From the NCBI GenBank assembly GCA_965279015.1, contig OZ257130.1, forward strand, positions 575,723 to 639,722: a stretch of 64,000 nucleotides of DNA, given 5' to 3'. Position numbers and translations under genes: made by a program. Below, one piece after another: positions 1 through 64,000 of the stretch; positions within the stretch are counted from its first letter, which is position 1; every line of letters starts with the position of its first letter. This DNA is from Chitinophagaceae bacterium. GTDB lineage: Bacteria > Bacteroidota > Bacteroidia > Chitinophagales > Chitinophagaceae. Below the pieces are notes generated by a model. It did not search any database, was not told where the DNA came from, and saw only the letters and a list, made by a program, of their open reading frames with translations.

Positions 1-608
1 TAAATAAAATCCCGCGACTCCTGACCGGTTCCGAAAAGTTCTATCACTTCAAAGGCGGTAGCTTTCTTATAGATATCCCAAAACAATTGTTTTTTTAATC
101 CCGGGCCATAGGCCGAGAATATTCGTACTGAGCAGCTGGGAATTTTATAATAGTTATAAAATTCCCGGGCAATTAGTTCAGCCTGAAATTTATGCTCGCC
201 ATAAGGAGAAACAGGTTGTGGCACCATCATTTCATTTACTGGCAATTCAACTGGATTGCCATAAACAGCGGCGCTGGATAAATTCAAAAATTTACAGCCT
301 GGCTGGTGGATACGTATCGCATCAAGCAATTTGAATACATTGAAGGCGTTTAGCGTGTAATCACGCAGTGGATTCATAAGCGAATCACTTACGTTTGCGG
401 CTCCGGAACAATTGATGCAAGCGTCAAACCGGAAATCACGGAACAGGCTATGATAATCGGCATTCGTAGCATCGATCAGGAAATAATTCTTCCGCGAATA
501 ATCCACGGCTACATCGCATTCAAATACTTCGTATCCGAACCGTGGCGGAAACTGAGAAGCTACCGCGCTTCCGATAAATCCTTTGGAACCTATAACAAGA
601 ACTTTCAT
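1..608 (-). CDS. NAD-dependent epimerase/dehydratase, partial (runs off the window start; absent from the ORF track)
   Basis: Manual translation from ATG at 608: MKVLVIGSKGFIGS (GxxGxxG), later LSSAAVYG, PYGEHK (YxxxK) and RIFSAYGPG. Lies directly downstream of the flippase. Confidence 0.9.
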   Translation of the reverse strand, partial: MKVLVIGSKGFIGSAVASQFPPRFGYEVFECDVAVDYSRKNYFLIDATNADYHSLFRDFRFDACINCSGAANVSDSLMNPLRDYTLNAFNVFKLLDAIRIHQPGCKFLNLSSAAVYGNPVELPVNEMMVPQPVSPYGEHKFQAELIAREFYNYYKIPSCSVRIFSAYGPGLKKQLFWDIYKKATAFEVIELFGTGQESRDFI

Positions 609-618
609 AATTTAATTG

Positions 619-2019
619 TCAGGAAAGCCAGATCCCTTTAGCCTTGCCTGATAGTATTTTTTTTACCTGTACAATACATAATAAAGATCCCGGCAACAAA
701 CTCATCATATTAGCTACGCAAATACTGGCTAATCCAAGCTGGGTATGACGAAATAGAAAAATGGTTGCGGGTACAGTGATAATTCCCCCGCAAATCGCCG
801 AGTATAATTGGATATTCACTTTTCCAATAGCATTTAAAAAATATGAAAGGATATTATTAAACGCCGCGTGAAAATTATACAGGATCAACGTAATTGCGAA
901 TACAGGTGTAAGACTGATTGTTTCCGAAAGCCACCATTTGCTAATTGGTTCATAATAGGCAAGCATTACAAACCCCAATAACAACAAGCCAATATTCAGG
1001 AACACCATTTTCCGGATCATGTTGGCGATCCAATTTTTATCTCCCTGGTACCAGGCATTGGTAAATGCACCCCATAGTGGTGTGAGAATTATCCCAAATA
1101 ACATCAGGGATACTCCGTAATAACGGCTGCCGATATTAAATAGGGTTACTTCTTCCATAGAAAATAATTTGGCGATAATAAAATTGGAAGAAGAAAACAT
1201 TATCAATGCGGCTATCTGCACAAGGAAAAACTTTACGCCCAGGCTGAGCAAATCTTTACGCAATCCATGATCTACCATTCGGTGAGAAGGACGGAGCCAT
1301 TTATATCTTCCCCGGAAAAGTACATAGGTATATCCCACAAAAACCAATACGGGGGCCGCGCAAATGGAAAAAGTGATCAAATAAAAATTTGCGATTCCTG
1401 AATGATAAAAAAAATAAATCAATCCGAGTGTTAGCAGGTTAGAAACCGGCATGATCACATCGTTGAGATAGGATTGCTGATCCGCCAGCAGAATAACGCC
1501 AATCAATTGCAAAATGAAACGAACAATGAACAATGCGATCAGTAAATACATGCAGGAGTTAAGCCCTGGAACATCTGCCCTGTTTATACTCAGGGTATCA
1601 TACCAATTTATAAAAGGATGTGCTATTGTGTAAAGCAATAGTATTCCTAAAAAGATAGACGCGATATAGAAGTAAGCGGTACTGACATATTTCCGCCCCA
1701 GCATCCGGTCATTTTCCGCAATGCACTTGCCTAATTTGGTGCGTAACCCATTCCCCATTCCAATATCAAAAAAAGCGATCCAGTTAACCACCGATGTTAT
1801 GGTTAAGATGATTCCATATTGTTTTTTCCCAACTGCTTGTAAGCTGATAGGGACGAGTATAAAACTTACCACGATGGAAATCCCTTTCAGGAAAAGAGAA
1901 AGAAAAGTATTACGAAGCACGATGGCAGTCCTGCCATTAATGACTAACCTGCTATAAATTGCCTTGATCATACTTCTTTTATTTGTAAGAGGAGCGACTC
2001 CATTACCTGGTTTTTTCAC
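619..2019 (-). CDS. wzx: Polysaccharide flippase (Wzx/MATE-like); start possibly 1971
   Basis: About 12 hydrophobic segments, DxGxGNGLR motif, located in an EPS locus. Confidence 0.85.
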   Translation of the reverse strand: MKKPGNGVAPLTNKRSMIKAIYSRLVINGRTAIVLRNTFLSLFLKGISIVVSFILVPISLQAVGKKQYGIILTITSVVNWIAFFDIGMGNGLRTKLGKCIAENDRMLGRKYVSTAYFYIASIFLGILLLYTIAHPFINWYDTLSINRADVPGLNSCMYLLIALFIVRFILQLIGVILLADQQSYLNDVIMPVSNLLTLGLIYFFYHSGIANFYLITFSICAAPVLVFVGYTYVLFRGRYKWLRPSHRMVDHGLRKDLLSLGVKFFLVQIAALIMFSSSNFIIAKLFSMEEVTLFNIGSRYYGVSLMLFGIILTPLWGAFTNAWYQGDKNWIANMIRKMVFLNIGLLLLGFVMLAYYEPISKWWLSETISLTPVFAITLILYNFHAAFNNILSYFLNAIGKVNIQLYSAICGGIITVPATIFLFRHTQLGLASICVANMMSLLPGSLLCIVQVKKILSGKAKGIWLS

Positions 2020-2032
2020 AATAACTACTCTG

Positions 2033-3064
2033 TCACGCGTAGTGAGGTTCTATTTTTTCTAGGCGGTACCCTGCCCGTTTCAAGAGTTTTACCAGGCCAA
2101 TCACAAGCTTCATCTGTATTCTTTTTATCCGTGTTGGATTCTGTTGACGATGGTGATAGATCAACCGATCGTAATTTGAATTGAGATAAGAAACGATATA
2201 TGTATATACGGAAACATCGTGATTCATTTCCGAAAATTCAGTTTTAACCAAAACTCTATTGTCATTCATTCTCTTTTCCTTTTGCTCAGATATTCTGACA
2301 TCCTGTAATACCCATTCCTTGTGAATAACCGGCAACTTGGTATAAAATTCCTTTATATTGATCTGTTTAAGAGGCAATACTACGCTGCAACTATGGCTGG
2401 GTTTCCGGTAAAGGTTGAGATGATACTTTTCCGCCAGCAAGGACATCACAGACTGATCGTGCCGATGTTCAATAAAACCTGCCAGGTTTCCCTTCCCATC
2501 CACATTCGGGCTATCGGTAAGAATGTGGGCATCTTCACAAAATTTCATCCATTTATTTAAAATGTGCAAGGTGAATTTTGTTTTCCGGAAAAGCATAAAA
2601 GCCGCATCGCATTGCAGGCTAAACCAATAACGCTCGCTATCACAGTCCATCCGAACAAAACAATCCCTCTTGGTAAAATGCGCATTGAGGAAATTATGAT
2701 TGGCGAATAAAAGAACCGGCTCCTTCTCTCTGCAAAGATCTATCAAGGGTTGAAGGTTATCGATGATCTCAATTCCGCAATCTGAATAAATGACAATATC
2801 ACCATCATTCAATGACTTCATTACCTCCAGTATGATATAGGGCTTCCACAGCCAATAGCCGATCCCTCTTTTCTGTGAAAGAATGGATTGATGCCTGGTA
2901 TAAAAAGGAGTAGTAAGAATATCTTTTTCATAATCAAAAGTGCGGATATCCTGTATCCCAAATTTTTTCGCCGACCGGTTTAAATTTAGCCGGCTCTTCT
3001 CAAACGGCTTGTTTGATAAATTGGCAAGTACAACTCGCATATGGTTAGGTTTAATGGGTATCAA
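2033..3064 (-). CDS. Putative glycosyltransferase-like protein (WKPYII / YxDxG / HRHDQS family)
   Basis: Motifs GYWLWKPYII, VIYSDCG and EHRHDQSVMS; EPS locus context. Confidence 0.6.
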   Translation of the reverse strand: MIPIKPNHMRVVLANLSNKPFEKSRLNLNRSAKKFGIQDIRTFDYEKDILTTPFYTRHQSILSQKRGIGYWLWKPYIILEVMKSLNDGDIVIYSDCGIEIIDNLQPLIDLCREKEPVLLFANHNFLNAHFTKRDCFVRMDCDSERYWFSLQCDAAFMLFRKTKFTLHILNKWMKFCEDAHILTDSPNVDGKGNLAGFIEHRHDQSVMSLLAEKYHLNLYRKPSHSCSVVLPLKQINIKEFYTKLPVIHKEWVLQDVRISEQKEKRMNDNRVLVKTEFSEMNHDVSVYTYIVSYLNSNYDRLIYHHRQQNPTRIKRIQMKLVIGLVKLLKRAGYRLEKIEPHYA

Positions 3065-3103
3065 TTACAATATGGCAGGATCCCTTTCTTTATGCAACTC
3101 TTT

Positions 3104-4480
3104 TCAAGCGCCGGAAAATTTAAAAAAATACCAATACAGGAAATAACCTATCCCTGCAATTGTCATGGCCACAGGATAGAGCCATCCGGTTTCTTTCATG
3201 CGTGGTAAAAGCAATAAGAATAAGATCATCATCAATCCCGACAAATGACGTTCTCCTATTTGTGTATTAAATGAATAAGCCAACAATAAAAAGGCAACGA
3301 CAGTAAGCAATGCAAAATCTGAATGCGACTTCAGTGATTTTACTAACTCCACAAATACAAGTATTCCCAACATAGTGAACCCTGTCATCAGGAAAGAGGT
3401 AATAAAAGGCTGAATTTTTCCGGGAATGGTAATAAGATGAAAAACAAGGCCAGTAAACAGACCAGGGCCCTGGTAATCGCTGTATATTGGTTTGAATGCC
3501 AGTACCAGCAGGGTTGATAAAAAAAGAGAAGCAATCGCTTCCATCCGTTTAATTTTCTTTCGCCGGAAAAAAATATACGGTGAAAAATAGAAACCTGTAA
3601 CGAAGAGAATAGCTACAACCGTAGAGGGATAAAACGCCAGTGAATGACTGCGGAAATTGGGATGTGTCAATCCACCCCAATAAAAGAATAATGCTAGTGG
3701 TAATAATAATGGTATTGCCAGTAATAAATTGGACAAGAATAATTGTTTAAACGATTGCCTTCGATTCTTTTCTTTTCCAATAAGAAAAGAGAGCCCGCGG
3801 CAAGCAATGATCGCGAAAGGAATTACGATGAAAAATTGCTGGCAAAGTACCGCCATGGAAAAAGAGAGTCCTGTTAAAAATTCTCCGGACAAAGAAACTT
3901 GCTTTTCCTTTTCTGTTTTTTGCCAAAGCCACAATGCGAGTGCCAGAAAAAACAATCCATAGTTGATTGCATAAAAGACAAACGCGTTGACAAAAAAATA
4001 AGGGTAAAGAAGAACGGAGAATGAAAAATACTTTGAAACTTTATACGACTCCAGCAATTTTACAAATAATAAAAAAGTCGCGAAGGAGATGAGTGCAGTA
4101 ATAATTCTTGCCAGTGCCAGCGAAGGTGAAAAGAGTTTAGCCATTACCGATACAATAAAATACGGCAAGGGGGTATTGGCGGCTGAATAATGTTCGTTGA
4201 ATAGGGCCTCCCAGCCATTATTATAAAAATTCAACAGGTTAGGATAATGAAATACTGTTTCATCAAGAGTATAGTTACCTACTTTCAATAGGGATAACAA
4301 CAGGAAAAAAGAAAATATTCCCACGCTCACTCCGAAATAATTCCCGGATAGCTTCCTGCTGAAACCGTCTTGTCCTGAAAAAACTGATAAAGCTCGGGTC
4401 TGTATCCCGTTCGACTGCCGGATAATCATCTGGAGTAACTTGTGTTTAGTAAGATAGTAGTTCAGATAACCGGTAGTCAA
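3104..4480 (-). CDS. Polytopic membrane protein, GT-C-like glycosyltransferase or polymerase
   Basis: More than 10 TM segments; DETVFHYP motif after the first TM; EPS locus context. True start may be downstream (about 4429). Confidence 0.6.
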
Positions 4481-5549
4481 CGCTCTTTGTTTTAAAGAGG
4501 GTGATGTCGCTCTCCATCATCTCTTTAATCAACTCTTCGAGATTATACTGCGGTTCCCATCCTAATTTTGTTTTGGCTTTTGTTGGATCCCCTATCAGCA
4601 ATTCAACCTCCGTTGGACGGAAATACATTGGATCAACGGCCACCACTTCTTTTCCGATAGGCAGGTTAAATTCTTCGTTATCGCAGGCAACAACGATCCC
4701 TCTTTCCTTAATTCCTTCTCCAATGAATTCTACTTTTATCCCCGCTTCCGCGAAAGACATTCGAACAAAATCACGAACCGGTGTAGTAATGCCGGTTGCG
4801 ATTACATAATCCTCCGCTGTATCCTGTTGCAGTATGCGCCACATGGCATCTACATAATCTTTGGCATGTCCCCAATCTCTTTGTGAATCGAGATTACCCA
4901 GGTATAAGCAATCCTGAAGACCCAGCGCGATAGCCGACACGGCTCTTGTGATCTTACGGGTTACAAATGTTTCTCCACGTATAGGGCTTTCGTGGTTGAA
5001 TAATATTCCGTTGCAGGCAAACATTCCATAAGCCTCCCGGTAGTTTACCGTAATCCAGTAAGCATATAATTTAGCGACCGCGTATGGACTGCGTGGATAG
5101 AAAGGAGTTGATTCTTTTTGAGGAATCTCTTGTACCAGTCCATACAATTCGGAAGTGGAAGCCTGGTAAATTTTAGTTGATTTTTCCATACCCAGTATAC
5201 GAATGGCTTCTAATAACCGAAGCGTTCCGATACCATCGGCATTAGCTGTATATTCCGGAGTATCGAAACTCACTTTTACATGGCTCATGGCTGCCAGGTT
5301 ATAAATTTCATCAGGTTTTGTTTCCTGTATAATTCTTATCAGGTTGGTGCTATCGGTCATGTCGCCATAATGCAGTTTGAAGCGCAGATTTTTTTCATGA
5401 GGGTCGGCATAGAGGTGATCAATACGGGCTGTATTGATCAGCGACGAACGTCTTTTAACACCATGCACCATATATCCTTTTTTCAATAACAACTCCGACA
5501 GGTATGCTCCATCCTGTCCGGTAACGCCTGTAATTAATGCTGTCTTCAT
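4446..5549 (-). CDS. gmd: GDP-mannose 4,6-dehydratase
   Basis: [42 protein letters not shown]. Confidence 0.98.
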
Positions 5550-5572
5550 TCAATATAATTTTAGTGTTAAAA

Positions 5573-6529
5573 TCAGGCCACCAGTAAGGCGGGCCCTTTT
5601 TGATTGTACTGTGCGAGAAAATTCGCATAAGTCCGGTGTAATCCCTCGATAAGTGTTGTCTTATGTTTCCATCCCAGTCCATGTAATCGCGAAACATCAA
5701 GCAGTTTACGAGGAGTTCCATCCGGCTTTGATGGATTAAACTTTATTGCCCCGCGAAATCCGATTATTTCTTTAATCATCCACGATAGTTCTGTTATAGA
5801 GATATCAGTTCCAACACCAATATTCACAATACCTGCATCATTATAATTATTCATGAGATAAACACAGGCATCCGCCAGATCATCGGCATATAAAAATTCC
5901 CGGCGCGGCGTACCAGTTCCCCATACGATTACTTCTTCGCTGCCATCGATTTTCGCTTCGTGAAATTTTCGGATAAGCGCGGGTAAAACATGGGAATTAT
6001 TAAGATCGTAACTGTCGTTGGTACCATACAGGTTGGTGGGCATAACTGAAATGAAATTGGATCCGTACTGTTCACGGTATGCTTCGCACATTTTTATACC
6101 CGCGATTTTTGCGATGGCATATGGTTCATTACTGTGCTCAAGCAAACCACTCAACAGGTATTCTTCCTTAATGGGCTGTGGGGCCAGTCTTGGATAGATG
6201 CAGGAAGAACCAAGGAATAATAATTTCTTTACTCCCGTTCTGTACGATTGATGAATGATATTATTCTGGATCGCCAGGTTATCGTAAATAAAATCTGCAC
6301 GATACGTATTGTTTGCGTGAATTCCCCCGACTTTCGCTGCCGCTAAAAAAATATATTCCGGTTTTTCGTTTTCAAAAAATTTCTCTACTGCCTGTTGATT
6401 GCGCAGGTCCAGTTCGGAGGAAGTTCGTAGAAGAATATTTTTATATCCCTCCGATTCAAGTCTGCGCAGGATGGCCGAGCCAACCATACCCCGATGGCCG
6501 GCTATATATATTTTATCGTTTTGCTGCAT
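5573..6529 (-). CDS. fcl: GDP-L-fucose synthase
   Basis: [31 protein letters not shown]; adjacent to gmd. Confidence 0.97.
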
Positions 6530-6543
6530 ATTGTTTCATTTTT

Positions 6544-6644
6544 GCTTGCCTTCGCGTAGCCGCTACGGCGAAGCGAGGCCGGTAAGACGGGAAGGTGGTA
6601 AGTTATTTTTCCAACTAATGAAAACGTCTTCCCGTCTTCCCGGC
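6544..6644. repeat. REP-like hairpin plus 8-mer (GGGAAGAC) inverted-repeat element
   Basis: cttcgcgtagccgctacggcgaag hairpin, then ccggtaagacgggaag ... gtcttcccgtcttcccgg; homologous to 17624-17789. Confidence 0.8.
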
Positions 6645-6674
6645 TATTGTCTTTATGCTTTTTTTCTATTTGTT

Positions 6675-7205
6675 TTAGGAGGCAATTGGGTTTTGTATTT
6701 TGTATTTGCTGATTACCTGGATATTTGTTTTATCCACTTCCGCCAACATTTGGTAACCTAATGATGGCAGGTACACTTTTACAGCGCGATTATTAATATG
6801 CAGCACATCTCCTTCCATGTTGGAAAGGGGTCCGCTGGTTACCCGGATACGATCGTGCAGGTTAACATCGGCTTTTTCCAGCTTAACATTTTCATGTTCG
6901 TTTAGGAAATCCTTGATTGCATCAATCTCATCATCCTTGATAACAGCGGGATTGCCTAACCAATAAACAAAATTTATTACGCCATCCGCTTGCTTGATCT
7001 CCTGGTATTCATCATTAGCCGCCCGAACAAATACATATGAATTAAACAACGGCTCCATCAAGGTTTTTTTCCGGTCGGACCACTGCCGCACTACTTTTGT
7101 TAGCGGGCAATATGCGTCAATCTTTTTTTGCATGAGCAAACCGGTTACCTTTTTCTCCCATTTTGGTCGGGTATAAACCGCATACCATTTTTTTGAATGT
7201 TCCAT
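6675..7205 (-). CDS. upxY: UpxY-family (NusG paralog) transcription antiterminator
   Basis: WYAVYTRPKWEKKV, PLFNSYVFV, C-terminal KOW (VTSGPL); EPS locus. Confidence 0.92.
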   Translation of the reverse strand: MEHSKKWYAVYTRPKWEKKVTGLLMQKKIDAYCPLTKVVRQWSDRKKTLMEPLFNSYVFVRAANDEYQEIKQADGVINFVYWLGNPAVIKDDEIDAIKDFLNEHENVKLEKADVNLHDRIRVTSGPLSNMEGDVLHINNRAVKVYLPSLGYQMLAEVDKTNIQVISKYKIQNPIAS

Positions 7206-7222
7206 AGTAGTATATTTTGAAG

Positions 7223-7264
7223 AGCTGCTAGCTGCTAGCCGTTAGCTATTAGCTGCTAGCTTCT
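7223..7264. repeat. Six tandem 7-mers (AGCTGCT consensus), single arm
   Basis: agctgct agctgct agccgtt agctatt agctgct agcttct; related to 23550-23664. Confidence 0.8.
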
Positions 7265-7319
7265 TCGGTTATAATAATTCTTCTGACTATTAATTATTTT
7301 TCTCTGGCCGATATCCCAT

Positions 7320-7372
7320 CCGCTATCGCTTCATTCTAAAAAAGGCTTCGCCCATAACAGCCACATCGGCGA
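7320..7372 (-). promoter_or_regulatory. Possible pause/attenuator leader of upxY with an ops-like motif
   Basis: Minus strand: short GC hairpins (tcgcc...ggcga, ggcgaagcc), a T6 run, then AGCGATAGCGG, which resembles RfaH ops GGCGGTAGCGT. Inference. Confidence 0.35.
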
Positions 7373-7417
7373 CTGAGCAATTGAAAATCATTCAATAAAA
7401 CTGTACAGAAATAATCG

Positions 7418-9781
7418 CTATGATCTCACCGGGTCGGCCTTTCTTCTCCGAGGAATTTCTTTCCGTACTTCATAATAATGACCATACCCATAACCATAGC
7501 CATAACCAAAATTATTCTTCGCGAACCCACGTGAACGGATACCGTTAAAAATAATAGCCGGGTTTTTCAGATGAACTGTTTTATTATCTTCATCCATACG
7601 CTGCACAACTATCTTAGGCGTGTATTTGTGCCTGATGATATAGAGGGTAGCATCGCATAAATGGGATAAAATATAGGGGTCGGATGAGGGGCCGGCAGGC
7701 GATGTATCAATCACTACATAATCAAATATTTCATCGAGATAAGATAATAAATTTTGCAAGCGTTCGCTCATGAGCAGTTCCGATGGATTATCCGGTAAGG
7801 AACCGGCAGGCATAAAAAATAAATTTTCACTTGATTCTACCCTCTTGATAATCTCTTCCGGTTCCACATCACCCGTCAAGTAGTCGGCCACTCCAGGTTC
7901 ATCATACTTCAAATAATTAAGTTTCTCACCCAGCGTTGGATTTACCAGGTCCAGCTCAACCAATACTACTTTCTTACCCGTAATAGCAATTGATAATGCG
8001 AGATTAGCGGAAACAAAACTTTTTCCTTCTCCTGAAATGGTAGAAGTAACCAGAATTTTTTTTCTCCCTGTTTTCGCTGATATGCCCATATGTGGAAGTG
8101 TTGCTCTTATTTTACGGAATTGCTCAGCAGCAAAGCTTCTTTTATTGGTACCAATTATCAACCCGGTGTTCGATTTTTCATATACCACTTCTCCGATCAC
8201 CGGTATAGAAGTAGACTTTTCAATTTCATTGCGATATAGGATCTTTTGGTTGAATAATTCATTAACAGTGAGCAAACCAAGCGTAATACCCAATGCTAAA
8301 ACCAATGCTGCCAGGTAGATCAGTTTTTTATTAGGACTGATAGGAGCGGTGCCCGCAACTGCTTTATCAACAATGCGGCTATCCGCAACAGTAGAAGAAT
8401 GCGATAAAGAAGCTTCTTCTCTTTTTTGCAGAAGAAAAGCATAGATATTATTCTTGGTGTTCTGGTCCCGGCTTATTTCCAGTAATTCCTTTTCTTTTTG
8501 AGGAAAAGATTGAAGCGAAGAAGAATAGCTATTATTAGTTGCTGATAAATTCCGCCGGCTTGCTTCCAAACCATTGCGCTGGCTTTGTATATTCTCCAGG
8601 ATACCCGGTTTTATTTTCCTAATCTGATCAGCAATGGAAACTACCGCGTAATTGTTTTCTCCGGTGGTTCTTACTCTTTTTTCATATTCGAGTTCCAGCG
8701 AGCTTAATTTTTCCAGCATTTGCGTTAGCAATGGATCATTTATCCCCATCATAGAAGGAACCAACCCGCCCTGATTATTTTTCGATTGAACGTGTTGCTC
8801 TACCTGGCCAAGTACCGCCAATTGCATGTTGATGGATCCCAGTTTCTGGTCGTTCTCACTCACATTTTGCAAAAAAAGTTTGCCTTGCGTGCTGATATCG
8901 ATGGCTCCTTTGCTTGTTTTAAATTTCTGCACTTTCTTTTCAATCGAATCCAGTTCGTGCACAACATAATTCAAGCGATCTTCTACAAATGCCAATGTAT
9001 TAATTGCCAATGAATTTTTATCGTTAATAGAAGCTTTGTTGTATTGTTCGATCAGTTTATCCAATATTAATTTTGCCCGGAACGGGGAAGCATCACTGAT
9101 CTTTAAGCTAATAACTGTTGAAAGTTTACTTACAGCCGATACATTCAATCTTGCCAGTAAATCGCCGGCTATATCTCCGGGGTTCGCAAGGAAAAAATAC
9201 AATTTACTATGGTTAGCGCATGCTCGTTCTGCTGTTTGAAACCGCAATTCCCCGTAGGGCGTTTGTACCCATTCGTTCATTGGATATGCTTTTCCTCCTG
9301 TTCTGATGAGTTGCTTTACTGAATCGTAGGAGAAAAATACTTTACCACTTCCGGTAAGAGAATCCGGATTTTTAGCAACGATGGATACCGGAGGAATAAA
9401 ACGGGCAATGGCTTTTACCGGCAATCCATCCTGTGAAACTGCCGCATATAAATGCAATTGTTTTACCACATCGCTCATCAATGAACGCGAACGAAGTATT
9501 TCAATTTCATTTTCAATAATTTTTTTGGTATGCAATAAGTTGAGTGACTCCAGCATTTTTGAATCATCCATTCCCTTCTTTTCATCTTTAATAAGCAATG
9601 TGGCTCCTGCCTGGTAAACTGGAACTTTAAACCGCAGGTAAAACCAGGCCCCGCCGATACTCAACATCAGGAAAATGATGAATAACGGCCAATAGGGAAA
9701 ATACCGGAACCATAATTGCGCCAGCATATTCCCCTCTTCCTGCTTTGTATTTCCCAAATTGTTTTGCATGTTATTAATCAT
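7418..9781 (-). CDS. wzc: Polysaccharide co-polymerase / tyrosine autokinase
   Basis: Wzz-like TM region, Walker A GEGKS, C-terminal Tyr cluster FGYGYGYGYGHYY. Confidence 0.95.
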   Translation of the reverse strand: MINNMQNNLGNTKQEEGNMLAQLWFRYFPYWPLFIIFLMLSIGGAWFYLRFKVPVYQAGATLLIKDEKKGMDDSKMLESLNLLHTKKIIENEIEILRSRSLMSDVVKQLHLYAAVSQDGLPVKAIARFIPPVSIVAKNPDSLTGSGKVFFSYDSVKQLIRTGGKAYPMNEWVQTPYGELRFQTAERACANHSKLYFFLANPGDIAGDLLARLNVSAVSKLSTVISLKISDASPFRAKLILDKLIEQYNKASINDKNSLAINTLAFVEDRLNYVVHELDSIEKKVQKFKTSKGAIDISTQGKLFLQNVSENDQKLGSINMQLAVLGQVEQHVQSKNNQGGLVPSMMGINDPLLTQMLEKLSSLELEYEKRVRTTGENNYAVVSIADQIRKIKPGILENIQSQRNGLEASRRNLSATNNSYSSSLQSFPQKEKELLEISRDQNTKNNIYAFLLQKREEASLSHSSTVADSRIVDKAVAGTAPISPNKKLIYLAALVLALGITLGLLTVNELFNQKILYRNEIEKSTSIPVIGEVVYEKSNTGLIIGTNKRSFAAEQFRKIRATLPHMGISAKTGRKKILVTSTISGEGKSFVSANLALSIAITGKKVVLVELDLVNPTLGEKLNYLKYDEPGVADYLTGDVEPEEIIKRVESSENLFFMPAGSLPDNPSELLMSERLQNLLSYLDEIFDYVVIDTSPAGPSSDPYILSHLCDATLYIIRHKYTPKIVVQRMDEDNKTVHLKNPAIIFNGIRSRGFAKNNFGYGYGYGYGHYYEVRKEIPRRRKADPVRS

Positions 9782-10586
9782 TAATTACGAGATCCAATAT
9801 AAGTACCGTCAGGGCCATACTGCTCAACATGATAGGTACCCACTGCTGGCCGCGACCGGCACCGGCTACCCTTGCTTTATTGGGTTCCACATAAATAACA
9901 TCATTTGATTTCAGGTAATAGAACTCGGAATCAAATAGCTCATTAGAATTAAGGTTGAACCTCCGTGATATTTTAACTCCATTATCTTCCCGTATCAACA
10001 ATACATTATCACGTTTTCCCCAAGCCGTAATATCGCCCGCTAATCCAATCGCTTCCAACATTGATATTTTTTCACTGGGTACATTTATTACTGAAGGACG
10101 GCCCACTTCACCCAATACCGTCACCCTGAAATTGAGATGCCGTACCACTACAATGGGATCCTTAAGCAATTTGTTTTTCAACAATAATGCTGTGATACCT
10201 TCTTCTAATTGTTGTTTGGTAAGACCCGCTACTTTGATCTGCCCCAATTCAGGAAACTTAATATAGCCTTCTGTAGTTACTAAATAACCGGAAGAGCTGG
10301 TAGAAGTAGAGGGCAATGAAACGGGGCCCGATGTTGCTGTACTGGTTAAATTGAACATCAATGTAGCCTGGGGATCGGGACTACTCACCGTTATACCTAA
10401 TAAATCATTGCTTTGAATTTTTGATACCGGTATGGAAAATGAAGTGCGGAGTGTATCGTTCTTTATATCGGGGAAGTATACCGACTTTTTAGTGTTGACA
10501 CATGCCGTAAACAAAAGCATGCACAACAAAATAATAGTGCCGAAATGGACGAATAAGGTTTTAGGCGGTTTCCTGCTGAGTACCAT
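9774..10586 (-). CDS. wza: Polysaccharide export lipoprotein
   Basis: Lipobox-like LFTAC, Poly_export region NDLLGITV, SLBB region VLGEVGRP and EAIGLAGD. Confidence 0.92.
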   Translation of the reverse strand: MVLSRKPPKTLFVHFGTIILLCMLLFTACVNTKKSVYFPDIKNDTLRTSFSIPVSKIQSNDLLGITVSSPDPQATLMFNLTSTATSGPVSLPSTSTSSSGYLVTTEGYIKFPELGQIKVAGLTKQQLEEGITALLLKNKLLKDPIVVVRHLNFRVTVLGEVGRPSVINVPSEKISMLEAIGLAGDITAWGKRDNVLLIREDNGVKISRRFNLNSNELFDSEFYYLKSNDVIYVEPNKARVAGAGRGQQWVPIMLSSMALTVLILDLVIND

Positions 10587-10796
10587 AAAATTTACATTTT
10601 ACGAACTTCTCATACAGGCAAATCAAATCGCTATATAAGATTCTTCAGAACATATCTGGATTGACTAATCAGTATAACCATGGCAAAAGCGATTTTATTC
10701 ATTTACTTAACAAGTATTTCATAGGTATAAACTCATACGTAAATTAATTTATAATATTGTCATCATGTTGTTCATTTCAGTTCTTTGGCACATTGT

Positions 10797-10815
10797 TTAT
10801 TAACACTGTTAATAA
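10797..10815. promoter_or_regulatory. Perfect palindrome TTATTAACA-C-TGTTAATAA upstream of wza (operator candidate)
   Basis: 9-bp inverted repeat with a 1-nt spacer seen directly; function inferred. Confidence 0.35.
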
Positions 10816-10828
10816 GTATGCGACAACG

Positions 10829-12031
10829 TTATAAGGTGGATTCAAAAATGGTAAAACCGGTTTCCCTGATTAAAGAACTGAGCGACTGTCGGTAACGGAT
10901 ATTCTTTCTGCGCAATCCCGCGGCGAGATAATGATATAGTATACCAGCGAACTTTTTATTAATGAACAGAAAATCGGAAGGCTTTATTTCATCGAATATA
11001 AATCCTGCTTCTGGTTCCCGTCCCAATTTATACAGGCATAATGCTTTCAACAACTTGTAATTCTGATCGGTAAAAAAGGCCAGGTGCATTGATTTGTTTG
11101 ATAGAGAGGGATTTGTTTGTCCGAGATAATACAATGCTTCCAGGTAATGCCCCGTAAGCGCAAGCGCTTCTGCAATTACATATTCAAAATGAGCTCGCTG
11201 ATAGGCATTAGTGTCCTTATTAAGCGCCGCATGGTATCGGTAAATATTAATAAGCGTCTCATTGATATTACCGGCAGTAGCGTGTGCATGGTATAATATA
11301 GCAGCGAACTGGCGGGCACAAACAAAATATTTTTGCGCACTGCAACCCGTTTCGTTTAATATACTTTCCGCGTGTTGTTTAAGTTTTTCAGGCTCGGCAG
11401 TGAGCCAGTATTTGAATACAAGCAATGAGTTGGCAAACACGGTTGCTTCCGGAGTTTGTTTTTCATTCAGGTAATACCGGAGTCCGTCGCCATAATAGCC
11501 GTTGAGCTTATCAATATTTACAAATTGTTCGAAATAAACATCTTGCCCATTGCGTGTTTTTGAGATCATCCGCTGAAATCGATCCGCCACTACTGGGTTA
11601 TTATTGAGAAATTTAATGGTGTGTTTTACCACCGTGAAAAAATGTTTATCGTAAACATCCCTTAGCGGCATCTCCCGAAAAAGTGAATCAAAATAATAGA
11701 GAAGGCTTTCCTGGTCAATTGACTCATCGGTTGCTTTTGCTTTTTTTTGCTTGTAAGCGTCTTCTACCGAATAATAGCCACAATATTTGGAAAGAATAGC
11801 GAGTGTTGACTGAGAGGCGGGATACTCAGCCTTTACCAGGCCAAAGAAGCGCCGGAGTGTATTGGGATTTAATTGTTGTTGCGTCCGTTTATATATTTCT
11901 TCGCTCAGATCAATACAATCCCGCGAAGAAATAATGGATCTGCCAAAAACATGTTCGATCTCGTGCCGGAGGACAGCCTCCACTTCACTTCTCATTGCTA
12001 AAATTATTTTCATCATAAATAATTTAAGCAA
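10829..12031 (-). CDS. Hypothetical protein with N-terminal HTH-like domain and helical C-terminus
   Basis: 400-aa ORF; LSEEIYKRTQQQLNPNTLRRFFG resembles a Bacteroidota HTH-like motif; no signal peptide. Confidence 0.6.
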   Translation of the reverse strand: MLKLFMMKIILAMRSEVEAVLRHEIEHVFGRSIISSRDCIDLSEEIYKRTQQQLNPNTLRRFFGLVKAEYPASQSTLAILSKYCGYYSVEDAYKQKKAKATDESIDQESLLYYFDSLFREMPLRDVYDKHFFTVVKHTIKFLNNNPVVADRFQRMISKTRNGQDVYFEQFVNIDKLNGYYGDGLRYYLNEKQTPEATVFANSLLVFKYWLTAEPEKLKQHAESILNETGCSAQKYFVCARQFAAILYHAHATAGNINETLINIYRYHAALNKDTNAYQRAHFEYVIAEALALTGHYLEALYYLGQTNPSLSNKSMHLAFFTDQNYKLLKALCLYKLGREPEAGFIFDEIKPSDFLFINKKFAGILYHYLAAGLRRKNIRYRQSLSSLIRETGFTIFESTL

Positions 12032-12460
12032 TCAATCGCTTTCAATCTTTCGGTAGATAAAGGAATAAGGTTTGGGCGGTTTGGGTAGTGGATTAAATTT
12101 CTTTATGCACGAGAGGAAAATAAACAATGAGATCGGGAAAGGATTATGCAGACCGTATTTCCTGCAATTCGTATTGTAAACTATCTACTTTATTATGAAA
12201 CGAATTGTTCATTATTGTTCATTCAGGTCCGTATTGACTCCTACAAGATACTGCTTTTCCAATTACCATCCTTCTATCTCCTTTCATTTCATTCAGTTCC
12301 GTATCAAGTTCAGAAATATTGTGTAAAACATATATGCCCGGAAGAAATCTTTGGGAATAGTTTTTGTACTTATTAAGACTGTGCATCTGAATTCTTACCG
12401 GTTGTTGTACATTCAAAACATGTTTACATTCAACCGGTCAAAAAATCCAAAATACCCGGT

Positions 12461-15400
12461 ATGAAAAGCATATTACTGCTATTGACAATTCTAAGCAGTT
12501 CATTTGTTGAGGCTGCTACTTATTATTTTTCTACTTCTATTGGTGACGATAGTCGTACCAGCACACAAGCTCAAAATTCACTTACTCCCTGGAAATCGCT
12601 TTCTAAACTCAATTCATTTTTTTCATCCTTACAACCAGGCGACTCCATTCTGTTTAATCGGGGAGAAATTTTTCCAGGGCAAATTACTGTTACCAGGTCG
12701 GGCAATAATACAAACTATATTGTTTTCGGTGCCTATGGTAATGGCAACAGCCCGGTTATCTCTGGCCTTACTACTACAGGAACCTGGACGAATATTGGAA
12801 ATGGTATATGGGAAAGTGCTTGTTCCAATTGTGGAATCAATGTAAATACGGTACTCATTAATAACAGCATTAAAGCAATGGGGCGTTATCCAAACAGCAA
12901 TGCCCCGAATAAAGGATACCTGAAATTCGAATCGCATACCGGTAATACCGTAATCACTGATAATGAACTGACCGCTTCACCCAATTGGACCGGATCCGAA
13001 GTAGTAATCCGTAAAAACTATTGGACCCTTGATCGCAATTATGTAACTCAGCATAGCGGAAACACGGTTACATTTATTTCCCCTACTGGACATCCATTGC
13101 TGGATGGATATGGCTATTTCTTTCAAAAGCATATTCAAACACTCGATCTGCCAGGGGAATGGTATTATGATGCCATACAGAAAAAGATGAAAATTTATTT
13201 TGGCACCGGGGGACCGGGATCGGATATCATTAAAGTTGGCGTAACCGATACTCTTGTAACTATTAACGGAAGGAATTATTTAAGTTTTCGTGACCTGGTA
13301 TTTGAGGGTGCCGATACCACCGCTTTTGCGATCAACAATGCTTCCAATATCAATCTTCAACGTTGCTCATTTATTAATTCAGGCATCGATGCTATCAATG
13401 CGCGTAATTCAAATGGAATACTGATTGAGAATAGTGTGTTTGAGTATACCAATAATAACGCGATACGGATAACGGATTGCAATAATTCAATAGTCAGGCA
13501 GAATATTATTCGCAATACGGGGATGATGGCCGGGATGGGACTTAGTAATAATCAGATGTATGAAGCTATTTATACAAGGGGAACAGCCAACACAATAGAA
13601 TTTAATGAAGTGATCAATACCGGTTATTCCGCTATCACTTTTTCCGGCAACGATGCGATTGTGAAAAATAACTTTGTTGATAATTATACGATGGTGCTGG
13701 ACGATGGAGGCGGTATTTATGGTTGGGGCGATTATGATAAAACCGGTCGTGTGATAACCGGAAATATTATACTGAATGGAACAGGGGCCCCGGAAGGAAC
13801 AGACGTTACCGTTGGCGGAAACTCCAGTGGTATTTATTTAGACGATCGCTCCGCGAATGTAGAAATAACCAATAACACAGTTGCCAATGCCAACCGGGCC
13901 GGTGTATATCTTCACAATTCGCATGAAATATCTTTACGTTCAAATACCTTATTTAATAATAGTAGCCAGGTATCCATGGTGCACGACGATCTTGAACCTG
14001 CGGATCCAATCCGGAATGTAGCGATGCAGGATAATATCTTCTTTTCAAAAACAGATAAGCAATCGGTATCCAATAGCGCCAGCCGATTGGATGATATTGC
14101 CAGTTTTGGACCCTATAGTGCTAATTATTATGCACGGCCAATTGATCAGCACGGAATCATTCAAACAGATCACCGGAACGGAAGCGGAGAATATATAAAT
14201 CTCCGGCATAACCTCACCGGTTGGAAAGCCCTTTATAATAATGATGCGAATTCATTACCGTGTCCTGTTTCAATACTGCCCTATTTTGTTAATAACACGA
14301 TTGGAGCTAATCGTTGCAGCAATGGTTCTTTCGCTGCTACTATTAATGGGGTCTTTTGCTTGTCATCACCAGTAACCTGTGCTACCACCTGGAACAGTGG
14401 CGGACGATTGGATGGAGGCGCATTGGAAATAAAATCAACGGGTGGCGCTACCAATATCAATACGCATATTTCAATTGGCTCGGTGCAGGCAGGTAAGAAC
14501 TATCGTATAAAATTCAGTTTATTGGGATCGAATCTTTATCAAACCGTGGGAGTTTTTGTGCTTAAGAACGGGGCCCCGTATAACGCGCTTTCAGAAAAAA
14601 AATATTTCTCTCTCAGTACCACCCGTAGTGAAAATGAATTCGTATTCAGTTCCGCAACTACTGAAACTGATGTATTGTTAATTTTCAGTATCAATAACAC
14701 CCAACTTCCTTTTTGGGTTGATAATATCGATGTCCGCGAAGCCAATGTAACGTTCACCAACTTAGATGATCATATCCGTTTTGAATACAATGCTACAAAT
14801 GTTCCGAAAACGATCATTCTTGATGCGGCTTATATTGATGTAAAAAGCACTCCTTATTTAAATACGCTCACTCTTGCACCGTATAGTTCAGTAGTGTTGT
14901 TGAGGGTTGCCAATCTATTGCCATTGCGTTTCATTGAGATCAATGCGACAAAAAAAGTCATATATACCGAAATAAACTGGACCATCAACAATGAACAGGA
15001 AATCGCTGGTTATGAAATTGAGAAATCGATCAAAGGGGGACCATTTAAAAAAATCGCAGTAGTACGCGCCAGAAACCAATCCGCGATTGTTGATTACAAA
15101 TACAATGATAGTGTTATGGAAGAAGGTGAAATCTGTTACCGGATAAAGGCAATGAAAAGAAGTTCAGGTTATTCATATAGCCAAACTACCTGCCTGCGTG
15201 TATCCACCGGATCACGCGTCGCCACTATTTATCCCAACCCGGTAAGTAACCAGTTAACTATTTACCTGGATTCCTCCGCTGATGATCACACTGCCGAACT
15301 ATCTGTGTTTGACAGTAAAGGGATGGTTGTAAGGAAAAGCACCGCGATGATGACAAACGGAAAGATCGTGATAGATATTTCCTCGCTTCCCGCTGGGATA

Positions 15401-15463
15401 TATATCGCTCAAATCAAATCGGGAGACACGCTCAATATTGAAAAGTTTATTAAGCAGTTGTGA
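12461..15463 (+). CDS. T9SS cargo protein with right-handed beta-helix repeats and a carbohydrate-binding-like module
   Basis: Signal peptide; Asn-rich beta-helix repeats (DDGGGIY, GIYLDD); C-terminal IYPNPV...SLPAGIYIAQI...KFIK (type A CTD). Confidence 0.85.
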   Translation: MKSILLLLTILSSSFVEAATYYFSTSIGDDSRTSTQAQNSLTPWKSLSKLNSFFSSLQPGDSILFNRGEIFPGQITVTRSGNNTNYIVFGAYGNGNSPVISGLTTTGTWTNIGNGIWESACSNCGINVNTVLINNSIKAMGRYPNSNAPNKGYLKFESHTGNTVITDNELTASPNWTGSEVVIRKNYWTLDRNYVTQHSGNTVTFISPTGHPLLDGYGYFFQKHIQTLDLPGEWYYDAIQKKMKIYFGTGGPGSDIIKVGVTDTLVTINGRNYLSFRDLVFEGADTTAFAINNASNINLQRCSFINSGIDAINARNSNGILIENSVFEYTNNNAIRITDCNNSIVRQNIIRNTGMMAGMGLSNNQMYEAIYTRGTANTIEFNEVINTGYSAITFSGNDAIVKNNFVDNYTMVLDDGGGIYGWGDYDKTGRVITGNIILNGTGAPEGTDVTVGGNSSGIYLDDRSANVEITNNTVANANRAGVYLHNSHEISLRSNTLFNNSSQVSMVHDDLEPADPIRNVAMQDNIFFSKTDKQSVSNSASRLDDIASFGPYSANYYARPIDQHGIIQTDHRNGSGEYINLRHNLTGWKALYNNDANSLPCPVSILPYFVNNTIGANRCSNGSFAATINGVFCLSSPVTCATTWNSGGRLDGGALEIKSTGGATNINTHISIGSVQAGKNYRIKFSLLGSNLYQTVGVFVLKNGAPYNALSEKKYFSLSTTRSENEFVFSSATTETDVLLIFSINNTQLPFWVDNIDVREANVTFTNLDDHIRFEYNATNVPKTIILDAAYIDVKSTPYLNTLTLAPYSSVVLLRVANLLPLRFIEINATKKVIYTEINWTINNEQEIAGYEIEKSIKGGPFKKIAVVRARNQSAIVDYKYNDSVMEEGEICYRIKAMKRSSGYSYSQTTCLRVSTGSRVATIYPNPVSNQLTIYLDSSADDHTAELSVFDSKGMVVRKSTAMMTNGKIVIDISSLPAGIYIAQIKSGDTLNIEKFIKQL

Positions 15464-15488
15464 TAAATTTATAAAAACAAAATTCTCA

Positions 15489-17525
15489 TTAGTACCTAAT
15501 AAGTTTCTCAATAGTTTCTTCTAACCGTGCTTTGGCCATAAATGCTTTTTCGAGTTCTATATTAAAAGGAATAGGTGTATCCATCGAGGCGCAACGCATT
15601 ACCGGCGCATCCAGTAATTCAAAACAATGCTCGCCGATCCAGGCAGCAATCTCTCCGCCAATACCACCGGTTAATGTGTCTTCATGTAACAACAATACTT
15701 TACCGCTTCTTGCTACCGCTGAGCGGATAGCCGCGTAATCCAATGGCAATAACGTTCGCAGATCAAGAATATCAATTGATATTTCGGGATGTTCATCCGC
15801 ATACTCTTCGGCCCAATGCACAGCAGCTCCATAAGTAATGATGGATAGTTCTTCTCCGTCCCGAACATGACGGGCTTTTCCGATTTCAATTTCATAATAC
15901 TCTTCGGGAACCGGACCCGTTATGCTTCTGTACAATGCCTTATGTTCAAAATATAAAACCGGGTTGGGGTCATTGATCGCCGCAATCAATAATCCTTTTG
16001 CATCAATTGGAGTAGAAGGGTATACCACTTTCAATCCGGGGGTATGTACAAACCAGGCTTCATTACTCTGGCTATGAAAAGGACCGGCCCCCACTCCACC
16101 ACCTGTTGGCATTCTTATAACGGTATCTGCGTTCTGTCCCCAGCGATAATGTATTTTAGCAAGATTGTTTACGATCTGGTTAAAACCCACGGTTACAAAA
16201 TCGGCGAACTGCATTTCCATCATACTCTTGTATCCCTCTAAACTCAATCCCAATGCAGCTCCCACTATAGCATTCTCGCAAAGTGGCGTATTGCGCACTC
16301 TTTCTTTCCCGAATTCATTTACAAATCCTTCTGTTATTTTAAAGGCGCCTCCGTATTCAGCAATATCCTGACCCATGAGTATTAGATTCGGATGCTGTTG
16401 CATGGATTGACGGAGGCCGTCGCTGATTGCATCGATGAGACGTTTGTCGTGAGTCGTGAATGGTGAGTCGTGAGAGGTCTCTGAGTTATCGAGAACTCTG
16501 ACTTCAAACTCCTGACTCCCGACTCCTGACTCCCGACTTACTGCCGACTCCGCATACACATCATTGAATTCTTCCTCTTCATCTGCAACAACCACCGGTA
16601 TATTAAATCCAATTGCCAGTTCGCTTTCAATCTTTTCCTTGAATTCCGCCCGGATATTTTCAATATCGGTATCGGTTAACAGTTTCTCGGATTTCAGGTA
16701 TTCTTCATATTTTTTTACCGGATCTTTTTGTTCCCATATCTCGAATAAATGTTTGGGAACATATTTGGTTCCGCTTGCTTCCTCATGTCCGCGCATACGG
16801 AAAGTCATGCATTCGATTAAATAGGGTTTTTGATGTTCGATACAATAATCACGAACCCCCTTTATAGTATCGTATACGGTAAGAATATTATTGCCATCGA
16901 TCTTGATTCCTTCTATTCCATAACCAATTGCTTTTTCTACGAGGCTATCGCAACGGTATTGTTCATTCACCGGTGTACTCAATCCATATCCGTTGTTCTC
17001 AATAATAAAAATAACAGGCAGATCCCATACAGCCGCCGTATTCAGCGCTTCATGAAAATCTCCTTCGCTGGTGCCCCCATCACCGGTAAATGCCAGGGAT
17101 ACTTTTTTTTCTTTACGAAGTTTATGTGCCAATGCTACTCCATCGGCAATAGCCAGTTGAGGACCGAGGTGAGAAATCATCCCGCAGATATGATGTTCCT
17201 TAGAACCAAAATGAAAACTTCGTTCACGCCCCTTGCTATAACCTTCGCGGGCGCCCTGCCATTGCATGAATAGCTTACTGAGCGGCATGCCCCTTGATGT
17301 AAATACACCGAGGTTACGATGAAGTGGCATGATCCATTCGTCCTGATCCGTTGCTAATGCAGCACCAACCGCAATGGCTTCCTGGCCAATACCACTGAAC
17401 CATTTACTGATCTTTCCTTGCCGTAGCAGCACCAGCATTTTCTCTTCAATCATCCGTGGCCAGAGCAGGTTCCTGTAAAAATTGATAAGCTGAGCGTCGG
17501 GCAGTTCTTTACGATGGAATTGCAT
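15489..17525 (-). CDS. 2-oxoacid (branched-chain-type) dehydrogenase E1, fused alpha/beta
   Basis: TPP motif GDGGTSEGDFHEALN, FRMRGHEE, transketolase-like C-terminal domains (TPLCENAIVG). Confidence 0.95.
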   Translation of the reverse strand: MQFHRKELPDAQLINFYRNLLWPRMIEEKMLVLLRQGKISKWFSGIGQEAIAVGAALATDQDEWIMPLHRNLGVFTSRGMPLSKLFMQWQGAREGYSKGRERSFHFGSKEHHICGMISHLGPQLAIADGVALAHKLRKEKKVSLAFTGDGGTSEGDFHEALNTAAVWDLPVIFIIENNGYGLSTPVNEQYRCDSLVEKAIGYGIEGIKIDGNNILTVYDTIKGVRDYCIEHQKPYLIECMTFRMRGHEEASGTKYVPKHLFEIWEQKDPVKKYEEYLKSEKLLTDTDIENIRAEFKEKIESELAIGFNIPVVVADEEEEFNDVYAESAVSRESGVGSQEFEVRVLDNSETSHDSPFTTHDKRLIDAISDGLRQSMQQHPNLILMGQDIAEYGGAFKITEGFVNEFGKERVRNTPLCENAIVGAALGLSLEGYKSMMEMQFADFVTVGFNQIVNNLAKIHYRWGQNADTVIRMPTGGGVGAGPFHSQSNEAWFVHTPGLKVVYPSTPIDAKGLLIAAINDPNPVLYFEHKALYRSITGPVPEEYYEIEIGKARHVRDGEELSIITYGAAVHWAEEYADEHPEISIDILDLRTLLPLDYAAIRSAVARSGKVLLLHEDTLTGGIGGEIAAWIGEHCFELLDAPVMRCASMDTPIPFNIELEKAFMAKARLEETIEKLIRY
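16446..16552. repeat. 7-mer (GAGTCGG/T) inverted-repeat element in-frame inside the E1 alpha-beta linker
   Basis: gtcgtga gtcgtga atggtga gtcgtga ... actcctg actcccg actcctg actcccg; translates as SRESGVGSQEFEVRVLDNSETSHDSPFTTHD. Confidence 0.8.
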
Positions 17526-17623
17526 AAATGAAATAATAAATCAGTCGTGAAGTTAACTCAAAACTGGTCAAGTGAGTGCAACCAGAACAGTTATTAACCT
17601 GAACTTATTCAACGTATTTTTTC

Positions 17624-17789
17624 GCTTGCCTTGCGCCACCGCTGAAGCTAAGGCGGCACGCGGTCGCGTAGCCGCTATGGTCGTTTGCGCCATAGCTTCA
17701 GCGACGGAGCGCGAAGCAAGGCCGGGAAGACGGAAAGACGTCTAAAAAATAATTCATTTCAATACTTCCCGTCTCCCCGACTTCCCGGC
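17624..17789. repeat. Composite REP-like element with two nested inverted insertions plus GGGAAGAC arms
   Basis: Colinear with 6544-6644 apart from inserts at about 17631-17663 and 17681-17711. Confidence 0.8.
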
Positions 17790-17817
17790 AAATGATCCGA
17801 AAATTATTTGTGCACGT

Positions 17818-18171
17818 TCAATCTGTTTTTTCTTTTGCCGGCTCTTCTTTATATAATACTGCGGTAACAATGGAGAGCAGCAAACTAAAGAGCAGTGCCC
17901 ACCAGAAACCATCAACAGTAAATCCATCAATAAACTTATCAGCCAGCAGAATAATGGCCGCGTTAATGACAAAAAGAAATAGACCAAGTGTAATTACGGT
18001 AATAGGGAGAGTAAGTATTATTAAAATAGGTTTTAAAAGCGCATTCAATACCGCTAATACAACTGCGAGGATGATGGCTGTCCAGAATGAATCGATCTTA
18101 ATCCCTTTTAATATATAAGAAAGCCCGAACGCTATGACGGAGGTGACGATGATGCGCATTATGAATTTCAT
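17818..18171 (-). CDS. YvlD-like / phage holin superfamily IV membrane protein
   Basis: LNALLKPILIILTLPITVITLGLFLFVINA motif. Start moved to 18171 because the ORF-track extension reads through a repeat. Confidence 0.85.
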   Translation of the reverse strand: MKFIMRIIVTSVIAFGLSYILKGIKIDSFWTAIILAVVLAVLNALLKPILIILTLPITVITLGLFLFVINAAIILLADKFIDGFTVDGFWWALLFSLLLSIVTAVLYKEEPAKEKTD

Positions 18172-18335
18172 AGTTTGAAGTTTGTGGTTTTTAGTTTGTA
18201 GTTCTTCAGACATAACTTGCAAAATGAAATACTTCACCCTGCTGTTTTAAGTCCTTTTATTTTTTGTATACAAGCTTGTTTACTATTACTTAAAAATGAT
18301 AAACCTAAGGAACTACAAACCACAAACTACAAACC
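18171..18335. repeat. 7-mer (TACAAAC) inverted-repeat element
   Basis: tagtttgaagtttgtggtttttagtttgtagttctt ... aaggaactacaaaccacaaactacaaac. Confidence 0.85.
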
Positions 18336-18336
18336 A

Positions 18337-19653
18337 TTAAACTACTACAAGCTCATAAAACTCTTCCGGCTGCAAATATTTATTCGCTAATTGCTGCAAT
18401 TCTTCAGCGGTAATGGTTTTTGCTATTTCAATCCCTTTATAAAAATACGCTTCATCCAATCCATTCAGGAGTAAATTTTTCCATCTGCCGATTACCTGGA
18501 AGGGACCGTCCATATCACCCAGCACGGTTCCGATCATATAATTCCGGATCATCTGTAATTCTTCTTCGTCAACTGGCTCTTCACGCAACAATTGCATTTC
18601 TTTATATACTTCATTGATAGTGGCGTCGCTAACCTCTCTCCCCGCTTCGGTGCTGATCATCCATCCGCTTTCTCTTACCTGGTTCATTATATAACTATAA
18701 ATCCCATAGGTATATCCTTTGTCTTCCCGGATATTGTTTGATAGTCTCGAACCAAAAAATCCACCAAATACATTATTTAATACCAGCACTTTTTGAAAAT
18801 CAGGATGTAACCGGTTCGGAAAAGGACGCACAATACGGATAGCCGCTTGCACTCCATTGGGATCATTCGTGATTACATATTTTTTCTGCGCCGCAGGCTG
18901 TAAGGGATGAATGATTTCGTTTCCTGCACTGTGGTGGGAGTGAATGGGAAGTTTTCCAAAATGATTTTCCAATTGCTGTTCCAGATCCGCGGGAATTTTA
19001 CCAGCAGCGAAAATGATACAGCGACCACTTTTATAATACTGGTTGTAAAAAGAAACCAGTTCTTCCCTTCGCAGAGCAGCATAATCTTCCAGGTTATTAT
19101 AAGTGCCGTAGGGATGCTTTTCGCCGAATAAATATGAATCAATAAGACGACCCGCTACAAAATCATTTTTTTGCAGTCCTACTTTTAAACGTTGTTGTGA
19201 ATTCTGACTATAAATGGCCAGCTCTTCTTCAGGATAAACCGCATCAGTAATCATCTCTGCTACTACCGGTAATACTTCGTTTAAATGTTTATTGAGACAA
19301 TGCAGTGTTATCTCCGCAGTTTCGCTATGGCAGCTACGACTAAGATAGGAACCATAATATTCAAAATGTTCGTTGAGCTGGAAAGCGGTTTTTTGTGAAG
19401 TGCCATTCTTAAACAGGTAGTTCGTAGCGGAAGCCACCGCCTTTTTCTCTTCGAACCAATTGCCAGCACTAAACACCCAGTTCAGCATCAGGAGATCTTC
19501 TTCTCCCAAATTCACGAAATATACTTCCACCCCATTGGAAAGCGTAAATTTTTCACAGGGTGGTAATTTAATATCAAAATCAACCGGTTCTTTTATAGCC
19601 GGAGGTATAGCTCTGTTGATTTTACCAGCTTCACTGATCTTAGTTTTCACCAT
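18337..19653 (-). CDS. M16 (pitrilysin) family peptidase, non-catalytic subunit
   Basis: FGSRLSNNIREDKGYTYGI; no HxxEH. Start reassigned to 19653 (MVKTK), overlapping the upstream stop. Confidence 0.9.
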   Translation of the reverse strand: MVKTKISEAGKINRAIPPAIKEPVDFDIKLPPCEKFTLSNGVEVYFVNLGEEDLLMLNWVFSAGNWFEEKKAVASATNYLFKNGTSQKTAFQLNEHFEYYGSYLSRSCHSETAEITLHCLNKHLNEVLPVVAEMITDAVYPEEELAIYSQNSQQRLKVGLQKNDFVAGRLIDSYLFGEKHPYGTYNNLEDYAALRREELVSFYNQYYKSGRCIIFAAGKIPADLEQQLENHFGKLPIHSHHSAGNEIIHPLQPAAQKKYVITNDPNGVQAAIRIVRPFPNRLHPDFQKVLVLNNVFGGFFGSRLSNNIREDKGYTYGIYSYIMNQVRESGWMISTEAGREVSDATINEVYKEMQLLREEPVDEEELQMIRNYMIGTVLGDMDGPFQVIGRWKNLLLNGLDEAYFYKGIEIAKTITAEELQQLANKYLQPEEFYELVVV

Positions 19654-20878
19654 AATAATAAAGCGTATTGGAATTGTTAGTATCGAAAATCGTACGACTG
19701 TATTGGTGGATATCATCCGCTGTGATAGCAAAATATTTATCGCGGTCGGTATTAAATAATGCAGCGTCACCCAGCAATTCATAAAAGGCGATGCTATTTG
19801 CCCTTGCCATAACACTCATATCTTCAAAGGCGATAGCGGACTCCGTTTTATTTTTGATCTTGGTAAGTTCCTTATCGGTTATACCCGTTTGTTTTAATTT
19901 CTCCAGCTCTTCTTCTACTGCCTTGTCGGCATCTTCCATTTTTACGCCTTTTACCAGTTTGCCTTCAATGGCTAGCAGACCCGCATCCACTGTGCCGTAC
20001 TGATAACATTCTATATTGCTGAATAATTTTTTCTCTTTCACCAACGACTGAAACAAACGACTTGACCCACCTCCGCCTAATACTTCGGTAATAAGATCGG
20101 CCACATAATATCCTTTACTTAACCGATCTTCCATATGCCAGCATTTGTACAATGCATCCAGTGGTACTGTTGATTTTATTTCCTTTTTACGCGGAGCTGT
20201 TTGCCGGGGTTCGGGAAGAATATTCCGAATATATTTTTCACCGGCAGGAATATCACCAAACCATTTTTCTGCCAACTCCTTAACTGCTGCTGTCTTAACA
20301 TGACCTGCCACCACCAATATCGCGTTCTGTGGCCGGTAATGCTTAAAGAAAAAATTCTTTACATCTTTCAATGAAGCGTTTTCGATATGTGAAAGGTCTT
20401 TTCCGATCGTCATCCACTGATAAGGATGCTGCGTATAAGCCATCTGCCGAAGATGGAACCATACATCGCCATAAGGTTTATTGATATAATGTTCCTTAAA
20501 CTCTTCTATCACAACTTTCCGTTGCACATCGAGACTTTTTTCACTAAAGGCCAGTGAAAGCATGCGATCACTCTCGAGCCAGAAAGCTGTTTCGATATTC
20601 TCGGCAGGAAGTTGAATATAATAATTTGTAAGATCGTTGCTGGTATATGCGTTATTCTCTCCGCCCGCCATTTGAAGGGGTGTTTCGAAATCTGGAATAT
20701 TTACCGATCCCCCAAACATGAGATGTTCAAACAGGTGCGCGAAGCCTGTCTTGCCCGGATCTTCGTCTTTTGAACCCGCATCATAAAGCACGTTCACTAT
20801 TGCCATAGGAGTAGAATGATCTTCATGCACTACCACTCTAAGTCCGTTACTAAGAGAAAACTTTTCTAAATGTATCAT
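19640..20878 (-). CDS. M16 family zinc peptidase, catalytic subunit
   Basis: GFAHLFEHLMF (HxxEH). Start reassigned to 20878 (MIHLEKF); TATTTTTG promoter element at 20898-20905 on the minus strand. Confidence 0.95.
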   Translation of the reverse strand: MIHLEKFSLSNGLRVVVHEDHSTPMAIVNVLYDAGSKDEDPGKTGFAHLFEHLMFGGSVNIPDFETPLQMAGGENNAYTSNDLTNYYIQLPAENIETAFWLESDRMLSLAFSEKSLDVQRKVVIEEFKEHYINKPYGDVWFHLRQMAYTQHPYQWMTIGKDLSHIENASLKDVKNFFFKHYRPQNAILVVAGHVKTAAVKELAEKWFGDIPAGEKYIRNILPEPRQTAPRKKEIKSTVPLDALYKCWHMEDRLSKGYYVADLITEVLGGGGSSRLFQSLVKEKKLFSNIECYQYGTVDAGLLAIEGKLVKGVKMEDADKAVEEELEKLKQTGITDKELTKIKNKTESAIAFEDMSVMARANSIAFYELLGDAALFNTDRDKYFAITADDIHQYSRTIFDTNNSNTLYYYGEN

Positions 20879-20910
20879 TGAAAAAAATTCAGAATAGCAA
20901 AAATAAGTGA

Positions 20911-21059
20911 AGTTTGGGGTTTTGGTTTGTAGTTTATGGTTTATAGTTTGTAGTTCTTTTGGTGCTTTACCCAAAACTGATGTCACCCTACTTTCTAGGT
21001 AAAAAGGTGATTACTTGTTAAGATGAACTTAAGGAACTACAAACCACAAACTACAAACT
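20911..21059. repeat. 7-mer (TACAAAC) inverted-repeat element
   Basis: Right arm shares 29 identical bp (21030-21058) with 18306-18334. Confidence 0.85.
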
Positions 21060-21063
21060 TCTC

Positions 21064-22287
21064 CTACAAAATACTCTTCACCTTCAGCGTCAACAACAAC
21101 GGTCCGTCTTCGCGCAGTACCAATATTTTCAGCTTGCCACCTGGCGTTTGGAGCAACGTTTTATACGCCTGAATATTATTGGTGAAGTTGTTCTCGATTG
21201 CCATTACAATATCGCCTGGTTTAAACCCGGCAGTTTCAGCGGGTGATCCGGGCATTACGTCGATCACTCTTATTTCACCATCGATCACATACATACCCAG
21301 CCCTGTATAGGAATAATCGAATGGTTCACGCAGGTGAGAATTGGGCATCAGGTAAAGATCGCGCCGATCATAATTAATGATAATATTGAAACGGCGGAGC
21401 AGGTCATTTCCTATTAAGCCACCCAGGTAAGGGTATGAAGTGACATTAAAATCATCTTCAAAAATATAGGTGGGTACATTGCGGAATTTATAGGGACCCA
21501 GTTTCATCATCTTCAATACACCCTGTTTCATCGGGGCCTTTCCGCCCAGGCCCTCTGCCTGTGTTGCGTACCATTTGCGACGTGGGTTTACAAAATTACT
21601 GTCTTCAACAAAATCACTAGACAGCAACAGGCACATGCCGGCGCCTGTATCAAAGTAGTAGCGGTTCAACACTTCACGCTCGTCTTTTACTGTTGTGCTG
21701 AATACTGGTATATTAATAAGTAAAGGGCGTATCAGGAAACCACCCCGTGGGTATTTCATCGTTCCCTTGGAATAAACGAATATCCGTAAACTGTCGTAAT
21801 CAATTTTAACGATATAACGGGACAAAAATGAAAATCCTATAATACCATCGATCTTTTCGCCATAAGAACTGGTTAATACCTCATAATCGTTGATATGAAA
21901 GTTAAGACTGTCGACTGTAAGTTTTGGTAAATGCAATTTCATGTTGTACGCAAACCGTACCTGTCTGATACCGGCAATTCCACGGATAGTACGGTCACTC
22001 ATTTCGGATTTAATCTGTAGTCGGTCGGCTGTAGATGAATCGAGTGAAATTCCCCCGCTACCGGTATCCAGTATAAAGTTGAGTGTATCCTTATGATCCC
22101 CTACTTGAGCCTTCAGCGTTACGATTCCACCAGTAAGTATCTTGAAACGAAAGCTGGTGATTAATTTTGAGGGGGGAGGTATAAACTCTTCCTGTGCTTG
22201 TAACAGGTTACAAAACAGCAAAGCGATAACAAGTATCCTTGATAACTTTAGCATGGCAAGCAATTGAATCAACCTTTTCAGAAACAA
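21064..22287 (-). CDS. Retropepsin-like aspartyl protease (two DTG domains) with C-terminal PDZ
   Basis: LDTGSG, FDTGAG, GLIGNDLLRRF, PDZ region GSPAETAGFKPGD; signal peptide. Confidence 0.9.
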   Translation of the reverse strand: MFLKRLIQLLAMLKLSRILVIALLFCNLLQAQEEFIPPPSKLITSFRFKILTGGIVTLKAQVGDHKDTLNFILDTGSGGISLDSSTADRLQIKSEMSDRTIRGIAGIRQVRFAYNMKLHLPKLTVDSLNFHINDYEVLTSSYGEKIDGIIGFSFLSRYIVKIDYDSLRIFVYSKGTMKYPRGGFLIRPLLINIPVFSTTVKDEREVLNRYYFDTGAGMCLLLSSDFVEDSNFVNPRRKWYATQAEGLGGKAPMKQGVLKMMKLGPYKFRNVPTYIFEDDFNVTSYPYLGGLIGNDLLRRFNIIINYDRRDLYLMPNSHLREPFDYSYTGLGMYVIDGEIRVIDVMPGSPAETAGFKPGDIVMAIENNFTNNIQAYKTLLQTPGGKLKILVLREDGPLLLTLKVKSIL

Positions 22288-22401
22288 TAACTTTATTTGA
22301 TTTGCTGCTCTTCGCAGTCCGGTAAATTACTTTATTTATTGTAAATGGCCTTAACCGCTGGTAGAATTATAAACAAACTATGCTGTCAATTTTTCCTTTA
22401 G

Positions 22402-22409
22402 TATTTTTG
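22402..22409 (+). promoter_or_regulatory. Bacteroidota sigma-A -7 element (TATTTTTG)
   Basis: Matches TAnnTTTG, 16 nt before the mqnC ATG. Confidence 0.5.
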
Positions 22410-22425
22410 CGTTTCAATAGTTATT

Positions 22426-23550
22426 ATGGATTTGCAGCAGTTATTTCATCGCGTTTTAAAATTCGAATTTCTTTCTGTTGAAGAGGGTATGTTTCTATTT
22501 CAGCAGGCTCCGCTGGCTGAAATAATGTTTGTTGCGGACGAACTACGCAAAAAGCAGGTTCCGCATGGAAAAGTAACTTGGCAGATCGATCGCAATGTGA
22601 ACACCACGAATGTCTGTATCGCCAATTGTAAGTTTTGTAATTTCTACCGCATTCCAGGCCATGCGGAAGCATATATAACAGACATTGCCACTTATAAAAA
22701 AAAGATAGAAGAAACCATCCGTTGGGGTGGTGACCAATTATTGTTGCAGGGCGGGCATCATCCAGAATTAGGCCTCCGCTTTTACACCAACCTGTTCCGG
22801 CAGCTGAAGGAATTATATCCATCTATTAAACTTCATACTCTTGGTCCTCCGGAAGTAGCGCATATTACCAAACTTGAAAAATCGACCCACCGTGAAGTAT
22901 TAACCGAACTGAAAAAAGCCGGAATGGATAGTTTGCCGGGAGCAGGCGCCGAAATACTGATTGACCGTGTTCGCAGACTTATTTCTAAAGGAAAATGCGG
23001 GGCGCAGGAATGGTTGGATATAATGCATGAAGCGCACAAATTAAATATCACCACATCGGCTACTATGATGTTCGGCCATGTGGAAACCATACAAGAAAGA
23101 TTTGAGCACCTGGTGAAACTACGGGAAGTGCAAAGCCGCAAACCAGAGAATGCTAAAGGATTTCTTGCCTTTATTCCCTGGACCTTCCAGGATGCGGATA
23201 CTTTGCTGGCCCGTATCCGAGGTGTACACAATCTTACTACACCTGAAGAATACATACGCATGATTGCAATCAGTCGAATAATGCTTCCGAATGTAAAGAA
23301 CATACAGGCTTCGTGGTTAACCGTGGGTAAACAAACGGCGCAGATCTGTTTGAATGGCGGCGCTAATGATTTTGGAAGTATTATGCTGGAAGAAAATGTG
23401 GTGAGTGCTGCCGGTGCCCCTCATCGCTTTACTTATAAATCCATACAGCAAGCGATCCGAGAAGCCGGGTTTGAACCACAACTACGCAACCAACAATATG
23501 AATGGAGGGAATTGCCGGAGGTGATAGAGGAGCAGGTGATTGATTATTGA
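22426..23550 (+). CDS. mqnC: Cyclic dehypoxanthinyl futalosine synthase (CofH/MqnC radical SAM)
   Basis: TNVCIANCKFCNF (CxxxCxxC), LLQGGHHP, SLPGAGAEIL, ATMMFGHVE, GANDFGS. Confidence 0.85.
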   Translation: MDLQQLFHRVLKFEFLSVEEGMFLFQQAPLAEIMFVADELRKKQVPHGKVTWQIDRNVNTTNVCIANCKFCNFYRIPGHAEAYITDIATYKKKIEETIRWGGDQLLLQGGHHPELGLRFYTNLFRQLKELYPSIKLHTLGPPEVAHITKLEKSTHREVLTELKKAGMDSLPGAGAEILIDRVRRLISKGKCGAQEWLDIMHEAHKLNITTSATMMFGHVETIQERFEHLVKLREVQSRKPENAKGFLAFIPWTFQDADTLLARIRGVHNLTTPEEYIRMIAISRIMLPNVKNIQASWLTVGKQTAQICLNGGANDFGSIMLEENVVSAAGAPHRFTYKSIQQAIREAGFEPQLRNQQYEWRELPEVIEEQVIDY

Positions 23551-23664
23551 AGAAGCTTCGAGCCTTTAGCCACGAGCTGCGAGCTGCTTCTGAAAACATA
23601 AACGATATTTCAATTTTTAACCGGACGTTGCTAGTAGCTCGAAGCTAGCGGCTCAAAGCTTCTT
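23550..23664. repeat. 7-mer (AGCT-type) inverted-repeat element
   Basis: aagaagcttcgagcc ... ggctcaaagcttctt terminal inverted repeats with gagctgc-type units. Confidence 0.8.
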
Positions 23665-23666
23665 AA

Positions 23667-23951
23667 ATGACCAAGCTCTCCTTACTACGCAAAGCAGGCA
23701 TCGCCGAGGGAATATCCTTTCTTGTATTGCTTCTTATAGCTATGCCGCTAAAATATTTCTTTCAGCAACCCATGGCAGTAAAAATTGTAGGTTGGGCACA
23801 TGGGGTTTTATTTGTATTGTTCCTGCTATTGGCATGGGTGGTGAAAACGGATCGGAACAAATCTTTTAAATGGATGGCGCTGGCTTTTGTAGCCTCCATA
23901 TTACCAGCAGGAACCTTCCTGTTTGACAGGAAATTGAAGAAAGAAAATTAA
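23667..23951 (+). CDS. DUF3817 family small membrane protein
   Basis: AEGISFLVLLLIAMPLKY, GWAHGVLF, ASILPAGTF. Confidence 0.85.
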   Translation: MTKLSLLRKAGIAEGISFLVLLLIAMPLKYFFQQPMAVKIVGWAHGVLFVLFLLLAWVVKTDRNKSFKWMALAFVASILPAGTFLFDRKLKKEN

Positions 23952-24152
23952 GAACAGGCAAACCCCTCCTCCTGTATGGTCTCTAAATGCAAAGAATATC
24001 TGTAAAAAGCCTATAAACCGGGCTTTTTATAAGAATTTTTTTTTAACTTAACATAACATCATACCGCCCCCTCCCCCCATGTAACGCTTTCCGTATCATT
24101 TCAGTTTTAAAAGGCCCCGAGGTAGCAATTAATTTATTGCTAAACTATTGTT

Positions 24153-24854
24153 ATGCTTGAAATTGAAATCTATTTACAGCATAAAAATGAGCTACAAAAG
24201 AAACTGGTAGACCTTCTCGCCCGGCAAATAGATGCAAGTGTAGAAACCGAAGGCCCATATAGAAACGAGATACGAAAAACAGAACGTCTACTCAGAGAAG
24301 CCGATGAAAAAGTTGCTAAGCTCTCAAAAGAAACAATATTTAAAGATGAAATAATTGTAGCACCCGGCGCCATCAAAACAATTAAAATATTTCTTGCTTC
24401 CTCCTCGGAATTAAAAACAGAACGCGATCAATTTGAAATATTCATAAACCGGGAAAATAATGAACTAATCAATAAAAATGTTTTTTTAAGATTGGTGGTA
24501 TGGGAAGATTTTATTGATGCTATATCTGAAACAAGGTTACAAGATGAATACAACAAGTCTATCCAGCAATCGGATATCTTTTTAAGTCTTTTCTATACCA
24601 AAGCCGGGAAATACACCGAAGAAGAGTTTGATGCGGCACTGACCAATTTCAAAAAAGAAGGCAAACCCCTTGTCTATACGTATTTTAAAAATGTTCCGGC
24701 GGGCACGCAGAAATTAAGCGAAGAAACCAGCCTGTTAAATTTTAAAAAAAGACTTTCGCAGATCGGGCATTACCTTACCTCTTTTGAAAATATATATGAC
24801 CTGAAATACCAGTTTAAAATGCAATTGGAAAAAATCATCCCTCAATTCATATAA
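24153..24854 (+). CDS. N-terminal helical domain plus TIR-like (DUF4062-like) domain protein
   Basis: KIFLASSSEL...LVVWED...QDEYNKSIQQSDIFLSLF...KYTEEEF: flavodoxin-like beta/alpha pattern with a conserved Glu. Confidence 0.7.
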   Translation: MLEIEIYLQHKNELQKKLVDLLARQIDASVETEGPYRNEIRKTERLLREADEKVAKLSKETIFKDEIIVAPGAIKTIKIFLASSSELKTERDQFEIFINRENNELINKNVFLRLVVWEDFIDAISETRLQDEYNKSIQQSDIFLSLFYTKAGKYTEEEFDAALTNFKKEGKPLVYTYFKNVPAGTQKLSEETSLLNFKKRLSQIGHYLTSFENIYDLKYQFKMQLEKIIPQFI

Positions 24855-24857
24855 TAC

Positions 24858-25667
24858 ATGACAGAAGAACTCAGAATACAAGAAGCGCATTTAAAAAAGC
24901 TTTATAAAAACCTTGAGGAACTTCTGGAAGGGCAAAGGAATGCAGGTCCTGGGACAGAAGGCGATTATAAAAATCTAATCAATACAAATGGTAATGATAT
25001 TTCCGCTACGAGGAAAAAAATCGAACTCCTGAAAAACCAGGAACAAAACAATAAACCCGAAACACTCTTTATCTATATTATAACCAATACCAATGAGGGA
25101 ATTCGCTCTGCCATTGGTGCAGATTTGTTTGAGGTGTTGAATCCAACTAATCATGATGACGAGGATTGTTCAAAGTGGATCCCATTTACCAGAGACATGA
25201 ATAGCATTTGCGAACTTATTAACGAGTTAAGGAACAGGGGATATGTATTTAAAGAAGAGTATCTGACCGGCAATATAAGCGCGCAAAAGGAAGTGAGCAT
25301 AGAGGACGATTTACAGATCAGTATCGCTGTAATCGATCTGCTGTCTTTAGATAAAGAGAATGAAAAAATCGCGGGCATCTTTAATAACAAACTCGCCTGC
25401 AGTGTAATTACTCCTATTGCTGATTCTTTGCATGAAAAGGTAAAAGAATTTATGATTCAAAAAAGAAAGGCTGTTTTTACGAGGCTGGAATATCGAATAG
25501 CCAATTTGGACATTGATAGTTATAACCCGGAAATCGCAGGAAAATTAACTTTTATTAATATTCTTCACAGAATTTTCAAAACGAAACAACCTGTTATCGG
25601 AATTATTAAACCCGATGGTTCTGATATTCGTGCCCGTTTGAGTACACAAAACAACCCATCCATTTGA
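24858..25667 (+). CDS. Uncharacterised protein: N-terminal helical domain shared with 24153..24854, FxsC-C-like C-terminal domain
   Basis: N-terminal similarity seen directly; KWIPF, IAVIDLLSL and SVITP recall the FxsC C-terminal domain (inference). Confidence 0.6.
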   Translation: MTEELRIQEAHLKKLYKNLEELLEGQRNAGPGTEGDYKNLINTNGNDISATRKKIELLKNQEQNNKPETLFIYIITNTNEGIRSAIGADLFEVLNPTNHDDEDCSKWIPFTRDMNSICELINELRNRGYVFKEEYLTGNISAQKEVSIEDDLQISIAVIDLLSLDKENEKIAGIFNNKLACSVITPIADSLHEKVKEFMIQKRKAVFTRLEYRIANLDIDSYNPEIAGKLTFINILHRIFKTKQPVIGIIKPDGSDIRARLSTQNNPSI

Positions 25668-25679
25668 TTAAACTGCTAT

Positions 25680-28556
25680 ATGAAAATAATTTCTTTTTAT
25701 TCATACAAAGGAGGAGTTGGCCGGAGTCAGCTCTGCTCAAATATTGCCGCTTACCTGTTCTATCATAAAGGGAAAAAAGTGTTGCTATGGGATTGGGATT
25801 TTGAAGCGCCCGGTCAGCATTATTTTTTTGGACTTAAGAATAAGGATATTCAAAAAGCCGGGACACTCGAATTACTCGAAGAATATATGATTACCATGCG
25901 CAAAGGAGGGGAAATAAAACCTTCGGATCTTACTTATGTTACCGCAGAAAAAAATATTACCCCACTCCGATTTCCTGATAGTAGCAATACTGGTAAAACA
26001 GGTTGTATAGATTTACTGGCCGCCGGAGCATACGAAAATGATTTTGGGTACCGGGCAAATAACTTTGATTGGTTCGAGTTCTACAGCATGATGGATGGTG
26101 CCAATTACATAGAACATCTTAAAGAACAATTGGGGACCCTGGGATACGACTATATACTCATTGACAGCCGAACCGGTATCAGCGATTATTCCGGTATCTG
26201 TAATATTCAACTCCCTGCAATTAATGTTCTGGTTGTTGCGCCGACTCTTCAAAATTTTGAGGGCTGCAAATCCATCATAGAAAAAATTCAAAAGGCAGAA
26301 TACCATAAGATAAAAAAAACCAAACCGCGCATTTTGCCAATACTGTCCCGGTTGGACTATAGTAATCCTAATTACAATGAATGGGTGCTTCGATTTTCGG
26401 AATATTTTTCGGCCACTATGATAAACCTGGATGACGAGTTTGATCTTGAGTTCCTGCCGGAGATATTTTCAGATGTCTATTTTAAAGATACTTTTCTTCC
26501 CTATACTCAAGCGATTTCCGCCGGTGAAAATATCCTGTTCAGTTATCAACGAACCTATACCAGCACGGATCACACAAAACCTTTCCGGAATATCGCAGAA
26601 TATATTGAAAGTATAAACGTACAGGGTTATATCAGCTTCTATAAACGACTGGATGAAGATACCTGGGTCAATTACGCAGATATTGCGGAGGAGAAAAGCG
26701 AGCACAGAAAAGCCGCCATTGCATACACACAAATTGGAATCAAACAAAACGATACTGATAGAAAACTAGAATACTTTAATAAAGCCATTTCGATCGATAG
26801 CGGTTATCCCCAACCATATTACTATGGCGGCAATAGCTATTATGTAAAGGGAAACAAGGAAAAGGCAATTGAGTTTCTCCAAAAATATGTAGACATAGTT
26901 CCCGATTATTATCTCCCCTGGTTTAACCTGGGATTGATCTGCTATGAATCAGGATTAAAGGAAAAAGCCATCGAATGCTACAATATAGCGATCGAATTAA
27001 AACCTGATTATCACCTGGCCTGGAATAACCGCGGATTGATCTATTATGAAGACGGACAAAAAGAAAAAGCCATCGAATGCTATAATAAAGCGATCGAATT
27101 TAAACCCGAATTCCCCCAGCCCTGGTACAATCTGGGATTGATCTATAATGAAGAGGGTCCAAAAGACAAAGCCATCGAGTGCTATAATAAAGCGATCGAA
27201 TTTAAACCTGATTATTACCTGGCATTGAATAACCTGGGATTGATTTATAATGATATGGGAGAATATGAAAAAGCCATGACTTATTATAACAAAGCCATCG
27301 AATCTAAACCCGATTATCACCCGGCATTGAATAACCTGGGATTGATTTATGAACGACTAGGACAAAAAGAAAAAGCGATCGAAGCATTCAATAAAGCTAT
27401 CGAGTTAAAACCCGACTATCACCTGGGATGGAATAACCTTGGATTGATTTATGACCAGTTAGATCAAAAGGAAAAAGCCATCGAGTGTTATAAAAAATCA
27501 ATCGAGTTAAAAAACGATTACCCCCTCAGCTGGTATAACCTGGGATTAATGTATGAAAAGACAGAACAAATAGATAAAGCTATAGAATGCTATAGTAAGT
27601 CGACTGAGTTAAACCCCAATTACTCACTCAGCTGGTATGGCCTGGGTTTAATGTATGAAAGGAAAGAAAAAATAGATAAGGCTATTGAATGCTATAGTAA
27701 GGCAACCGAGTTAAAACCCGAATATCCGCTAAGTTGGAATAACCTGGGATTACTCTATGAAAGGACAGAACAAAAAGAGAAAGCTATTGAATGCTATATC
27801 AAGGGGACCGAGTTAAAGCCCGACAATCACCTTCCATGGCACGACCTGGGAAGAATATATAATAGTATGTCTCAAACCGAACAAGCCATCTATTATTACG
27901 ACAAATCCATCGAAATTAAACCTGATTACTATCTTTCATGGAACAATTTGGGGGTGATCTATTATCGGCTGGGACAACAGGAAAAGGCTATTGATTGTTA
28001 CAAAAAAGCGATCGAGTTGAAATCAGATTATTTTAATTCATGGTTTAACCTCGGTTTGATTTATAATGATATGGGAGATACAAAAAAAGCAATCGAAGTC
28101 TATAACAAAGCCAGTGAACTAAATCCAACAGATTATGGTGTGTGGGTGCAACTGGCGGATATTTACAATAATTTGAAACAAACAGAAAAAGCAGAAGAGT
28201 TCTATAAGAAAAGCATCGCTTTAAATCCAACCTCGTCCGAAGTTTATAATACTTACGGATTTATGCTGTTCAAGTTGGGAAAGGCAGATCTAGCAGAAGA
28301 CTATTTTCAAAAAGCGGTGGAGTTGGGATCTAATACACATGGGAGTATGAACCTTGCCAATATCCGTTTTATCAAAGGCAACTGGCAGAAAGCAGTTGAA
28401 CTCTATAAAAAAAGTCTCGATCACTTTAAAGAAAAAGATCAATTCTGGACAGGAATCGATGGCGATTTTCAATACCTGCAACAGTATAATATTTCAAAAC
28501 AGGATTTTGAAAAAATGAAATTCGAAATTTCCCAAACTACTGTTCCGGTAAGTTGA
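25680..28556 (+). CDS. KGGVGR-variant ParA/MinD-type ATPase fused to about 16-17 TPR repeats
   Basis: FYSYKGGVGRS, WDWDFEAPG, DYILIDSRTG; 34-aa repeats W.NLGLIY...G..EKAIECY.KAIELKPDY. Confidence 0.9.
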   Translation: MKIISFYSYKGGVGRSQLCSNIAAYLFYHKGKKVLLWDWDFEAPGQHYFFGLKNKDIQKAGTLELLEEYMITMRKGGEIKPSDLTYVTAEKNITPLRFPDSSNTGKTGCIDLLAAGAYENDFGYRANNFDWFEFYSMMDGANYIEHLKEQLGTLGYDYILIDSRTGISDYSGICNIQLPAINVLVVAPTLQNFEGCKSIIEKIQKAEYHKIKKTKPRILPILSRLDYSNPNYNEWVLRFSEYFSATMINLDDEFDLEFLPEIFSDVYFKDTFLPYTQAISAGENILFSYQRTYTSTDHTKPFRNIAEYIESINVQGYISFYKRLDEDTWVNYADIAEEKSEHRKAAIAYTQIGIKQNDTDRKLEYFNKAISIDSGYPQPYYYGGNSYYVKGNKEKAIEFLQKYVDIVPDYYLPWFNLGLICYESGLKEKAIECYNIAIELKPDYHLAWNNRGLIYYEDGQKEKAIECYNKAIEFKPEFPQPWYNLGLIYNEEGPKDKAIECYNKAIEFKPDYYLALNNLGLIYNDMGEYEKAMTYYNKAIESKPDYHPALNNLGLIYERLGQKEKAIEAFNKAIELKPDYHLGWNNLGLIYDQLDQKEKAIECYKKSIELKNDYPLSWYNLGLMYEKTEQIDKAIECYSKSTELNPNYSLSWYGLGLMYERKEKIDKAIECYSKATELKPEYPLSWNNLGLLYERTEQKEKAIECYIKGTELKPDNHLPWHDLGRIYNSMSQTEQAIYYYDKSIEIKPDYYLSWNNLGVIYYRLGQQEKAIDCYKKAIELKSDYFNSWFNLGLIYNDMGDTKKAIEVYNKASELNPTDYGVWVQLADIYNNLKQTEKAEEFYKKSIALNPTSSEVYNTYGFMLFKLGKADLAEDYFQKAVELGSNTHGSMNLANIRFIKGNWQKAVELYKKSLDHFKEKDQFWTGIDGDFQYLQQYNISKQDFEKMKFEISQTTVPVS
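26800..28430 (+). repeat. Coding 102-bp tandem repeats (TPR array)
   Basis: ga(a/c)aaagccatcga(a/g)tgcta at 26961, 27063 and 27165 (period 102). Confidence 0.9.
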
Positions 28557-28596
28557 TAGAGTAATTGCAGTATTACAACAACAAAATAGTTGCCGT

Positions 28597-31152
28597 TTAC
28601 TCGCTTACCACCGCCGGCACACTAATGCTTCCTCCATAAAACAATGCATTCAGGAATAGTTTATTGGTGCCGTACCAGGTTCCGCGGAAATTAGGATTAT
28701 CTGTAAATAAAATTACCCGGCCACTTCCTTCACTTCCCACCAGTATAGACGCTGAATTGCGTACACGTTTCAACGTGGTTGGGTGAATATAGCCGCCAAT
28801 CAGCGGGTCGCTTGTGTATTGTGCTATCGTACTATACGGATTGATACTGGGCTGCAAAAAAGTTAACCCGTTACGATACACAGAAACTTTTCGATCAGTG
28901 AATCCAAATCCAAGTGGATGTGTTGTATCCAAATCAACACGAAATAATGAACCACCCATTGCTCTGGCTCCTTCAATATGAACTGCCATATCATAGTCTT
29001 TGCGTGACGGAACTCCCTTACTGCTGTCGGATGGCAGTAACTTTTCCCTTGTAAATCCATTTCGAATGGCCCAGTCGGTTCCGGATTTAATTGTAATCAA
29101 AGTGTTTCCGTTCTGCACCCAGGCTTTTAATTTATCCGCGTTATTTTTATCTATCAACGCATAATTTCCCGATACCATGATAATCGTATTGTAACGACTG
29201 AGATCGGCACGATTAATATTCAACAGATCCAATTTAGTTATAGGCATCTGTAAGCGTTCATCCAGCAAATGCCAGATCTCTCCTGCTTCCGGAGCCGATA
29301 CGCCAGTTCCAACCATCAGTGCAACATTGGGTTTTTTCAACGTGCGAACATAGCCACTGCCCATATCAATACCACCCGAACTAAAACCCGTACTTAATGA
29401 ATAAATAACAAGACCTGCGCGTTTATTAACTTCGCTCACTAAGCGAAAAAGTGAGTCGGAGGAAATGCGTTGCAGATTTACCGGCAATACAATGGAACCA
29501 TATCCAAAATTCTTTGCGACCCCTTTGATCGTTGCTGAAAAGGGACGGAAAGCCGATTGTACAATAGCGCCCCCTTCCTGCAATTGATGTATCACCTGGT
29601 GAATATTATAATCTGTCGCCTCCATTACATAAGCATAATTGCTCTTTTCGACAGATGTAATCATTCGTGTCGGTAATGCAGTCAGCCTTTTGTCTTTCCC
29701 CAATGCTGTTTTTAATTCAGCATACGGCAAATTATACGCGTGTACAAGGCTCCAGGCAGATGCATCGTAAAATGAACTATCCCGGTAGGTAATTTGTTTT
29801 TCAAATACAGTGCGAACCATAATGTAATTGTCCTGGTCGCAGGGGACATAATAGGTTTTTTTTGATTCAAATTTTTTCCCATCAACAGTTACCGCATTTT
29901 CGTTTTCATATACTTCTATTTCGTGCAATAGGAGCATTGCTACAAAGGCCCTGGTTCTTGTTTCATCATTTACATCGCCAAAAACATATCCTTTAACCGC
30001 CGATTTAGCAGCCTGTTCTTTTGCTACCCGGTAAAATTCTTTCCGCAATTTCAACAGGTTATCTTTTTCCACCAGTGAGGCTCTACATGTAGTTAATGAG
30101 GCGATGAATTGATTACGGATGGTAAAAGCAAAGCTTATTGGAATGGTAGTGGTTTCCTGTAAATGCCCCCTCGAACTGGCTTGCTCGAATAAAAAACCTG
30201 CGCCTCCATAAAAGTTGATATAACTACTGCCATAGCCCGGGTATAATTTATCGTACGCCTCTTTGGTAAAATACATCGAACCAATTTTATCCGCCGCGGC
30301 GGCAAAATATTTTGCATACGTTGGATAAATGGTTTTGTATAAATAATCGGGTACAATTGGATTATTGCTTGCGTCTTCTCCCGGATCAAAATAAAAACTT
30401 GCATTGCTTCCCATTTCATGATGATCTGTCTGTATATAGGGTCGCCATTGATGAAAGAACTTTATCCGGTTCCTTGTTTCCGGGAAAGTTCCCAGGAACC
30501 AATCTCTGTTTAAATCGAACCAATAATGATTGAATCGACCACCCGGCCAGATTTCGGTATGTTCACGATCGAGAGGATCAGCTACTACCGGGGATGCCTT
30601 GTGCATATTTGCCCAATGCGTATGTCTGTCTCTTCCGTCGGGATTAATTACAGGATCCATCAATATCACCATCTCATTCAGCCATTTTATAGTTTCCTCG
30701 CTCTCCGATGCAGTGAGATAATAAGCAGTAAGCAGGGCAGCCTCACTGCTGGAGGGTTCATTACCATGAACATTATAGCCCATATGAATGACTAACGGAA
30801 CGGATTGAGTTGATCCACTTACTTGCCCGGCAAGATGTGCTTTACGAATCTCTTCTAACTTTGAATGATTAGCGGCAGACGAGAAAATAGCCGTAACCTG
30901 TTGCCGGTGCTCATAAGTTTCGCCGATGATTTGTAGGGTAACGCGATCAGATAATCGATCCAATTCTTTAAAATACTCAACCAGTTTATCGTGACGTGTA
31001 TGATGAGTACCAATCTCATACCCCAAAAAAGCGGAGGGAGTTGGGATAGCGGGGTTCATATTTCCCGCGTCCGGATAAAAATAAGCAGGTTGTGCATTTA
31101 CAATTACGCCAAAATAAAGAGCTATTAAAGCTAGAAAAATTCTTTGCAGCAT
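28597..31152 (-). CDS. M14 family zinc carboxypeptidase-like protein
   Basis: VHGNEPS, NPDGRDR, DLNRD, DHHEMG; signal peptide from the reassigned start MLQRIF (31152). Confidence 0.9.
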   Translation of the reverse strand: MLQRIFLALIALYFGVIVNAQPAYFYPDAGNMNPAIPTPSAFLGYEIGTHHTRHDKLVEYFKELDRLSDRVTLQIIGETYEHRQQVTAIFSSAANHSKLEEIRKAHLAGQVSGSTQSVPLVIHMGYNVHGNEPSSSEAALLTAYYLTASESEETIKWLNEMVILMDPVINPDGRDRHTHWANMHKASPVVADPLDREHTEIWPGGRFNHYWFDLNRDWFLGTFPETRNRIKFFHQWRPYIQTDHHEMGSNASFYFDPGEDASNNPIVPDYLYKTIYPTYAKYFAAAADKIGSMYFTKEAYDKLYPGYGSSYINFYGGAGFLFEQASSRGHLQETTTIPISFAFTIRNQFIASLTTCRASLVEKDNLLKLRKEFYRVAKEQAAKSAVKGYVFGDVNDETRTRAFVAMLLLHEIEVYENENAVTVDGKKFESKKTYYVPCDQDNYIMVRTVFEKQITYRDSSFYDASAWSLVHAYNLPYAELKTALGKDKRLTALPTRMITSVEKSNYAYVMEATDYNIHQVIHQLQEGGAIVQSAFRPFSATIKGVAKNFGYGSIVLPVNLQRISSDSLFRLVSEVNKRAGLVIYSLSTGFSSGGIDMGSGYVRTLKKPNVALMVGTGVSAPEAGEIWHLLDERLQMPITKLDLLNINRADLSRYNTIIMVSGNYALIDKNNADKLKAWVQNGNTLITIKSGTDWAIRNGFTREKLLPSDSSKGVPSRKDYDMAVHIEGARAMGGSLFRVDLDTTHPLGFGFTDRKVSVYRNGLTFLQPSINPYSTIAQYTSDPLIGGYIHPTTLKRVRNSASILVGSEGSGRVILFTDNPNFRGTWYGTNKLFLNALFYGGSISVPAVVSE

Positions 31153-31398
31153 AGTGATGGTTTTAATCGGGTTCTCTACTAAAACTACCAAAAAATAATA
31201 TTTAAGGATTGAGCTTTTTTCAAACGCCCTGCCCCCAAATACGCTTCGCATTTCATGCGAGAATTGATTATTATCAACAATTGGCATTCCAACTACCATA
31301 TAAACCCTTACAAAAACAAAAAAACTTACCCTCATATTCAATAGAACCCCCTGTTTTGCAGTTATTTAAAATGTTAGATATCCATTGTTGGAAAAACC

Positions 31399-34300
31399 AT
31401 GAACACACCTTTCAGAAAAATACTGCGGATAGCGATTCTTGTAGTGGCTGGAGCCTTACTTTTTAATTTTTTCGGTTATTACCTGGTCTATCGCAAATCG
31501 CACGAAAACGAAAAGTTGGTTCGCTTTTCAGACATAACCGCTAAGCAACGAATGCTAAGCCAGGTAATGACGAAAGACGCGTTGATTTTGATTGATGCGG
31601 AATTACCCGAGACGGCTGATACCACATTAAGGAGTGCTCTTAAAACCGATCTGGCTTCATTTATCAGCAATAACGAACTACTGCAAAAAGAAATTAGCCT
31701 GCCCAATATACCAGTAAGCCAGAATACGCTCGAGATTAAACGCCTGTTCAACAATTCACAAACACACTTTAAAAGTATTGTAGCAGTTGCCACAGAAGTT
31801 TTGCAGGCCGATAGCCTGATGATTGAAATGAATTCCACCCTTTACAAGAGAGAATTGTTTCAAAGCGAAAATAAATTCAGCCCATTAATGGCTGAAATAA
31901 TAGAGCGTTACTCAAAAGTTATCGAAGGAAAGAACGAAGACGCTGCCGCGATTAATACCAGTAAATTTATTTCTTTAGTGATCGCCTTACTCTGCCTGGT
32001 ACTTCTTGTAATTGAACCCCTTTTCCGGAGCGGACGAAAAAATTATGAAGCATTACTCAACAATGAATTAAAATTCCGACTTCTTGCGGAACACTCGGAA
32101 GATATAATTACAGTAAACAGCATCGATGGCACCTTGCAATATGTTTCCCCCTCTGTTCAACGGGTTTTAGGATATTCCCAACAGGAAGTAGAAGGAAAGA
32201 ATATTTATGATTACGTACACATTGATGACCTGTATAAGTTTTCTCCAACCGGTGAAAGTCAAACCCTGAATGAAATAGTAAACCTTACGATCCGCTACCG
32301 GATGCGTTGCAAGAATGAAGACTATATCTGGTTAGAGACCATTATCAAACCCGTGAAAGAAGAAAATGTGGTGGTGAAACTCATCTGCACCAGTCGAAAT
32401 ATTACCGAACGCAGGAACGCGGAAAGTGAACGGGAACAATTACTTTCTGAAGCGAAGCAATCGGAAGAATTATTACGAAGCGTTATCAACTCTACACCCG
32501 ACTGGATATTTATCAAAGACCTGAGTCATCGGTATCTTCTCGTTAACCAATCTTTTGCTGATGCCATGCACCAGCCTCCTACCTATTTTGTTGGCAAAAA
32601 CGATATTGAAGCGGGCTTTCCTATAGCATTAGTAAAGGGAGATCCTGAAAAAGGGATTCGTGGATATTGGGATGATGATCTGGATGTGGTGAAAACAGGC
32701 AAATCAAGATTTTCGGAAGAAGAGGCGAATATAATAGATGGAAAAACCCAATACTTCAGCACGGTAAAAGTGCCCTTGCGTGATAGTGATGGGTATATCT
32801 GGGGAGTATTGGGGTTTGCGCATAATATAACAGATCGCAAAATGGTGGAGGAACACCTGCAACGCAAGGATTTGTTATTACAGGCTGTAACAGAAGCTAC
32901 ACACCGATTAATCAGCAACAATAGTCTCGTAGACGCTATGGGGGAGGCTATCCAGTTACTGGGGATTAAGATGCAGGTTGATATCGTGAATATTTATAAA
33001 AATGAAAGAACAAACGATGACAAATGGGTAACCAATGAATTGCTTCGCTGGGAAAATGGGATGGATGAGTTGATTCACAAAAATCCCGCGAGACAAAACC
33101 TTCTGATGAATTTGCAGAGTTCGTTATTCCGGACCTTACAAAATGAAGATACTTATTTCAACCTGGTAAAAAATATGGACGAGGATGGCATCAAATCATC
33201 TTTGTTGAACCAGGGTGTTAAATCAATAGCTGTTATCCCTATTTTCAGCTTGCATAATTTCTGGGGGTTTGTGGAATTCAGCGATTGCAAAATCGAGCGT
33301 GAATGGACCATCACTGAATTTTCTATCCTGCAATCTTTTTCTTCCACGCTTGCAGCAGCTATCGAACGGATGCAGATGGAACATGAATTGGTACAGGCAA
33401 AGAATATCGCTGAAACGGCCAGCCAGGCAAAAAGCGAATTCATGGCCAATATGAGTCATGAGTTGCGTACACCAATGAATGGTATTATTGGCTTTACGGA
33501 CCTTGTTCTCACCACAGAATTACAGCACTCCCAACGACAGTATCTGGATAATGTAAAAAAATCAGCCTTTAACCTTTTAAGCATTATCAACGATATTCTC
33601 GATCTTTCGAAAATTGAAGCAGGCAAACTGATTATCGATAATACACATTTCCGACTGGATGAATTGGTCGAAGATACTGTTGACCTGCTCACCGTAAAAG
33701 CATTTGAAAAAAAGCTACAGGTAATTTGCCGTACCGATCCAAGAATACCTTCTTTATTTAACGGCGATCCGGTTCGTGTACGACAGGTATTGGTAAACCT
33801 TTTAGGCAATGCAATTAAGTTTACTGCCGAGGGTGAGATTATAGTTACTACCCGAAGGTTAACAGATGTGTATCATAAAGAGGGTAAAAACTTTTGCGAT
33901 ATTGAATTGTCTGTAAGAGACACCGGTATCGGTATTTCCCGGGAGAAACTAAAAAAAGTGTTTGAGAGTTTTACGCAGGCCGATTCTTCCACTACCCGCA
34001 AATACGGAGGAACAGGTTTGGGTTTAACCATTTCGAAAAACCTGGCAGAATTGATGGGTGGTCAACTTACTGTTACCAGCGATATTGGACAAGGCAGTAC
34101 ATTTATTCTGCAATTGGCAATGGAGGTCGTTAATGAAAAGCCTCAGTTGCTGAGCGATCCGATTAACAACGTTAAAAAAGTATTGATCGCCGATGCAAAT
34201 GCCAGTAACCGACAGTGGTTAAAAGAAATAATTAATTATTTCGGAATAGAATGCGAGTTGGTTGGTAGCGCGCTGGAAGCCATGATACTGCTCGATAAAC

Positions 34301-34980
34301 TGAATCAAACAAATCAATTACCCGGACTTGTAATCTGCGACCAGCATATGCCGGAAATAGACGGTATTCAATTTATTAAAGAATTACGCAATCATTCTGT
34401 TTTTTCCCGCATTCCGGTAAGTCTTATGTTATCCTCCCTGGAAAAAAACCTTTACCAGAACGAAGCAGAAAAACTTCGCGTAAATCATATACTTACCAGG
34501 CCGGTTAAGCTTTATGAGTTATATAGCTTTCTATGCTCTCTTTCTTCGGGAGAAGAAATGCAGGCGGAAGAAAAACAGGGCTCTACTGTTATTGAAAAAT
34601 TCGCGGACGCTACTACCATTATGGTGGTGGAAGACGATCCCATTAACATGATGCTGATTTCGGAGGTACTTCGTAAAATGGGCTTTAAAGTAATTAAAGC
34701 CACTAATGGCAAACAGGCTCTTGAAATATTACCAAAATACGACCCGGTGTTGATTTTTATGGACGTAAATATGCCTGAAATGGATGGTTTTACAACCACC
34801 CGTCTTATCCGACAGTTACCTGAGCCACATTGTTCACTTCCGATAATTGCCCTTACTGCCGACGCTATGCAGGGCGACCGGGAAAAATGTATTGAAGCCG
34901 GCATGAATGATTATGTTACCAAGCCTTTCCGAATTGAAGAGATTGAGGCGGTGTTGAAGAATAGAACGCTTTTAGTATAA
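31399..34980 (+). CDS. Hybrid sensor histidine kinase (PilJ/NarX-like sensor, 2 PAS-PAC, GAF, HisKA, HATPase, 2 REC)
   Basis: QRMLSQ sensor motif, FMANMSHELRTPMNG, DTGIG, GGTGLGL, two receiver domains. Confidence 0.93.
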   Translation: MNTPFRKILRIAILVVAGALLFNFFGYYLVYRKSHENEKLVRFSDITAKQRMLSQVMTKDALILIDAELPETADTTLRSALKTDLASFISNNELLQKEISLPNIPVSQNTLEIKRLFNNSQTHFKSIVAVATEVLQADSLMIEMNSTLYKRELFQSENKFSPLMAEIIERYSKVIEGKNEDAAAINTSKFISLVIALLCLVLLVIEPLFRSGRKNYEALLNNELKFRLLAEHSEDIITVNSIDGTLQYVSPSVQRVLGYSQQEVEGKNIYDYVHIDDLYKFSPTGESQTLNEIVNLTIRYRMRCKNEDYIWLETIIKPVKEENVVVKLICTSRNITERRNAESEREQLLSEAKQSEELLRSVINSTPDWIFIKDLSHRYLLVNQSFADAMHQPPTYFVGKNDIEAGFPIALVKGDPEKGIRGYWDDDLDVVKTGKSRFSEEEANIIDGKTQYFSTVKVPLRDSDGYIWGVLGFAHNITDRKMVEEHLQRKDLLLQAVTEATHRLISNNSLVDAMGEAIQLLGIKMQVDIVNIYKNERTNDDKWVTNELLRWENGMDELIHKNPARQNLLMNLQSSLFRTLQNEDTYFNLVKNMDEDGIKSSLLNQGVKSIAVIPIFSLHNFWGFVEFSDCKIEREWTITEFSILQSFSSTLAAAIERMQMEHELVQAKNIAETASQAKSEFMANMSHELRTPMNGIIGFTDLVLTTELQHSQRQYLDNVKKSAFNLLSIINDILDLSKIEAGKLIIDNTHFRLDELVEDTVDLLTVKAFEKKLQVICRTDPRIPSLFNGDPVRVRQVLVNLLGNAIKFTAEGEIIVTTRRLTDVYHKEGKNFCDIELSVRDTGIGISREKLKKVFESFTQADSSTTRKYGGTGLGLTISKNLAELMGGQLTVTSDIGQGSTFILQLAMEVVNEKPQLLSDPINNVKKVLIADANASNRQWLKEIINYFGIECELVGSALEAMILLDKLNQTNQLPGLVICDQHMPEIDGIQFIKELRNHSVFSRIPVSLMLSSLEKNLYQNEAEKLRVNHILTRPVKLYELYSFLCSLSSGEEMQAEEKQGSTVIEKFADATTIMVVEDDPINMMLISEVLRKMGFKVIKATNGKQALEILPKYDPVLIFMDVNMPEMDGFTTTRLIRQLPEPHCSLPIIALTADAMQGDREKCIEAGMNDYVTKPFRIEEIEAVLKNRTLLV

Positions 34981-35068
34981 TGTAAAATATAAAATGTAGA
35001 ATATAAAATGTAAAAGTGAAGGCAACTCTACTTTTACATTTTATATTTTAAATTCTACATTTTACATT
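34979..35068. repeat. 7-mer (AAAATGT) inverted-repeat element
   Basis: aatgtaaaatataaaatgtagaatataaaatgtaaaagt ... acttttacattttatattttaaattctacattttacatt. Confidence 0.85.
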
Positions 35069-35145
35069 TCCCAGTCTTAACATCTCCTTACAACCCCCTT
35101 CTTTAATTTCACGTCTTATTTCCGAACTAAATCGACATAAATAAG

Positions 35146-35433
35146 ATGAAGAGTCAAAAAAACACTTCCCTTCTTTTTTGCATAATCATGGATCTGATAG
35201 GTTATGCCACCTATGCCGTTCCGGTATTGGGTGAAGTGGGTGATCTTTTTTGGGCGCCGGTTTCCGCAATCATTTTCTTTAATCTATTTGGTGGATGGAA
35301 AGGCGCAGTGGGTGGTATCTTCAACTTTCTAGAAGAGCTGATGCCGGGCCTTGATTTTATTCCTTCGTTTACGATGATGTGGCTATGGAGAAGCTTTAGT
35401 AAGGATCAGACAGTTGTGTTTACCCGGCCATAA
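35146..35433 (+). CDS. Small hypothetical membrane protein
   Basis: 95 aa, hydrophobic, with motifs DLFWAP and EELMPGLDFIPSFT. Confidence 0.7.
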   Translation: MKSQKNTSLLFCIIMDLIGYATYAVPVLGEVGDLFWAPVSAIIFFNLFGGWKGAVGGIFNFLEELMPGLDFIPSFTMMWLWRSFSKDQTVVFTRP

Positions 35434-35460
35434 AGTACAGATGCAGCATCCGGATAAAAG

Positions 35461-35678
35461 AACCAAGATGCCAAGAAACAAAGAAATAAAACCAAAAATC
35501 AAGAATCAAAGAAAGAATACAAAGAGAGAAAAAATTAAACCCAAAAAAGAATAAAATCAAAACGGGTCTCCGATAATTCGGAGACCCGTTTGTATTTTTT
35601 TGTATTCTTTCTTTGGTACTTGGTTTTCTTTTGCATTTTTTCTTTGGATCTTGGTTCTTCGGTTCTTGGTTCTTTGTA
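35461..35678. repeat. Long imperfect hairpin of CCAAGAA/CAAAGAA 7-mers around a terminator
   Basis: A-rich left arm mirrored by a T-rich right arm (tcttggt/tctttgg units). Confidence 0.7.
35560..35591. terminator. Bidirectional intrinsic terminator
   Basis: aaacgggtctccga-taat-tcggagacccgttt, 14-bp stem between convergent genes. Confidence 0.85.
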
Positions 35679-35681
35679 ACA

Positions 35682-36371
35682 TTAGCTCACCACAAACCTA
35701 TAGCCAATTCCTTTTATAGTAATAATCTCTATCGATTCATCTTCCTTTAAATACCCCCGCAATTTAGTAATATAAACATCCAGGTTCCTGGAATTGAAAA
35801 AGGAATCGTTGCCCCAAAGCAGGTTAAGAATATCTTTTCGATCGATTATCTTATCGCGGTGTTCGTATAATAATTTGAGTAACTCGCTTTCGCGGAACGA
35901 AAGCTTCTTTTCTTCCTTACCATTCATGAGTGTTTGCCGGGTAAGGTGAAATGAAAATCGCCCCAATCTTACCTCATCCGTAGTGCCGGGCTTTCTTCCA
36001 TCCTGTTGGTACCGTAAGGCATTCTCCACCCGAACGATCAATTCTTCCATACTGAAAGGTTTTCGAATATAGTCGTTCCCTCCGGTAGTGAATCCTTTTA
36101 CAAGGTCGGCAGTCTGTGTTTTTGCAGTGAGGAATATAATGGGCACCTTAAAATTAACCGCCCTTATTTCTTCTGCGATCGTAAACCCATCTTTATTAGG
36201 AAGCATAACATCCAATACACAAATATCCGGGTTGACACGCTTGAACACCTGCAATACATTTGCGCCATCGCTTTCCATAACAACATCAAAACTCCGGCTC
36301 TCCAGGCTCTCTTTTACAATTTTGCCCAGGAACAATTCATCTTCAACATATAATATTTTAATCTTACTCAT
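35682..36371 (-). CDS. OmpR/PhoB-family response regulator
   Basis: YVEDE, LDVMLP, FLTAK, KPF; winged-helix C-terminus SRNLDVYITKLR. Confidence 0.95.
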   Translation of the reverse strand: MSKIKILYVEDELFLGKIVKESLESRSFDVVMESDGANVLQVFKRVNPDICVLDVMLPNKDGFTIAEEIRAVNFKVPIIFLTAKTQTADLVKGFTTGGNDYIRKPFSMEELIVRVENALRYQQDGRKPGTTDEVRLGRFSFHLTRQTLMNGKEEKKLSFRESELLKLLYEHRDKIIDRKDILNLLWGNDSFFNSRNLDVYITKLRGYLKEDESIEIITIKGIGYRFVVS

Positions 36372-36372
36372 A

Positions 36373-37944
36373 CTATCCGACCTTTAGTTTTACTTTCCGG
36401 ATGGTTCTATGTTCATCGAAGCGAATAGTGTCCGCTTCTTTATAAGGAATATTTACAATAAAAGTACTTCCTTTCCCCAATTCACTTTTCACTTCAATAA
36501 ATCCCATATGCTGGTGTACAATATGATTCACGTAACTTAATCCAAGACCATATCCTTTTATATTGTGCCGATCACCACCGGGTATGCGGAAAAATTTTTC
36601 GAAGATCTTTCCCTTATATTCTTTAGGAATCCCAATTCCCTTATCGCTAACCTGGAGTGATACATGTTGTTCATGTGTTCGTAGGTAGATATCAATCTCA
36701 GGTTTCTCTTTACTATATTTCAGCGCGTTATCCAGCAGGTTGTAAACAACGCTGGAGATATGCAGTTTATCGGCCTCAATCACGAAATTATTCCCACTGG
36801 TTTCTAACGTAACGGTAGCGTTTTGTTTTTCGAATTGCAGTTTCATAGAGGCCATTACTTCCTGCGTAAGTTGAAGCAGGTCGAAGCTCTCTTTTTGCAG
36901 GGCTATTTCTTTGTTCTCAAACATAGAGAGCTTCAATACTTTATCAACGAGTAATCCAAGCCGGTGAATTTCGGAAGAAGAAATATCGAGGTATTCGCGG
37001 GTGCGTTGTGGATCATTAATGGCATTGAAATTACGTAGCGCTTCGATGGCCACCCCTACGGTAGCGATCGGTGTTTTTAATTCATGGGTGATATTACTTA
37101 CAAATTCATTTTTTAATTGGGCAAGCCGGCGTTGCTGTATGAGGTTACGCAATAATAAAACAAATGAAAAAACGGTGATACCTACCAGAAAAATCGAAAC
37201 CAAAATAGGCAATAGTAGTTTTTTCAACAGGTAGTTTCCGCTGTTTTGCAGATTAAGGGTGAACGTAAGTGGACGGAAAAACCCTACGGTAACTTCATTG
37301 GCTTCTTCCATATCTATCCTAATCAATTCATCCCGGAACCCCACTTCTTTTCGGGTAGTAGAATCATACGTAAACAATTCCTTCCGGCGCTCAACTTCTT
37401 TACGGGTAACAGAAAAAGGAAGATCAATTTTTTCATTTTTAAGCATCCGGGAATATCGATCCGTTATCTCTTTAATGGTTACAGAATCCTGCAATGAATC
37501 TACTCCCTGCAATACCTGAATCCATTCTGCCTGACCGGGGCGTGAAAAAACATGAACCGATTGCCTCATGGAATCAGGAGGGGGAGGCAACGGTTCGGCA
37601 ATCCGCGATTTTGTTAATTCATCATTATTCATTGCAATGACTACCGTTGCGTTTGTTTTCGGCATCGTTCTTACTGTATCAATATCTACCCGTTGGCGGA
37701 TAGCGTTCATCATCCCTACTGCAGTTCTTCCTGCACTCATTCTTATTTTGATATTACTGTCCAATTTCAGTTTTTCAAACTGACACTCGTTCACCACATC
37801 CCGAAACAACACATTCGTACGGATCCGCAGTAATTGTTTTTCTTCCCTATAATTTTTATTCAACCAGTATACCTGGAAACCCAGCACCGCCATAATGGCC
37901 AGCAGCATCAGTGTAACAGGAGTATGAAGTCGGCGTTTGTTCAT
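36373..37944 (-). CDS. Membrane sensor histidine kinase
   Basis: Two TM segments, NITHELKTP, NLLDNALKY, DKGIG, GYGLGL. Confidence 0.95.
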   Translation of the reverse strand: MNKRRLHTPVTLMLLAIMAVLGFQVYWLNKNYREEKQLLRIRTNVLFRDVVNECQFEKLKLDSNIKIRMSAGRTAVGMMNAIRQRVDIDTVRTMPKTNATVVIAMNNDELTKSRIAEPLPPPPDSMRQSVHVFSRPGQAEWIQVLQGVDSLQDSVTIKEITDRYSRMLKNEKIDLPFSVTRKEVERRKELFTYDSTTRKEVGFRDELIRIDMEEANEVTVGFFRPLTFTLNLQNSGNYLLKKLLLPILVSIFLVGITVFSFVLLLRNLIQQRRLAQLKNEFVSNITHELKTPIATVGVAIEALRNFNAINDPQRTREYLDISSSEIHRLGLLVDKVLKLSMFENKEIALQKESFDLLQLTQEVMASMKLQFEKQNATVTLETSGNNFVIEADKLHISSVVYNLLDNALKYSKEKPEIDIYLRTHEQHVSLQVSDKGIGIPKEYKGKIFEKFFRIPGGDRHNIKGYGLGLSYVNHIVHQHMGFIEVKSELGKGSTFIVNIPYKEADTIRFDEHRTIRKVKLKVG

Positions 37945-37987
37945 CTAGTACAAAAGTAACCCAAAGCCAGTAAGGCCTTCGGGGCCG

Positions 37988-38053
37988 TTAACCTTAATTA
38001 ACAATAAATCAAGTTGCATTAACCCGCCCTCAGCAAAGGGTATTCTAGCTTTG
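37988..38053 (+). promoter_or_regulatory. TTAAC direct-repeat operator (38 bp) plus -7 element TAGCTTTG
   Basis: 30/38 identical to the minus-strand motif at 48319-48356, with the same 20-nt gap to a -7-like element. Confidence 0.75.
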
Positions 38054-38070
38054 ATTAAAATATTAAAATT

Positions 38071-38886
38071 ATGATGAAGTCTATTGCTGTTGCCTGTATT
38101 GCTGCATTTATCTGTATATCGGTCAATGCCCAGCAAAACACAGGGAAAGTGATTTATTCAAGAACCGTGCAGATGCAGATCCGGTTTTCCGATAGTGAAG
38201 GTGGGGAGGAAAATGTATTGCCCCGTTCACGTACCGATAAGTTTGAGTTATCCTTTGCCAATAATCAAACATTATGGAAACAAATGGAGCAGGAAGAACA
38301 GGATGGCGATATGGCTTTTAATAATAACGGAGGGGGCGGTATGCAGATAAGAATGATCGGTGCCGGCGCTGATGACGTTATGTTTAGTGATCTGGGCGCT
38401 ACCCGTAGAGTTGAGCTGCGCGAACTGGGCACAAAGAAATATATAGTTGAGGACACGATCCGCCGAATGAACTGGAAACTCAGCGATGAAACAAAAACAA
38501 TTCTTGGAAAGGTTTGCCGCAAAGCCCTATCGGAACGTATCGGTACCCGAATGATGATGAATGTGGAAAACGGTAAAATGGAGCGAAAAGAAATTACCGA
38601 TACCTCCAAAATCGTAGCCTGGTTTACTACCGATATACCCGTGAGTACCGGACCGGCGGAATTCCAGGGTCAGTTGCCTGGTCTTATTCTCGAGATCGAT
38701 ATAAATAATGGTCGCACCGTTTACAAAGCACTGGAAATACAGTCTAAAACCGATGTAGCCGCTATTAAGGAACCCAAGGGGTCCAAGAAACTGACAGTTG
38801 CTGAATTCAATAAAGAACGTGATAAAATGATGGAAGAAATGGGTAGAAATAATGGGGGTTCGGGCAGGACAATTCGAATTAATTGA
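38071..38886 (+). CDS. GLPGLI family protein
   Basis: Signal peptide; AWFTTDIPVSTGPAEFQGQLPGLILE. Confidence 0.92.
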   Translation: MMKSIAVACIAAFICISVNAQQNTGKVIYSRTVQMQIRFSDSEGGEENVLPRSRTDKFELSFANNQTLWKQMEQEEQDGDMAFNNNGGGGMQIRMIGAGADDVMFSDLGATRRVELRELGTKKYIVEDTIRRMNWKLSDETKTILGKVCRKALSERIGTRMMMNVENGKMERKEITDTSKIVAWFTTDIPVSTGPAEFQGQLPGLILEIDINNGRTVYKALEIQSKTDVAAIKEPKGSKKLTVAEFNKERDKMMEEMGRNNGGSGRTIRIN

Positions 38887-38906
38887 TATTAAATAAACCG
38901 ATATCT

Positions 38907-38940
38907 GAAGCCGGCTTTTTACGAAGCCGGCTTCTTTATT
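38907..38940 (+). terminator. Intrinsic terminator
   Basis: gaagccggctt...aagccggcttc stem followed by a T-rich tail. Confidence 0.7.
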
Positions 38941-39195
38941 TCGTCGAAAATTTTTTAAAACTCTTTGGATTCAAGAGGTTGATTTGCAGTATATACACTA
39001 GAAATCGTAGATCTACGATATGCGGAAAACCACAAAAAAGCTTGCATTCATCGAAAATGAGCTATACGTTTGTATAGTTGATCAGCTACAAGGTAGCACT
39101 TAATCCAGTTCCAAAATATCCTTATGTAAATACCATCCGACCTTATCCTGAAAAACCATTCGCATCTCGATTCTTTACCCTTTGAAATTGAATGT

Positions 39196-40434
39196 ATGAA
39201 AACGAATGGTACCCTAATAAACATCTTTAAGAGCATCCTTGCTTGTATTTTGCTCTTTATCTCCAGCGATACAATTGCTCAGCGGCTTAGATTTTCAAAT
39301 CCCGTTCTGGAAAGTGGAGTAGCCGGCACCGTTGGTGCAATCTATCGTTTCCCAAGTGTAAGGCAAAATGTGGATGCCCGCATTACCATTATTGATATTG
39401 TTGGAGGTTTGACGTTGACCAATATTGACCGAACTACAGATGGCTTCCAGGAAGCTTTTCAACCTGAATATACTATCCCTGCTTTAACAAATGGATATAT
39501 TGATTTTACGATCACTTTCGTAGTAGCCGGTAGTACCAGAACGCTAAACCAGGGGATATTAGAAGTATCGGGACTTGATATTGATGGACAGACAAGAAGC
39601 GGATTAAGACTTTTTGAATTTAACCGAATTGATATGGGTGGTGGTACCGTAGATTTTGATATGATGGGTGGAGAAATTATGGTAAGTAACCAGGGCACTT
39701 CTTATACTGCTACCAATATTACCGGTACACTCTTCGGATCTTCTGTAGATACATTAGCCACCCAGGTTATGTTTACGGTTAGTAGAAATGCTGTAGGCTC
39801 CTTTTCTTACCGTGTTGGTGCTAATAACTTAACAAACGGTAATGCTAACCGTTACGCAAGTTTATATTTTTCGCCCTTTGTTTATAATAATTCTTTTTTG
39901 TCTTCTAAATCACTGAAAGATTTTAAAGGAGTAAAAAAGACGAATAGTGTTGAATTGATCTGGAGCCTGATTGCTCAGAATGATATTAAGACAGTAGTAG
40001 TAGAAAAAGCAACTACCCCTAACTCGTTTAAATCAATTGGGGAAACCAATAATAACCAGGTCCATTTTACAGATAATAATTTCTCTAGCACCAGTTACTA
40101 TAGATTGAAACTTGTTTCATTCACCGGAGCTGTACAGTATAGTAATATCATTGTGATCCGTGGTGGAACTGCTGCAACTGACAATAGCTTTAAGGTTTAT
40201 CCCAGTGTGATGAGCAGCACCGCTACTGTTTCTGTAAATGCGGTAAAAGGACAGCAAGCTACGCTTCAATTGGTGGATCTGAACGGTCGTACCATCAGCC
40301 AGCAAAATCTTAACCTGCAACAGGGAAGTAATAATCTTTCGATTAATAAGCCAGCTAATATTACTTCAGGTACTTATTTAGCTGTTATTAAAGTGGATGA
40401 TACCATCCAATCACAAAAAATTATGATCCATTAA
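39196..40434 (+). CDS. T9SS type A sorting domain protein
   Basis: Signal peptide, beta-rich body, C-terminal VYPS...LVDLNGR...GTYLAVI...KIMIH. Confidence 0.85.
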   Translation: MKTNGTLINIFKSILACILLFISSDTIAQRLRFSNPVLESGVAGTVGAIYRFPSVRQNVDARITIIDIVGGLTLTNIDRTTDGFQEAFQPEYTIPALTNGYIDFTITFVVAGSTRTLNQGILEVSGLDIDGQTRSGLRLFEFNRIDMGGGTVDFDMMGGEIMVSNQGTSYTATNITGTLFGSSVDTLATQVMFTVSRNAVGSFSYRVGANNLTNGNANRYASLYFSPFVYNNSFLSSKSLKDFKGVKKTNSVELIWSLIAQNDIKTVVVEKATTPNSFKSIGETNNNQVHFTDNNFSSTSYYRLKLVSFTGAVQYSNIIVIRGGTAATDNSFKVYPSVMSSTATVSVNAVKGQQATLQLVDLNGRTISQQNLNLQQGSNNLSINKPANITSGTYLAVIKVDDTIQSQKIMIH

Positions 40435-40505
40435 TTCATAAACGCTTTCAAAGGTTTCCCAGAGCAATTACCGATTCGTTATTCCCAGACCCTTTCTCAA
40501 AAGCT

Positions 40506-40531
40506 AAACCGCAACGTAAGTTGCGGTTTTT
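40506..40531 (+). terminator. Intrinsic terminator
   Basis: aaaccgcaac-gtaa-gttgcggttttt. Confidence 0.8.
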
Positions 40532-40551
40532 GTTATTTGTAGGTATTCCCG

Positions 40552-40584
40552 AGGGTTCCGAACCTTCGAAAGGTTCGGAACCCT
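40552..40584. repeat. REP-like perfect hairpin
   Basis: agggttccgaacctt-cga-aaggttcggaaccct, 15-bp stem. Confidence 0.75.
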
Positions 40585-40608
40585 GCCAAATCAGTTACCA
40601 AAGCTATT

Positions 40609-42651
40609 TTATCGCTTAAACGGCGTATTTGTTATTGAGAAGAATGGTATATCAATAACTACTGAAAAGGTGAATACGCTCTTTGAGTTTACCACGGTAA
40701 ACTCGGTATCGTTAGAGTAAAATAGCTTTGGAGTCATTCGCCAGCCAGGACCAAATGCAATTGGAGTTTTAGGTATAGCAAAAAAAAGTTGAACACCTGG
40801 GGCAAATATGCTCTCTAATCTAACCTCTTGCTTCAATTCCTCATCATCCCCGTTTTTCAACCTATAGGAGGCAATAGAACCTACATCAATGACTGCAACA
40901 AATAGACTCACTGCGCCACCAAATTTTTTAGATAACCCTTTGCTTACTGATATACCAACGGGCGCATATACACCACTTCCTTCGTTAATATCCCATCCAT
41001 AGCCTATATAGCCGTTTACGGAAACATTGAAGAGAGATTTTTGCTTAATGGAATAGCTGCCTGCTGGTAATGCGGCCGCTTCAATGGCATTCTGAACGTC
41101 TTCAGCCGATTCAGCTTTAATAACAGATGCAAAGAAATTACCGTATTTCAAAATGCCTTCAATCACTTTTGGATCCATCAACTTCTTTTTAGCTACCGAT
41201 AGATTCGCTGCCACAATACTGTCTACAATTTTTTTCCCATTTTTAAGCAAATATTGTTTTAGCGACAAATCAGTACTTTTTGCAATGCTATCGGCAATTT
41301 TTGCATAGACTTTTAATGATGCCAGCTCCTCTGTATTGTCGAATAACTCATCGAGAATGTGAAAGAGGTCAGTCACCGCGTTATTATAATTCTTTGTGAA
41401 AATACTTTTATAGAGATCGTTCGAGTGGCGGGCGATAAGAATGTACTTATTGGCATTCAAACCTGGCTTAATTGTATTGGCAACCTTAAAGCCATAATCA
41501 ATAATACTGATAGCTTTATTGATGTACGTATAATAATCTTCATTGGCAAGAGACCCGTTTGGCAGTTTGCTTCTTAAATCAGTAATGGTACGATCAATGT
41601 CGTTTGCAAGCAAAGCGAAATTTTCTACCAAGGAAGCTACTTGAAGTATTGTTCCTTTTAACATAAGACTGTCAACATACTTCTTTACTGTTATGCTCTC
41701 TAAATTCACTGTGAAGGAAATGGATCCAGCCCGTTGATAAAACAGTCCAAGGAAAATGGTTAGTTCAACCCGACTGTTAACAAGTGAATTCAGTTCATCC
41801 AGTTTTATCCAGATATGATCGGCAGAATTACTCCGCAAGGTTTCGGAAATTATATTCAATAATTTCCAGGAGCTACCAAGATTGGGGTGAATTTCCTCCC
41901 ATTCATTCAATGCCGCCAGATGCTTTATCACTAAAGCAGGATTTATATTGTTGTCGGTAGAAGATTGTGATAATTCACTAACAATTTTTACCGATCGTAT
42001 CGCCAATCGAATTTCCGGAAGCTCTTTTAGAAGCTCCTGATATTTGGGTAAGTCAATTAGTTGATCCAATCCAACTATAAGATTTGACAAGTCTTTTTGG
42101 AAAGCTTCGCGCAAACTTTGTATAAGCTCTGCAAAACGATAGGTGGCAATATTCCCAAAAAATTCCGACGTCGCTGGAAACAGTATTTTGCATTCATCGT
42201 GTGAATCCAGAAATTTCTTTAACCGGTTAAAAAATGCAGCGTTTAATTCCTCTTTCCCTCTTTTAATCAAAAAACGGGCAATTCCATCTGCCAGGTTGGA
42301 AATACTGACTGTTGATGGAAGTGATTTGTTCTTTGACCCACCGCTAACCAAGTCTGCGGTGGCTCCGGCCATGAGTGAATCCAATTGAGCACCAATAAAT
42401 ATATTATCCAGGTAAAACGCAAAGATTTGACCCGTCGTTAGAGTATCATCTCGAAATGGTTCCGGTAGATATTCTTTTAGAATAGCAGCTAGTTTCTTAA
42501 TACTTTGCGTATCTTTTTTAAATGAAAATTTTGAGCCTTGTACTTCTATCAGCTCCCGAGTAATATCCTTCGTATCATAATATGCCAATTGAGAATATCC
42601 CGCATTTGCGATAAATAATATTGCAAGAATGGATAAGCAAAAATTTTTCAT
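40609..42651 (-). CDS. Uncharacterised secreted protein (helical body, beta-strand C-terminus)
   Basis: Signal peptide; ATGA overlap with the upstream S8 gene; amphipathic strands after AALPAGSYSIK. Confidence 0.8.
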   Translation of the reverse strand: MKNFCLSILAILFIANAGYSQLAYYDTKDITRELIEVQGSKFSFKKDTQSIKKLAAILKEYLPEPFRDDTLTTGQIFAFYLDNIFIGAQLDSLMAGATADLVSGGSKNKSLPSTVSISNLADGIARFLIKRGKEELNAAFFNRLKKFLDSHDECKILFPATSEFFGNIATYRFAELIQSLREAFQKDLSNLIVGLDQLIDLPKYQELLKELPEIRLAIRSVKIVSELSQSSTDNNINPALVIKHLAALNEWEEIHPNLGSSWKLLNIISETLRSNSADHIWIKLDELNSLVNSRVELTIFLGLFYQRAGSISFTVNLESITVKKYVDSLMLKGTILQVASLVENFALLANDIDRTITDLRSKLPNGSLANEDYYTYINKAISIIDYGFKVANTIKPGLNANKYILIARHSNDLYKSIFTKNYNNAVTDLFHILDELFDNTEELASLKVYAKIADSIAKSTDLSLKQYLLKNGKKIVDSIVAANLSVAKKKLMDPKVIEGILKYGNFFASVIKAESAEDVQNAIEAAALPAGSYSIKQKSLFNVSVNGYIGYGWDINEGSGVYAPVGISVSKGLSKKFGGAVSLFVAVIDVGSIASYRLKNGDDEELKQEVRLESIFAPGVQLFFAIPKTPIAFGPGWRMTPKLFYSNDTEFTVVNSKSVFTFSVVIDIPFFSITNTPFKR

Positions 42652-43778
42652 GGTATTTTAATTTTTGAAATTGCATTATTAATATTTATCAATCCGTATC
42701 CCTGTTTAATATCGAAGCCAGTGTCTGTACCGGTATCGTCGCAACTATTGATCAGAACATCAACACAATCAACAGTCAACTGATGTTTTTTAGCATAAGA
42801 AAGCATCAAAGCCAAACAACCAACCGTGAACGCTGTTGCAATGCTGGTTCCATTTTCAGCTTTTGTCGTTTGACCTATGTTTGTAGTTAACACAGATTTC
42901 CCAGGAGCAAGACATCTTAAATGATTACTCCAATTTGAGAAAGAAACTAAGTTGCCGGATTCATCGAATGCGCCTATAGACAAAAGCCCATTCTTCGCTG
43001 GAAAAGCTGGACTGTAGCATGAAGGAAAAGTATTGCGGTCTGGTGTATTTACACTTGCAGGGTTATGATTGTTGCCAATTGCGCTCACTATAATTTTCCC
43101 TGCACTAACCGCATCTTGAATAGCAGCTTTGAATAATGGATTATCAAGAGTGAAAGAATAGCTGATCGATATAATATCAACTTCTGGCAAAGAAGCTGCG
43201 AAATTAACCGCCCTTGTAAAGCCATCAAAATTTGTTTCACTTTGCTGTGGCGTTGCCCGGAGTATTAAAAGTTTCACATCAGGTGATACTCCAAATACCT
43301 TATCGGTTCCATTGGCACCAATGATGCCAGCCATTCTTGTTCCATGACCATTAATATCTTTTATTTCATTATCACCTAAAAAACTCCTCGAGGAGGGGTG
43401 AATATTTGAAAAGTCATTTCCAGGTTCTATTCCTGTATCTATTAATGCTACAGTAACTCCTTCACCCTTTGTTGAGAGCTCCTGCCATATAAAAGGTATA
43501 TCGAAACGCTTATGTCCCCAACTCATTTTTTCCGGAATGAAATGCGCCGTATCCAATCTCCGTCCGACCAGGGCACCCTGACTTACCCCCCCACTCCAAT
43601 AATAATTATCCGCTTCATCCCTCAGCCATATATCTATATCCCGGAACAAATCTCCTTTATACAATTTACCATCCACTTCAATTTCACTCCCTGGCGCAAT
43701 AAACTGGAAGCAGGGGGCATTCACACTTGGTTTACCCACGCGTACATTCAGGAATTTATCTTTGACTGTTACTTTCAT
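42648..43778 (-). CDS. S8 subtilisin-like serine protease with N-terminal SH3-like domain, no signal peptide
   Basis: Catalytic triad LIDTG / HGT / NGTSIA; N-terminal LNVRVGKPS...W...NYYWSGG. Confidence 0.9.
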   Translation of the reverse strand: MKVTVKDKFLNVRVGKPSVNAPCFQFIAPGSEIEVDGKLYKGDLFRDIDIWLRDEADNYYWSGGVSQGALVGRRLDTAHFIPEKMSWGHKRFDIPFIWQELSTKGEGVTVALIDTGIEPGNDFSNIHPSSRSFLGDNEIKDINGHGTRMAGIIGANGTDKVFGVSPDVKLLILRATPQQSETNFDGFTRAVNFAASLPEVDIISISYSFTLDNPLFKAAIQDAVSAGKIIVSAIGNNHNPASVNTPDRNTFPSCYSPAFPAKNGLLSIGAFDESGNLVSFSNWSNHLRCLAPGKSVLTTNIGQTTKAENGTSIATAFTVGCLALMLSYAKKHQLTVDCVDVLINSCDDTGTDTGFDIKQGYGLININNAISKIKIP

Positions 43779-44983
43779 TATCCTACTCTTTCAATTTTTT
43801 TGACCGTAACTGTTTTCCCTTTGGCTTCATCGGGATTTACAGAACTCCTCAGTTTTATCAATTTATTCAGCAGGTCAAACCAGAAAGGAGCACCAAAGGA
43901 AATAGCTAATGCTGTTAGTATCAGGCCAGGTATATTTGCCATCTTAGGCGTTCCGCCAAGCCCAAGCAAATCATTAACGCTCTTAATTTCTTTATCCATC
44001 ATATCGGTCGCTTGCTTATATAATGAATCAGCCATTTTCTTAGCTTCCGCATACTGGTTCTGCGTTTGGACCAGCGCTTCTTTCTTTTTGGCGGTATCTG
44101 GATTGTTTGTTTTTGTACTTAGCCGGTCAATCTCGGCTCTTGTTTCTTCCAGGTCTTTTACTAAGGTTGGATGAGCCTTAGTATAAGCATCCGCCTGCAT
44201 TACCAGTTGTTCTCTCAACTTAGGATCCCGATGAAGTTTTTTTATAATCGCAAGCGTATCTACATTGAAAAGGCCAGCGATGACCAACCCCAATCCAAGT
44301 GCAATGAGTTTGGTATACTTACGGTACCAGCCCGATGACCGATCCATCATTTCGTCAAACCACTTTTCAATATGCTCCTTGAACCTTTCCACATCGCCTT
44401 GTGCATCCACCCACATGGAATTCAGATACTCCCGGGTTTCACTGTTGAAGGATACCTGATTGTCCCAGGGAAGTGCTGCATTTTCTTTAAGGCTGTTTTC
44501 AATCTCTGTGCGATGACTCTCTCCCGGCTTTACGTTTTTCCCGCGTAATAAATCGATCATCACTTTTGCAAACGTGTCCCGGGATATATAGGAAGGTTTA
44601 GTAACGAGAACATTTGAATTCGAGAGAAATTTTATAAGCGGATGCTTATAAAATACGCTACTTACTTTGTAATTGGGTTGTTGATTTGCTGGGCCTGTTG
44701 CACCGTTTGCATCCTGAGGCACAATAAGTTTTTTCTTTGTCTTATCGGATTTAAATCCATCTGCGATGGTATAAAAGAACCCAAACAGGATATGTTTGAT
44801 TCTACCTTTCCTGGAAAGCCGGATATTATCATCCAGCATCCGGCGTAATGCCAGAAACAGTACCGCTGCCCGAAGCCCAATAAGAACAGCAATGAGTTCC
44901 TGAAGCAGGGTTGCTAATAAACTATATAGTAAATAAATAAAAACCAAACCAATTACTATATCAAGCACAATATTGTTAAACAT
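43778..44983 (-). CDS. Conserved uncharacterised membrane protein (LDxxIGL...HPLI...WFDxxMxR...GAPFWFD)
   Basis: N- and C-terminal TM segments; TAATG overlap with the S8 gene. Start reassigned to 44983 (MFNNIVLD). Confidence 0.8.
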   Translation of the reverse strand: MFNNIVLDIVIGLVFIYLLYSLLATLLQELIAVLIGLRAAVLFLALRRMLDDNIRLSRKGRIKHILFGFFYTIADGFKSDKTKKKLIVPQDANGATGPANQQPNYKVSSVFYKHPLIKFLSNSNVLVTKPSYISRDTFAKVMIDLLRGKNVKPGESHRTEIENSLKENAALPWDNQVSFNSETREYLNSMWVDAQGDVERFKEHIEKWFDEMMDRSSGWYRKYTKLIALGLGLVIAGLFNVDTLAIIKKLHRDPKLREQLVMQADAYTKAHPTLVKDLEETRAEIDRLSTKTNNPDTAKKKEALVQTQNQYAEAKKMADSLYKQATDMMDKEIKSVNDLLGLGGTPKMANIPGLILTALAISFGAPFWFDLLNKLIKLRSSVNPDEAKGKTVTVKKIERVG

Positions 44984-45285
44984 ATAGATAGATTTAGTAT
45001 TACTTTTCTCACCATTCTTCAACCGTACAACAAAACGCTTTTCAATGTTATAGTAATTCATGAGTTACCCTGAATTGGGTAGGGGAAACTCAAACACTAT
45101 TCAGTTTAGGGTAAATAGTAAAAAAGAATAAAAACAACTTTGTAAAGATGGGTAACCGCCTAATTTAATTAAGCAGTTTATTTACGGGATTTTCAACCGT
45201 TATTTCACGGGGTAGTGATTTAGACGTAAAAAAAAGGTGTATAGAAAACATATTAGCTTACTTAAATATAATCCAAAAATAAAAC

Positions 45286-45319
45286 TTCACCCATACTACT
45301 ATGTGGTAGTATGGGTGAA
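45286..45319. terminator. Perfect 14-bp hairpin (terminator or REP-like)
   Basis: ttcacccatactac-tatgtg-gtagtatgggtgaa, downstream of the barrel gene. Confidence 0.65.
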
Positions 45320-45446
45320 ATGAAGTGTAATAACAGGAATTCAGACTAGCTGGTAGCTAAATAAAGGTAACCATCTAACATTCTAATTATCGATGATTAA
45401 ACCTTTATCCGGAGCGATATTAATTTTAAAGGAGTAATTTTCTTGT

Positions 45447-48266
45447 TTAGCGCATTATCATCCTTGCCCCACCTGCGCTTCCCTGCCCCAACCCATTCTT
45501 ATTCAAACTATAGGTGAAACTCAGCAGGAAGAAGCGCTGCAGGTTGCGCTGGCGGATATCCTCAACGTAGTTTTGGTTGCTGTTACGACTAACCCCCACG
45601 TTCTTGTTCAGCATATCATAGGCTTTTAATTTCAGTTCTCCTCGATTGAACCGAAGGAATTGTTTACTGATACTGGCATTCCAGAAGGGAACTTTTGCAT
45701 TAAAACCATCAGACAACTGGTTATTGATAGTATAAACAAATTCGGTAGCGAAGAAAAAGTTCTTCGGTAATTGCCAGTCGAAGTCCGTAGTGTAATGCTG
45801 CGATAAATATTCAACATCACGGGCAGAAGAAAGCGTATAATTCGTTTTGTTGTAATTTATCCCACCGCCAACGGATAAATTCGCTTTTTCTCCTAAACGC
45901 AGGTCTAACCGGATATCCGGACCGGTACTGAACGTATTACTTGTATTTTCCTCCCCGTTTACAATTTGCTTATTACGGAAATAACCTGCGTTATTACTGA
46001 TATTGATTGTTCCCTTAATAGAAGTTATGGGAAATCCGAAACTGATATCTCCGTTCAGATTATAAACCCCGTTTACATTAACCGGGTGAGTGGTTTTAAT
46101 ATTGCCGAAATACACATCGTCGTTTACGATCTTATTATCCGTTTTAATCAGGTTGAGGAACATAAAAAGATTCCTGTTCTTGAAAGGGTTGATGCTGGTG
46201 AATTGCATTCGCATGATATGACTGAATTCCTGATCGAGACCCGGATTACCGATTTTTATATTAAGCGGATCGCTGTTGTCGGGTACAGGTTGCAATTGCG
46301 AAGGTGAAGGTTGATTGGTATTGGTAGCATAATTGACTACCAGACTACGATATCGTGTAAAATTATATTGCAGTCGCGCATTTGGCAACAGGTTATTGTA
46401 TTTTTTGTAGATAACGGAGTCTTTGATTCCGGAAATAATTTTCCCTTCCAGTTCTGCTTGTTGCCAGCTTACTCCCAGCGAATAATTATATTTCTTTTTT
46501 TGCGTACGGAGTCGCAGACCTGCCTGCAAATATCCATAGGTATTTTCATAGTCGTTGGTCAGTAAATTATTTAAATCATCGTATTTGCCGTTCTGCTTGT
46601 TATAGTCAAAGGTTTGTTTTTCCGCGATGCTGCGGGTATTGCTTTTACTGGTGCTAAGTTCTATCAGCGATCGTTTGAAAATCGGTTCGGTATAAGCTAT
46701 TCGTGCCGTATAGCCATTCAGGTCTCCATTGGTGTAATAGCGTTGATTGATAGAATCGGTACGCTGGAGAGCACCATTCAAATGATTATAAAATTTATTG
46801 ATCGACTCCAGGCTTCCTTCTCCATCGGTACTATTGATGCTATTCTGCAAACTAAGAGAGAAGGTGCGACCCTTGCGTCTGAATTTTTTCCGGAACAACA
46901 GATCATTCCTGAAATTAAACCCTCTATTGTTTCCCAAATTACGACTTACCCCTTCAACACTTTGCTGTTGGAGATCCGAAAAGTTTCCATAGTCCGAATA
47001 AGAACTGGTTTTTGCATCCTGATAGCCAAAAGAAGGAGTTATTTTGAGCGAATGAAATGAATCGATAATAATATCCGCGTTCAGGTTGAGCCGATGGCTA
47101 CCCGTAATATTATCTGTATAAGAATTCTGTTTGGAAAAATAAGTGGAGTCGGGTAAAAAGTATTGCCGCTGAGAATGAGATTCGGTTTGAGGATTATAAC
47201 GGCTGTAAAAATAATTGCTCTGGAAATCGGTTTTCTTCCCAATGATATTATTATAGTTGATTCCGCCCGCCTGTGTTGAAGTAATACCATTGTTGTTTCC
47301 CCCCATTCCACCCATAGCGGAAGCATCATTGCCACTCACTGTAATATTTATATTTCCTCCGCTGCCGCCCTGGCGAAGCCGATTGAGTTCGCCACTGAAA
47401 TTAAGCATGTCAAAAAAGGAGAATCCCTCCGCGTTGTCGTTATTGGCCATACCGATAGCGGAGAACTGGCGGGCTCCTTTAAACGAATTTACATTGAAGC
47501 GCCCTTCGTACCGATCTTCGGTACCGCCACCAGCCATTGCTTTACCAAACAATCCTTTCTTTTTGTCTTTTTTTAATTTGAGGTTGATGGTTTTTTCACT
47601 GTTCCCATCATCAAAACCGGTCAATTGTGCCTGGTCGCTCTGGCGGTCATAAACCTGCACTTTATCCACTGCATCAGCAGGCAGGTTACGGGTAGCAATC
47701 TTCGGATCATTGCCAAAAAACTCCTTTCCATCTACCAATACTTTATTTACCTTCTCGCCCTGCGCTTTTACTGTTCCGTCCTTTTCCACTTTAACACCCG
47801 GCAACTTTTTCAACAAATCCTCTACACTGGCATTGGGTTGTACTTTAAAGGAACCCGCATTATATTGAATGGTATCCGCGATCATGGTTACCGGTGGAGC
47901 TTCGGCCGTTACTACTACTTCAGCTAATACTTTGGCGGCATCATGAAAAACAAGGTTACCGAGATCAACTTCCTTCTTATTATCTGTAATGCTGAAATAT
48001 TTATTGCTGTTGTGGTAATTCACATGGGTGATAAGAAGCCGGTAATCACCGTTAGCAAGCCCGCGCATTTCAAATCGACCGTTATTATCCGTCATGGAAA
48101 ATGATACCAGGGAAGAGTCTTTACGTTGCAGGATGGTGAGCGTGGCCCCTCCTACCGGTTGTTTAGCCAGCGTATCCAGCAACAGGCCTTTTATAGAACC
48201 ATTCTTTTGGGCCGATGCGCCCAGGGAAATAATAACCAATAAGAGCAATGAGTAAAAATATTTCAT
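45447..48266 (-). CDS. Outer-membrane beta-barrel protein with N-terminal carboxypeptidase-regulatory-like domain (TBDR-like)
   Basis: Signal peptide, EDLLKKLPGV, LVDGKEFFG, C-terminal FLLSFTYSL. Confidence 0.88.
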   Translation of the reverse strand: MKYFYSLLLLVIISLGASAQKNGSIKGLLLDTLAKQPVGGATLTILQRKDSSLVSFSMTDNNGRFEMRGLANGDYRLLITHVNYHNSNKYFSITDNKKEVDLGNLVFHDAAKVLAEVVVTAEAPPVTMIADTIQYNAGSFKVQPNASVEDLLKKLPGVKVEKDGTVKAQGEKVNKVLVDGKEFFGNDPKIATRNLPADAVDKVQVYDRQSDQAQLTGFDDGNSEKTINLKLKKDKKKGLFGKAMAGGGTEDRYEGRFNVNSFKGARQFSAIGMANNDNAEGFSFFDMLNFSGELNRLRQGGSGGNINITVSGNDASAMGGMGGNNNGITSTQAGGINYNNIIGKKTDFQSNYFYSRYNPQTESHSQRQYFLPDSTYFSKQNSYTDNITGSHRLNLNADIIIDSFHSLKITPSFGYQDAKTSSYSDYGNFSDLQQQSVEGVSRNLGNNRGFNFRNDLLFRKKFRRKGRTFSLSLQNSINSTDGEGSLESINKFYNHLNGALQRTDSINQRYYTNGDLNGYTARIAYTEPIFKRSLIELSTSKSNTRSIAEKQTFDYNKQNGKYDDLNNLLTNDYENTYGYLQAGLRLRTQKKKYNYSLGVSWQQAELEGKIISGIKDSVIYKKYNNLLPNARLQYNFTRYRSLVVNYATNTNQPSPSQLQPVPDNSDPLNIKIGNPGLDQEFSHIMRMQFTSINPFKNRNLFMFLNLIKTDNKIVNDDVYFGNIKTTHPVNVNGVYNLNGDISFGFPITSIKGTINISNNAGYFRNKQIVNGEENTSNTFSTGPDIRLDLRLGEKANLSVGGGINYNKTNYTLSSARDVEYLSQHYTTDFDWQLPKNFFFATEFVYTINNQLSDGFNAKVPFWNASISKQFLRFNRGELKLKAYDMLNKNVGVSRNSNQNYVEDIRQRNLQRFFLLSFTYSLNKNGLGQGSAGGARMIMR

Positions 48267-48290
48267 GACAGTCTATTTTCCTTTCGAGTA

Positions 48291-48356
48291 CGAAAATATT
48301 CTGACTGTCATTAAAAATGGGTTAAGCAGGCTTGCTTTAATGTTAATAAAGGTTAA
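48291..48356 (-). promoter_or_regulatory. Second copy of the TTAAC-repeat operator plus -7-like TATTTTCG
   Basis: TTAACCTTTATTAACATTAAAGCAAGCCTGCTTAACCC; see 37988. Confidence 0.75.
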
Positions 48357-48426
48357 TGAAGAAGGTTTGGGGTTTAAGATTCTCGGGTGTAGCTGCCTTT
48401 ACCAGATCAATCTTGCTTTGAATGCT

Positions 48427-48529
48427 GTTTGGAGTTTGTAGTTCTTGAGTGTAACAGTTTGACTTAATTAAACCTGCATTAAATTGGGGATTTAGGGTTG
48501 AGACAACCCCAAACCCCAAACTACAAACT
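48427..48529. repeat. 7-mer (TACAAAC/CCCAAAC) inverted-repeat element
   Basis: gtttggagtttgtagtt ... aaccccaaaccccaaactacaaact. Confidence 0.75.
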
Positions 48530-48532
48530 TTA

Positions 48533-49075
48533 TCAATTCACCACAAGACCATCAACGTCCTTCTCATGTACACACAGTACGATTTTCCAACCGCTGGAGG
48601 CCTGTTTTAGACTTAGTTCTACTTTCAGTTTTTGTAATCCACCGTTAGCGGGCAGCAACTGAAAAGCTATGGTGGTACTCTTCTTATCTTCTGAGGGATA
48701 CTCGTATTTACCATTCAAAATTACCGGCGACATTCCTTCAATCTTCACAATAGTATTCTTGATATTGTCGAATACTTCCTTAAAGCGTTCCCTGGATTGA
48801 TCGAAACTACCGGATTCGAATAATTCCGATTTCCAGCTATACAATTCATTGTGCTGGGTAATTACACTTGGCATGGCGCCGGGCACTTCTATTTTGGAGC
48901 GATAATCAGTTTCCTGTTGGTTCACGCCTATTTTATCTCCTATAATGTTGCGGAACTTATTAGGATAATCTTCAATTACCTTCTGCAAGGCAGTGTTGGT
49001 CTTGTTGCTGAATACTCCCTGTGCCTCAGTAGCAAGGGAAGTCAACATCAACAGGATCAAAGAGGTGATTTTCAT
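48533..49075 (-). CDS. Hypothetical secreted protein
   Basis: Signal peptide from the reassigned start MKITSLILL (49075). Confidence 0.75.
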   Translation of the reverse strand: MKITSLILLMLTSLATEAQGVFSNKTNTALQKVIEDYPNKFRNIIGDKIGVNQQETDYRSKIEVPGAMPSVITQHNELYSWKSELFESGSFDQSRERFKEVFDNIKNTIVKIEGMSPVILNGKYEYPSEDKKSTTIAFQLLPANGGLQKLKVELSLKQASSGWKIVLCVHEKDVDGLVVN

Positions 49076-49474
49076 ACGGGGCGGATTTGCAATAAAACTA
49101 TAAAAACAGGGGGGTACCTGCAATAGGAAATATACTTCTGGCTTTTACACACAATAAAAGGGGTCGTTCGTCGTTACAAAGGGTAGCATTTTCGGAAAAA
49201 CCCAAAAACCAATATTCAATGCAAAAGAACTCAATGTATTACGATACGCACCGCACTAAGATGTGCAAAGACATTTACAGGCCCTCCTCTAATATTGTGC
49301 GTTTTTTCAAGAGCCTTATGTCAGTTTTAATTGTGGGTCATTCGCCTATCAGCGATACCTCTTATGCACGACGCAAACCTCATTAAAAAATAATTTTTAC
49401 TTACGTAACGTAAAGCACTTACCTCTGAAACCACAATTGTATGTGCTGGCCCTGCTGTAAAAGGCAGGGCTTTT

Positions 49475-49571
49475 AAATGTAAAATCTAAAATGTAAAAGG
49501 GCATCTCATGCGGAGAAGCCCTTTTACATTTTATACCTGCCTGCCGACAGGCAGGTTCAATATTTTACATT
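49475..49571. repeat. 7-mer (AAAATGT) inverted-repeat element with a nested palindrome
   Basis: aaatgtaaaatctaaaatgtaaaagggc ... gcccttttacattttat[acctgcctgccgacaggcaggt]tcaatattttacatt. Confidence 0.8.
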
Positions 49572-49572
49572 C

Positions 49573-52494
49573 TTAATTTCTCTGCATTGACCTTTCTACC
49601 CTTCTCTCCATACCTGCGGGCATCTGCATTCCGCGTTGTTGCGGTTGTTGTCCTTTGCTAAGGTTGAAAGTAAAGGTGAGCATGAAATATCTTTTTAATA
49701 CCATAGAGTTAACGTCTTCGATATAATTATCTCCAACAGTACGGCGGATCGATTGATTCTGGTTCAACAGGTCATTCACTGAAAACTTGAGTTCGCCATT
49801 TCTCTTTTTGAACATCTGATGAGCAATGCTTGCATTCCATAAAGGAATTGTTTGGTTAAACCCTTCACCCAATCCGGTCATGATATTATAATCGAAATCA
49901 GTTGATACTACTAAATGCTTTATAGCAAGCAAAGTGAAATCCAATGAATAAGTCTGTGACCAATATACTAAATCTGGATCGGTACTACCTGTCTGTAACG
50001 AATAATCAACGTTGTTATAAGTAAGGCTTGCATTCAATCCAAAATTTACTTTTTGTTTGAAATCAAGGTTTACACCAACGGTTTGTGTAACCGCAATTGT
50101 CTTGGTGGTGTTTTTCTGGAAGTCAGTACCAAAATTGTAATCCTGGTCAATTAAGCTCGCATCTTTATTATAACGGATATTATTCGTTAAGTTAAAAATA
50201 CTTCCTTTCATTTTGCGAAGCGGCAACCCTACGTTTAGGTTTGAAAACAGTCCCATTATACCATCCATATTAACGGGCTTGATATACTGAACCGGACCAT
50301 TGGTTTCAATACTGTTTACGATTTTATTATAAGTATTGTTGAAGTTCAGGTTCGCATTAAAGAATTTAAATGAAGCCATGTTAAATGAACTATAGTTCAG
50401 GTTCATACTATTCGTAAATTCCTGAGCCAATCCTGGATTACCGGTTACAATTTGCAGCGGGTTGGTTAAATCCGGTACTGGCTGTAACTGTGAAGCTGTT
50501 GGCTGGTTCGTACGGCCGTTATACCGAAAACGAAGGTTTTTTCCTTGTTTGAAAGTATAGTTAAAAGAAGCTGTCGGGAAGAAATTAAAATAGTTCCCGG
50601 TAGTGGTAGTGTCTTTCCCTGTTAATGCGCGTTTGGTGCGACTTTCCAATTCAGATTGCTCTACTGCACCTCCGATTTGCCAGTTATACACTTTTGTTTG
50701 CACCCGGAAGTTAATGCCTATACGATGTGCAAAAAAATCATTCTCGAAATAGTTGGTTTGTGCCAGATTGATCTGATCATAATTCCCCGTAGAACTGTCA
50801 TATTCGTATACTACACGGTCCGAAGTGTTTCTATTATTTGCATAACGATAGTTTATTTCTATCAGCTTGTTCGGACCTACAGGTTCAGTATAGGAGGCTG
50901 TAACCGCATTGTTGTTAGACTTTGTTTCAAGAGACGAAACGAGGTCCTGGTTACGAACATATGTAATCGAACCATCCTTATTGTAAAAAGTGAGGGGTGT
51001 AAGGTTTGTACCGTCACCATCACTATGGTTAATATTGTTATTCAACCCAATAGTTAGTGTACGACCTATCTTGCCGAATTTATGGCGATACAATGCCTCG
51101 TTCCTTACACTAAACCCCTTCCGCTCATTATCATTGCGGCTGCTACCCGCTACTGATTTATAAGATTGAGATGGGGTACTTGAAATCGTTGCGTTGGAAT
51201 CAAAGCTATGTGTTTCGGAATGTTGCGCGGTAAAATTAGAAGTAATCAGGATTGAGTTCATCGAATCGATCTCATACTGAAAACGCAAATTTACCCGGTG
51301 ATTATTATTAATATTCTTTGAAGCACTCTCTGAAGTTAGTTGAGCGACAGAGTCGCCATAAAAGGTTTCACGTACACTACTGCGCCTGATTTGGTTCTCT
51401 GTATTAGAGAAGAAATAACTTCCCTGGAGTTCGACCTTAGATCCAAACTTATTGGTATAGTTAATACCAGCGTTTGAAGCACGGTTGATACCAGTACCGC
51501 CGCTACCACCACCGCCAACAGACATCGTGCGGGTTTGGCCACCACCTCCTGCTCCGCCACCACCAAAGCCGGCGCCTCCACCAATACCTCCACCACCTCT
51601 TGTTCCAAATCCTCCCATTGAACTAACGATATCATTGAATGAGAAAGTTGACTTATTAATATTATTTGATCCAGCTAATATTGACCAACGCTGATCACCG
51701 TTAAACTTATTGAAGCTTAACTGGCTTTCATAACGTTCATCGGTTCCATAACCGCCCATGAATCGCCCGAAGTAACCATTCCGCTTATCTTTTTTCAATT
51801 TGATATTGATGGTTTTCGCCCGGCTGCCATCGTCCATTTTCGTAAACTTAGCCTGGTCGCTCATATCGTCGAATACCTGTATGGATTCAATCATATCAGC
51901 CGTAATGTTTTTGGTAGCCATCTTGGGATCGGTACCAAAAAACTCTTTTCCATCTACATATACTTTCTGAACATTTTCTCCCTGTGCCGTTACATTACCA
52001 TCTTTATCAACCTGAACGCCGGGTAATTTTTTCAATACATCCTCCGCGTTGGCATTGGGTTTTACTTTAAAGGCATCAGCTTTAAACTCAACCGTATCTT
52101 TCTTAATAAGGATGGGAGGACCCTGCACCACCACTTCTTCCAGCGTGGTTCCTTTGCGGTCCATATAAATGGTATTCAGGTTAACTGTAGGGAAATCCTT
52201 GGAAATCATGAAGTTCTTGCTCCAGTTATCAAAGCCCTGGAAACTTACTACCACCTTATACATCCCTGCCGGCAGGTCTTTTATTTCAAATTCGCCTTTA
52301 TCGTTTGCAACGGTATAGGTTACTACTGATGAATCTTTGGGATTCATAACCGTAATAGTAGCTTTGGCCAACGACTCCTTTTTAACGGAATCCGCCAGTT
52401 TCCCTTTAATACCACCAATAATCTTGTCCTGGGCCATAGTACCCGAAACAAATCCTAACATCAAGAGACTCAGCAAGAAGTAGATCTTTCTCAT
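49573..52494 (-). CDS. Outer-membrane beta-barrel protein, paralog of 45447..48266
   Basis: EDVLKKLPGV, YVDGKEFFG, Gly-rich linker, YFMLTFTFNL. Start reassigned to 52494 (MRKIYF). Confidence 0.88.
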   Translation of the reverse strand: MRKIYFLLSLLMLGFVSGTMAQDKIIGGIKGKLADSVKKESLAKATITVMNPKDSSVVTYTVANDKGEFEIKDLPAGMYKVVVSFQGFDNWSKNFMISKDFPTVNLNTIYMDRKGTTLEEVVVQGPPILIKKDTVEFKADAFKVKPNANAEDVLKKLPGVQVDKDGNVTAQGENVQKVYVDGKEFFGTDPKMATKNITADMIESIQVFDDMSDQAKFTKMDDGSRAKTINIKLKKDKRNGYFGRFMGGYGTDERYESQLSFNKFNGDQRWSILAGSNNINKSTFSFNDIVSSMGGFGTRGGGGIGGGAGFGGGGAGGGGQTRTMSVGGGGSGGTGINRASNAGINYTNKFGSKVELQGSYFFSNTENQIRRSSVRETFYGDSVAQLTSESASKNINNNHRVNLRFQYEIDSMNSILITSNFTAQHSETHSFDSNATISSTPSQSYKSVAGSSRNDNERKGFSVRNEALYRHKFGKIGRTLTIGLNNNINHSDGDGTNLTPLTFYNKDGSITYVRNQDLVSSLETKSNNNAVTASYTEPVGPNKLIEINYRYANNRNTSDRVVYEYDSSTGNYDQINLAQTNYFENDFFAHRIGINFRVQTKVYNWQIGGAVEQSELESRTKRALTGKDTTTTGNYFNFFPTASFNYTFKQGKNLRFRYNGRTNQPTASQLQPVPDLTNPLQIVTGNPGLAQEFTNSMNLNYSSFNMASFKFFNANLNFNNTYNKIVNSIETNGPVQYIKPVNMDGIMGLFSNLNVGLPLRKMKGSIFNLTNNIRYNKDASLIDQDYNFGTDFQKNTTKTIAVTQTVGVNLDFKQKVNFGLNASLTYNNVDYSLQTGSTDPDLVYWSQTYSLDFTLLAIKHLVVSTDFDYNIMTGLGEGFNQTIPLWNASIAHQMFKKRNGELKFSVNDLLNQNQSIRRTVGDNYIEDVNSMVLKRYFMLTFTFNLSKGQQPQQRGMQMPAGMERRVERSMQRN

Positions 52495-52582
52495 ATATAT
52501 TATACTAGGGGTGAAAACTACCGGATTGGACGATGCCAAGGGGGAAAACTTGTACAGGCGGTGAAATTAATTTGGGGGAGGG

Positions 52583-52690
52583 AGGTTTAAAGGTTTAAGG
52601 GTTTAATAGTTTAAGAGTTCTACCATTCACAGATGCATTCCGGATTGGGATAACCTTTAAACTATTAAACCCTTAAAACGTTAAACTTTT
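52583..52690. repeat. 108-bp 8-mer (AGGTTTAA) inverted-repeat element, copy 1
   Basis: Five 8-mers, 28-nt loop, five inverted 8-mers. Confidence 0.85.
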
Positions 52691-52705
52691 CTAACTTATT
52701 ACGAT

Positions 52706-53941
52706 CTACTCATTTACCCGATAATCATAGGGCATCATATCAGCTATTCCCTCCCATGCCCAATATCCATGCAGTATTATATCCTTCGCTTCATAAAAGA
52801 AGCCAGTTGGTTTTATGAAAATGGATTTGCCGTCTATAAGTTGCAGAGAAGATGATTGAAAAGGTTTCCGTTTGTTCTGTCCCTTAATTCTTGCATATGC
52901 CGCTTCTTCTGCTTCCTTGCGGTAAACCACCCGCAATCGATCCGCGAAACTCAATTGGCCTGTACTATCCGTAATTTTTGTTATTAATGAATAAGAATAC
53001 GACTGTATAGAATCCACCTGTTCAAAAAAATCCGATTGTTGAATAATCTTATTATAATAAGTCATTGAATCCTTCTTCCTGGGATTTCCGAAAACAAAGG
53101 TTTGATTACTCCGTGGATCGGAAAATACCCGCAATCCAAGTGAATCTTCCATTACTCTTCTCACCCGGTTTTTCTCCACATTAACCTTCCACCTTTCCTC
53201 ATATATTTCAAAACCATCTTGAACAAGTTGATCATGGTAGAGTGCAAACATAAAATGATTCAACGATCCCTGATAAGTTTCTTTGCGGTTCACTTTCCAT
53301 TCACTTCTCCGCTTATTCCCTTTCAACATCTTATCTGAAAAAAAACAAAACCCTTTAAAGAATACGGCTTTAGTTTCAAAATCATAAACAAACTCTTCCA
53401 GATCGAATTGAATCGAATAACCAAGCGCCTCGTTCTCTAATTGCAACGGCACCGTTGAAATAACCTGCAACCTGTTTCCTTTATCTGTTCTTCTGAATTG
53501 AAGTGCCTCGTGGTTTTTCAATTTCGATTTTCGAGCATTCCCGGACCTGCCTATAAAATTATTCCTGAAAAGCTCTCCCCAGCGAATCCAACCATCCTTT
53601 TCAAATGGTTCAACAACTACTGCAGTTAGTTCAACCGCTTTAGGCTTTAGCCAGATTATTAAAAAGGGAATTGATTCGTCTGTGTTGATGAGTATCCGCT
53701 GCGTTTCATATCCAACGCAGGAGAAAATCAGCTCATGTTTACCGGCTGGTACATTACTCAACGTGAATTCACCGTTCTTCCCGGATAGGGTCCCAATGGA
53801 AGTCTGATTCAGGTATATACTTACCCGGATGAGTGTGTCACCGGCTATTTCACTTTTAACCTCTCCCTTAATAGTAAATAGGGATTGGGAGAGTCCAATT
53901 TTTGATAGTATGAGAAACAGGATGAATGAAACGGTTCTCAT
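52706..53941 (-). CDS. Carboxypeptidase-like regulatory domain protein
   Basis: Signal peptide; IGTLSGKNGEFTL, FSCVGYE, NEALGYSI, AWEGIADMMPYDY. Confidence 0.8.
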   Translation of the reverse strand: MRTVSFILFLILSKIGLSQSLFTIKGEVKSEIAGDTLIRVSIYLNQTSIGTLSGKNGEFTLSNVPAGKHELIFSCVGYETQRILINTDESIPFLIIWLKPKAVELTAVVVEPFEKDGWIRWGELFRNNFIGRSGNARKSKLKNHEALQFRRTDKGNRLQVISTVPLQLENEALGYSIQFDLEEFVYDFETKAVFFKGFCFFSDKMLKGNKRRSEWKVNRKETYQGSLNHFMFALYHDQLVQDGFEIYEERWKVNVEKNRVRRVMEDSLGLRVFSDPRSNQTFVFGNPRKKDSMTYYNKIIQQSDFFEQVDSIQSYSYSLITKITDSTGQLSFADRLRVVYRKEAEEAAYARIKGQNKRKPFQSSSLQLIDGKSIFIKPTGFFYEAKDIILHGYWAWEGIADMMPYDYRVNE

Positions 53942-53954
53942 GTGTTATAACAGA

Positions 53955-54062
53955 CGGTTTTAGAGTTTAAGGGTTAAAAGGTTTAAAGGTTTTTCCATTC
54001 ATGAGTTCATCACGGATTGAGGCAACCCTTAAACTCTTAAACCCTTAAACCTTTAAACTTTC
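53955..54062. repeat. 108-bp 8-mer inverted-repeat element, copy 2
   Basis: Same layout as 52583-52690; loops 19/28 identical. Confidence 0.85.
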
Positions 54063-57000
54063 TTAACTAAACAAATACTCCACATCCTCTCTCGACAAAC
54101 TCTTCACAAATCCTTCATCGTCGGTGATGAGGTCGCGGGCCAATATGCGTTTCTTTTCCTGAAGCGAGATGATCTTGTCCTCAATCGTGTCTTTACAAAT
54201 CATCCGGTAGGCGAAGATATTTTTCGTTTGCCCGATCCGGTGTGTACGGTCGATGGCCTGTTGCTCCACCGCGGGGTTCCACCAGGGGTCAACGATATAT
54301 ACATAGTCGGCAGCGGTCAAGTTTAATCCCACCCCACCCGCTTTAAGTGATATTAAAAATACGCGGCAATTATCATCATTCTGGAAACGCTGGATCGCTC
54401 TTTCTCTTTCAATGGCTGTTGTACTACCATCGAAATATTCAAAATCGATTTCCAGTTCTTTCAACTTCCCTTTGATCAGCGCCAGCATACCGAGGAACTG
54501 CGAAAAGATAAGCGCCTTATGATTACCCATGTTCTCCGAAATCTCGCGACCGATCTCTTCTAACTTAATAGAATGATTGGGGAATTTTTCCGTTTCATTC
54601 ATAATTGCCGGCGAATCGCAGATCTGACGCAGTTTCATTAACCCTTGCAAAATGGTGAGCTGCGATTTTTGGATGCCATTTGATTCGATAGTACCCAATA
54701 TCTTATCACGGAAATCGTTGCGATAAGCATCGTAAATACTGCGTTGCTCTTCCTGCATTTCGCAGAAGAGAATAGTTTCCACTTTTTCCGGAAGATCTTT
54801 CGCTACCTGTTCCTTGGTTCTCCGCAATATAAAAGGGAATAATAATTTACGCAAGTGATCCTTGCGATCGGGCTCTCCGAATTTATCAATCGGAATAGCA
54901 AATTCCTGGCGGAAGAATTCCATACTACCCAACATTCCGGGATTCAGGAAATTCATCTGCGCGAAAATATCGAAGGTATTATTCTGTAATGGCGTACCGC
55001 TTAAGCAAAGACGGTTCTTTGCATTCAACAATGAAGCCGCTCTTGTTACTTTGCTCGATGGGTTCTTGATCGCCTGCGATTCATCCAATACCACATAATC
55101 AAAAGGAATATCTACCAATAACTTTATATCGCTACGTAATGTTCCATACGTTGTGATCACAATATTCGAGCGGGTAAATTCTTCTTTCAATCGTGTACGT
55201 TCTCCACCATGATGGATATGATAGGTTAAGGAAGGTGTAAATTTTTTGATCTCATTCTCCCAGTTAAACATCAGCGTGGTAGGACAAACCACCAGGGCCG
55301 TCAGTTTTTCATGCGTCTGTTTAAAATAATGGAGATACGATAATGCCTGTACGGTTTTCCCCAAACCCATATCATCGGCCAGTATCCCACCCCATCCTAC
55401 TTCACTGAGATAATTGAGCCAATGAAAACCATGTTCTTGGTAAGGACGCAGGATATGCACGAGGTGTTCGGGAACAGGGATCTCCTTGATCTTATTAAAA
55501 TTCTTCAGTTGCTCGTATTTCTCTTCCAGCTTCACCACCAATTCTTCTTCGCTTCGTTCATCATACAATTCATCGATCACACTCATGTGGTATTTCGATA
55601 GCTTAAGCTGGTTCTGTTTTCCTTCGCCCACCCTAAACAGTAAGGAATATTTCTTTATCCACTCTTCGGGTAATATTCCCAGGGTTCCATCCTGCAAGGG
55701 GACAAACTGCTGGCGATTGGCCAATGCTTTCTTTACATCGGCAATCGTTACTTTCTGATCGCCGAATACAATATCCACCCGTGCATCGAACCAATCGGTA
55801 TTGCTGCTGATATGAATCTTTGTCTGCGGTTTAGCGGTATTGAAACGGAAGTTCTTCAATGCATCGTGTCCAAACACCGGCACTTTCATATCCCGCATGG
55901 CATCTACAAACAAGAAGAACCAGTTATTGCGTAATACTTCCGTTCCTTTTAATGCAAGTTGATTGCCCCCCTCAGGACGGATAAAATTAGAATGCAACGC
56001 TTCCAGTTTTTGCATGAACTGCAATTCTTTCTCACGATTGCGGTGAACGATCATTACTTTCTCTCCATCGGGTATGATCAGTTCATCTTTTCCGCCAGGT
56101 CTTGTTTCAAATCCTTTATAAGTGAACAGCGGTTGAAATACGAGATAATCCCCTTTCTCCTGCAACACAATTCTCTTTTCGGGATCCCCGTCTTTTATTT
56201 CGCTTACGATAGCGGGATCAAATTCAACATGGTACTCACGGGTAAGCGGTAATATGAATTGAAGCAATTGTTCGGACCAGTTCGATTTGGTGATGCTTAG
56301 TTTTCCTTTGGAATGAAACTTCATCACCAGGTTCACATCCTCCGGTTTCTGCCAGAGATATAAATTTTCTTCATAGAAAAACAACAGGCTGCTATCGATA
56401 TTATTTTCCGCTACCGATATTTCCTTGCCATTAATCTTTGCGCGGCATTCTATTTCGTATTGATTTTTTACCAGCGTAATCTTAAAATCAGGCATGATAA
56501 AATCGGCCACCATACCAATGGTTTTAAGATGTTCGGTTTTGAAAACCTTTTTTCCATTGAGATAAAACACAAACGGGCTCGTAGCTATTTCGCCAAAAAG
56601 TTTTTTCAGTTTAGGATGCAGGTATTCTACCATCAGCGACTTGGTATCTTCCGGCAGATCATCTTCTTCGTGATGAATGATATTTTCCCAGATTCCGCTG
56701 AAGGGGGAGTTGCGGTTCAGGTATTTAGTGATCTCTGTTTCATGCATTTTGCGCAAAGCAGGAATCAGTAACTGATCATTTTCATTATAGCCTTCCGTAG
56801 TGATGAATTTGCTGAGGTCGAGCCTCTCCACTTTTCCTATAAAAGCGGAAAAATCATCGTTACTTTCTCCGCTTACTGCATCCATTGCGAAGCCCGGGTA
56901 CCCCACCTGGTTAAAGTTGAACACAACCCCTACCCGTTTTGTTATACCGTTTGCTTTTTCTTCTTCGGTTGCTTCCGCCACATCCACCGGCTCGGGTTCG

Positions 57001-57827
57001 GGCAATTTGAACCGGGGTTTATTGAGATCCTGTGGTGTTACGCGTTTAATAGACATATCGAGAACGCGTAAAAACGGTTTGCCTTCTTTATAAGTAAACT
57101 CAAATTTTCCTTCGAGATTATCGCTGAGCGAATAACCGTATGCTTCCAGCAGTTTATTTTTTTCTTTATCCCAATTACGGATGGTATCAAAATAATAAGG
57201 TCCATACGCATTCAGCAACTGTATGAACACAATCACTTTCGGCAGGCAAAGTGGGTGCTGTGTATCTTCATAAGGACAACTGGTATCAAAATTTCGTTCC
57301 TCGTTCTTACGGATCACAACGGGATAGGCAACCCCATCAATCTCCACCGTTGCTTTTACCATTTCCTCTTTAGCATATTCAATATTTACCCGCTGGGTGC
57401 GCAGATAAGCTTCCGCTTCCTGGTAAGTATTGGGTGATGATAACAGTCGCAATGTTTTGAGGTCGATGAATTTCATCTTCACGACGGTATGCTTTTGATC
57501 GTAGGTGGAGTCTTGCGACTTCAGCATATTGCGATCGAGCATTTCCTGTAGTTGAATCAGTGAAGCGGCTTCATGGCGACAAATATCTCCGAGGTTATAA
57601 GGACAAGCGCAGCGAAGGGATAAGGAACGGGGGTCCTTGAACTTTTGAATATGCACTTTGTAATAAGTAGCATAGCTATCGTCCTTCACGCGGAAAGTGA
57701 CTGAATCCAGTAATTCATCAAAATCCACCAGTTCAACATAACCGATAGCGTGAATCTTCTTCCCACGACGTATCACTTCATCAGTTCCATGGGTGTAAAC
57801 ATACTTGGTAAGATGCGGTAGAGCCAT
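54063..57827 (-). CDS. SWIM zinc finger plus SNF2-family helicase-like ATPase
   Basis: CACP...CRH SWIM, LADDMGLGKT, LDESQAIKN, QAIDRTHRIGQ. Confidence 0.95.
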   Translation of the reverse strand: MALPHLTKYVYTHGTDEVIRRGKKIHAIGYVELVDFDELLDSVTFRVKDDSYATYYKVHIQKFKDPRSLSLRCACPYNLGDICRHEAASLIQLQEMLDRNMLKSQDSTYDQKHTVVKMKFIDLKTLRLLSSPNTYQEAEAYLRTQRVNIEYAKEEMVKATVEIDGVAYPVVIRKNEERNFDTSCPYEDTQHPLCLPKVIVFIQLLNAYGPYYFDTIRNWDKEKNKLLEAYGYSLSDNLEGKFEFTYKEGKPFLRVLDMSIKRVTPQDLNKPRFKLPEPEPVDVAEATEEEKANGITKRVGVVFNFNQVGYPGFAMDAVSGESNDDFSAFIGKVERLDLSKFITTEGYNENDQLLIPALRKMHETEITKYLNRNSPFSGIWENIIHHEEDDLPEDTKSLMVEYLHPKLKKLFGEIATSPFVFYLNGKKVFKTEHLKTIGMVADFIMPDFKITLVKNQYEIECRAKINGKEISVAENNIDSSLLFFYEENLYLWQKPEDVNLVMKFHSKGKLSITKSNWSEQLLQFILPLTREYHVEFDPAIVSEIKDGDPEKRIVLQEKGDYLVFQPLFTYKGFETRPGGKDELIIPDGEKVMIVHRNREKELQFMQKLEALHSNFIRPEGGNQLALKGTEVLRNNWFFLFVDAMRDMKVPVFGHDALKNFRFNTAKPQTKIHISSNTDWFDARVDIVFGDQKVTIADVKKALANRQQFVPLQDGTLGILPEEWIKKYSLLFRVGEGKQNQLKLSKYHMSVIDELYDERSEEELVVKLEEKYEQLKNFNKIKEIPVPEHLVHILRPYQEHGFHWLNYLSEVGWGGILADDMGLGKTVQALSYLHYFKQTHEKLTALVVCPTTLMFNWENEIKKFTPSLTYHIHHGGERTRLKEEFTRSNIVITTYGTLRSDIKLLVDIPFDYVVLDESQAIKNPSSKVTRAASLLNAKNRLCLSGTPLQNNTFDIFAQMNFLNPGMLGSMEFFRQEFAIPIDKFGEPDRKDHLRKLLFPFILRRTKEQVAKDLPEKVETILFCEMQEEQRSIYDAYRNDFRDKILGTIESNGIQKSQLTILQGLMKLRQICDSPAIMNETEKFPNHSIKLEEIGREISENMGNHKALIFSQFLGMLALIKGKLKELEIDFEYFDGSTTAIERERAIQRFQNDDNCRVFLISLKAGGVGLNLTAADYVYIVDPWWNPAVEQQAIDRTHRIGQTKNIFAYRMICKDTIEDKIISLQEKKRILARDLITDDEGFVKSLSREDVEYLFS

Positions 57828-57951
57828 TCTTTTTTCGATTTACGGTTAGCAGTCAACCATCCCACAGTATCAGCCATTTCTGTTCGGTTGCTCCCTGCCA
57901 GGTCTTTCAAGGCCAATTGACAAAAGTAAAGGAAAATTGGCGAGTAAAAGC

Positions 57952-58072
57952 AATTGGGGATTGGGAAATTGGGAAATTTCGAAATCGCTTAACCAGTCTG
58001 TCAAACTGCCTTTTTTCTTAGTCACTATACCTCAAGAGATTTCCCAATTTCCCAATCCAAAATTTCAAAATC
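57952..58072. repeat. 8-mer (ATTGGGAA) inverted-repeat element
   Basis: attgggaa attgggaa atttcgaa ... ttcccaat ttcccaat, between divergent genes. Confidence 0.8.
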
Positions 58073-58125
58073 TGTAAGTTTTGTAAAATCTTCCTAACAA
58101 ATCTTGGTACACCGTTTGGCAGCTA

Positions 58126-58133
58126 TACCTTTG
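58126..58133 (+). promoter_or_regulatory. -7 element TACCTTTG
   Basis: Matches TAnnTTTG, 25 nt before the M28 gene ATG. Confidence 0.55.
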
Positions 58134-58158
58134 CCACTTTACTTATAATCTAACCTGT

Positions 58159-59814
58159 ATGCTGTTGCGTTTTCTTTTTTCCCTATTCATATTATTGCCC
58201 GCTCTCCATATTGCTGCTCAAAAACTCAAAAAAGCGGATAAGCTAATAGTTACCAACCTGCAATCGCATGTTCGCTTTCTGGCTGATGATAAGTTGGAGG
58301 GGCGTCGTGCGGGAACCGCCGGGGAAAAGTTGGCGAGTGAATATATAGGAAGCCAGTTTCAGGGAATCGGTCTGCTGCCAAAAGGTACCAATAAATGGCT
58401 CCAGCCCTTTGAAATTAATGATGGCAAGCAGGTGAACTCCGCCACTCATTTTTTTATAAATGGCGCTGATCTTAGGTTGAATACTGAATTCTTTCCTCTT
58501 GTTATCAGTCCTAATAAAAGTACAGAAGCCGCTGTTTCTATAGCTTTGCCAGAGCGGGGAGTTCCCTGGTTCCTCGACCTGAAAGAATTAATGGAAGAAA
58601 ACAAAGACAACCCTCATTTTGATTTGGGTGAAGCTATCAAAACCAAGGCAAACAATATATCCGGCAAAGGAGCAACCGCGTTGATTATTTATAATACTTC
58701 CACAACACCCGATAATCTTGCTTTTAACGGAAAAGATCGCAGTGAACAAGCTACCATTCCCATATTGTATGTTACTGCCGATGCAAAGAAAAGATACCTT
58801 AGCGATCCGCAGGCAACCTTGGATATCAAACTTAAAATCGATATCGGCGATAAAAAAAGAACAGGCAATAATATTGTGGGTTATATTGATAACGGTGCGG
58901 CAACCACCGTTGTATTAGGTGCACATTACGATCATCTTGGTTATGGAGAAGATGGAAATTCGATGTTGCGGGGTACCACCGACAAGCTAATACATAATGG
59001 CGCCGATGACAATGCAAGTGGTACTTCCGCGCTGATTGAATTGGCGCGACTACTTAAAGCGAATAAAGGCAAACAAAATAATTATTTGTTTATCGCATTT
59101 TCCGGCGAAGAACTGGGTCTTACCGGATCCAAGTATTTTACGGAGAACCCAACCATTGATCTCAGCACAGTAAGTTATATGATCAATATGGATATGGTAG
59201 GAAGATTGAATGACAGCAGTAAGGCGTTAACTGTTGGAGGTTATGGAACATCACCCACTTGGGGAAGGTTGATTGTATCGGGAAAGGGAAAGAAAAGTTA
59301 TTTTACCATTAAGCTGGATTCAAGTGGAACAGGTCCGAGTGATCATGCCTCATTTTACCGGAAAGATATTCCTGTTTTGTTTTTCTTTACTGGCTTACAT
59401 ACAGACTATCACAAACCCTCCGATGATTTTGACAAGATCAATTATGCAGGGGAACTGCAAATCATAAAGTATGTTGCTGATATCATTGGAAAAACCAAGG
59501 AGCAAGGAAAGCTTGTATTTACGAAAACCCGCGAAACACAAACCAGTACTACTTCCCGGTTCAGCGTAAGCATGGGTATAATGCCGGATTATACATTTTC
59601 CGGAACTGGTGTGAGAGTTGATGGAGTAACAGATGGAAGACCCGCGCAAAAAGCCGGATTAAAAACCGGAGATGTAATTATTCAACTGGGCGATTTCAAT
59701 ACCTCTTCTGTTGAAACGTATATGCAAGTGCTGGGGAAATTTAAGAAAGGAGATAAGGCAAAGGTGAAGTATAAGAGAGGGGCGGAGGTTGTGGAGACAG
59801 AAGTTGTATTCTAA
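58159..59814 (+). CDS. M28 family peptidase with PA-like and PDZ domains
   Basis: LGAHYDHLG, GADDNASG, FSGEELG, SDHASF; C-terminal PDZ. Confidence 0.93.
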   Translation: MLLRFLFSLFILLPALHIAAQKLKKADKLIVTNLQSHVRFLADDKLEGRRAGTAGEKLASEYIGSQFQGIGLLPKGTNKWLQPFEINDGKQVNSATHFFINGADLRLNTEFFPLVISPNKSTEAAVSIALPERGVPWFLDLKELMEENKDNPHFDLGEAIKTKANNISGKGATALIIYNTSTTPDNLAFNGKDRSEQATIPILYVTADAKKRYLSDPQATLDIKLKIDIGDKKRTGNNIVGYIDNGAATTVVLGAHYDHLGYGEDGNSMLRGTTDKLIHNGADDNASGTSALIELARLLKANKGKQNNYLFIAFSGEELGLTGSKYFTENPTIDLSTVSYMINMDMVGRLNDSSKALTVGGYGTSPTWGRLIVSGKGKKSYFTIKLDSSGTGPSDHASFYRKDIPVLFFFTGLHTDYHKPSDDFDKINYAGELQIIKYVADIIGKTKEQGKLVFTKTRETQTSTTSRFSVSMGIMPDYTFSGTGVRVDGVTDGRPAQKAGLKTGDVIIQLGDFNTSSVETYMQVLGKFKKGDKAKVKYKRGAEVVETEVVF

Positions 59815-59816
59815 GG

Positions 59817-59954
59817 AATGTGAAAATGTGCAGATTAGAAAATGTGCAAATGCCTCAAGCGTACCATTCCTTATAAATCAGAATTTTACTTTTAGTCAAG
59901 AAAATTAAGTAAGAAGAATTTGCACATCTGCACATTTTCAAATTTGCTAATTTG
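59817..59954. repeat. ~137-bp inverted-repeat element (GAAAATGT/GCAGATTA 8-mers), copy 1
   Basis: 30-bp and 28-bp blocks identical to copy 2. Confidence 0.9.
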
Positions 59955-59959
59955 CCACC

Positions 59960-60394
59960 GTGAAACTCAAACTCGACTTCGAAGACCTCGCCGAAGATTT
60001 TTTTGAAGAAACCCACCTGCTGGGTATTGTAGCCCCTATCCGCGATTACCAATTTTGCTGGTTCCTCAACCATCGGTTTCGTTTCGACTTTCGCATTAAC
60101 AATGATATTGAAATACAGCTTTTCAAAAAAAAGCGTCATTATTATTTCCGGATCTATGAGTATCGTCAACCCAATAGCAGCCTCATACACTATTTATACA
60201 AAAACCAGTTTGATGGCGAATACCTGCTGCCCGAATTTAAACACCTCGATTATCTTTGGTTATTGAAAGGAGATACCATAAGTACCGATTTTTTACTCGA
60301 TCTTACTACTACCATTAAATCAATGAATGGGGTACAATTGGTGATGGAGTTGACGAATGAGAAGATAAAGAATAAGGGACATCTGATATTTTAA
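59960..60394 (+). CDS. IPExxxVDY family protein
   Basis: LLPEFKHLDYL motif; GTG start. Confidence 0.85.
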   Translation: MKLKLDFEDLAEDFFEETHLLGIVAPIRDYQFCWFLNHRFRFDFRINNDIEIQLFKKKRHYYFRIYEYRQPNSSLIHYLYKNQFDGEYLLPEFKHLDYLWLLKGDTISTDFLLDLTTTIKSMNGVQLVMELTNEKIKNKGHLIF

Positions 60395-60530
60395 ATATGC
60401 AAATGTGCAGATTAGAAAATGTGCAAATGCGTCAGGTGTAACATTCCTTATAAATTAGAGTTTTTCTATTAGTCAGGAATTTTAAACGAGAAGAATTTGC
60501 ACATCTGCACATTTTCTAATTTTCTAATTT
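60395..60530. repeat. ~137-bp inverted-repeat element, copy 2
   Basis: Direct repeat of 59817-59954, including the loop (cattccttataaat, tagtca). Confidence 0.9.
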
Positions 60531-60537
60531 GACTTCT

Positions 60538-60771
60538 ATGTGGCAAGAACAAAACAACTCCCTCTACAAAAAATTCGAGTTTAAGAATTTTTCAGAGGCG
60601 TTTGCTTTTATGACCCGGGTGGCTATTGAAGCGGAAAAGATGAATCATCATCCATTATGGACCAATGTCTGGAACCGGGTGGAGATCTGGTTAAGTACAC
60701 ACGATGCAGGAGATATTGTTACCGATAAGGACCGAAAATTGTCGCAGCGGATCGATGCTTTATTATCTTAA
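60538..60771 (+). CDS. phhB: 4a-hydroxytetrahydrobiopterin dehydratase (pterin carbinolamine dehydratase)
   Basis: AEKMNHHP.W.NVWN.V.I.LSTHDAG; ATG at 60538. Confidence 0.92.
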   Translation: MWQEQNNSLYKKFEFKNFSEAFAFMTRVAIEAEKMNHHPLWTNVWNRVEIWLSTHDAGDIVTDKDRKLSQRIDALLS

Positions 60772-60893
60772 TTTTAATGATAGAGTGTTCCGGTTGATGT
60801 CCCCAAAGGCAGAAAATCATTATTTGTATTCATCGAAAATTTGCAGAACCTTCATGAGGCAGGCAGAAACTCTTAACCTGATTTTATTACTTT

Positions 60894-61526
60894 ATGAGAA
60901 AAAAACAACTGCTCTTAATTATCCTTTCAGGATTTATTCTTTCTTCTCTTCATTCCCAAACATACCCAGACACTACACGAGCGTCACATGATGAATCGGA
61001 TCGTGAAATCAGTCGGCACTTTGGTTTAAACATTGGTGCCTGGATACCCACCGGCGATCTATCGGTATTGGGCACACACCCAAACATTGGAGTAATATGG
61101 GGTATCCGACATAAGGTTCATGAATTTAATGTGGTACTTGATTTTCGTTTCGGGAAATCAAAAGATACTTATGTAGTATCCCGGGCAGGAACCCTTTACC
61201 AGATGGATAATTACTTCGGTGGTTATCTTGGGCTTGATTATATTTTTTACCTGGCAGTTGGAAAGCGCAATGACTTTGGAATATTAGCGGGGCTGGGATA
61301 CGATGGATTTACGCTCAATAAAGATGTAGTTCCGGCACCCCCTTATGAAGTTGGATCCTTTAATTTTAATACTGGCTTCCGGTTTAACTGGTACACGAAA
61401 GGACATACTTATTTTTCTTTTCAACCAAAGTATAATATTATTAATTATGCCAATAAAGGCGGTACGAGTTTCGATGGCAACGCCATTACATTACAGTTAT
61501 TTGTTGGAACTTTCGGAGGGCTTTGA
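60894..61526 (+). CDS. Hypothetical outer-membrane beta-barrel-like protein
   Basis: Signal peptide followed by alternating aromatic/Gly beta-strands. Confidence 0.65.
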   Translation: MRKKQLLLIILSGFILSSLHSQTYPDTTRASHDESDREISRHFGLNIGAWIPTGDLSVLGTHPNIGVIWGIRHKVHEFNVVLDFRFGKSKDTYVVSRAGTLYQMDNYFGGYLGLDYIFYLAVGKRNDFGILAGLGYDGFTLNKDVVPAPPYEVGSFNFNTGFRFNWYTKGHTYFSFQPKYNIINYANKGGTSFDGNAITLQLFVGTFGGL

Positions 61527-61544
61527 TAAGAGTGATTACTATTC

Positions 61545-62464
61545 ATGCAAAATACATCTACCATCTTACTGGTTCGTCCCGCGGCATTTGGTTTTAATGA
61601 AGAAACTGCAGCGGATAATTCTTTTCAGCAAAAGATATCCACCCTCACTCAAGAAAAAATCCAACAAACGTATTAAAGGAATTCGATGGTTTTGCAAATG
61701 CAATGCTCAGGAAAGGAATTGAATTGATAATAATTGATGATACTGCTGATCCGCCAAAGACGGATGCAATTTTCCCCAACAATTGGTTTGTCACTTTACC
61801 AGATGGGTCCTTATCTGTTTTCCCAATGTTTGCACCCAGCCGGCGACTGGAAAAAAGAGACGATATCCTGCAACAACTCAATAATGAATTTAATGTAAAC
61901 CGGTTTACCGACTGGAGTGAGTTGGAAGCCGAAGGGTTTTTTCTGGAAGGAACAGGTAGCTTGGTGATGGACCACGATAATAAAATTATTTATGCGTGTT
62001 TATCACAACGCACACATCTGTCGGCCATTGAAAAGTTTTCACAGATACATGATTACCGGGCTATTTCATTTGAAGCAACTGATAAAAACGGAAAAGCCAT
62101 CTATCATACGAACGTTATGCTCTGTATCGGAAAAGAGTTCGCCGTAATAGGCGATAAATGTTTTACTGATGAGCTTGAGTGGATCGCGGTATCGCAACTG
62201 CTTCGTTCTACCGGACATAAAATCATTCCCATTTCTCAAAAGCAGGTACGCGCTTTTGCAGGCAATATGCTGCAGGTTAGAAATAATAAAGGAGAACCAT
62301 TCCTGGTGATGAGCAAAACAGCTTATGATTCGTTAACCAAAAAGCAACGCTCGCAATTATTGGAATTTAATGAGTTGCTACCGGTTAATCTTCCTACTAT
62401 TGAAACAATTGGTGGTGGAAGCGCGAGGTGTATGATGGCGGAGATATTCTTGAATAGAAAATAA
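61545..62464 (+). pseudogene. ctlX: Amidinotransferase/CtlX-like hydrolase split by a 1-nt deletion
   Basis: ATG 61545 MQNTSTILLVRPAAFGFNEETA stops at 61674. The frame of ORF 61703 continues VLKEFDGF...DAIFPNNW, LEGTGS, YHTNV, GGGSARCM. Confidence 0.8.
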
Positions 62465-62911
62465 AGAAAAATTATTGTCCAGTTGATTATTTGAAGCAGA
62501 TTATTAGTCAGGTTTTATAGTTGCCGTTTTTTTCTTAAGAATAATAAGTTTTTTCTTTTCTTTTGATCGTGTTTTTCTCATTGTTCGGGCTTCATTATAA
62601 AATATATTTGTTTCTGATTAATCCACCTATGATTTACTGGCAGGAGTAAACCATGGAGCTGCTGCCTGAATAGCTTAACAGCCAAAAATGTTGTTTGAGG
62701 GGAGTTTGGACATTGTTTCTGAGAAATCAGGATCAGTTGTCCCATTGAAGATTTTCTAAAAGTGCAGGCTGGTAGGTGGGGGCGGGCGGGCCCCGCAAAG
62801 GGGTAGTTTCATGCTAAATCTGCCGACAGCTTAAAAAATATTCCTTTATAAAATGATAAAAATCTCAATCTGACAAATCAGAAAGAGACAATCACACAAA
62901 TTATCAACTTT

Positions 62912-63985
62912 CTACTTTACAGTAACTGCATAATCTCCTTTCTCCATAAAATATCCAATAGGTTGAAGTGCATTATAGGGGAGAAATTCCTTCAATACCG
63001 CTTCCACCTTCTTCACTTCTTTAGGATCCACTGCAATCAATAATCCCCCGCTTGTTTGTGGATCAGCTAATATGCATTTGATGGTTTCTTTGCGACCACC
63101 AAATGAATCGCTGATTTTTATTTTATGTCCGTAACTATCCCAATTGCGATGCGTACCGCCGGGCACACATTGTTGGCCGATATAATATTCAAGATCGTCA
63201 CTGATTAAAGGAATCGCGGCAAAATCATTTAATGTCGCCGACAATCCACTTCCTTCCGCCATTTCGGTTAAATGGCCCAATAATCCGAAACCGGTTACAT
63301 CCGTCATGGCGGTTACTGCTTTTAATTTTCCCAATGCTTCCCCTACTTTATTCAACTGCATCATTTGCTTTGCCGCTACACCCGTATGTCCAGGTTTCAA
63401 CAATCCCTTTTTTTCCGCGGTAGTTAATATTCCAACGCCAAGTGGTTTGGTAAGAAATAGAATATCCCCTTCTTTAGCCGTGTTGTTTTGTTTGATGTTT
63501 TTGATATCCACCAATCCATTCACCGCTAATCCGAATATGGGTTCGGGTGAATCAATACTATGTCCACCAGCAAGCGGGATTCCTGCTTCCACACATATGC
63601 TTTTACCGCCTTCAATTACTTTCTGCGCTACTGAAGATGATAATTTATTTATGGGCCATCCCAATATGGCAATTGCCAGTAATGGTTTGCCGCCCATGGC
63701 ATATACATCGCTGATGGCATTGGCAGCGGCGATCCTTCCGAAATCAAAAGGATCATCCACAACTGGCATAAAAAAATCAGTTGTAGAAATCAGTGCCGTT
63801 CCATTGCCCATATCATATACTGCCGCGTCATCTTTGCTATGATTCCCCACCAGCAGGTTTTTATTATCCGGCATAGCCATACTTCCTGATAAAATTTCAT
63901 CGAGTGTTTTGGGAGATATCTTACAACCACAACCTGCACCATGTGAATACTGGGTAAGTTTTATCAATGCTTCTGTACTATTCAT
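62912..63985 (-). CDS. selD: Selenide, water dikinase (Cys form)
   Basis: [48 protein letters not shown]. Confidence 0.97.
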
Positions 63986-64000
63986 TTTGTTACTGTTTCA

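Follow-up and report, generated by a model that had tools for sequence, protein, structure and literature searches.

The two 38-bp elements and their neighbourhood

The window analysed here is a 64,000-nucleotide stretch of a Chitinophagaceae genome. It carries a histidine kinase–response regulator (HK-RR) operon divergent from a gene of the GLPGLI family and, further along, a convergent gene for a large outer-membrane barrel. Two copies of a 38-bp element lie in the promoter regions of these genes. The features that we refer to are as follows.

35682-36371, minus strand: OmpR/PhoB-family response regulator, RprY-like (Pfam Response_reg and Trans_reg_C), the presumed operator binder
36373-37944, minus strand: sensor histidine kinase (Pfam HisKA and HATPase_c)
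37951-37958, minus strand: inverted −7 box TACTTTTG of the HK-RR operon, 29 nt from the putative operator and 6 nt ahead of the HK start codon (ATG)
37988-38025, plus strand: putative operator copy 1 (GLPGLI-type), TTAACCTTAATTAACAATAAATCAAGTTGCATTAACCC, conserved across 35 GLPGLI-type sites
37988-37992, 37998-38002, 38009-38013 and 38019-38023, plus strand: half-sites of copy 1, reading TTAAC, TTAAC, a degenerate TCAAG and TTAAC
38046-38053, plus strand: GLPGLI promoter −7 box, TAGCTTTG, of the Bacteroidota TAnnTTTG type, 20 nt past the putative operator
38071-38886, plus strand: GLPGLI family protein (TIGR01200/PF09697) with signal peptide, monocistronic under copy 1
38907-38934, plus strand: intrinsic terminator after the GLPGLI gene, with a stem of 12 bp and then a T run
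45284-45321, minus strand: intrinsic terminator after the barrel gene, with a stem of 16 bp and then a T run
45447-48266, minus strand: outer-membrane barrel protein of 939 aa, composed of CarboxypepD_reg, a weak Plug-like region and an OMP_b-brl_3/TonB-receptor-like barrel, monocistronic under copy 2
48291-48298, minus strand: barrel promoter −7 box, the variant TATTTTCG, 20 nt past the putative operator
48319-48356, minus strand: putative operator copy 2 (barrel-type), TTAACCTTTATTAACATTAAAGCAAGCCTGCTTAACCC, kept 5' of the barrel orthologue in 35/35 genomes examined

Re-reading the sequence confirmed what the initial annotation had described: the two copies are identical at 30/38 positions, both carry TTAAC at offsets 0, 10 and 31 as helically phased direct repeats, and the gap from copy to −7-like element is exactly 20 nt in each case. 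A further, degenerate half-site at offset 21 can be added to that description. The element then reads as four half-sites at offsets 0, 10, 21 and 31, of the forms TTAACCTTnA, TTAAC(a/c)TTAA, nCAAG and TTAACC in that order, a model that is an interpretation because the third of these is degenerate. Four half-sites on one helix face would make two tandem boxes, each suiting a head-to-tail RR dimer as expected for OmpR/PhoB-type proteins.

The first 21 nt, at up to three mismatches, are found in the window only at the two element sites (0.10 expected from shuffles). Across the whole 5.53-Mb genome no further site comes as close as 11 mismatches to either copy; the next-best matches have 12 mismatches and all lack the TTAAC layout, and the pattern TTAAC-N5-TTAAC-N14-18-TTAAC occurs only at copies 1 and 2. 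A regulon had been predicted from the shared motif, and this genome-wide scan returned only the two predicted promoters. One site matching box 1 alone (C1:3071831-3071845, before a BlaI-like gene) was considered as a third regulon member and rejected: it has neither the TTAAC at offset 31 nor a −7 box at +58, is not kept within the genus, and is probably a chance match, if perhaps one that is weakly bound. Extra box-1 matches in two other genomes (G002 and G011) have unrelated surroundings. We also rejected an ECF-type promoter (AAC ... CGT), the sole CGT being at the wrong distance and in copy 2 only, and an RNA element, for which an Rfam search at E<=1 over 30000-55000 was empty at both sites and gave elsewhere only weak miRNA-like hairpin noise. 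Since both copies lie upstream of −7 boxes, they are not transcribed.

The regulator adjoining copy 1 is an OmpR/PhoB-type winged-helix RR by Pfam, and copy 1 lies in the divergent HK-RR/GLPGLI promoter, both in agreement with the initial annotation. Among 37 RR orthologues the recognition-helix region, WGnDsFFNSRNLDVYItklR, is almost entirely at least 95% invariant with a few positions at 70–95%, and the recognition helix differs from those of the genome's paralogues. The HK has two TM segments and a periplasmic domain of ~210 aa that matches no known family; its fold is not assignable because pLDDT in the AF2 model is <50 over residues 61-142 and 186-214. H287, the N box and the G box are invariant.

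The GLPGLI protein scores 137.5 bits against TIGR01200 (cut-off 50) and 64.4 bits against Pfam Porph_ging. Its AF2 model resembles the N-domain of PNGase F-II and, more weakly, ependymin-related proteins, whose fold we take to be LolA-like. The barrel protein matches OMP_b-brl_3 with 124 bits and PF00593 with 27.1 bits against a cut-off of 27; its Plug match is sub-threshold (E 0.03, 15.3 bits against 23.9), and no sequence match was found in the PDB. Another protein, p196, was dismissed as a hidden GLPGLI homologue (BLASTP E 1.5).

Conservation of the element among relatives

We assembled a comparative set of 35 genomes from about 25 genera, giving 70 aligned instances (35 GLPGLI-type and 35 barrel-type). 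In all 35 genomes one copy sits between the HK-RR operon and the GLPGLI gene and the other 5' of an orthologous OMP_b-brl_3 barrel gene. The spacing of the half-sites is invariant over the 70 instances and a CAA(G) is conserved at offsets 22–25. Positions that the search did not demand (C5, T6, T7, A9, T16-A18, C22-A24 and C36) are 76–99% conserved, and information is high within the block and close to zero in its flanks. The element is kept in this way though the RR is only 62–86% and the HK 40–70% identical among those genomes, and this conservation is the strongest argument against chance.

Within the genus (13 genomes), the 15-bp box 1 is nearly confined to the two promoters, the reversed control giving 1 match in 13 genomes. 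In a family-wide scan the strict pattern was found in 125/251 genomes and 83/151 genera, in most cases as a single pair 4–10 kb apart on opposite strands; the reversed-pattern control gave mostly single matches, in roughly 40 genomes by hand count. The putatively switchable unit of motif, HK-RR, GLPGLI and barrel is spread across Chitinophagaceae and related families.

Promoter geometry and the probable role of the response regulator

The GLPGLI ATG begins 17 nt after the end of its −7 box and the barrel ATG 24 nt after the end of its own, which has one mismatch to TAnnTTTG; both boxes are conserved among relatives. At barrel-type sites TAnnTT(T/C)(G/A) is at +58 in 35/35 cases, and at GLPGLI-type sites the −7 box is at +58 in 22/35 and exactly 10 bp nearer, at +48, in 11/35. 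Measured from the last TTAAC, the −7 box is 22 nt away at 57/70 sites and 12 nt away at 11/70, the latter distance being one helical turn shorter and confined to GLPGLI promoters. We found no conserved −33 TTTG about 19–21 nt upstream of the −7 box, the place being taken by TTAACC or variable sequence; with this element absent, the promoters look activator-dependent. An inverted −7 box at a fixed distance for the HK-RR operon is an addition to the earlier reading: CAAAnnTA stands 27–30 nt upstream of the motif at 32/35 GLPGLI-type but 0/35 barrel-type sites.

The 38-bp element is very probably the operator of the adjacent RprY-like RR (35682-36371). In the mechanism that best explains the locus, the kinase (36373-37944) would sense the periplasm and phosphorylate the RR. 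The phosphorylated RR, which we infer to bind both copies, would then most likely recruit RNA polymerase and switch on two monocistronic genes, those for the GLPGLI protein and the TonB-receptor-like barrel, its promoter-proximal half-site lying 22 nt before the −7 box in the usual place of the −33 element. The inverted −7 box beside the HK start suggests that copy 1, 29 nt away, would also act on HK-RR, probably as autoregulation.

On the position of the operator and the missing −33 element, we favour activation over repression by the RR, if not strongly. A possible but less probable alternative is that the RR binds the element as a repressor, covering the −33/spacer region and blocking RNA polymerase until the signal lifts repression. 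The promoters with 12-nt spacing (11/35 GLPGLI) could be read in this way, as they place the proximal TTAAC at about −29 to −25, inside the core promoter. However, that spacing also fits the layout of classical PhoB promoters, in which the pho box is about 10 bp upstream of the −10; a shift of exactly one helical turn is typical of face-dependent activation, and no promoter has a recognisable −33 TTTG. The phoP mutant of Riemerella anatipestifer points both ways, some GLPGLI and barrel genes being up and other GLPGLI genes down (PMC9603813).

The assignment to this particular RR draws on co-occurrence. The motif and a full-length HK orthologue are found together in 11 genomes of the genus, the window's own included, and the other two (G006 and G010) lack the motif together with the HK, GLPGLI and barrel orthologues, so that HK and motif share one phyletic pattern. 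An HK-RR orthologue adjoins the motif at every locus examined (about 25 genera). These observations bear out the tie between motif and regulator that had been proposed, and support the earlier interpretation of the motif as an RR-linked regulon. They make it improbable that another transcription factor, encoded elsewhere, binds the motif and that the adjacency of HK-RR is incidental: the geometry of that adjacency is fixed, the motif is lost together with HK-RR, and two sites per genome are unlike a global regulator. What speaks for such a factor is that TTAAC-type half-sites are common to related Bacteroidota regulators and that, in another family, TTAACA repeated four times is found 5' of an HK-RR homologue. 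Instead of a GLPGLI-barrel pair, these Flavobacteriia-like sites have a multihaem cytochrome gene nearby, and the HK-RR homologue beside them is only 40–44% identical.

The copies are inverted and bound a 10-kb segment whose content differs among relatives, and a pair matching at 30/38 or better is expected ~0.05 times per window from base composition; nevertheless a neutral promoter-duplication remnant, a coincidental match and a mobile segment (37988-48356) with the copies as its inverted terminal repeats are all very improbable, given that the block is kept while its flanks are randomised across diverged genomes and that Rfam has no match at either site. Mobile-element repeats in particular were rejected on the absence of any associated transposase and the persistence of both copies in two genomes (G015 and G019) although the GLPGLI and barrel genes are there on different contigs. 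The copies are no more alike within a genome (identity 0.54) than between genomes (0.53), which gives no hint that they were recently duplicated or homogenised by gene conversion.

The GLPGLI-barrel pair, known systems and significance

A functional pairing of the GLPGLI protein with the barrel, suggested in the initial annotation, gains weight from three sides: the convergent synteny of the two genes is conserved, in other families of the class the two genes form an operon divergent from HK-RR, with one motif copy ahead of it at the same 22-nt spacing, and this genome contains a second, paralogous barrel-GLPGLI operon. Since one copy drives the whole operon elsewhere, the two copies look like the product of a split operon with a duplicated operator-promoter. 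This origin, too, is new relative to the earlier reading: an ancestral GLPGLI-barrel operon would have been split or inverted, its duplicated operator-promoter giving the two copies seen here.

In E. coli the PhoB pho box, the OmpR F and C boxes and the ArcA box are OmpR/PhoB-family operators made of tandem direct repeats with a 10–11-bp period, to which head-to-tail winged-helix dimers bind; several boxes stand side by side, the proximal one replacing or overlapping the −35 region. TGTTAA, the ArcA half-site, includes TTAAC when reverse-complemented. The element described here shares the tandem direct half-sites with a period of about one turn. It differs in its own half-site sequence and 10/11/10 spacing, in a Bacteroidota −7 promoter (TAnnTTTG) rather than a sigma-70 −10/−35 promoter, and in a predicted regulon of two envelope genes plus the two-component system itself. 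SusC/SusD pairs, or TonB-dependent transporters with accessory proteins, have dedicated sensors according to the PUL logic of Bacteroidota. The resemblance lies in a large barrel with N-terminal CarboxypepD_reg, a small secreted partner and a neighbouring envelope-sensing regulator. Here, however, the partner is a beta-rich GLPGLI protein with a type I signal peptide rather than a SusD-like lipoprotein, the Plug match is weak (E 0.03), and regulation is by a classical HK-RR pair, not by a hybrid two-component system or an ECF/anti-sigma pair.

Of the named families, RprY (NCBIfam NF051850) scores best with the RR (241.2 bits, E 9e-72; next family 8e-46), yet the score fails the equivalog cut-off of 370 bits; the RR is therefore a paralogue and not RprY itself, and function is not transferable from RprY. 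A nearer RprY candidate is encoded elsewhere in the genome (44% identity, DNA-binding domain). In Bacteroides fragilis and Porphyromonas gingivalis, RprY is an OmpR-type regulator of envelope and stress targets that autoregulates (PMC3646045), and neither that paper nor the HaeR literature examined reports a binding motif. The closest experimental precedent is the OmpR-family PhoP/PhoR system of R. anatipestifer, studied by DAP-seq, EMSA and RNA-seq (PMC9603813). Its motif has an ArcA-like core, TTTAACA, and PhoP binds its own promoter and autoregulates; several differentially expressed GLPGLI genes have DAP-seq sites upstream, and binding was confirmed by EMSA at an outer-membrane beta-barrel gene and a TonB-dependent receptor gene (PMC9603813). 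With 583 DAP-seq peaks and targets both up and down, PhoP behaves as a global regulator (PMC9603813), in contrast to exactly two sites per genome and a rigid four-half-site layout here. The two regulators are compared by motif and targets, and may not be orthologous.

With the operator consensus, the regulon can be annotated in roughly half of the Chitinophagaceae genomes and in families close to them. The locus looks like a clear case of operon splitting with operator-promoter duplication, and of an activator-site spacing shifted by exactly one helical turn. It also offers a clean genetic system: two genes should switch when a single regulator is deleted or activated. A further gain is for GLPGLI (TIGR01200/PF09697), a large Bacteroidota-specific family for which we know of no function. 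The family acquires an obligate partner, a TonB-receptor-like barrel of ~940 aa that is co-operonic in other families and at the paralogous locus, a dedicated periplasm-sensing two-component system, and a precisely defined operator with two targets per genome. Quite speculatively, GLPGLI proteins may be ependymin/LolA-like carriers of hydrophobic ligands with a dedicated TonB-receptor-like barrel, and the HK-RR/TTAAC module an envelope pathway, inducible by a periplasmic signal, for carrying a lipid-like or otherwise hydrophobic compound through the outer membrane. If true, this would provide the first function and the first regulatory input for the GLPGLI family.

Two probable operator copies and the genes behind them

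Two 38-bp elements, copy 1 ahead of the GLPGLI gene (family TIGR01200/PF09697) and copy 2 ahead of a gene for a TonB-receptor-like outer-membrane barrel, were described in the initial annotation as 30/38 identical, with TTAAC at offsets 0, 10 and 31 and a 20-nt gap to a −7-like element. These particulars were found exactly as described in both copies. Gene families were assigned by Pfam and NCBIfam, and the features are as follows.

35591-35560: strong bidirectional terminator of the response regulator (RR), perfect 14-bp stem, between RR and a convergent 95-aa gene
35682-36371, minus strand: OmpR/PhoB-type RR, best named family RprY
36373-37944, minus strand: histidine kinase (HK), HisKA/HATPase_c, two TM segments
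37951-37958, minus strand: inverted −7 box TACTTTTG, 6 nt ahead of the HK ATG
37988-38025, plus strand: copy 1; 20-nt gap, TAGCTTTG (38046-38053), then the GLPGLI ATG at 38071
38071-38886, plus strand: GLPGLI protein with signal peptide
38907-38934: strong intrinsic terminator after GLPGLI
45321-45284: strong intrinsic terminator after the barrel gene
45447-48266, minus strand: 939-aa barrel, CarboxypepD_reg and OMP_b-brl_3 with a weak Plug-like region (E 0.03)
48356-48319, minus strand: copy 2; 20-nt gap, TATTTTCG (48298-48291), then the barrel ATG at 48266

RR scores 241 bits against RprY, under the NCBIfam cut-off of 370, and the periplasmic region of HK (~210 aa, between the two TM segments) matches no known family. 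Since strong terminators follow GLPGLI, the barrel gene and RR, we distinguish three separate transcription units. Weak Rfam miRNA-like matches at 35479-35676 overlap the RR terminator.

From base composition, ~0.05 matches of 30/38 are expected per window, and the 5′ 21 nt of the element occur with ≤3 mismatches in two places only, versus 0.10 expected. Throughout the 5.53-Mb genome we found no third site within 11 mismatches of either copy, and the few matches at 12 mismatches all lack the TTAAC layout. The pattern TTAAC-N5-TTAAC-N14-18-TTAAC is confined to copies 1 and 2, so that a genome-wide motif scan, the check proposed for the predicted regulon, returned both predicted promoters and no others with this layout. 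Given the rarity of the 21-mer, the lack of genomic sites within 11 mismatches and the presence of the TTAAC pattern at two places only, a chance pairing is unlikely. Elsewhere on the genome's contig C1, at 3071831-3071845 (minus strand), TTAACCTTAATTAACTTGCTTTAAC, in which TTAAC recurs three times with a 10-bp period, precedes the gene for a BlaI/MecI-like repressor and is followed by that gene's own palindrome ATTACGAAATTTGTCGTAAT; this site shows no conservation in the genus.

Conservation of the elements across relatives

We scanned 60 relatives for the 21-mer at 0-1 mismatch and found it in 10/12 genomes of the genus, plus one further genus, mostly as a pair on opposite strands with ~5 kb between copies. 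By tblastn mapping, GLPGLI and the HK-RR operon are in every case separated by one copy, and the second is always upstream of the barrel orthologue. The two motif-less genus genomes (G006 and G010) have no full-length HK orthologue; GLPGLI and barrel orthologues are absent too, the paralogues alone being kept. The module, operators included, is gained or lost as one unit.

GLPGLI and the barrel gene are convergent neighbours in most relatives. The gap between them is ~5 kb longer in the window, where the interval 39196-45061, variable among relatives (0.2-6 kb), holds a T9SS-tail protein, a 680-aa protein (p680), an S8 protease and a 427-aa protein (p427). Just upstream of copy 2, in the genus and several other genera, there are always a third barrel paralogue (988 aa, 37% identical; 49573-52539, minus strand) and then a 196-aa secreted protein (48533-49123, minus strand), which matches no known family and was ruled out as a GLPGLI relative (BLASTP E 1.5). 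On the other side of the locus, a probably two-TM protein of 95 aa without a family match (35146-35433, plus strand) adjoins RR in many genera (58-77% identity) and in one genome (locus L063) is divergent from a barrel-type operator; it may itself belong to the module.

A strict pattern, TTAAC-N5-TTAAC-N15-17-TTAAC, was then sought in 251 sampled genomes of the family, Chitinophagaceae by their source names. It occurs in 125/251 genomes and 83/151 genera, mostly as one pair on opposite strands with 4-10 kb separation; a reversed-pattern control gave mainly single matches, in ~40 genomes (table counted by hand). Loci from 20 further genera all (20/20) have one site between the divergent HK-RR and GLPGLI units and a second upstream of the barrel gene. 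Five more genera agree, and in two of these the barrel gene is unlinked yet the copy is retained. Niastella and Paraflavitalea are among the named taxa whose species have an HK orthologue.

Other families of the class carry the element singly, ahead of an operon that joins GLPGLI and the barrel gene and runs divergently from HK-RR. Its distance to the −7 box matches that in the window, and at one locus the gene order is barrel-GLPGLI-HK-RR. In light of these single-copy operons, the two copies in the window are best read as a duplicated operator-promoter from an operon split or inversion, a polarity that we infer. Two copies from one genome are no more alike (identity 0.54) than copies from different genomes (0.53), which gives no indication of gene conversion, and GLPGLI-type and barrel-type copies each hold their own sequence signatures. 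At the extreme end of one contig (L034, G009:C16), a barrel-type operator and its downstream sequence occur twice, inverted and 240 bp apart (11695, minus strand; 11936, plus strand), probably an assembly fold-back artefact.

Anatomy of the element and its putative regulator

Among 70 aligned instances the flanks carry approximately zero information, and the positions independent of the search are strongly kept (C5 0.86, T6 0.99, T7 0.97, A9 0.91, T16-A18 0.84-0.93, C22/A23 0.76, A24 0.97 and C36 0.79). The element can be divided into four half-sites, which start at offsets 0, 10, 21 (degenerate, nCAAG) and 31 and would form two tandem boxes. The −7 box is at +58 in 35/35 barrel promoters and 22/35 GLPGLI promoters, and at +48, exactly one helical turn nearer, in 11/35 GLPGLI promoters; a −33 TTTG is absent from both promoter types. 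Of the GLPGLI-type sites, 32/35 have an inverted −7 box (CAAAnnTA) 27-30 nt upstream, against 0/35 of the barrel-type sites; in relatives, conservation of the HK N-terminus begins at residue 1. The fixed place of this inverted box by the HK start suggests autoregulation, and the HK-RR mRNA may have no leader or almost none.

The recognition-helix region of RR (WGnDsFFNSRNLDVYItklR) is nearly all ≥95% invariant among 37 orthologues, with few positions at 70-95%, and is different in the paralogues of the source genome. The best-supported reading is that the element is an OmpR/PhoB-type operator and a putative target of the adjacent RR. Here HK would sense a periplasmic cue, and RR would most likely activate GLPGLI, the barrel gene and its own operon. 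Alternatively, the same RR could act as a repressor from these sites, or a different factor could occupy the element. The conservation data contradict the remaining possibility, a repeat that is neutral, due to chance or part of a mobile element. The initial interpretation of an RR-controlled regulon is supported by the conserved placement of the motif, its geometry and its gain and loss with the module, from which we infer RR binding.

A small regulon with an OmpR-family operator is a known kind of system. The closest experimental precedent is PhoP of R. anatipestifer, an autoregulating protein with an ArcA-like DAP-seq motif (core TTTAACA), which targets, among others, GLPGLI genes and one for an outer-membrane beta-barrel protein; it is a global regulator with 583 peaks (PMC9603813). 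The comparison covers motif core, autoregulation and targets. Related arrays (TTAACA x4) occur in another family, from a different class of the phylum (L083-L087), where the four TTAACA-type half-sites, phased at 10 bp, separate an HK-RR homologue (RR 40-44% identical) from a small uncharacterised gene. They suggest that TTAAC half-sites are shared by a wider clade of Bacteroidota regulators. At L083, the one locus where the gene after it was scanned, this is a NapC/NirT-type multihaem cytochrome gene, recalling the cytochrome targets of R. anatipestifer PhoP.

Probable pairing of GLPGLI with the barrel

The source genome has only two GLPGLI genes. At C1:3784311-3787862, the second (27% identical) begins 18 nt after a paralogous 930-aa barrel gene (32% identical). 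The two are neighbours in all relatives checked, with no two-component system beside them and no TTAAC operator. The AF2 model of the GLPGLI protein (pLDDT 76) has a beta-rich fold, with the N-domain of PNGase F-II as top PDB match (E 3e-7, TM 0.46), followed by ependymin-related proteins (E ~1e-3) and, much weaker, LolA-LolB (E 0.025) and LolB (E 0.04). The ependymin fold is LolA-like. This structural resemblance is a weak hint that GLPGLI may bind a hydrophobic ligand. The functional pairing of GLPGLI with the barrel predicted from the shared motif is favoured by synteny, the single-operon form, the paralogous pair and the AF2 model. The value of the locus is that it offers the uncharacterised GLPGLI family a probable partner, a probable regulator and a system in which both can be tested.

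Follow-up and report, generated by a model that had tools for sequence, protein, structure and literature searches.

An operon of a Chitinophagaceae bacterium that combines an unnamed membrane protein, a leaderless S8 protease and an exported partner

Type 10 secretion systems are cellular derivatives of phage holin-endolysin(-spanin) cassettes and include Serratia ChiWXYZ, the Salmonella TtsA systems, the Yersinia entomophaga lysis cassette and C. difficile TcdE (PMC9527704, PMC10847048, PMC13284979). In Gram-positive bacteria, the S8-PTS polymorphic toxin system consists of an S8 peptidase and a signal-peptide toxin that is activated by cleavage (Li, Tan & Zhang 2022, PMC9424270; Mwangi et al. 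2025, bioRxiv 10.1101/2025.07.24.666436).

An operon with features of both was found in a Chitinophagaceae bacterium, within a window of 64,000 nucleotides (the whole stretch of DNA that was analysed). It comprises three overlapping minus-strand genes, here called A, B and C, running from 44983 to 40609. A check of the open reading frames upheld the coordinates given in the initial annotation, as well as the translational coupling of A to B (TAATG overlap at 43780-43776) and of B to C (ATGA overlap at 42651-42648). The genes and the island that holds them are the following.

43778..44983, minus strand: gene A, 401 aa, three TM segments, GAPFWFD family, predicted inner-membrane protein
44984..45061, minus strand: non-conserved 26-codon extension of the A reading frame, probably a 5' leader and not coding
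43778-42648, minus strand: gene B, 376 aa, S8 protease with an SH3b-like N-terminus
43572..43778, minus strand: residues 1-69 of B, SH3b-like tag, conserved together with A
42648..43571, minus strand: residues 70-376 of B, linker and S8 subtilase catalytic domain, part of the swapped cassette
40609..42651, minus strand: gene C, 680 aa, Sec-exported, part of the swapped cassette
39196-40434, plus strand: 412-aa gene with a sub-threshold Por_Secre_tail match, convergent to the operon and inside the island
38874..45447, no strand: presence/absence island of 6.6 kb, holding A, B, C and the convergent 412-aa gene

As in holin-endolysin and type 10 systems, a membrane-protein gene directly precedes the gene of a signal-less wall-degrading enzyme, and there is one component per layer, with A at the inner membrane, the SH3b-tagged enzyme at the wall and C probably at the outer membrane. 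Like type 10 systems, the operon is chromosomal and accessory. In contrast to holins, A is a strongly conserved protein of 401 aa with a large cytoplasmic domain and a periplasmic hairpin (both predicted); it has no homology to holin families and is essentially absent from phages. The cargo also differs, since it includes proteases and lipases besides peptidoglycan hydrolases and is either tagged, the tag being co-inherited with A, or fused to A. No spanin is present.

The operon shares with S8-PTS the S8 peptidase gene beside the gene of a signal-peptide protein, and the exchange of cassettes among related strains. It is distinguished from S8-PTS by a B without signal peptide and with an SH3b-like N-terminus, by the 3-TM partner A, by a C without recognisable toxin domain or variable C-terminal part, by the lack of an immunity gene and by its diderm Bacteroidota host.

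Properties of the three proteins

The first ATG of the A reading frame lies at 45061. In the alignment of 18 homologues the Met at 44983 is invariant and nearly all sequences begin there, while the upstream extension is not conserved; the start originally chosen at 44983 is thus correct. Transmembrane helices around a soluble domain, together with the GAPFWFD motif, had also been described, and hydrophobic segments were indeed found at residues 1-50, 223-248 and 349-372 with soluble stretches between them. According to the positive-inside rule, residues 1-50 are predicted to form TM1 and an amphipathic helix, residues ~50-222 a cytoplasmic domain, residues 223-248 TM2, residues ~250-345 a periplasmic helical hairpin of roughly 100 aa, and residues 349-372 TM3, which carries GAPFWFD. 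The basic C-terminal tail, ending in RVG, is predicted to be cytoplasmic. The structure model of A has a pLDDT of 65.6.

Conservation of A is high, with 60 invariant columns among 18 sequences sharing 45-87% identity. No family match was obtained in Pfam, NCBIfam, PADLOC or PHROGs, and comparison with the PDB gave no match by sequence or by fold. The family is large and was found in at least eight phyla, its carriers being mostly Chitinophagaceae, Cytophagales and other Bacteroidota; as far as sequence comparison goes, it is an unnamed, widespread family with no characterised counterpart. Among the genomes of its own taxonomic family, A is present in 33 of 151 (22%), and it is absent from a same-genus genome with an empty site. 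It is single-copy in the 5.5-Mb genome. A is not a phage gene: no match was found among 50,697 phage genomes, and there were two among 2.9 million viral contigs.

In B, Pfam Peptidase_S8 covers residues 105-362 (7e-36). The complete triad reported earlier is intact (D114, H145 and S312), and N236 is the oxyanion residue. The catalytic domain aligns full-length with ISPs and subtilisin Carlsberg and, as in ISPs, no I9 propeptide precedes it; B departs from both in its SH3b-like N-terminal domain, its coupling to a membrane protein and its secreted partner. The N-terminus is not hydrophobic, in agreement with the reported lack of a signal peptide or prodomain. In PADLOC, B matched a generic subtilase model only (6e-20).

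The SH3b-like N-terminus noticed earlier corresponds to a domain at residues 14-69. The window's own copy is below the Pfam thresholds; of 27 family members, five matched SH3_3 (best 1e-4) and four SH3_5 (best 5.5e-5). The tag occurs once in the 5.5-Mb genome, beside the sole copy of A, and in the 15-kb loci it is confined to the gene or genes directly after A (30 of 84 loci). Its profile also retrieves ordinary multi-copy SH3b proteins, and the tag may be a mere wall-binding domain and not a docking tag.

The description of C as an exported protein with a large helical body and amphipathic C-terminal strands was supported by a signal peptide at residues 1-20, followed by a nearly invariant Q21, and by an AlphaFold model (pLDDT 73.6) in which residues 121-512 form an all-alpha helical body and residues 539-677 a beta domain. 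The hinge at 511-536 holds the invariant residues L528, P529, G531, S532 and K536, and the C-terminal region is conserved, not variable. Searches with C gave no family match, no fold match and no significant match in PADLOC. Its beta tail did not match outer-membrane barrels significantly, no fold similarity to gasdermins or other known pore-formers was seen, and no toxin domain could be recognised. C is probably anchored in the outer membrane via its beta domain.

Partners of A and exchange of the cassette

At least 17 independent loci, whose flanks differ and are unrelated, have the order A-S8-C or A-GH25-S8-C, with genes that overlap or nearly abut. Rare co-occurrence of the genes, or characterised and unrelated functions for each, would have refuted the initial annotation; the genes in fact co-occur strongly, A and C belong to no characterised family, and the initial idea thus survives. 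Among some 80 A loci, which span at least eight phyla, the gene after A usually encodes a signal-less hydrolase, the classes being S8, GH25, GH46, Amidase_2+GH19, YdjC, GDSL, DUF900, Tle1-like, patatin, C1 peptidase and M19 peptidase (Tle1, patatin, GDSL and DUF900 partners are lipases). Signal peptides are lacking in all of these hydrolase partners, and the loci showed no partner of the nuclease or NADase type. Independent RefSeq annotation places an N-acetylmuramoyl-L-alanine amidase 2 nt past a Caballeronia homologue of A, and a cell wall hydrolase next to a Rhizobium homologue. This family-wide succession of A and a signal-less wall, lipid or protein hydrolase matches the non-Sec route suggested at the outset for a cell-wall-binding protease.

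The partner class switches at least 27 times on the A tree (88 rows). Three loci (L062, L077 and L029) encode a fusion in which a Pro-rich linker connects A to a trypsin-like protease (SCWHVLK...GDSG); in L062 and L077 a C homologue comes next. C was found only where a protease precedes it, either S8 or trypsin-like, and it is absent at A loci binned to Actinomycetota and other phyla. The A tail has a terminal Gly in 32 of the 34 loci with an SH3b-tagged partner and in 11 of the 51 without one, as raw locus counts in which phylogeny is ignored. In several loci NarL/LuxR-type regulators adjoin A.

Comparison with same-genus relatives (L085 and L086) revealed that A is 87-93% identical at the amino acid level and the SH3b-like tag 91-95%, and that the flanking outer-membrane protein is 96% identical in L085. 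By contrast, whole B is 38% identical, its S8 catalytic domain merely 24-25% and C 29-30%. DNA homology to close relatives stops at 43582, in codon 66 of B, where the SH3b-like domain ends, and it resumes 27 nt past C. Pairwise identity of A correlated with that of the tag (Spearman 0.80), as opposed to 0.02 for the S8 catalytic domain and 0.17 for C. The unit is modular, with A and the SH3b-like tag as chassis and an exchangeable enzyme, and C goes with the protease, not with A; both points had been missed initially. Between the S8 catalytic domain and C the coefficient was 0.29, and in L001 and L003 C is 51% but S8 26% identical. The two are not strictly co-inherited, which weakens the idea of a specific enzyme-substrate pair.

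A constant N-terminal part, a sharp recombination boundary (here in codon 66 of B and 27 nt past the end of C) and a divergent C-terminal enzyme domain with its downstream gene recall CdiA-CT/CdiI and Rhs-CT/RhsI. Unlike in those systems, no known trafficking domain of a secretion system is present, the product of the downstream gene is an exported protein of 680 aa and not a small immunity protein, and inheritance of the catalytic domain and C is not strictly joint.

Possible roles of the module

Our preferred reading, a tentative one, is that leaderless enzymes are positioned at the membrane by A, which controls their access to the envelope. In this operon the enzyme would be a wall-tethered protease that works with an outer-membrane partner, and the role would be one in conflict or lysis. 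In favour of this reading are the linkage of the genes, the signal-less partners, the fusions, the joint inheritance of A and the tag, the terminal Gly of the A tail, the turnover of partners, the cassette swap, the accessory and non-phage status of A, the intact triad of B, and the signal peptide and amphipathic beta tail of C. The operon is best explained as a Bacteroidota-specific version, with protease and outer-membrane partner, of a widespread two-part module. Its constant part would be A and its variable part an envelope-degrading enzyme without signal peptide, linked to A by the co-inherited N-terminal tag or by direct fusion to the A tail. A would retain the enzyme on the cytoplasmic side of the membrane and, on a trigger, would open or breach the inner membrane as a holin-like gate. 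The enzyme could then enter the periplasm, where the SH3b-like domain would bind peptidoglycan. The S8 protease, taken to be active, would act with its dedicated partner C, Sec-exported and probably anchored in the outer membrane, which would most likely be cut by B, perhaps at the conserved hinge. The controlled breach of the envelope might end in self-lysis or in the release of cell contents.

The A tail and the proteases fused to it are predicted to be cytoplasmic while C is exported, so a meeting of B and C would require that the membrane be breached or crossed. The patchy distribution and the rapid swapping of the S8 catalytic domain and C suggest that the module takes part in conflicts with phage or among bacteria. 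Together with the occurrence of C after proteases, they also fit, indirectly, the protease-gated membrane toxin or defence system proposed initially. Several points speak against the preferred reading: A, with its length and strong conservation, resembles no known holin and has no homology to one; S8 proteases are not peptidoglycan hydrolases; B and C are predicted to lie on different sides of the inner membrane; the S8 catalytic domain and C are not strictly co-inherited; the beta tail of C has no significant match among outer-membrane barrels; and the tag may only bind the wall.

Non-lytic secretion, with A as inner-membrane translocon and C as outer-membrane component exporting the SH3b-tagged protease (elsewhere lysozymes or lipases) to attack bacteria or digest prey, is considered unlikely. 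Muramidases, amidases and phospholipases form a repertoire of antibacterial effectors, most carriers are Chitinophagaceae, Cytophagales or other Bacteroidota, A has its predicted periplasmic hairpin, and C is modelled with a helical body of periplasmic size and a barrel-like tail; holin-dependent non-lytic export offers a precedent (PMC9527704, PMC13284979). However, no immunity genes were found beside muramidase or lipase partners, which would leave the producer exposed to its own enzymes. C accompanies proteases and no other cargo, which precludes a general role as outer-membrane conduit; loci binned to Actinomycetota and other phyla have A and no C, and a barrel of ~140 aa is too small for the passage of a folded protease. 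Defence or suicide from inside the cell is rather improbable. A would here be a membrane sensor or pore-former and the enzymes would kill the infected cell without export. Lipases would attack the inner leaflet, and the protease would target either A itself or C before its export, much as gasdermins are paired with proteases. A is patchy and accessory, an empty site exists, effectors are swapped on a constant chassis, and where a protease is fused to A, it is attached to the tail that is predicted to be cytoplasmic. Lipases of the Tle1-like and patatin types are able to work from within the cytoplasm, and patatins are among the effector classes known from CBASS. On the other hand, the cytoplasm offers no substrate to muramidases, amidases or SH3b wall-binding domains. 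The missing nuclease and NADase effectors, the PADLOC results (nothing significant for A and C, a generic subtilase model for B) and the lack of likeness between C and known pore-formers also disfavour this explanation.

Maturation in the manner of S8-PTS would make C a Sec-exported pro-toxin or bacteriocin processed by B outside the cytoplasm, and A either an exporter for B or a membrane protein with a protective function. The cleavage-activated Gram-positive toxin offers a model, C always stands behind a protease of S8 or trypsin-like type, its hinge is conserved with invariant residues, and, as with polymorphic toxins, near-identical genomic backgrounds carry exchanged versions of C and the S8 catalytic domain. 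Nevertheless this is judged improbable: B has no signal peptide, whereas the S8-PTS peptidase is secreted; C has a conserved C-terminal region and no recognisable toxin domain; the immunity gene is absent; and the many A loci with lysozyme or lipase partners and without C are left unexplained. Housekeeping remodelling is very unlikely. It would cast A as a scaffold regulating the turnover of wall and outer-membrane proteins in the manner of FtsEX-EnvC, the lack of signal peptides being misleading. The invariant columns of A, its predicted periplasmic coiled coil, which recalls other hydrolase regulators, and the adjoining NarL/LuxR-type regulators are compatible with such a role. It is contradicted by the presence of A in just 22% of own-family genomes and its absence from a same-genus genome, by the free exchange of partner enzymes, phospholipases included, and by the radical difference of B and C between near-identical strains.

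Boundaries of the operon

The operon is flanked by genes of the OMP_b-brl_3 and GLPGLI families and by one with a Por_Secre_tail match. The latter match (25.7 bits) is just sub-threshold, the Pfam cutoff being 27. The initial annotation held that the operon interrupts a T9SS/beta-barrel neighbourhood. The interruption stands; the same-genus genome has those flanks with an empty site, in which 260 nt replace the 6.6-kb island; overlooked was the T9SS-tail gene inside the interrupting island. The following elements lie around the operon.

45284..45321, minus strand: hairpin that terminates the upstream OMP_b-brl_3 gene and marks the operon's 5' boundary
45274..45281, minus strand: candidate Bacteroidota -7 promoter element TAttTTTG, 291 nt ahead of the A start codon
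40552..40584, no strand: perfect palindrome with 15-nt arms, 25 nt past the C stop codon
40506-40529: bidirectional terminator, following the palindrome

Homology to close relatives picks up again at the palindrome. The consensus TAnnTTTG, which describes the -7 element of Bacteroidota promoters, occurs a single time upstream of A.

Layout and products of the operon

Genes A, B and C lie on the minus strand, bounded by the terminator of an OMP_b-brl_3 gene and by a terminator region after 40609. The open reading frames and the overlaps at the gene junctions (TAATG at A/B and ATGA at B/C) confirmed the coordinates and the coupling signals proposed for the three genes in the initial annotation. 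No gene was found in the window between C and the terminator. The features of the region are as follows.

45321-45284, terminator of the OMP_b-brl_3 gene
44984-45283, leader 5' of A
45281-45274, TAnnTTTG box
43778-44983, minus strand, gene A, membrane protein of 401 aa with the GAPFWFD motif
43778-42648, minus strand, gene B, S8 protease of 376 aa
42651-40609, minus strand, gene C, exported protein of 680 aa
40552-40584, perfect palindrome with 15-nt arms (AGGGTTCCGAACCTT / AAGGTTCGGAACCCT), 25 nt after the stop codon of C
39196-40434, plus strand, gene for a 412-aa protein (Por_Secre_tail match of 25.7 bits versus a Pfam cutoff of 27)

The reading frame of A extends upstream to an ATG at 45061, and within it codon 44983 encodes a Met that is invariant in 18 homologues and is the start position in nearly all of them. 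The leader (about 290 nt) is 85-89% conserved in relatives and holds a single TAnnTTTG box. The Rfam search gave no RNA in the 6.6-kb presence/absence island (38874-45447, comprising A, B, C and the convergent gene for the 412-aa protein) or in the leader.

According to the sequence and a structure model (pLDDT 65.6), A begins with a transmembrane helix and an amphipathic helix. About 170 aa of soluble sequence separate these from a second transmembrane segment, after which comes a helical hairpin spanning about 100 aa. The third transmembrane segment, which bears GAPFWFD, follows, and a basic tail ending in RVG closes the protein. The Lys/Arg counts beside the transmembrane segments suggest a cytoplasmic position for the large loop and the tail and a periplasmic one for the hairpin. 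Neither A nor C had a significant match in Pfam, NCBIfam, PADLOC or PHROGs, and no PDB relative was retrieved for either by sequence profile; their weak family-search matches were coiled-coil noise. Foldseek comparison of the A model with the PDB also gave no significant match. Homology to a known holin family was not detected in Pfam, PHROGs, NCBIfam or by PDB fold. A literature search for the motif APFWFD returned no paper.

The protease B is an S8 subtilase (PF00082, 124.4 bits versus a cutoff of 21.8, 7e-36, residues 105-362). The sequence contains the complete triad (D114, H145 and S312) as well as the oxyanion residue N236. Residues 102-369 could be aligned to subtilisin Carlsberg, which is, together with the intracellular subtilisins, the closest solved structure. 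The protein displays neither a propeptide nor a hydrophobic N-terminus. Assignment as a type VII secretion mycosin was rejected: TIGR03921 was the top NCBIfam match, but it scored 133.7 bits versus an equivalog cutoff of 278.75, and the signal peptide and the C-terminal transmembrane anchor are both missing. An inhibitory N-terminal motif of the intracellular subtilisin type in the linker was dropped, the alignment being that of an ordinary mature-domain start. The match to phrog_3677 was attributed to generic S8 similarity to Bacillus and Lactococcus phage peptidases, restricted to the catalytic domain.

Residues 14-69 of B form an SH3b-like domain, hereafter the tag. The window copy falls under the Pfam thresholds (SH3_5, E = 0.58). 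Among 27 family members, SH3_3 was matched in five (best 1.2e-4) and SH3_5 in four (best 5.5e-5). A profile of the first 70 residues of B, searched against 1.8 billion representative proteins, also retrieved ordinary multi-repeat SH3b proteins. The tag is probably an SH3b relative, and it may simply serve to bind peptidoglycan.

In C, a signal peptide is followed by the near-invariant Gln21. The AlphaFold model (pLDDT 73.6) displays an all-helical body (121-512), a hinge (511-536) of low model confidence with the invariant residues L528, P529, G531, S532 and K536, and a C-terminal beta domain (539-677) made of long amphipathic strands with 14% aromatic residues. Foldseek retrieved no significant match to the model from the PDB or BFVD, and the isolated beta tails of ten homologues had no Pfam match. 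As regards the C-terminal domain, Foldseek gave only non-significant matches to PagP, OpcA, OmpA and phage "OMP beta-barrel" proteins; the modelled tail weakly resembles a small outer-membrane barrel. A gasdermin identity was rejected, as no gasdermin stood among the best listed PDB and BFVD fold matches, none of which was significant.

Distribution of the A family and its partners

More than 2,038 homologues of A were retrieved, every one of them unnamed. At least 568 loci were counted, since 568 of 600 candidate stretches on contigs from one genome per species were confirmed. They belong to Bacteroidota, Acidobacteriota, Pseudomonadota, Gemmatimonadota, Nitrospirota, Ignavibacteriota, Actinomycetota and Cyanobacteriota. 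The gene is accessory: it was present in 33 of the 151 genomes sampled from the family of the window, and one genome of the same genus lacks it. Cultivable, non-pathogenic species among the carriers are Mucilaginibacter endophyticus, Chitinophaga hostae, Foetidibacter luteolus and Hanamia caeni. A phage origin was rejected: 50,697 phage genomes gave no match, and 2.9 million viral contigs gave two.

The locus comparison covered the best 80 of the at least 568 A loci, among which some metagenome-assembled loci may be mis-binned. In this set, a hydrolase without signal peptide is very often the product of the gene directly 3' of A (gap of -10 to +25 nt). The partner classes include S8 proteases, GH25 muramidases, GH46, Amidase_2+GH19, YdjC deacetylases, GDSL esterases and a DUF900 hydrolase. 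Untagged loci with slightly larger gaps add Tle1-like and patatin phospholipases, a papain-like C1 peptidase, an M19 peptidase and alpha/beta hydrolases; where the N-termini of these untagged partners were checked (Tle1-like, patatin and C1), the signal peptide was absent. The RefSeq annotation independently places an N-acetylmuramoyl-L-alanine amidase 2 nt 3' of a Caballeronia homologue of A and a cell wall hydrolase next to a Rhizobium homologue. In the best 80 loci, the targets of all partners seen were wall, lipid or protein, and no nuclease or NADase was observed.

A maximum-likelihood tree built from 88 A sequences requires at least 27 changes of partner class, the minimum possible being 12, and the patatin, Tle1, C1 and GH25 partners lie inside tight A clades. 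Two metagenome-assembled loci, L020 (Cyanobium) and L066 (Limnohabitans), nest within Bacteroidota clades of the A tree; L066 pairs with Algoriphagus, and both of these have a YdjC partner. Either the whole module has moved between phyla in these cases, or the contigs are mis-binned.

With the profile of the first 70 residues of B, the tag was detected at 30 of 84 loci; within these 15-kb stretches it was confined to the gene or genes immediately 3' of A. Across loci, the identity of A correlates with that of the tag (Spearman 0.80); no correlation was obtained for the S8 catalytic domain (0.02) or for C (0.17). The tail of A ends in Gly in 32 of 34 loci with a tagged partner versus 11 of 51 without, as raw counts that include shared ancestry. 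Two tail classes were distinguished, (K/E)RVG with S8-type tags and EEAVG with GH25/GH46-type tags. In the 5.5-Mb genome of the window, A, the tag and C are each single-copy.

The three-gene unit recognized in the initial annotation recurs in other genomes. In Puia and in another genome (5.3 Mb), with A at 47-48% identity, the order A, S8 protease and a protein of 661-725 aa is kept with different flanks. Using HMMs built for this analysis, homologues of C were detected in 17 non-duplicate loci, window included, in which C is always directly 3' of the protease gene, itself directly 3' of A or of A plus a GH25 gene. In three loci (L062, L077 and L029), A runs on past GAPFWFD; a Pro-rich linker leads to an extra domain, about 300 aa long, with trypsin-like His, Asp and Ser motifs (SCWHVLK ... 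GDSG). These fusions suggest that the enzyme works physically attached to the tail of A. In L062 and L077 the next gene encodes a C homologue with a signal peptide, which indicates that C accompanies a protease of either fold and not A as such.

Exchange of the protease and C, and the empty site

Two metagenomic contigs from close relatives of the same genus, L085 and L086, keep the neighbours of the window; for the flanking outer-membrane protein, the identity in L085 reaches 96%. A is 87-93% identical to the window copy and the tag 91-95%, in comparison with only 24-25% for the S8 catalytic domain and only 29-30% for C. The DNA similarity (85-89%) extends from upstream through A to 43582, which is codon 66 of B and the end of the tag, and is then lost. 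It returns at 40582 in L086, 27 nt beyond the stop codon of C, and at 40534 in L085. The palindrome at 40552-40584 is the exact point where homology to the close relatives restarts, and may represent a terminator or a landmark of recombination.

The S8 domain and C of the window are closest (55% each) to those of a Flavisolibacter locus with the order A-GH25-S8-C. The two are not strictly co-inherited (overall Spearman 0.29); the loci L001 and L003, for example, share C at 51% and S8 at 26%. This low co-inheritance weakened the proposal of a strictly cognate pair, with C as the immunity protein for the S8 domain or as its substrate.

In a genome of the same genus, the flanking genes are separated by only 260 nt in place of 38874-45447. 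Neither target duplication nor flanking repeats were seen around the island. The 412-aa protein has the sub-threshold C-terminal sorting-domain match and no other recognizable domain. Its gene is missing from the empty site and present in L085 and L086, and it is without linkage to the module in other lineages.

Candidate role of the module and variant loci

Holin-endolysin cassettes and type 10 secretion let cytoplasmically made hydrolases through to the envelope (PMC9527704, PMC10847048, PMC13284979). The A family resembles them in being encoded beside signal-less wall hydrolases (GH25, GH46, Amidase_2+GH19 and a RefSeq-named amidase). It differs in that the partner in the window is a protease and not a peptidoglycan hydrolase, in the size of A (401 aa versus about 60-220 aa for holins) and in being practically missing from phage. 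We tentatively propose A as a gate that would give leaderless hydrolases, made in the cytoplasm, access to the envelope, as in those systems; in the subtype of the window, the Sec-exported C would be either the co-acting partner or the substrate of the active protease B, with the hinge as predicted cleavage site. We infer the crossing, the docking, the cleavage of C and the outcome. Since the tail of A, and hence the proteases fused to it, are predicted to be cytoplasmic, a meeting of B and C would depend entirely on the putative membrane-crossing step.

Other explanations, each judged less likely, were weighed against this one. The module could serve non-lytic secretion with C as the outer-membrane part, for which the exported, weakly barrel-like C may be considered, next to partners elsewhere in the family that include muramidases and phospholipases. 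It could also perform toxin maturation in the style of S8-PTS (PMC9424270; bioRxiv 10.1101/2025.07.24.666436), with which it shares an S8 peptidase encoded beside an exported protein. However, the S8-PTS peptidase is secreted with a signal peptide, whereas B begins directly with the SH3b-like domain. The S8-PTS toxin consists of a signal peptide, BetaH and a variable C-terminal toxin domain and is followed by an immunity gene; in C, which does have a signal peptide, no toxin domain was found, the C-terminal region is conserved and no further gene precedes the terminator.

A suicide or defence system working from inside the cell would be compatible with leaderless enzymes and an accessory gene. 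In the PADLOC-DB 2.0 defence models, A and C had no significant match and B only a generic "subtilase" match at 6e-20. Housekeeping remodelling would suit the strong conservation of A, to be set beside its patchy distribution. The combination of a conserved membrane protein, leaderless tagged or fused envelope enzymes, tags of the wall-binding type, patchy distribution and fast turnover of the enzyme head is best fitted by the gate.

A broader claim, which we consider unlikely as it stands, is that the GAPFWFD family is an undescribed cellular envelope system unrelated to phage, a programmable lysis or export device that would be common across Bacteroidota and at least seven further phyla. The membrane protein would recognize leaderless cargo by an address tag, the SH3b-like domain matching its Gly-ended tail, and deliver it to the wall compartment; the S8/C pair would be a rapidly diversifying arm against the outer membrane.

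These results bear on how signal-less wall hydrolases, lipases and proteases get to the envelope outside phage lysis, and on command-driven bacterial lysis or release of contents. With its conserved membrane chassis, exchangeable enzyme head and simple tag, the module is a tractable and very widespread candidate. If the gate model is true, a non-phage family joins the holin/type 10 secretion kind of machinery, hundreds of "hypothetical" operons are explained and the tag becomes usable for routing enzymes. If C is a protease-activated toxin, S8-dependent toxin maturation is extended to diderm bacteria.

Several loci depart from the layout of the window. In L008 (2810-5610), A is followed by a signal-less papain-like C1 peptidase and a 621-aa protein with weak transthyretin-like and alpha-2-macroglobulin MG3 matches; here too a protease is paired with a large protein, which might sense or trap it. 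In Chitinophaga hostae (L017, 8148-9215), the tagged S8 partner has a degenerate triad, with Gln for Asp and Lys for His, and is possibly a pseudo-protease variant; an unrelated 643-aa protein with a signal peptide stands in place of C. Tagged partners of 298-299 aa in L012, L032 and L038 show no BLAST relationship to the equally sized GH25 partners. A Pfam scan of one of them, that of L012, gave no match, and the three may constitute an undescribed enzyme family.

A NarL/LuxR-type response regulator or LuxR-family regulator adjoins A upstream in L013, L024, L032, L039, L054, L067 and L090 (Caballeronia). Such regulators, found in at least six loci, are often divergently transcribed, and their position suggests that many modules may be under two-component control.
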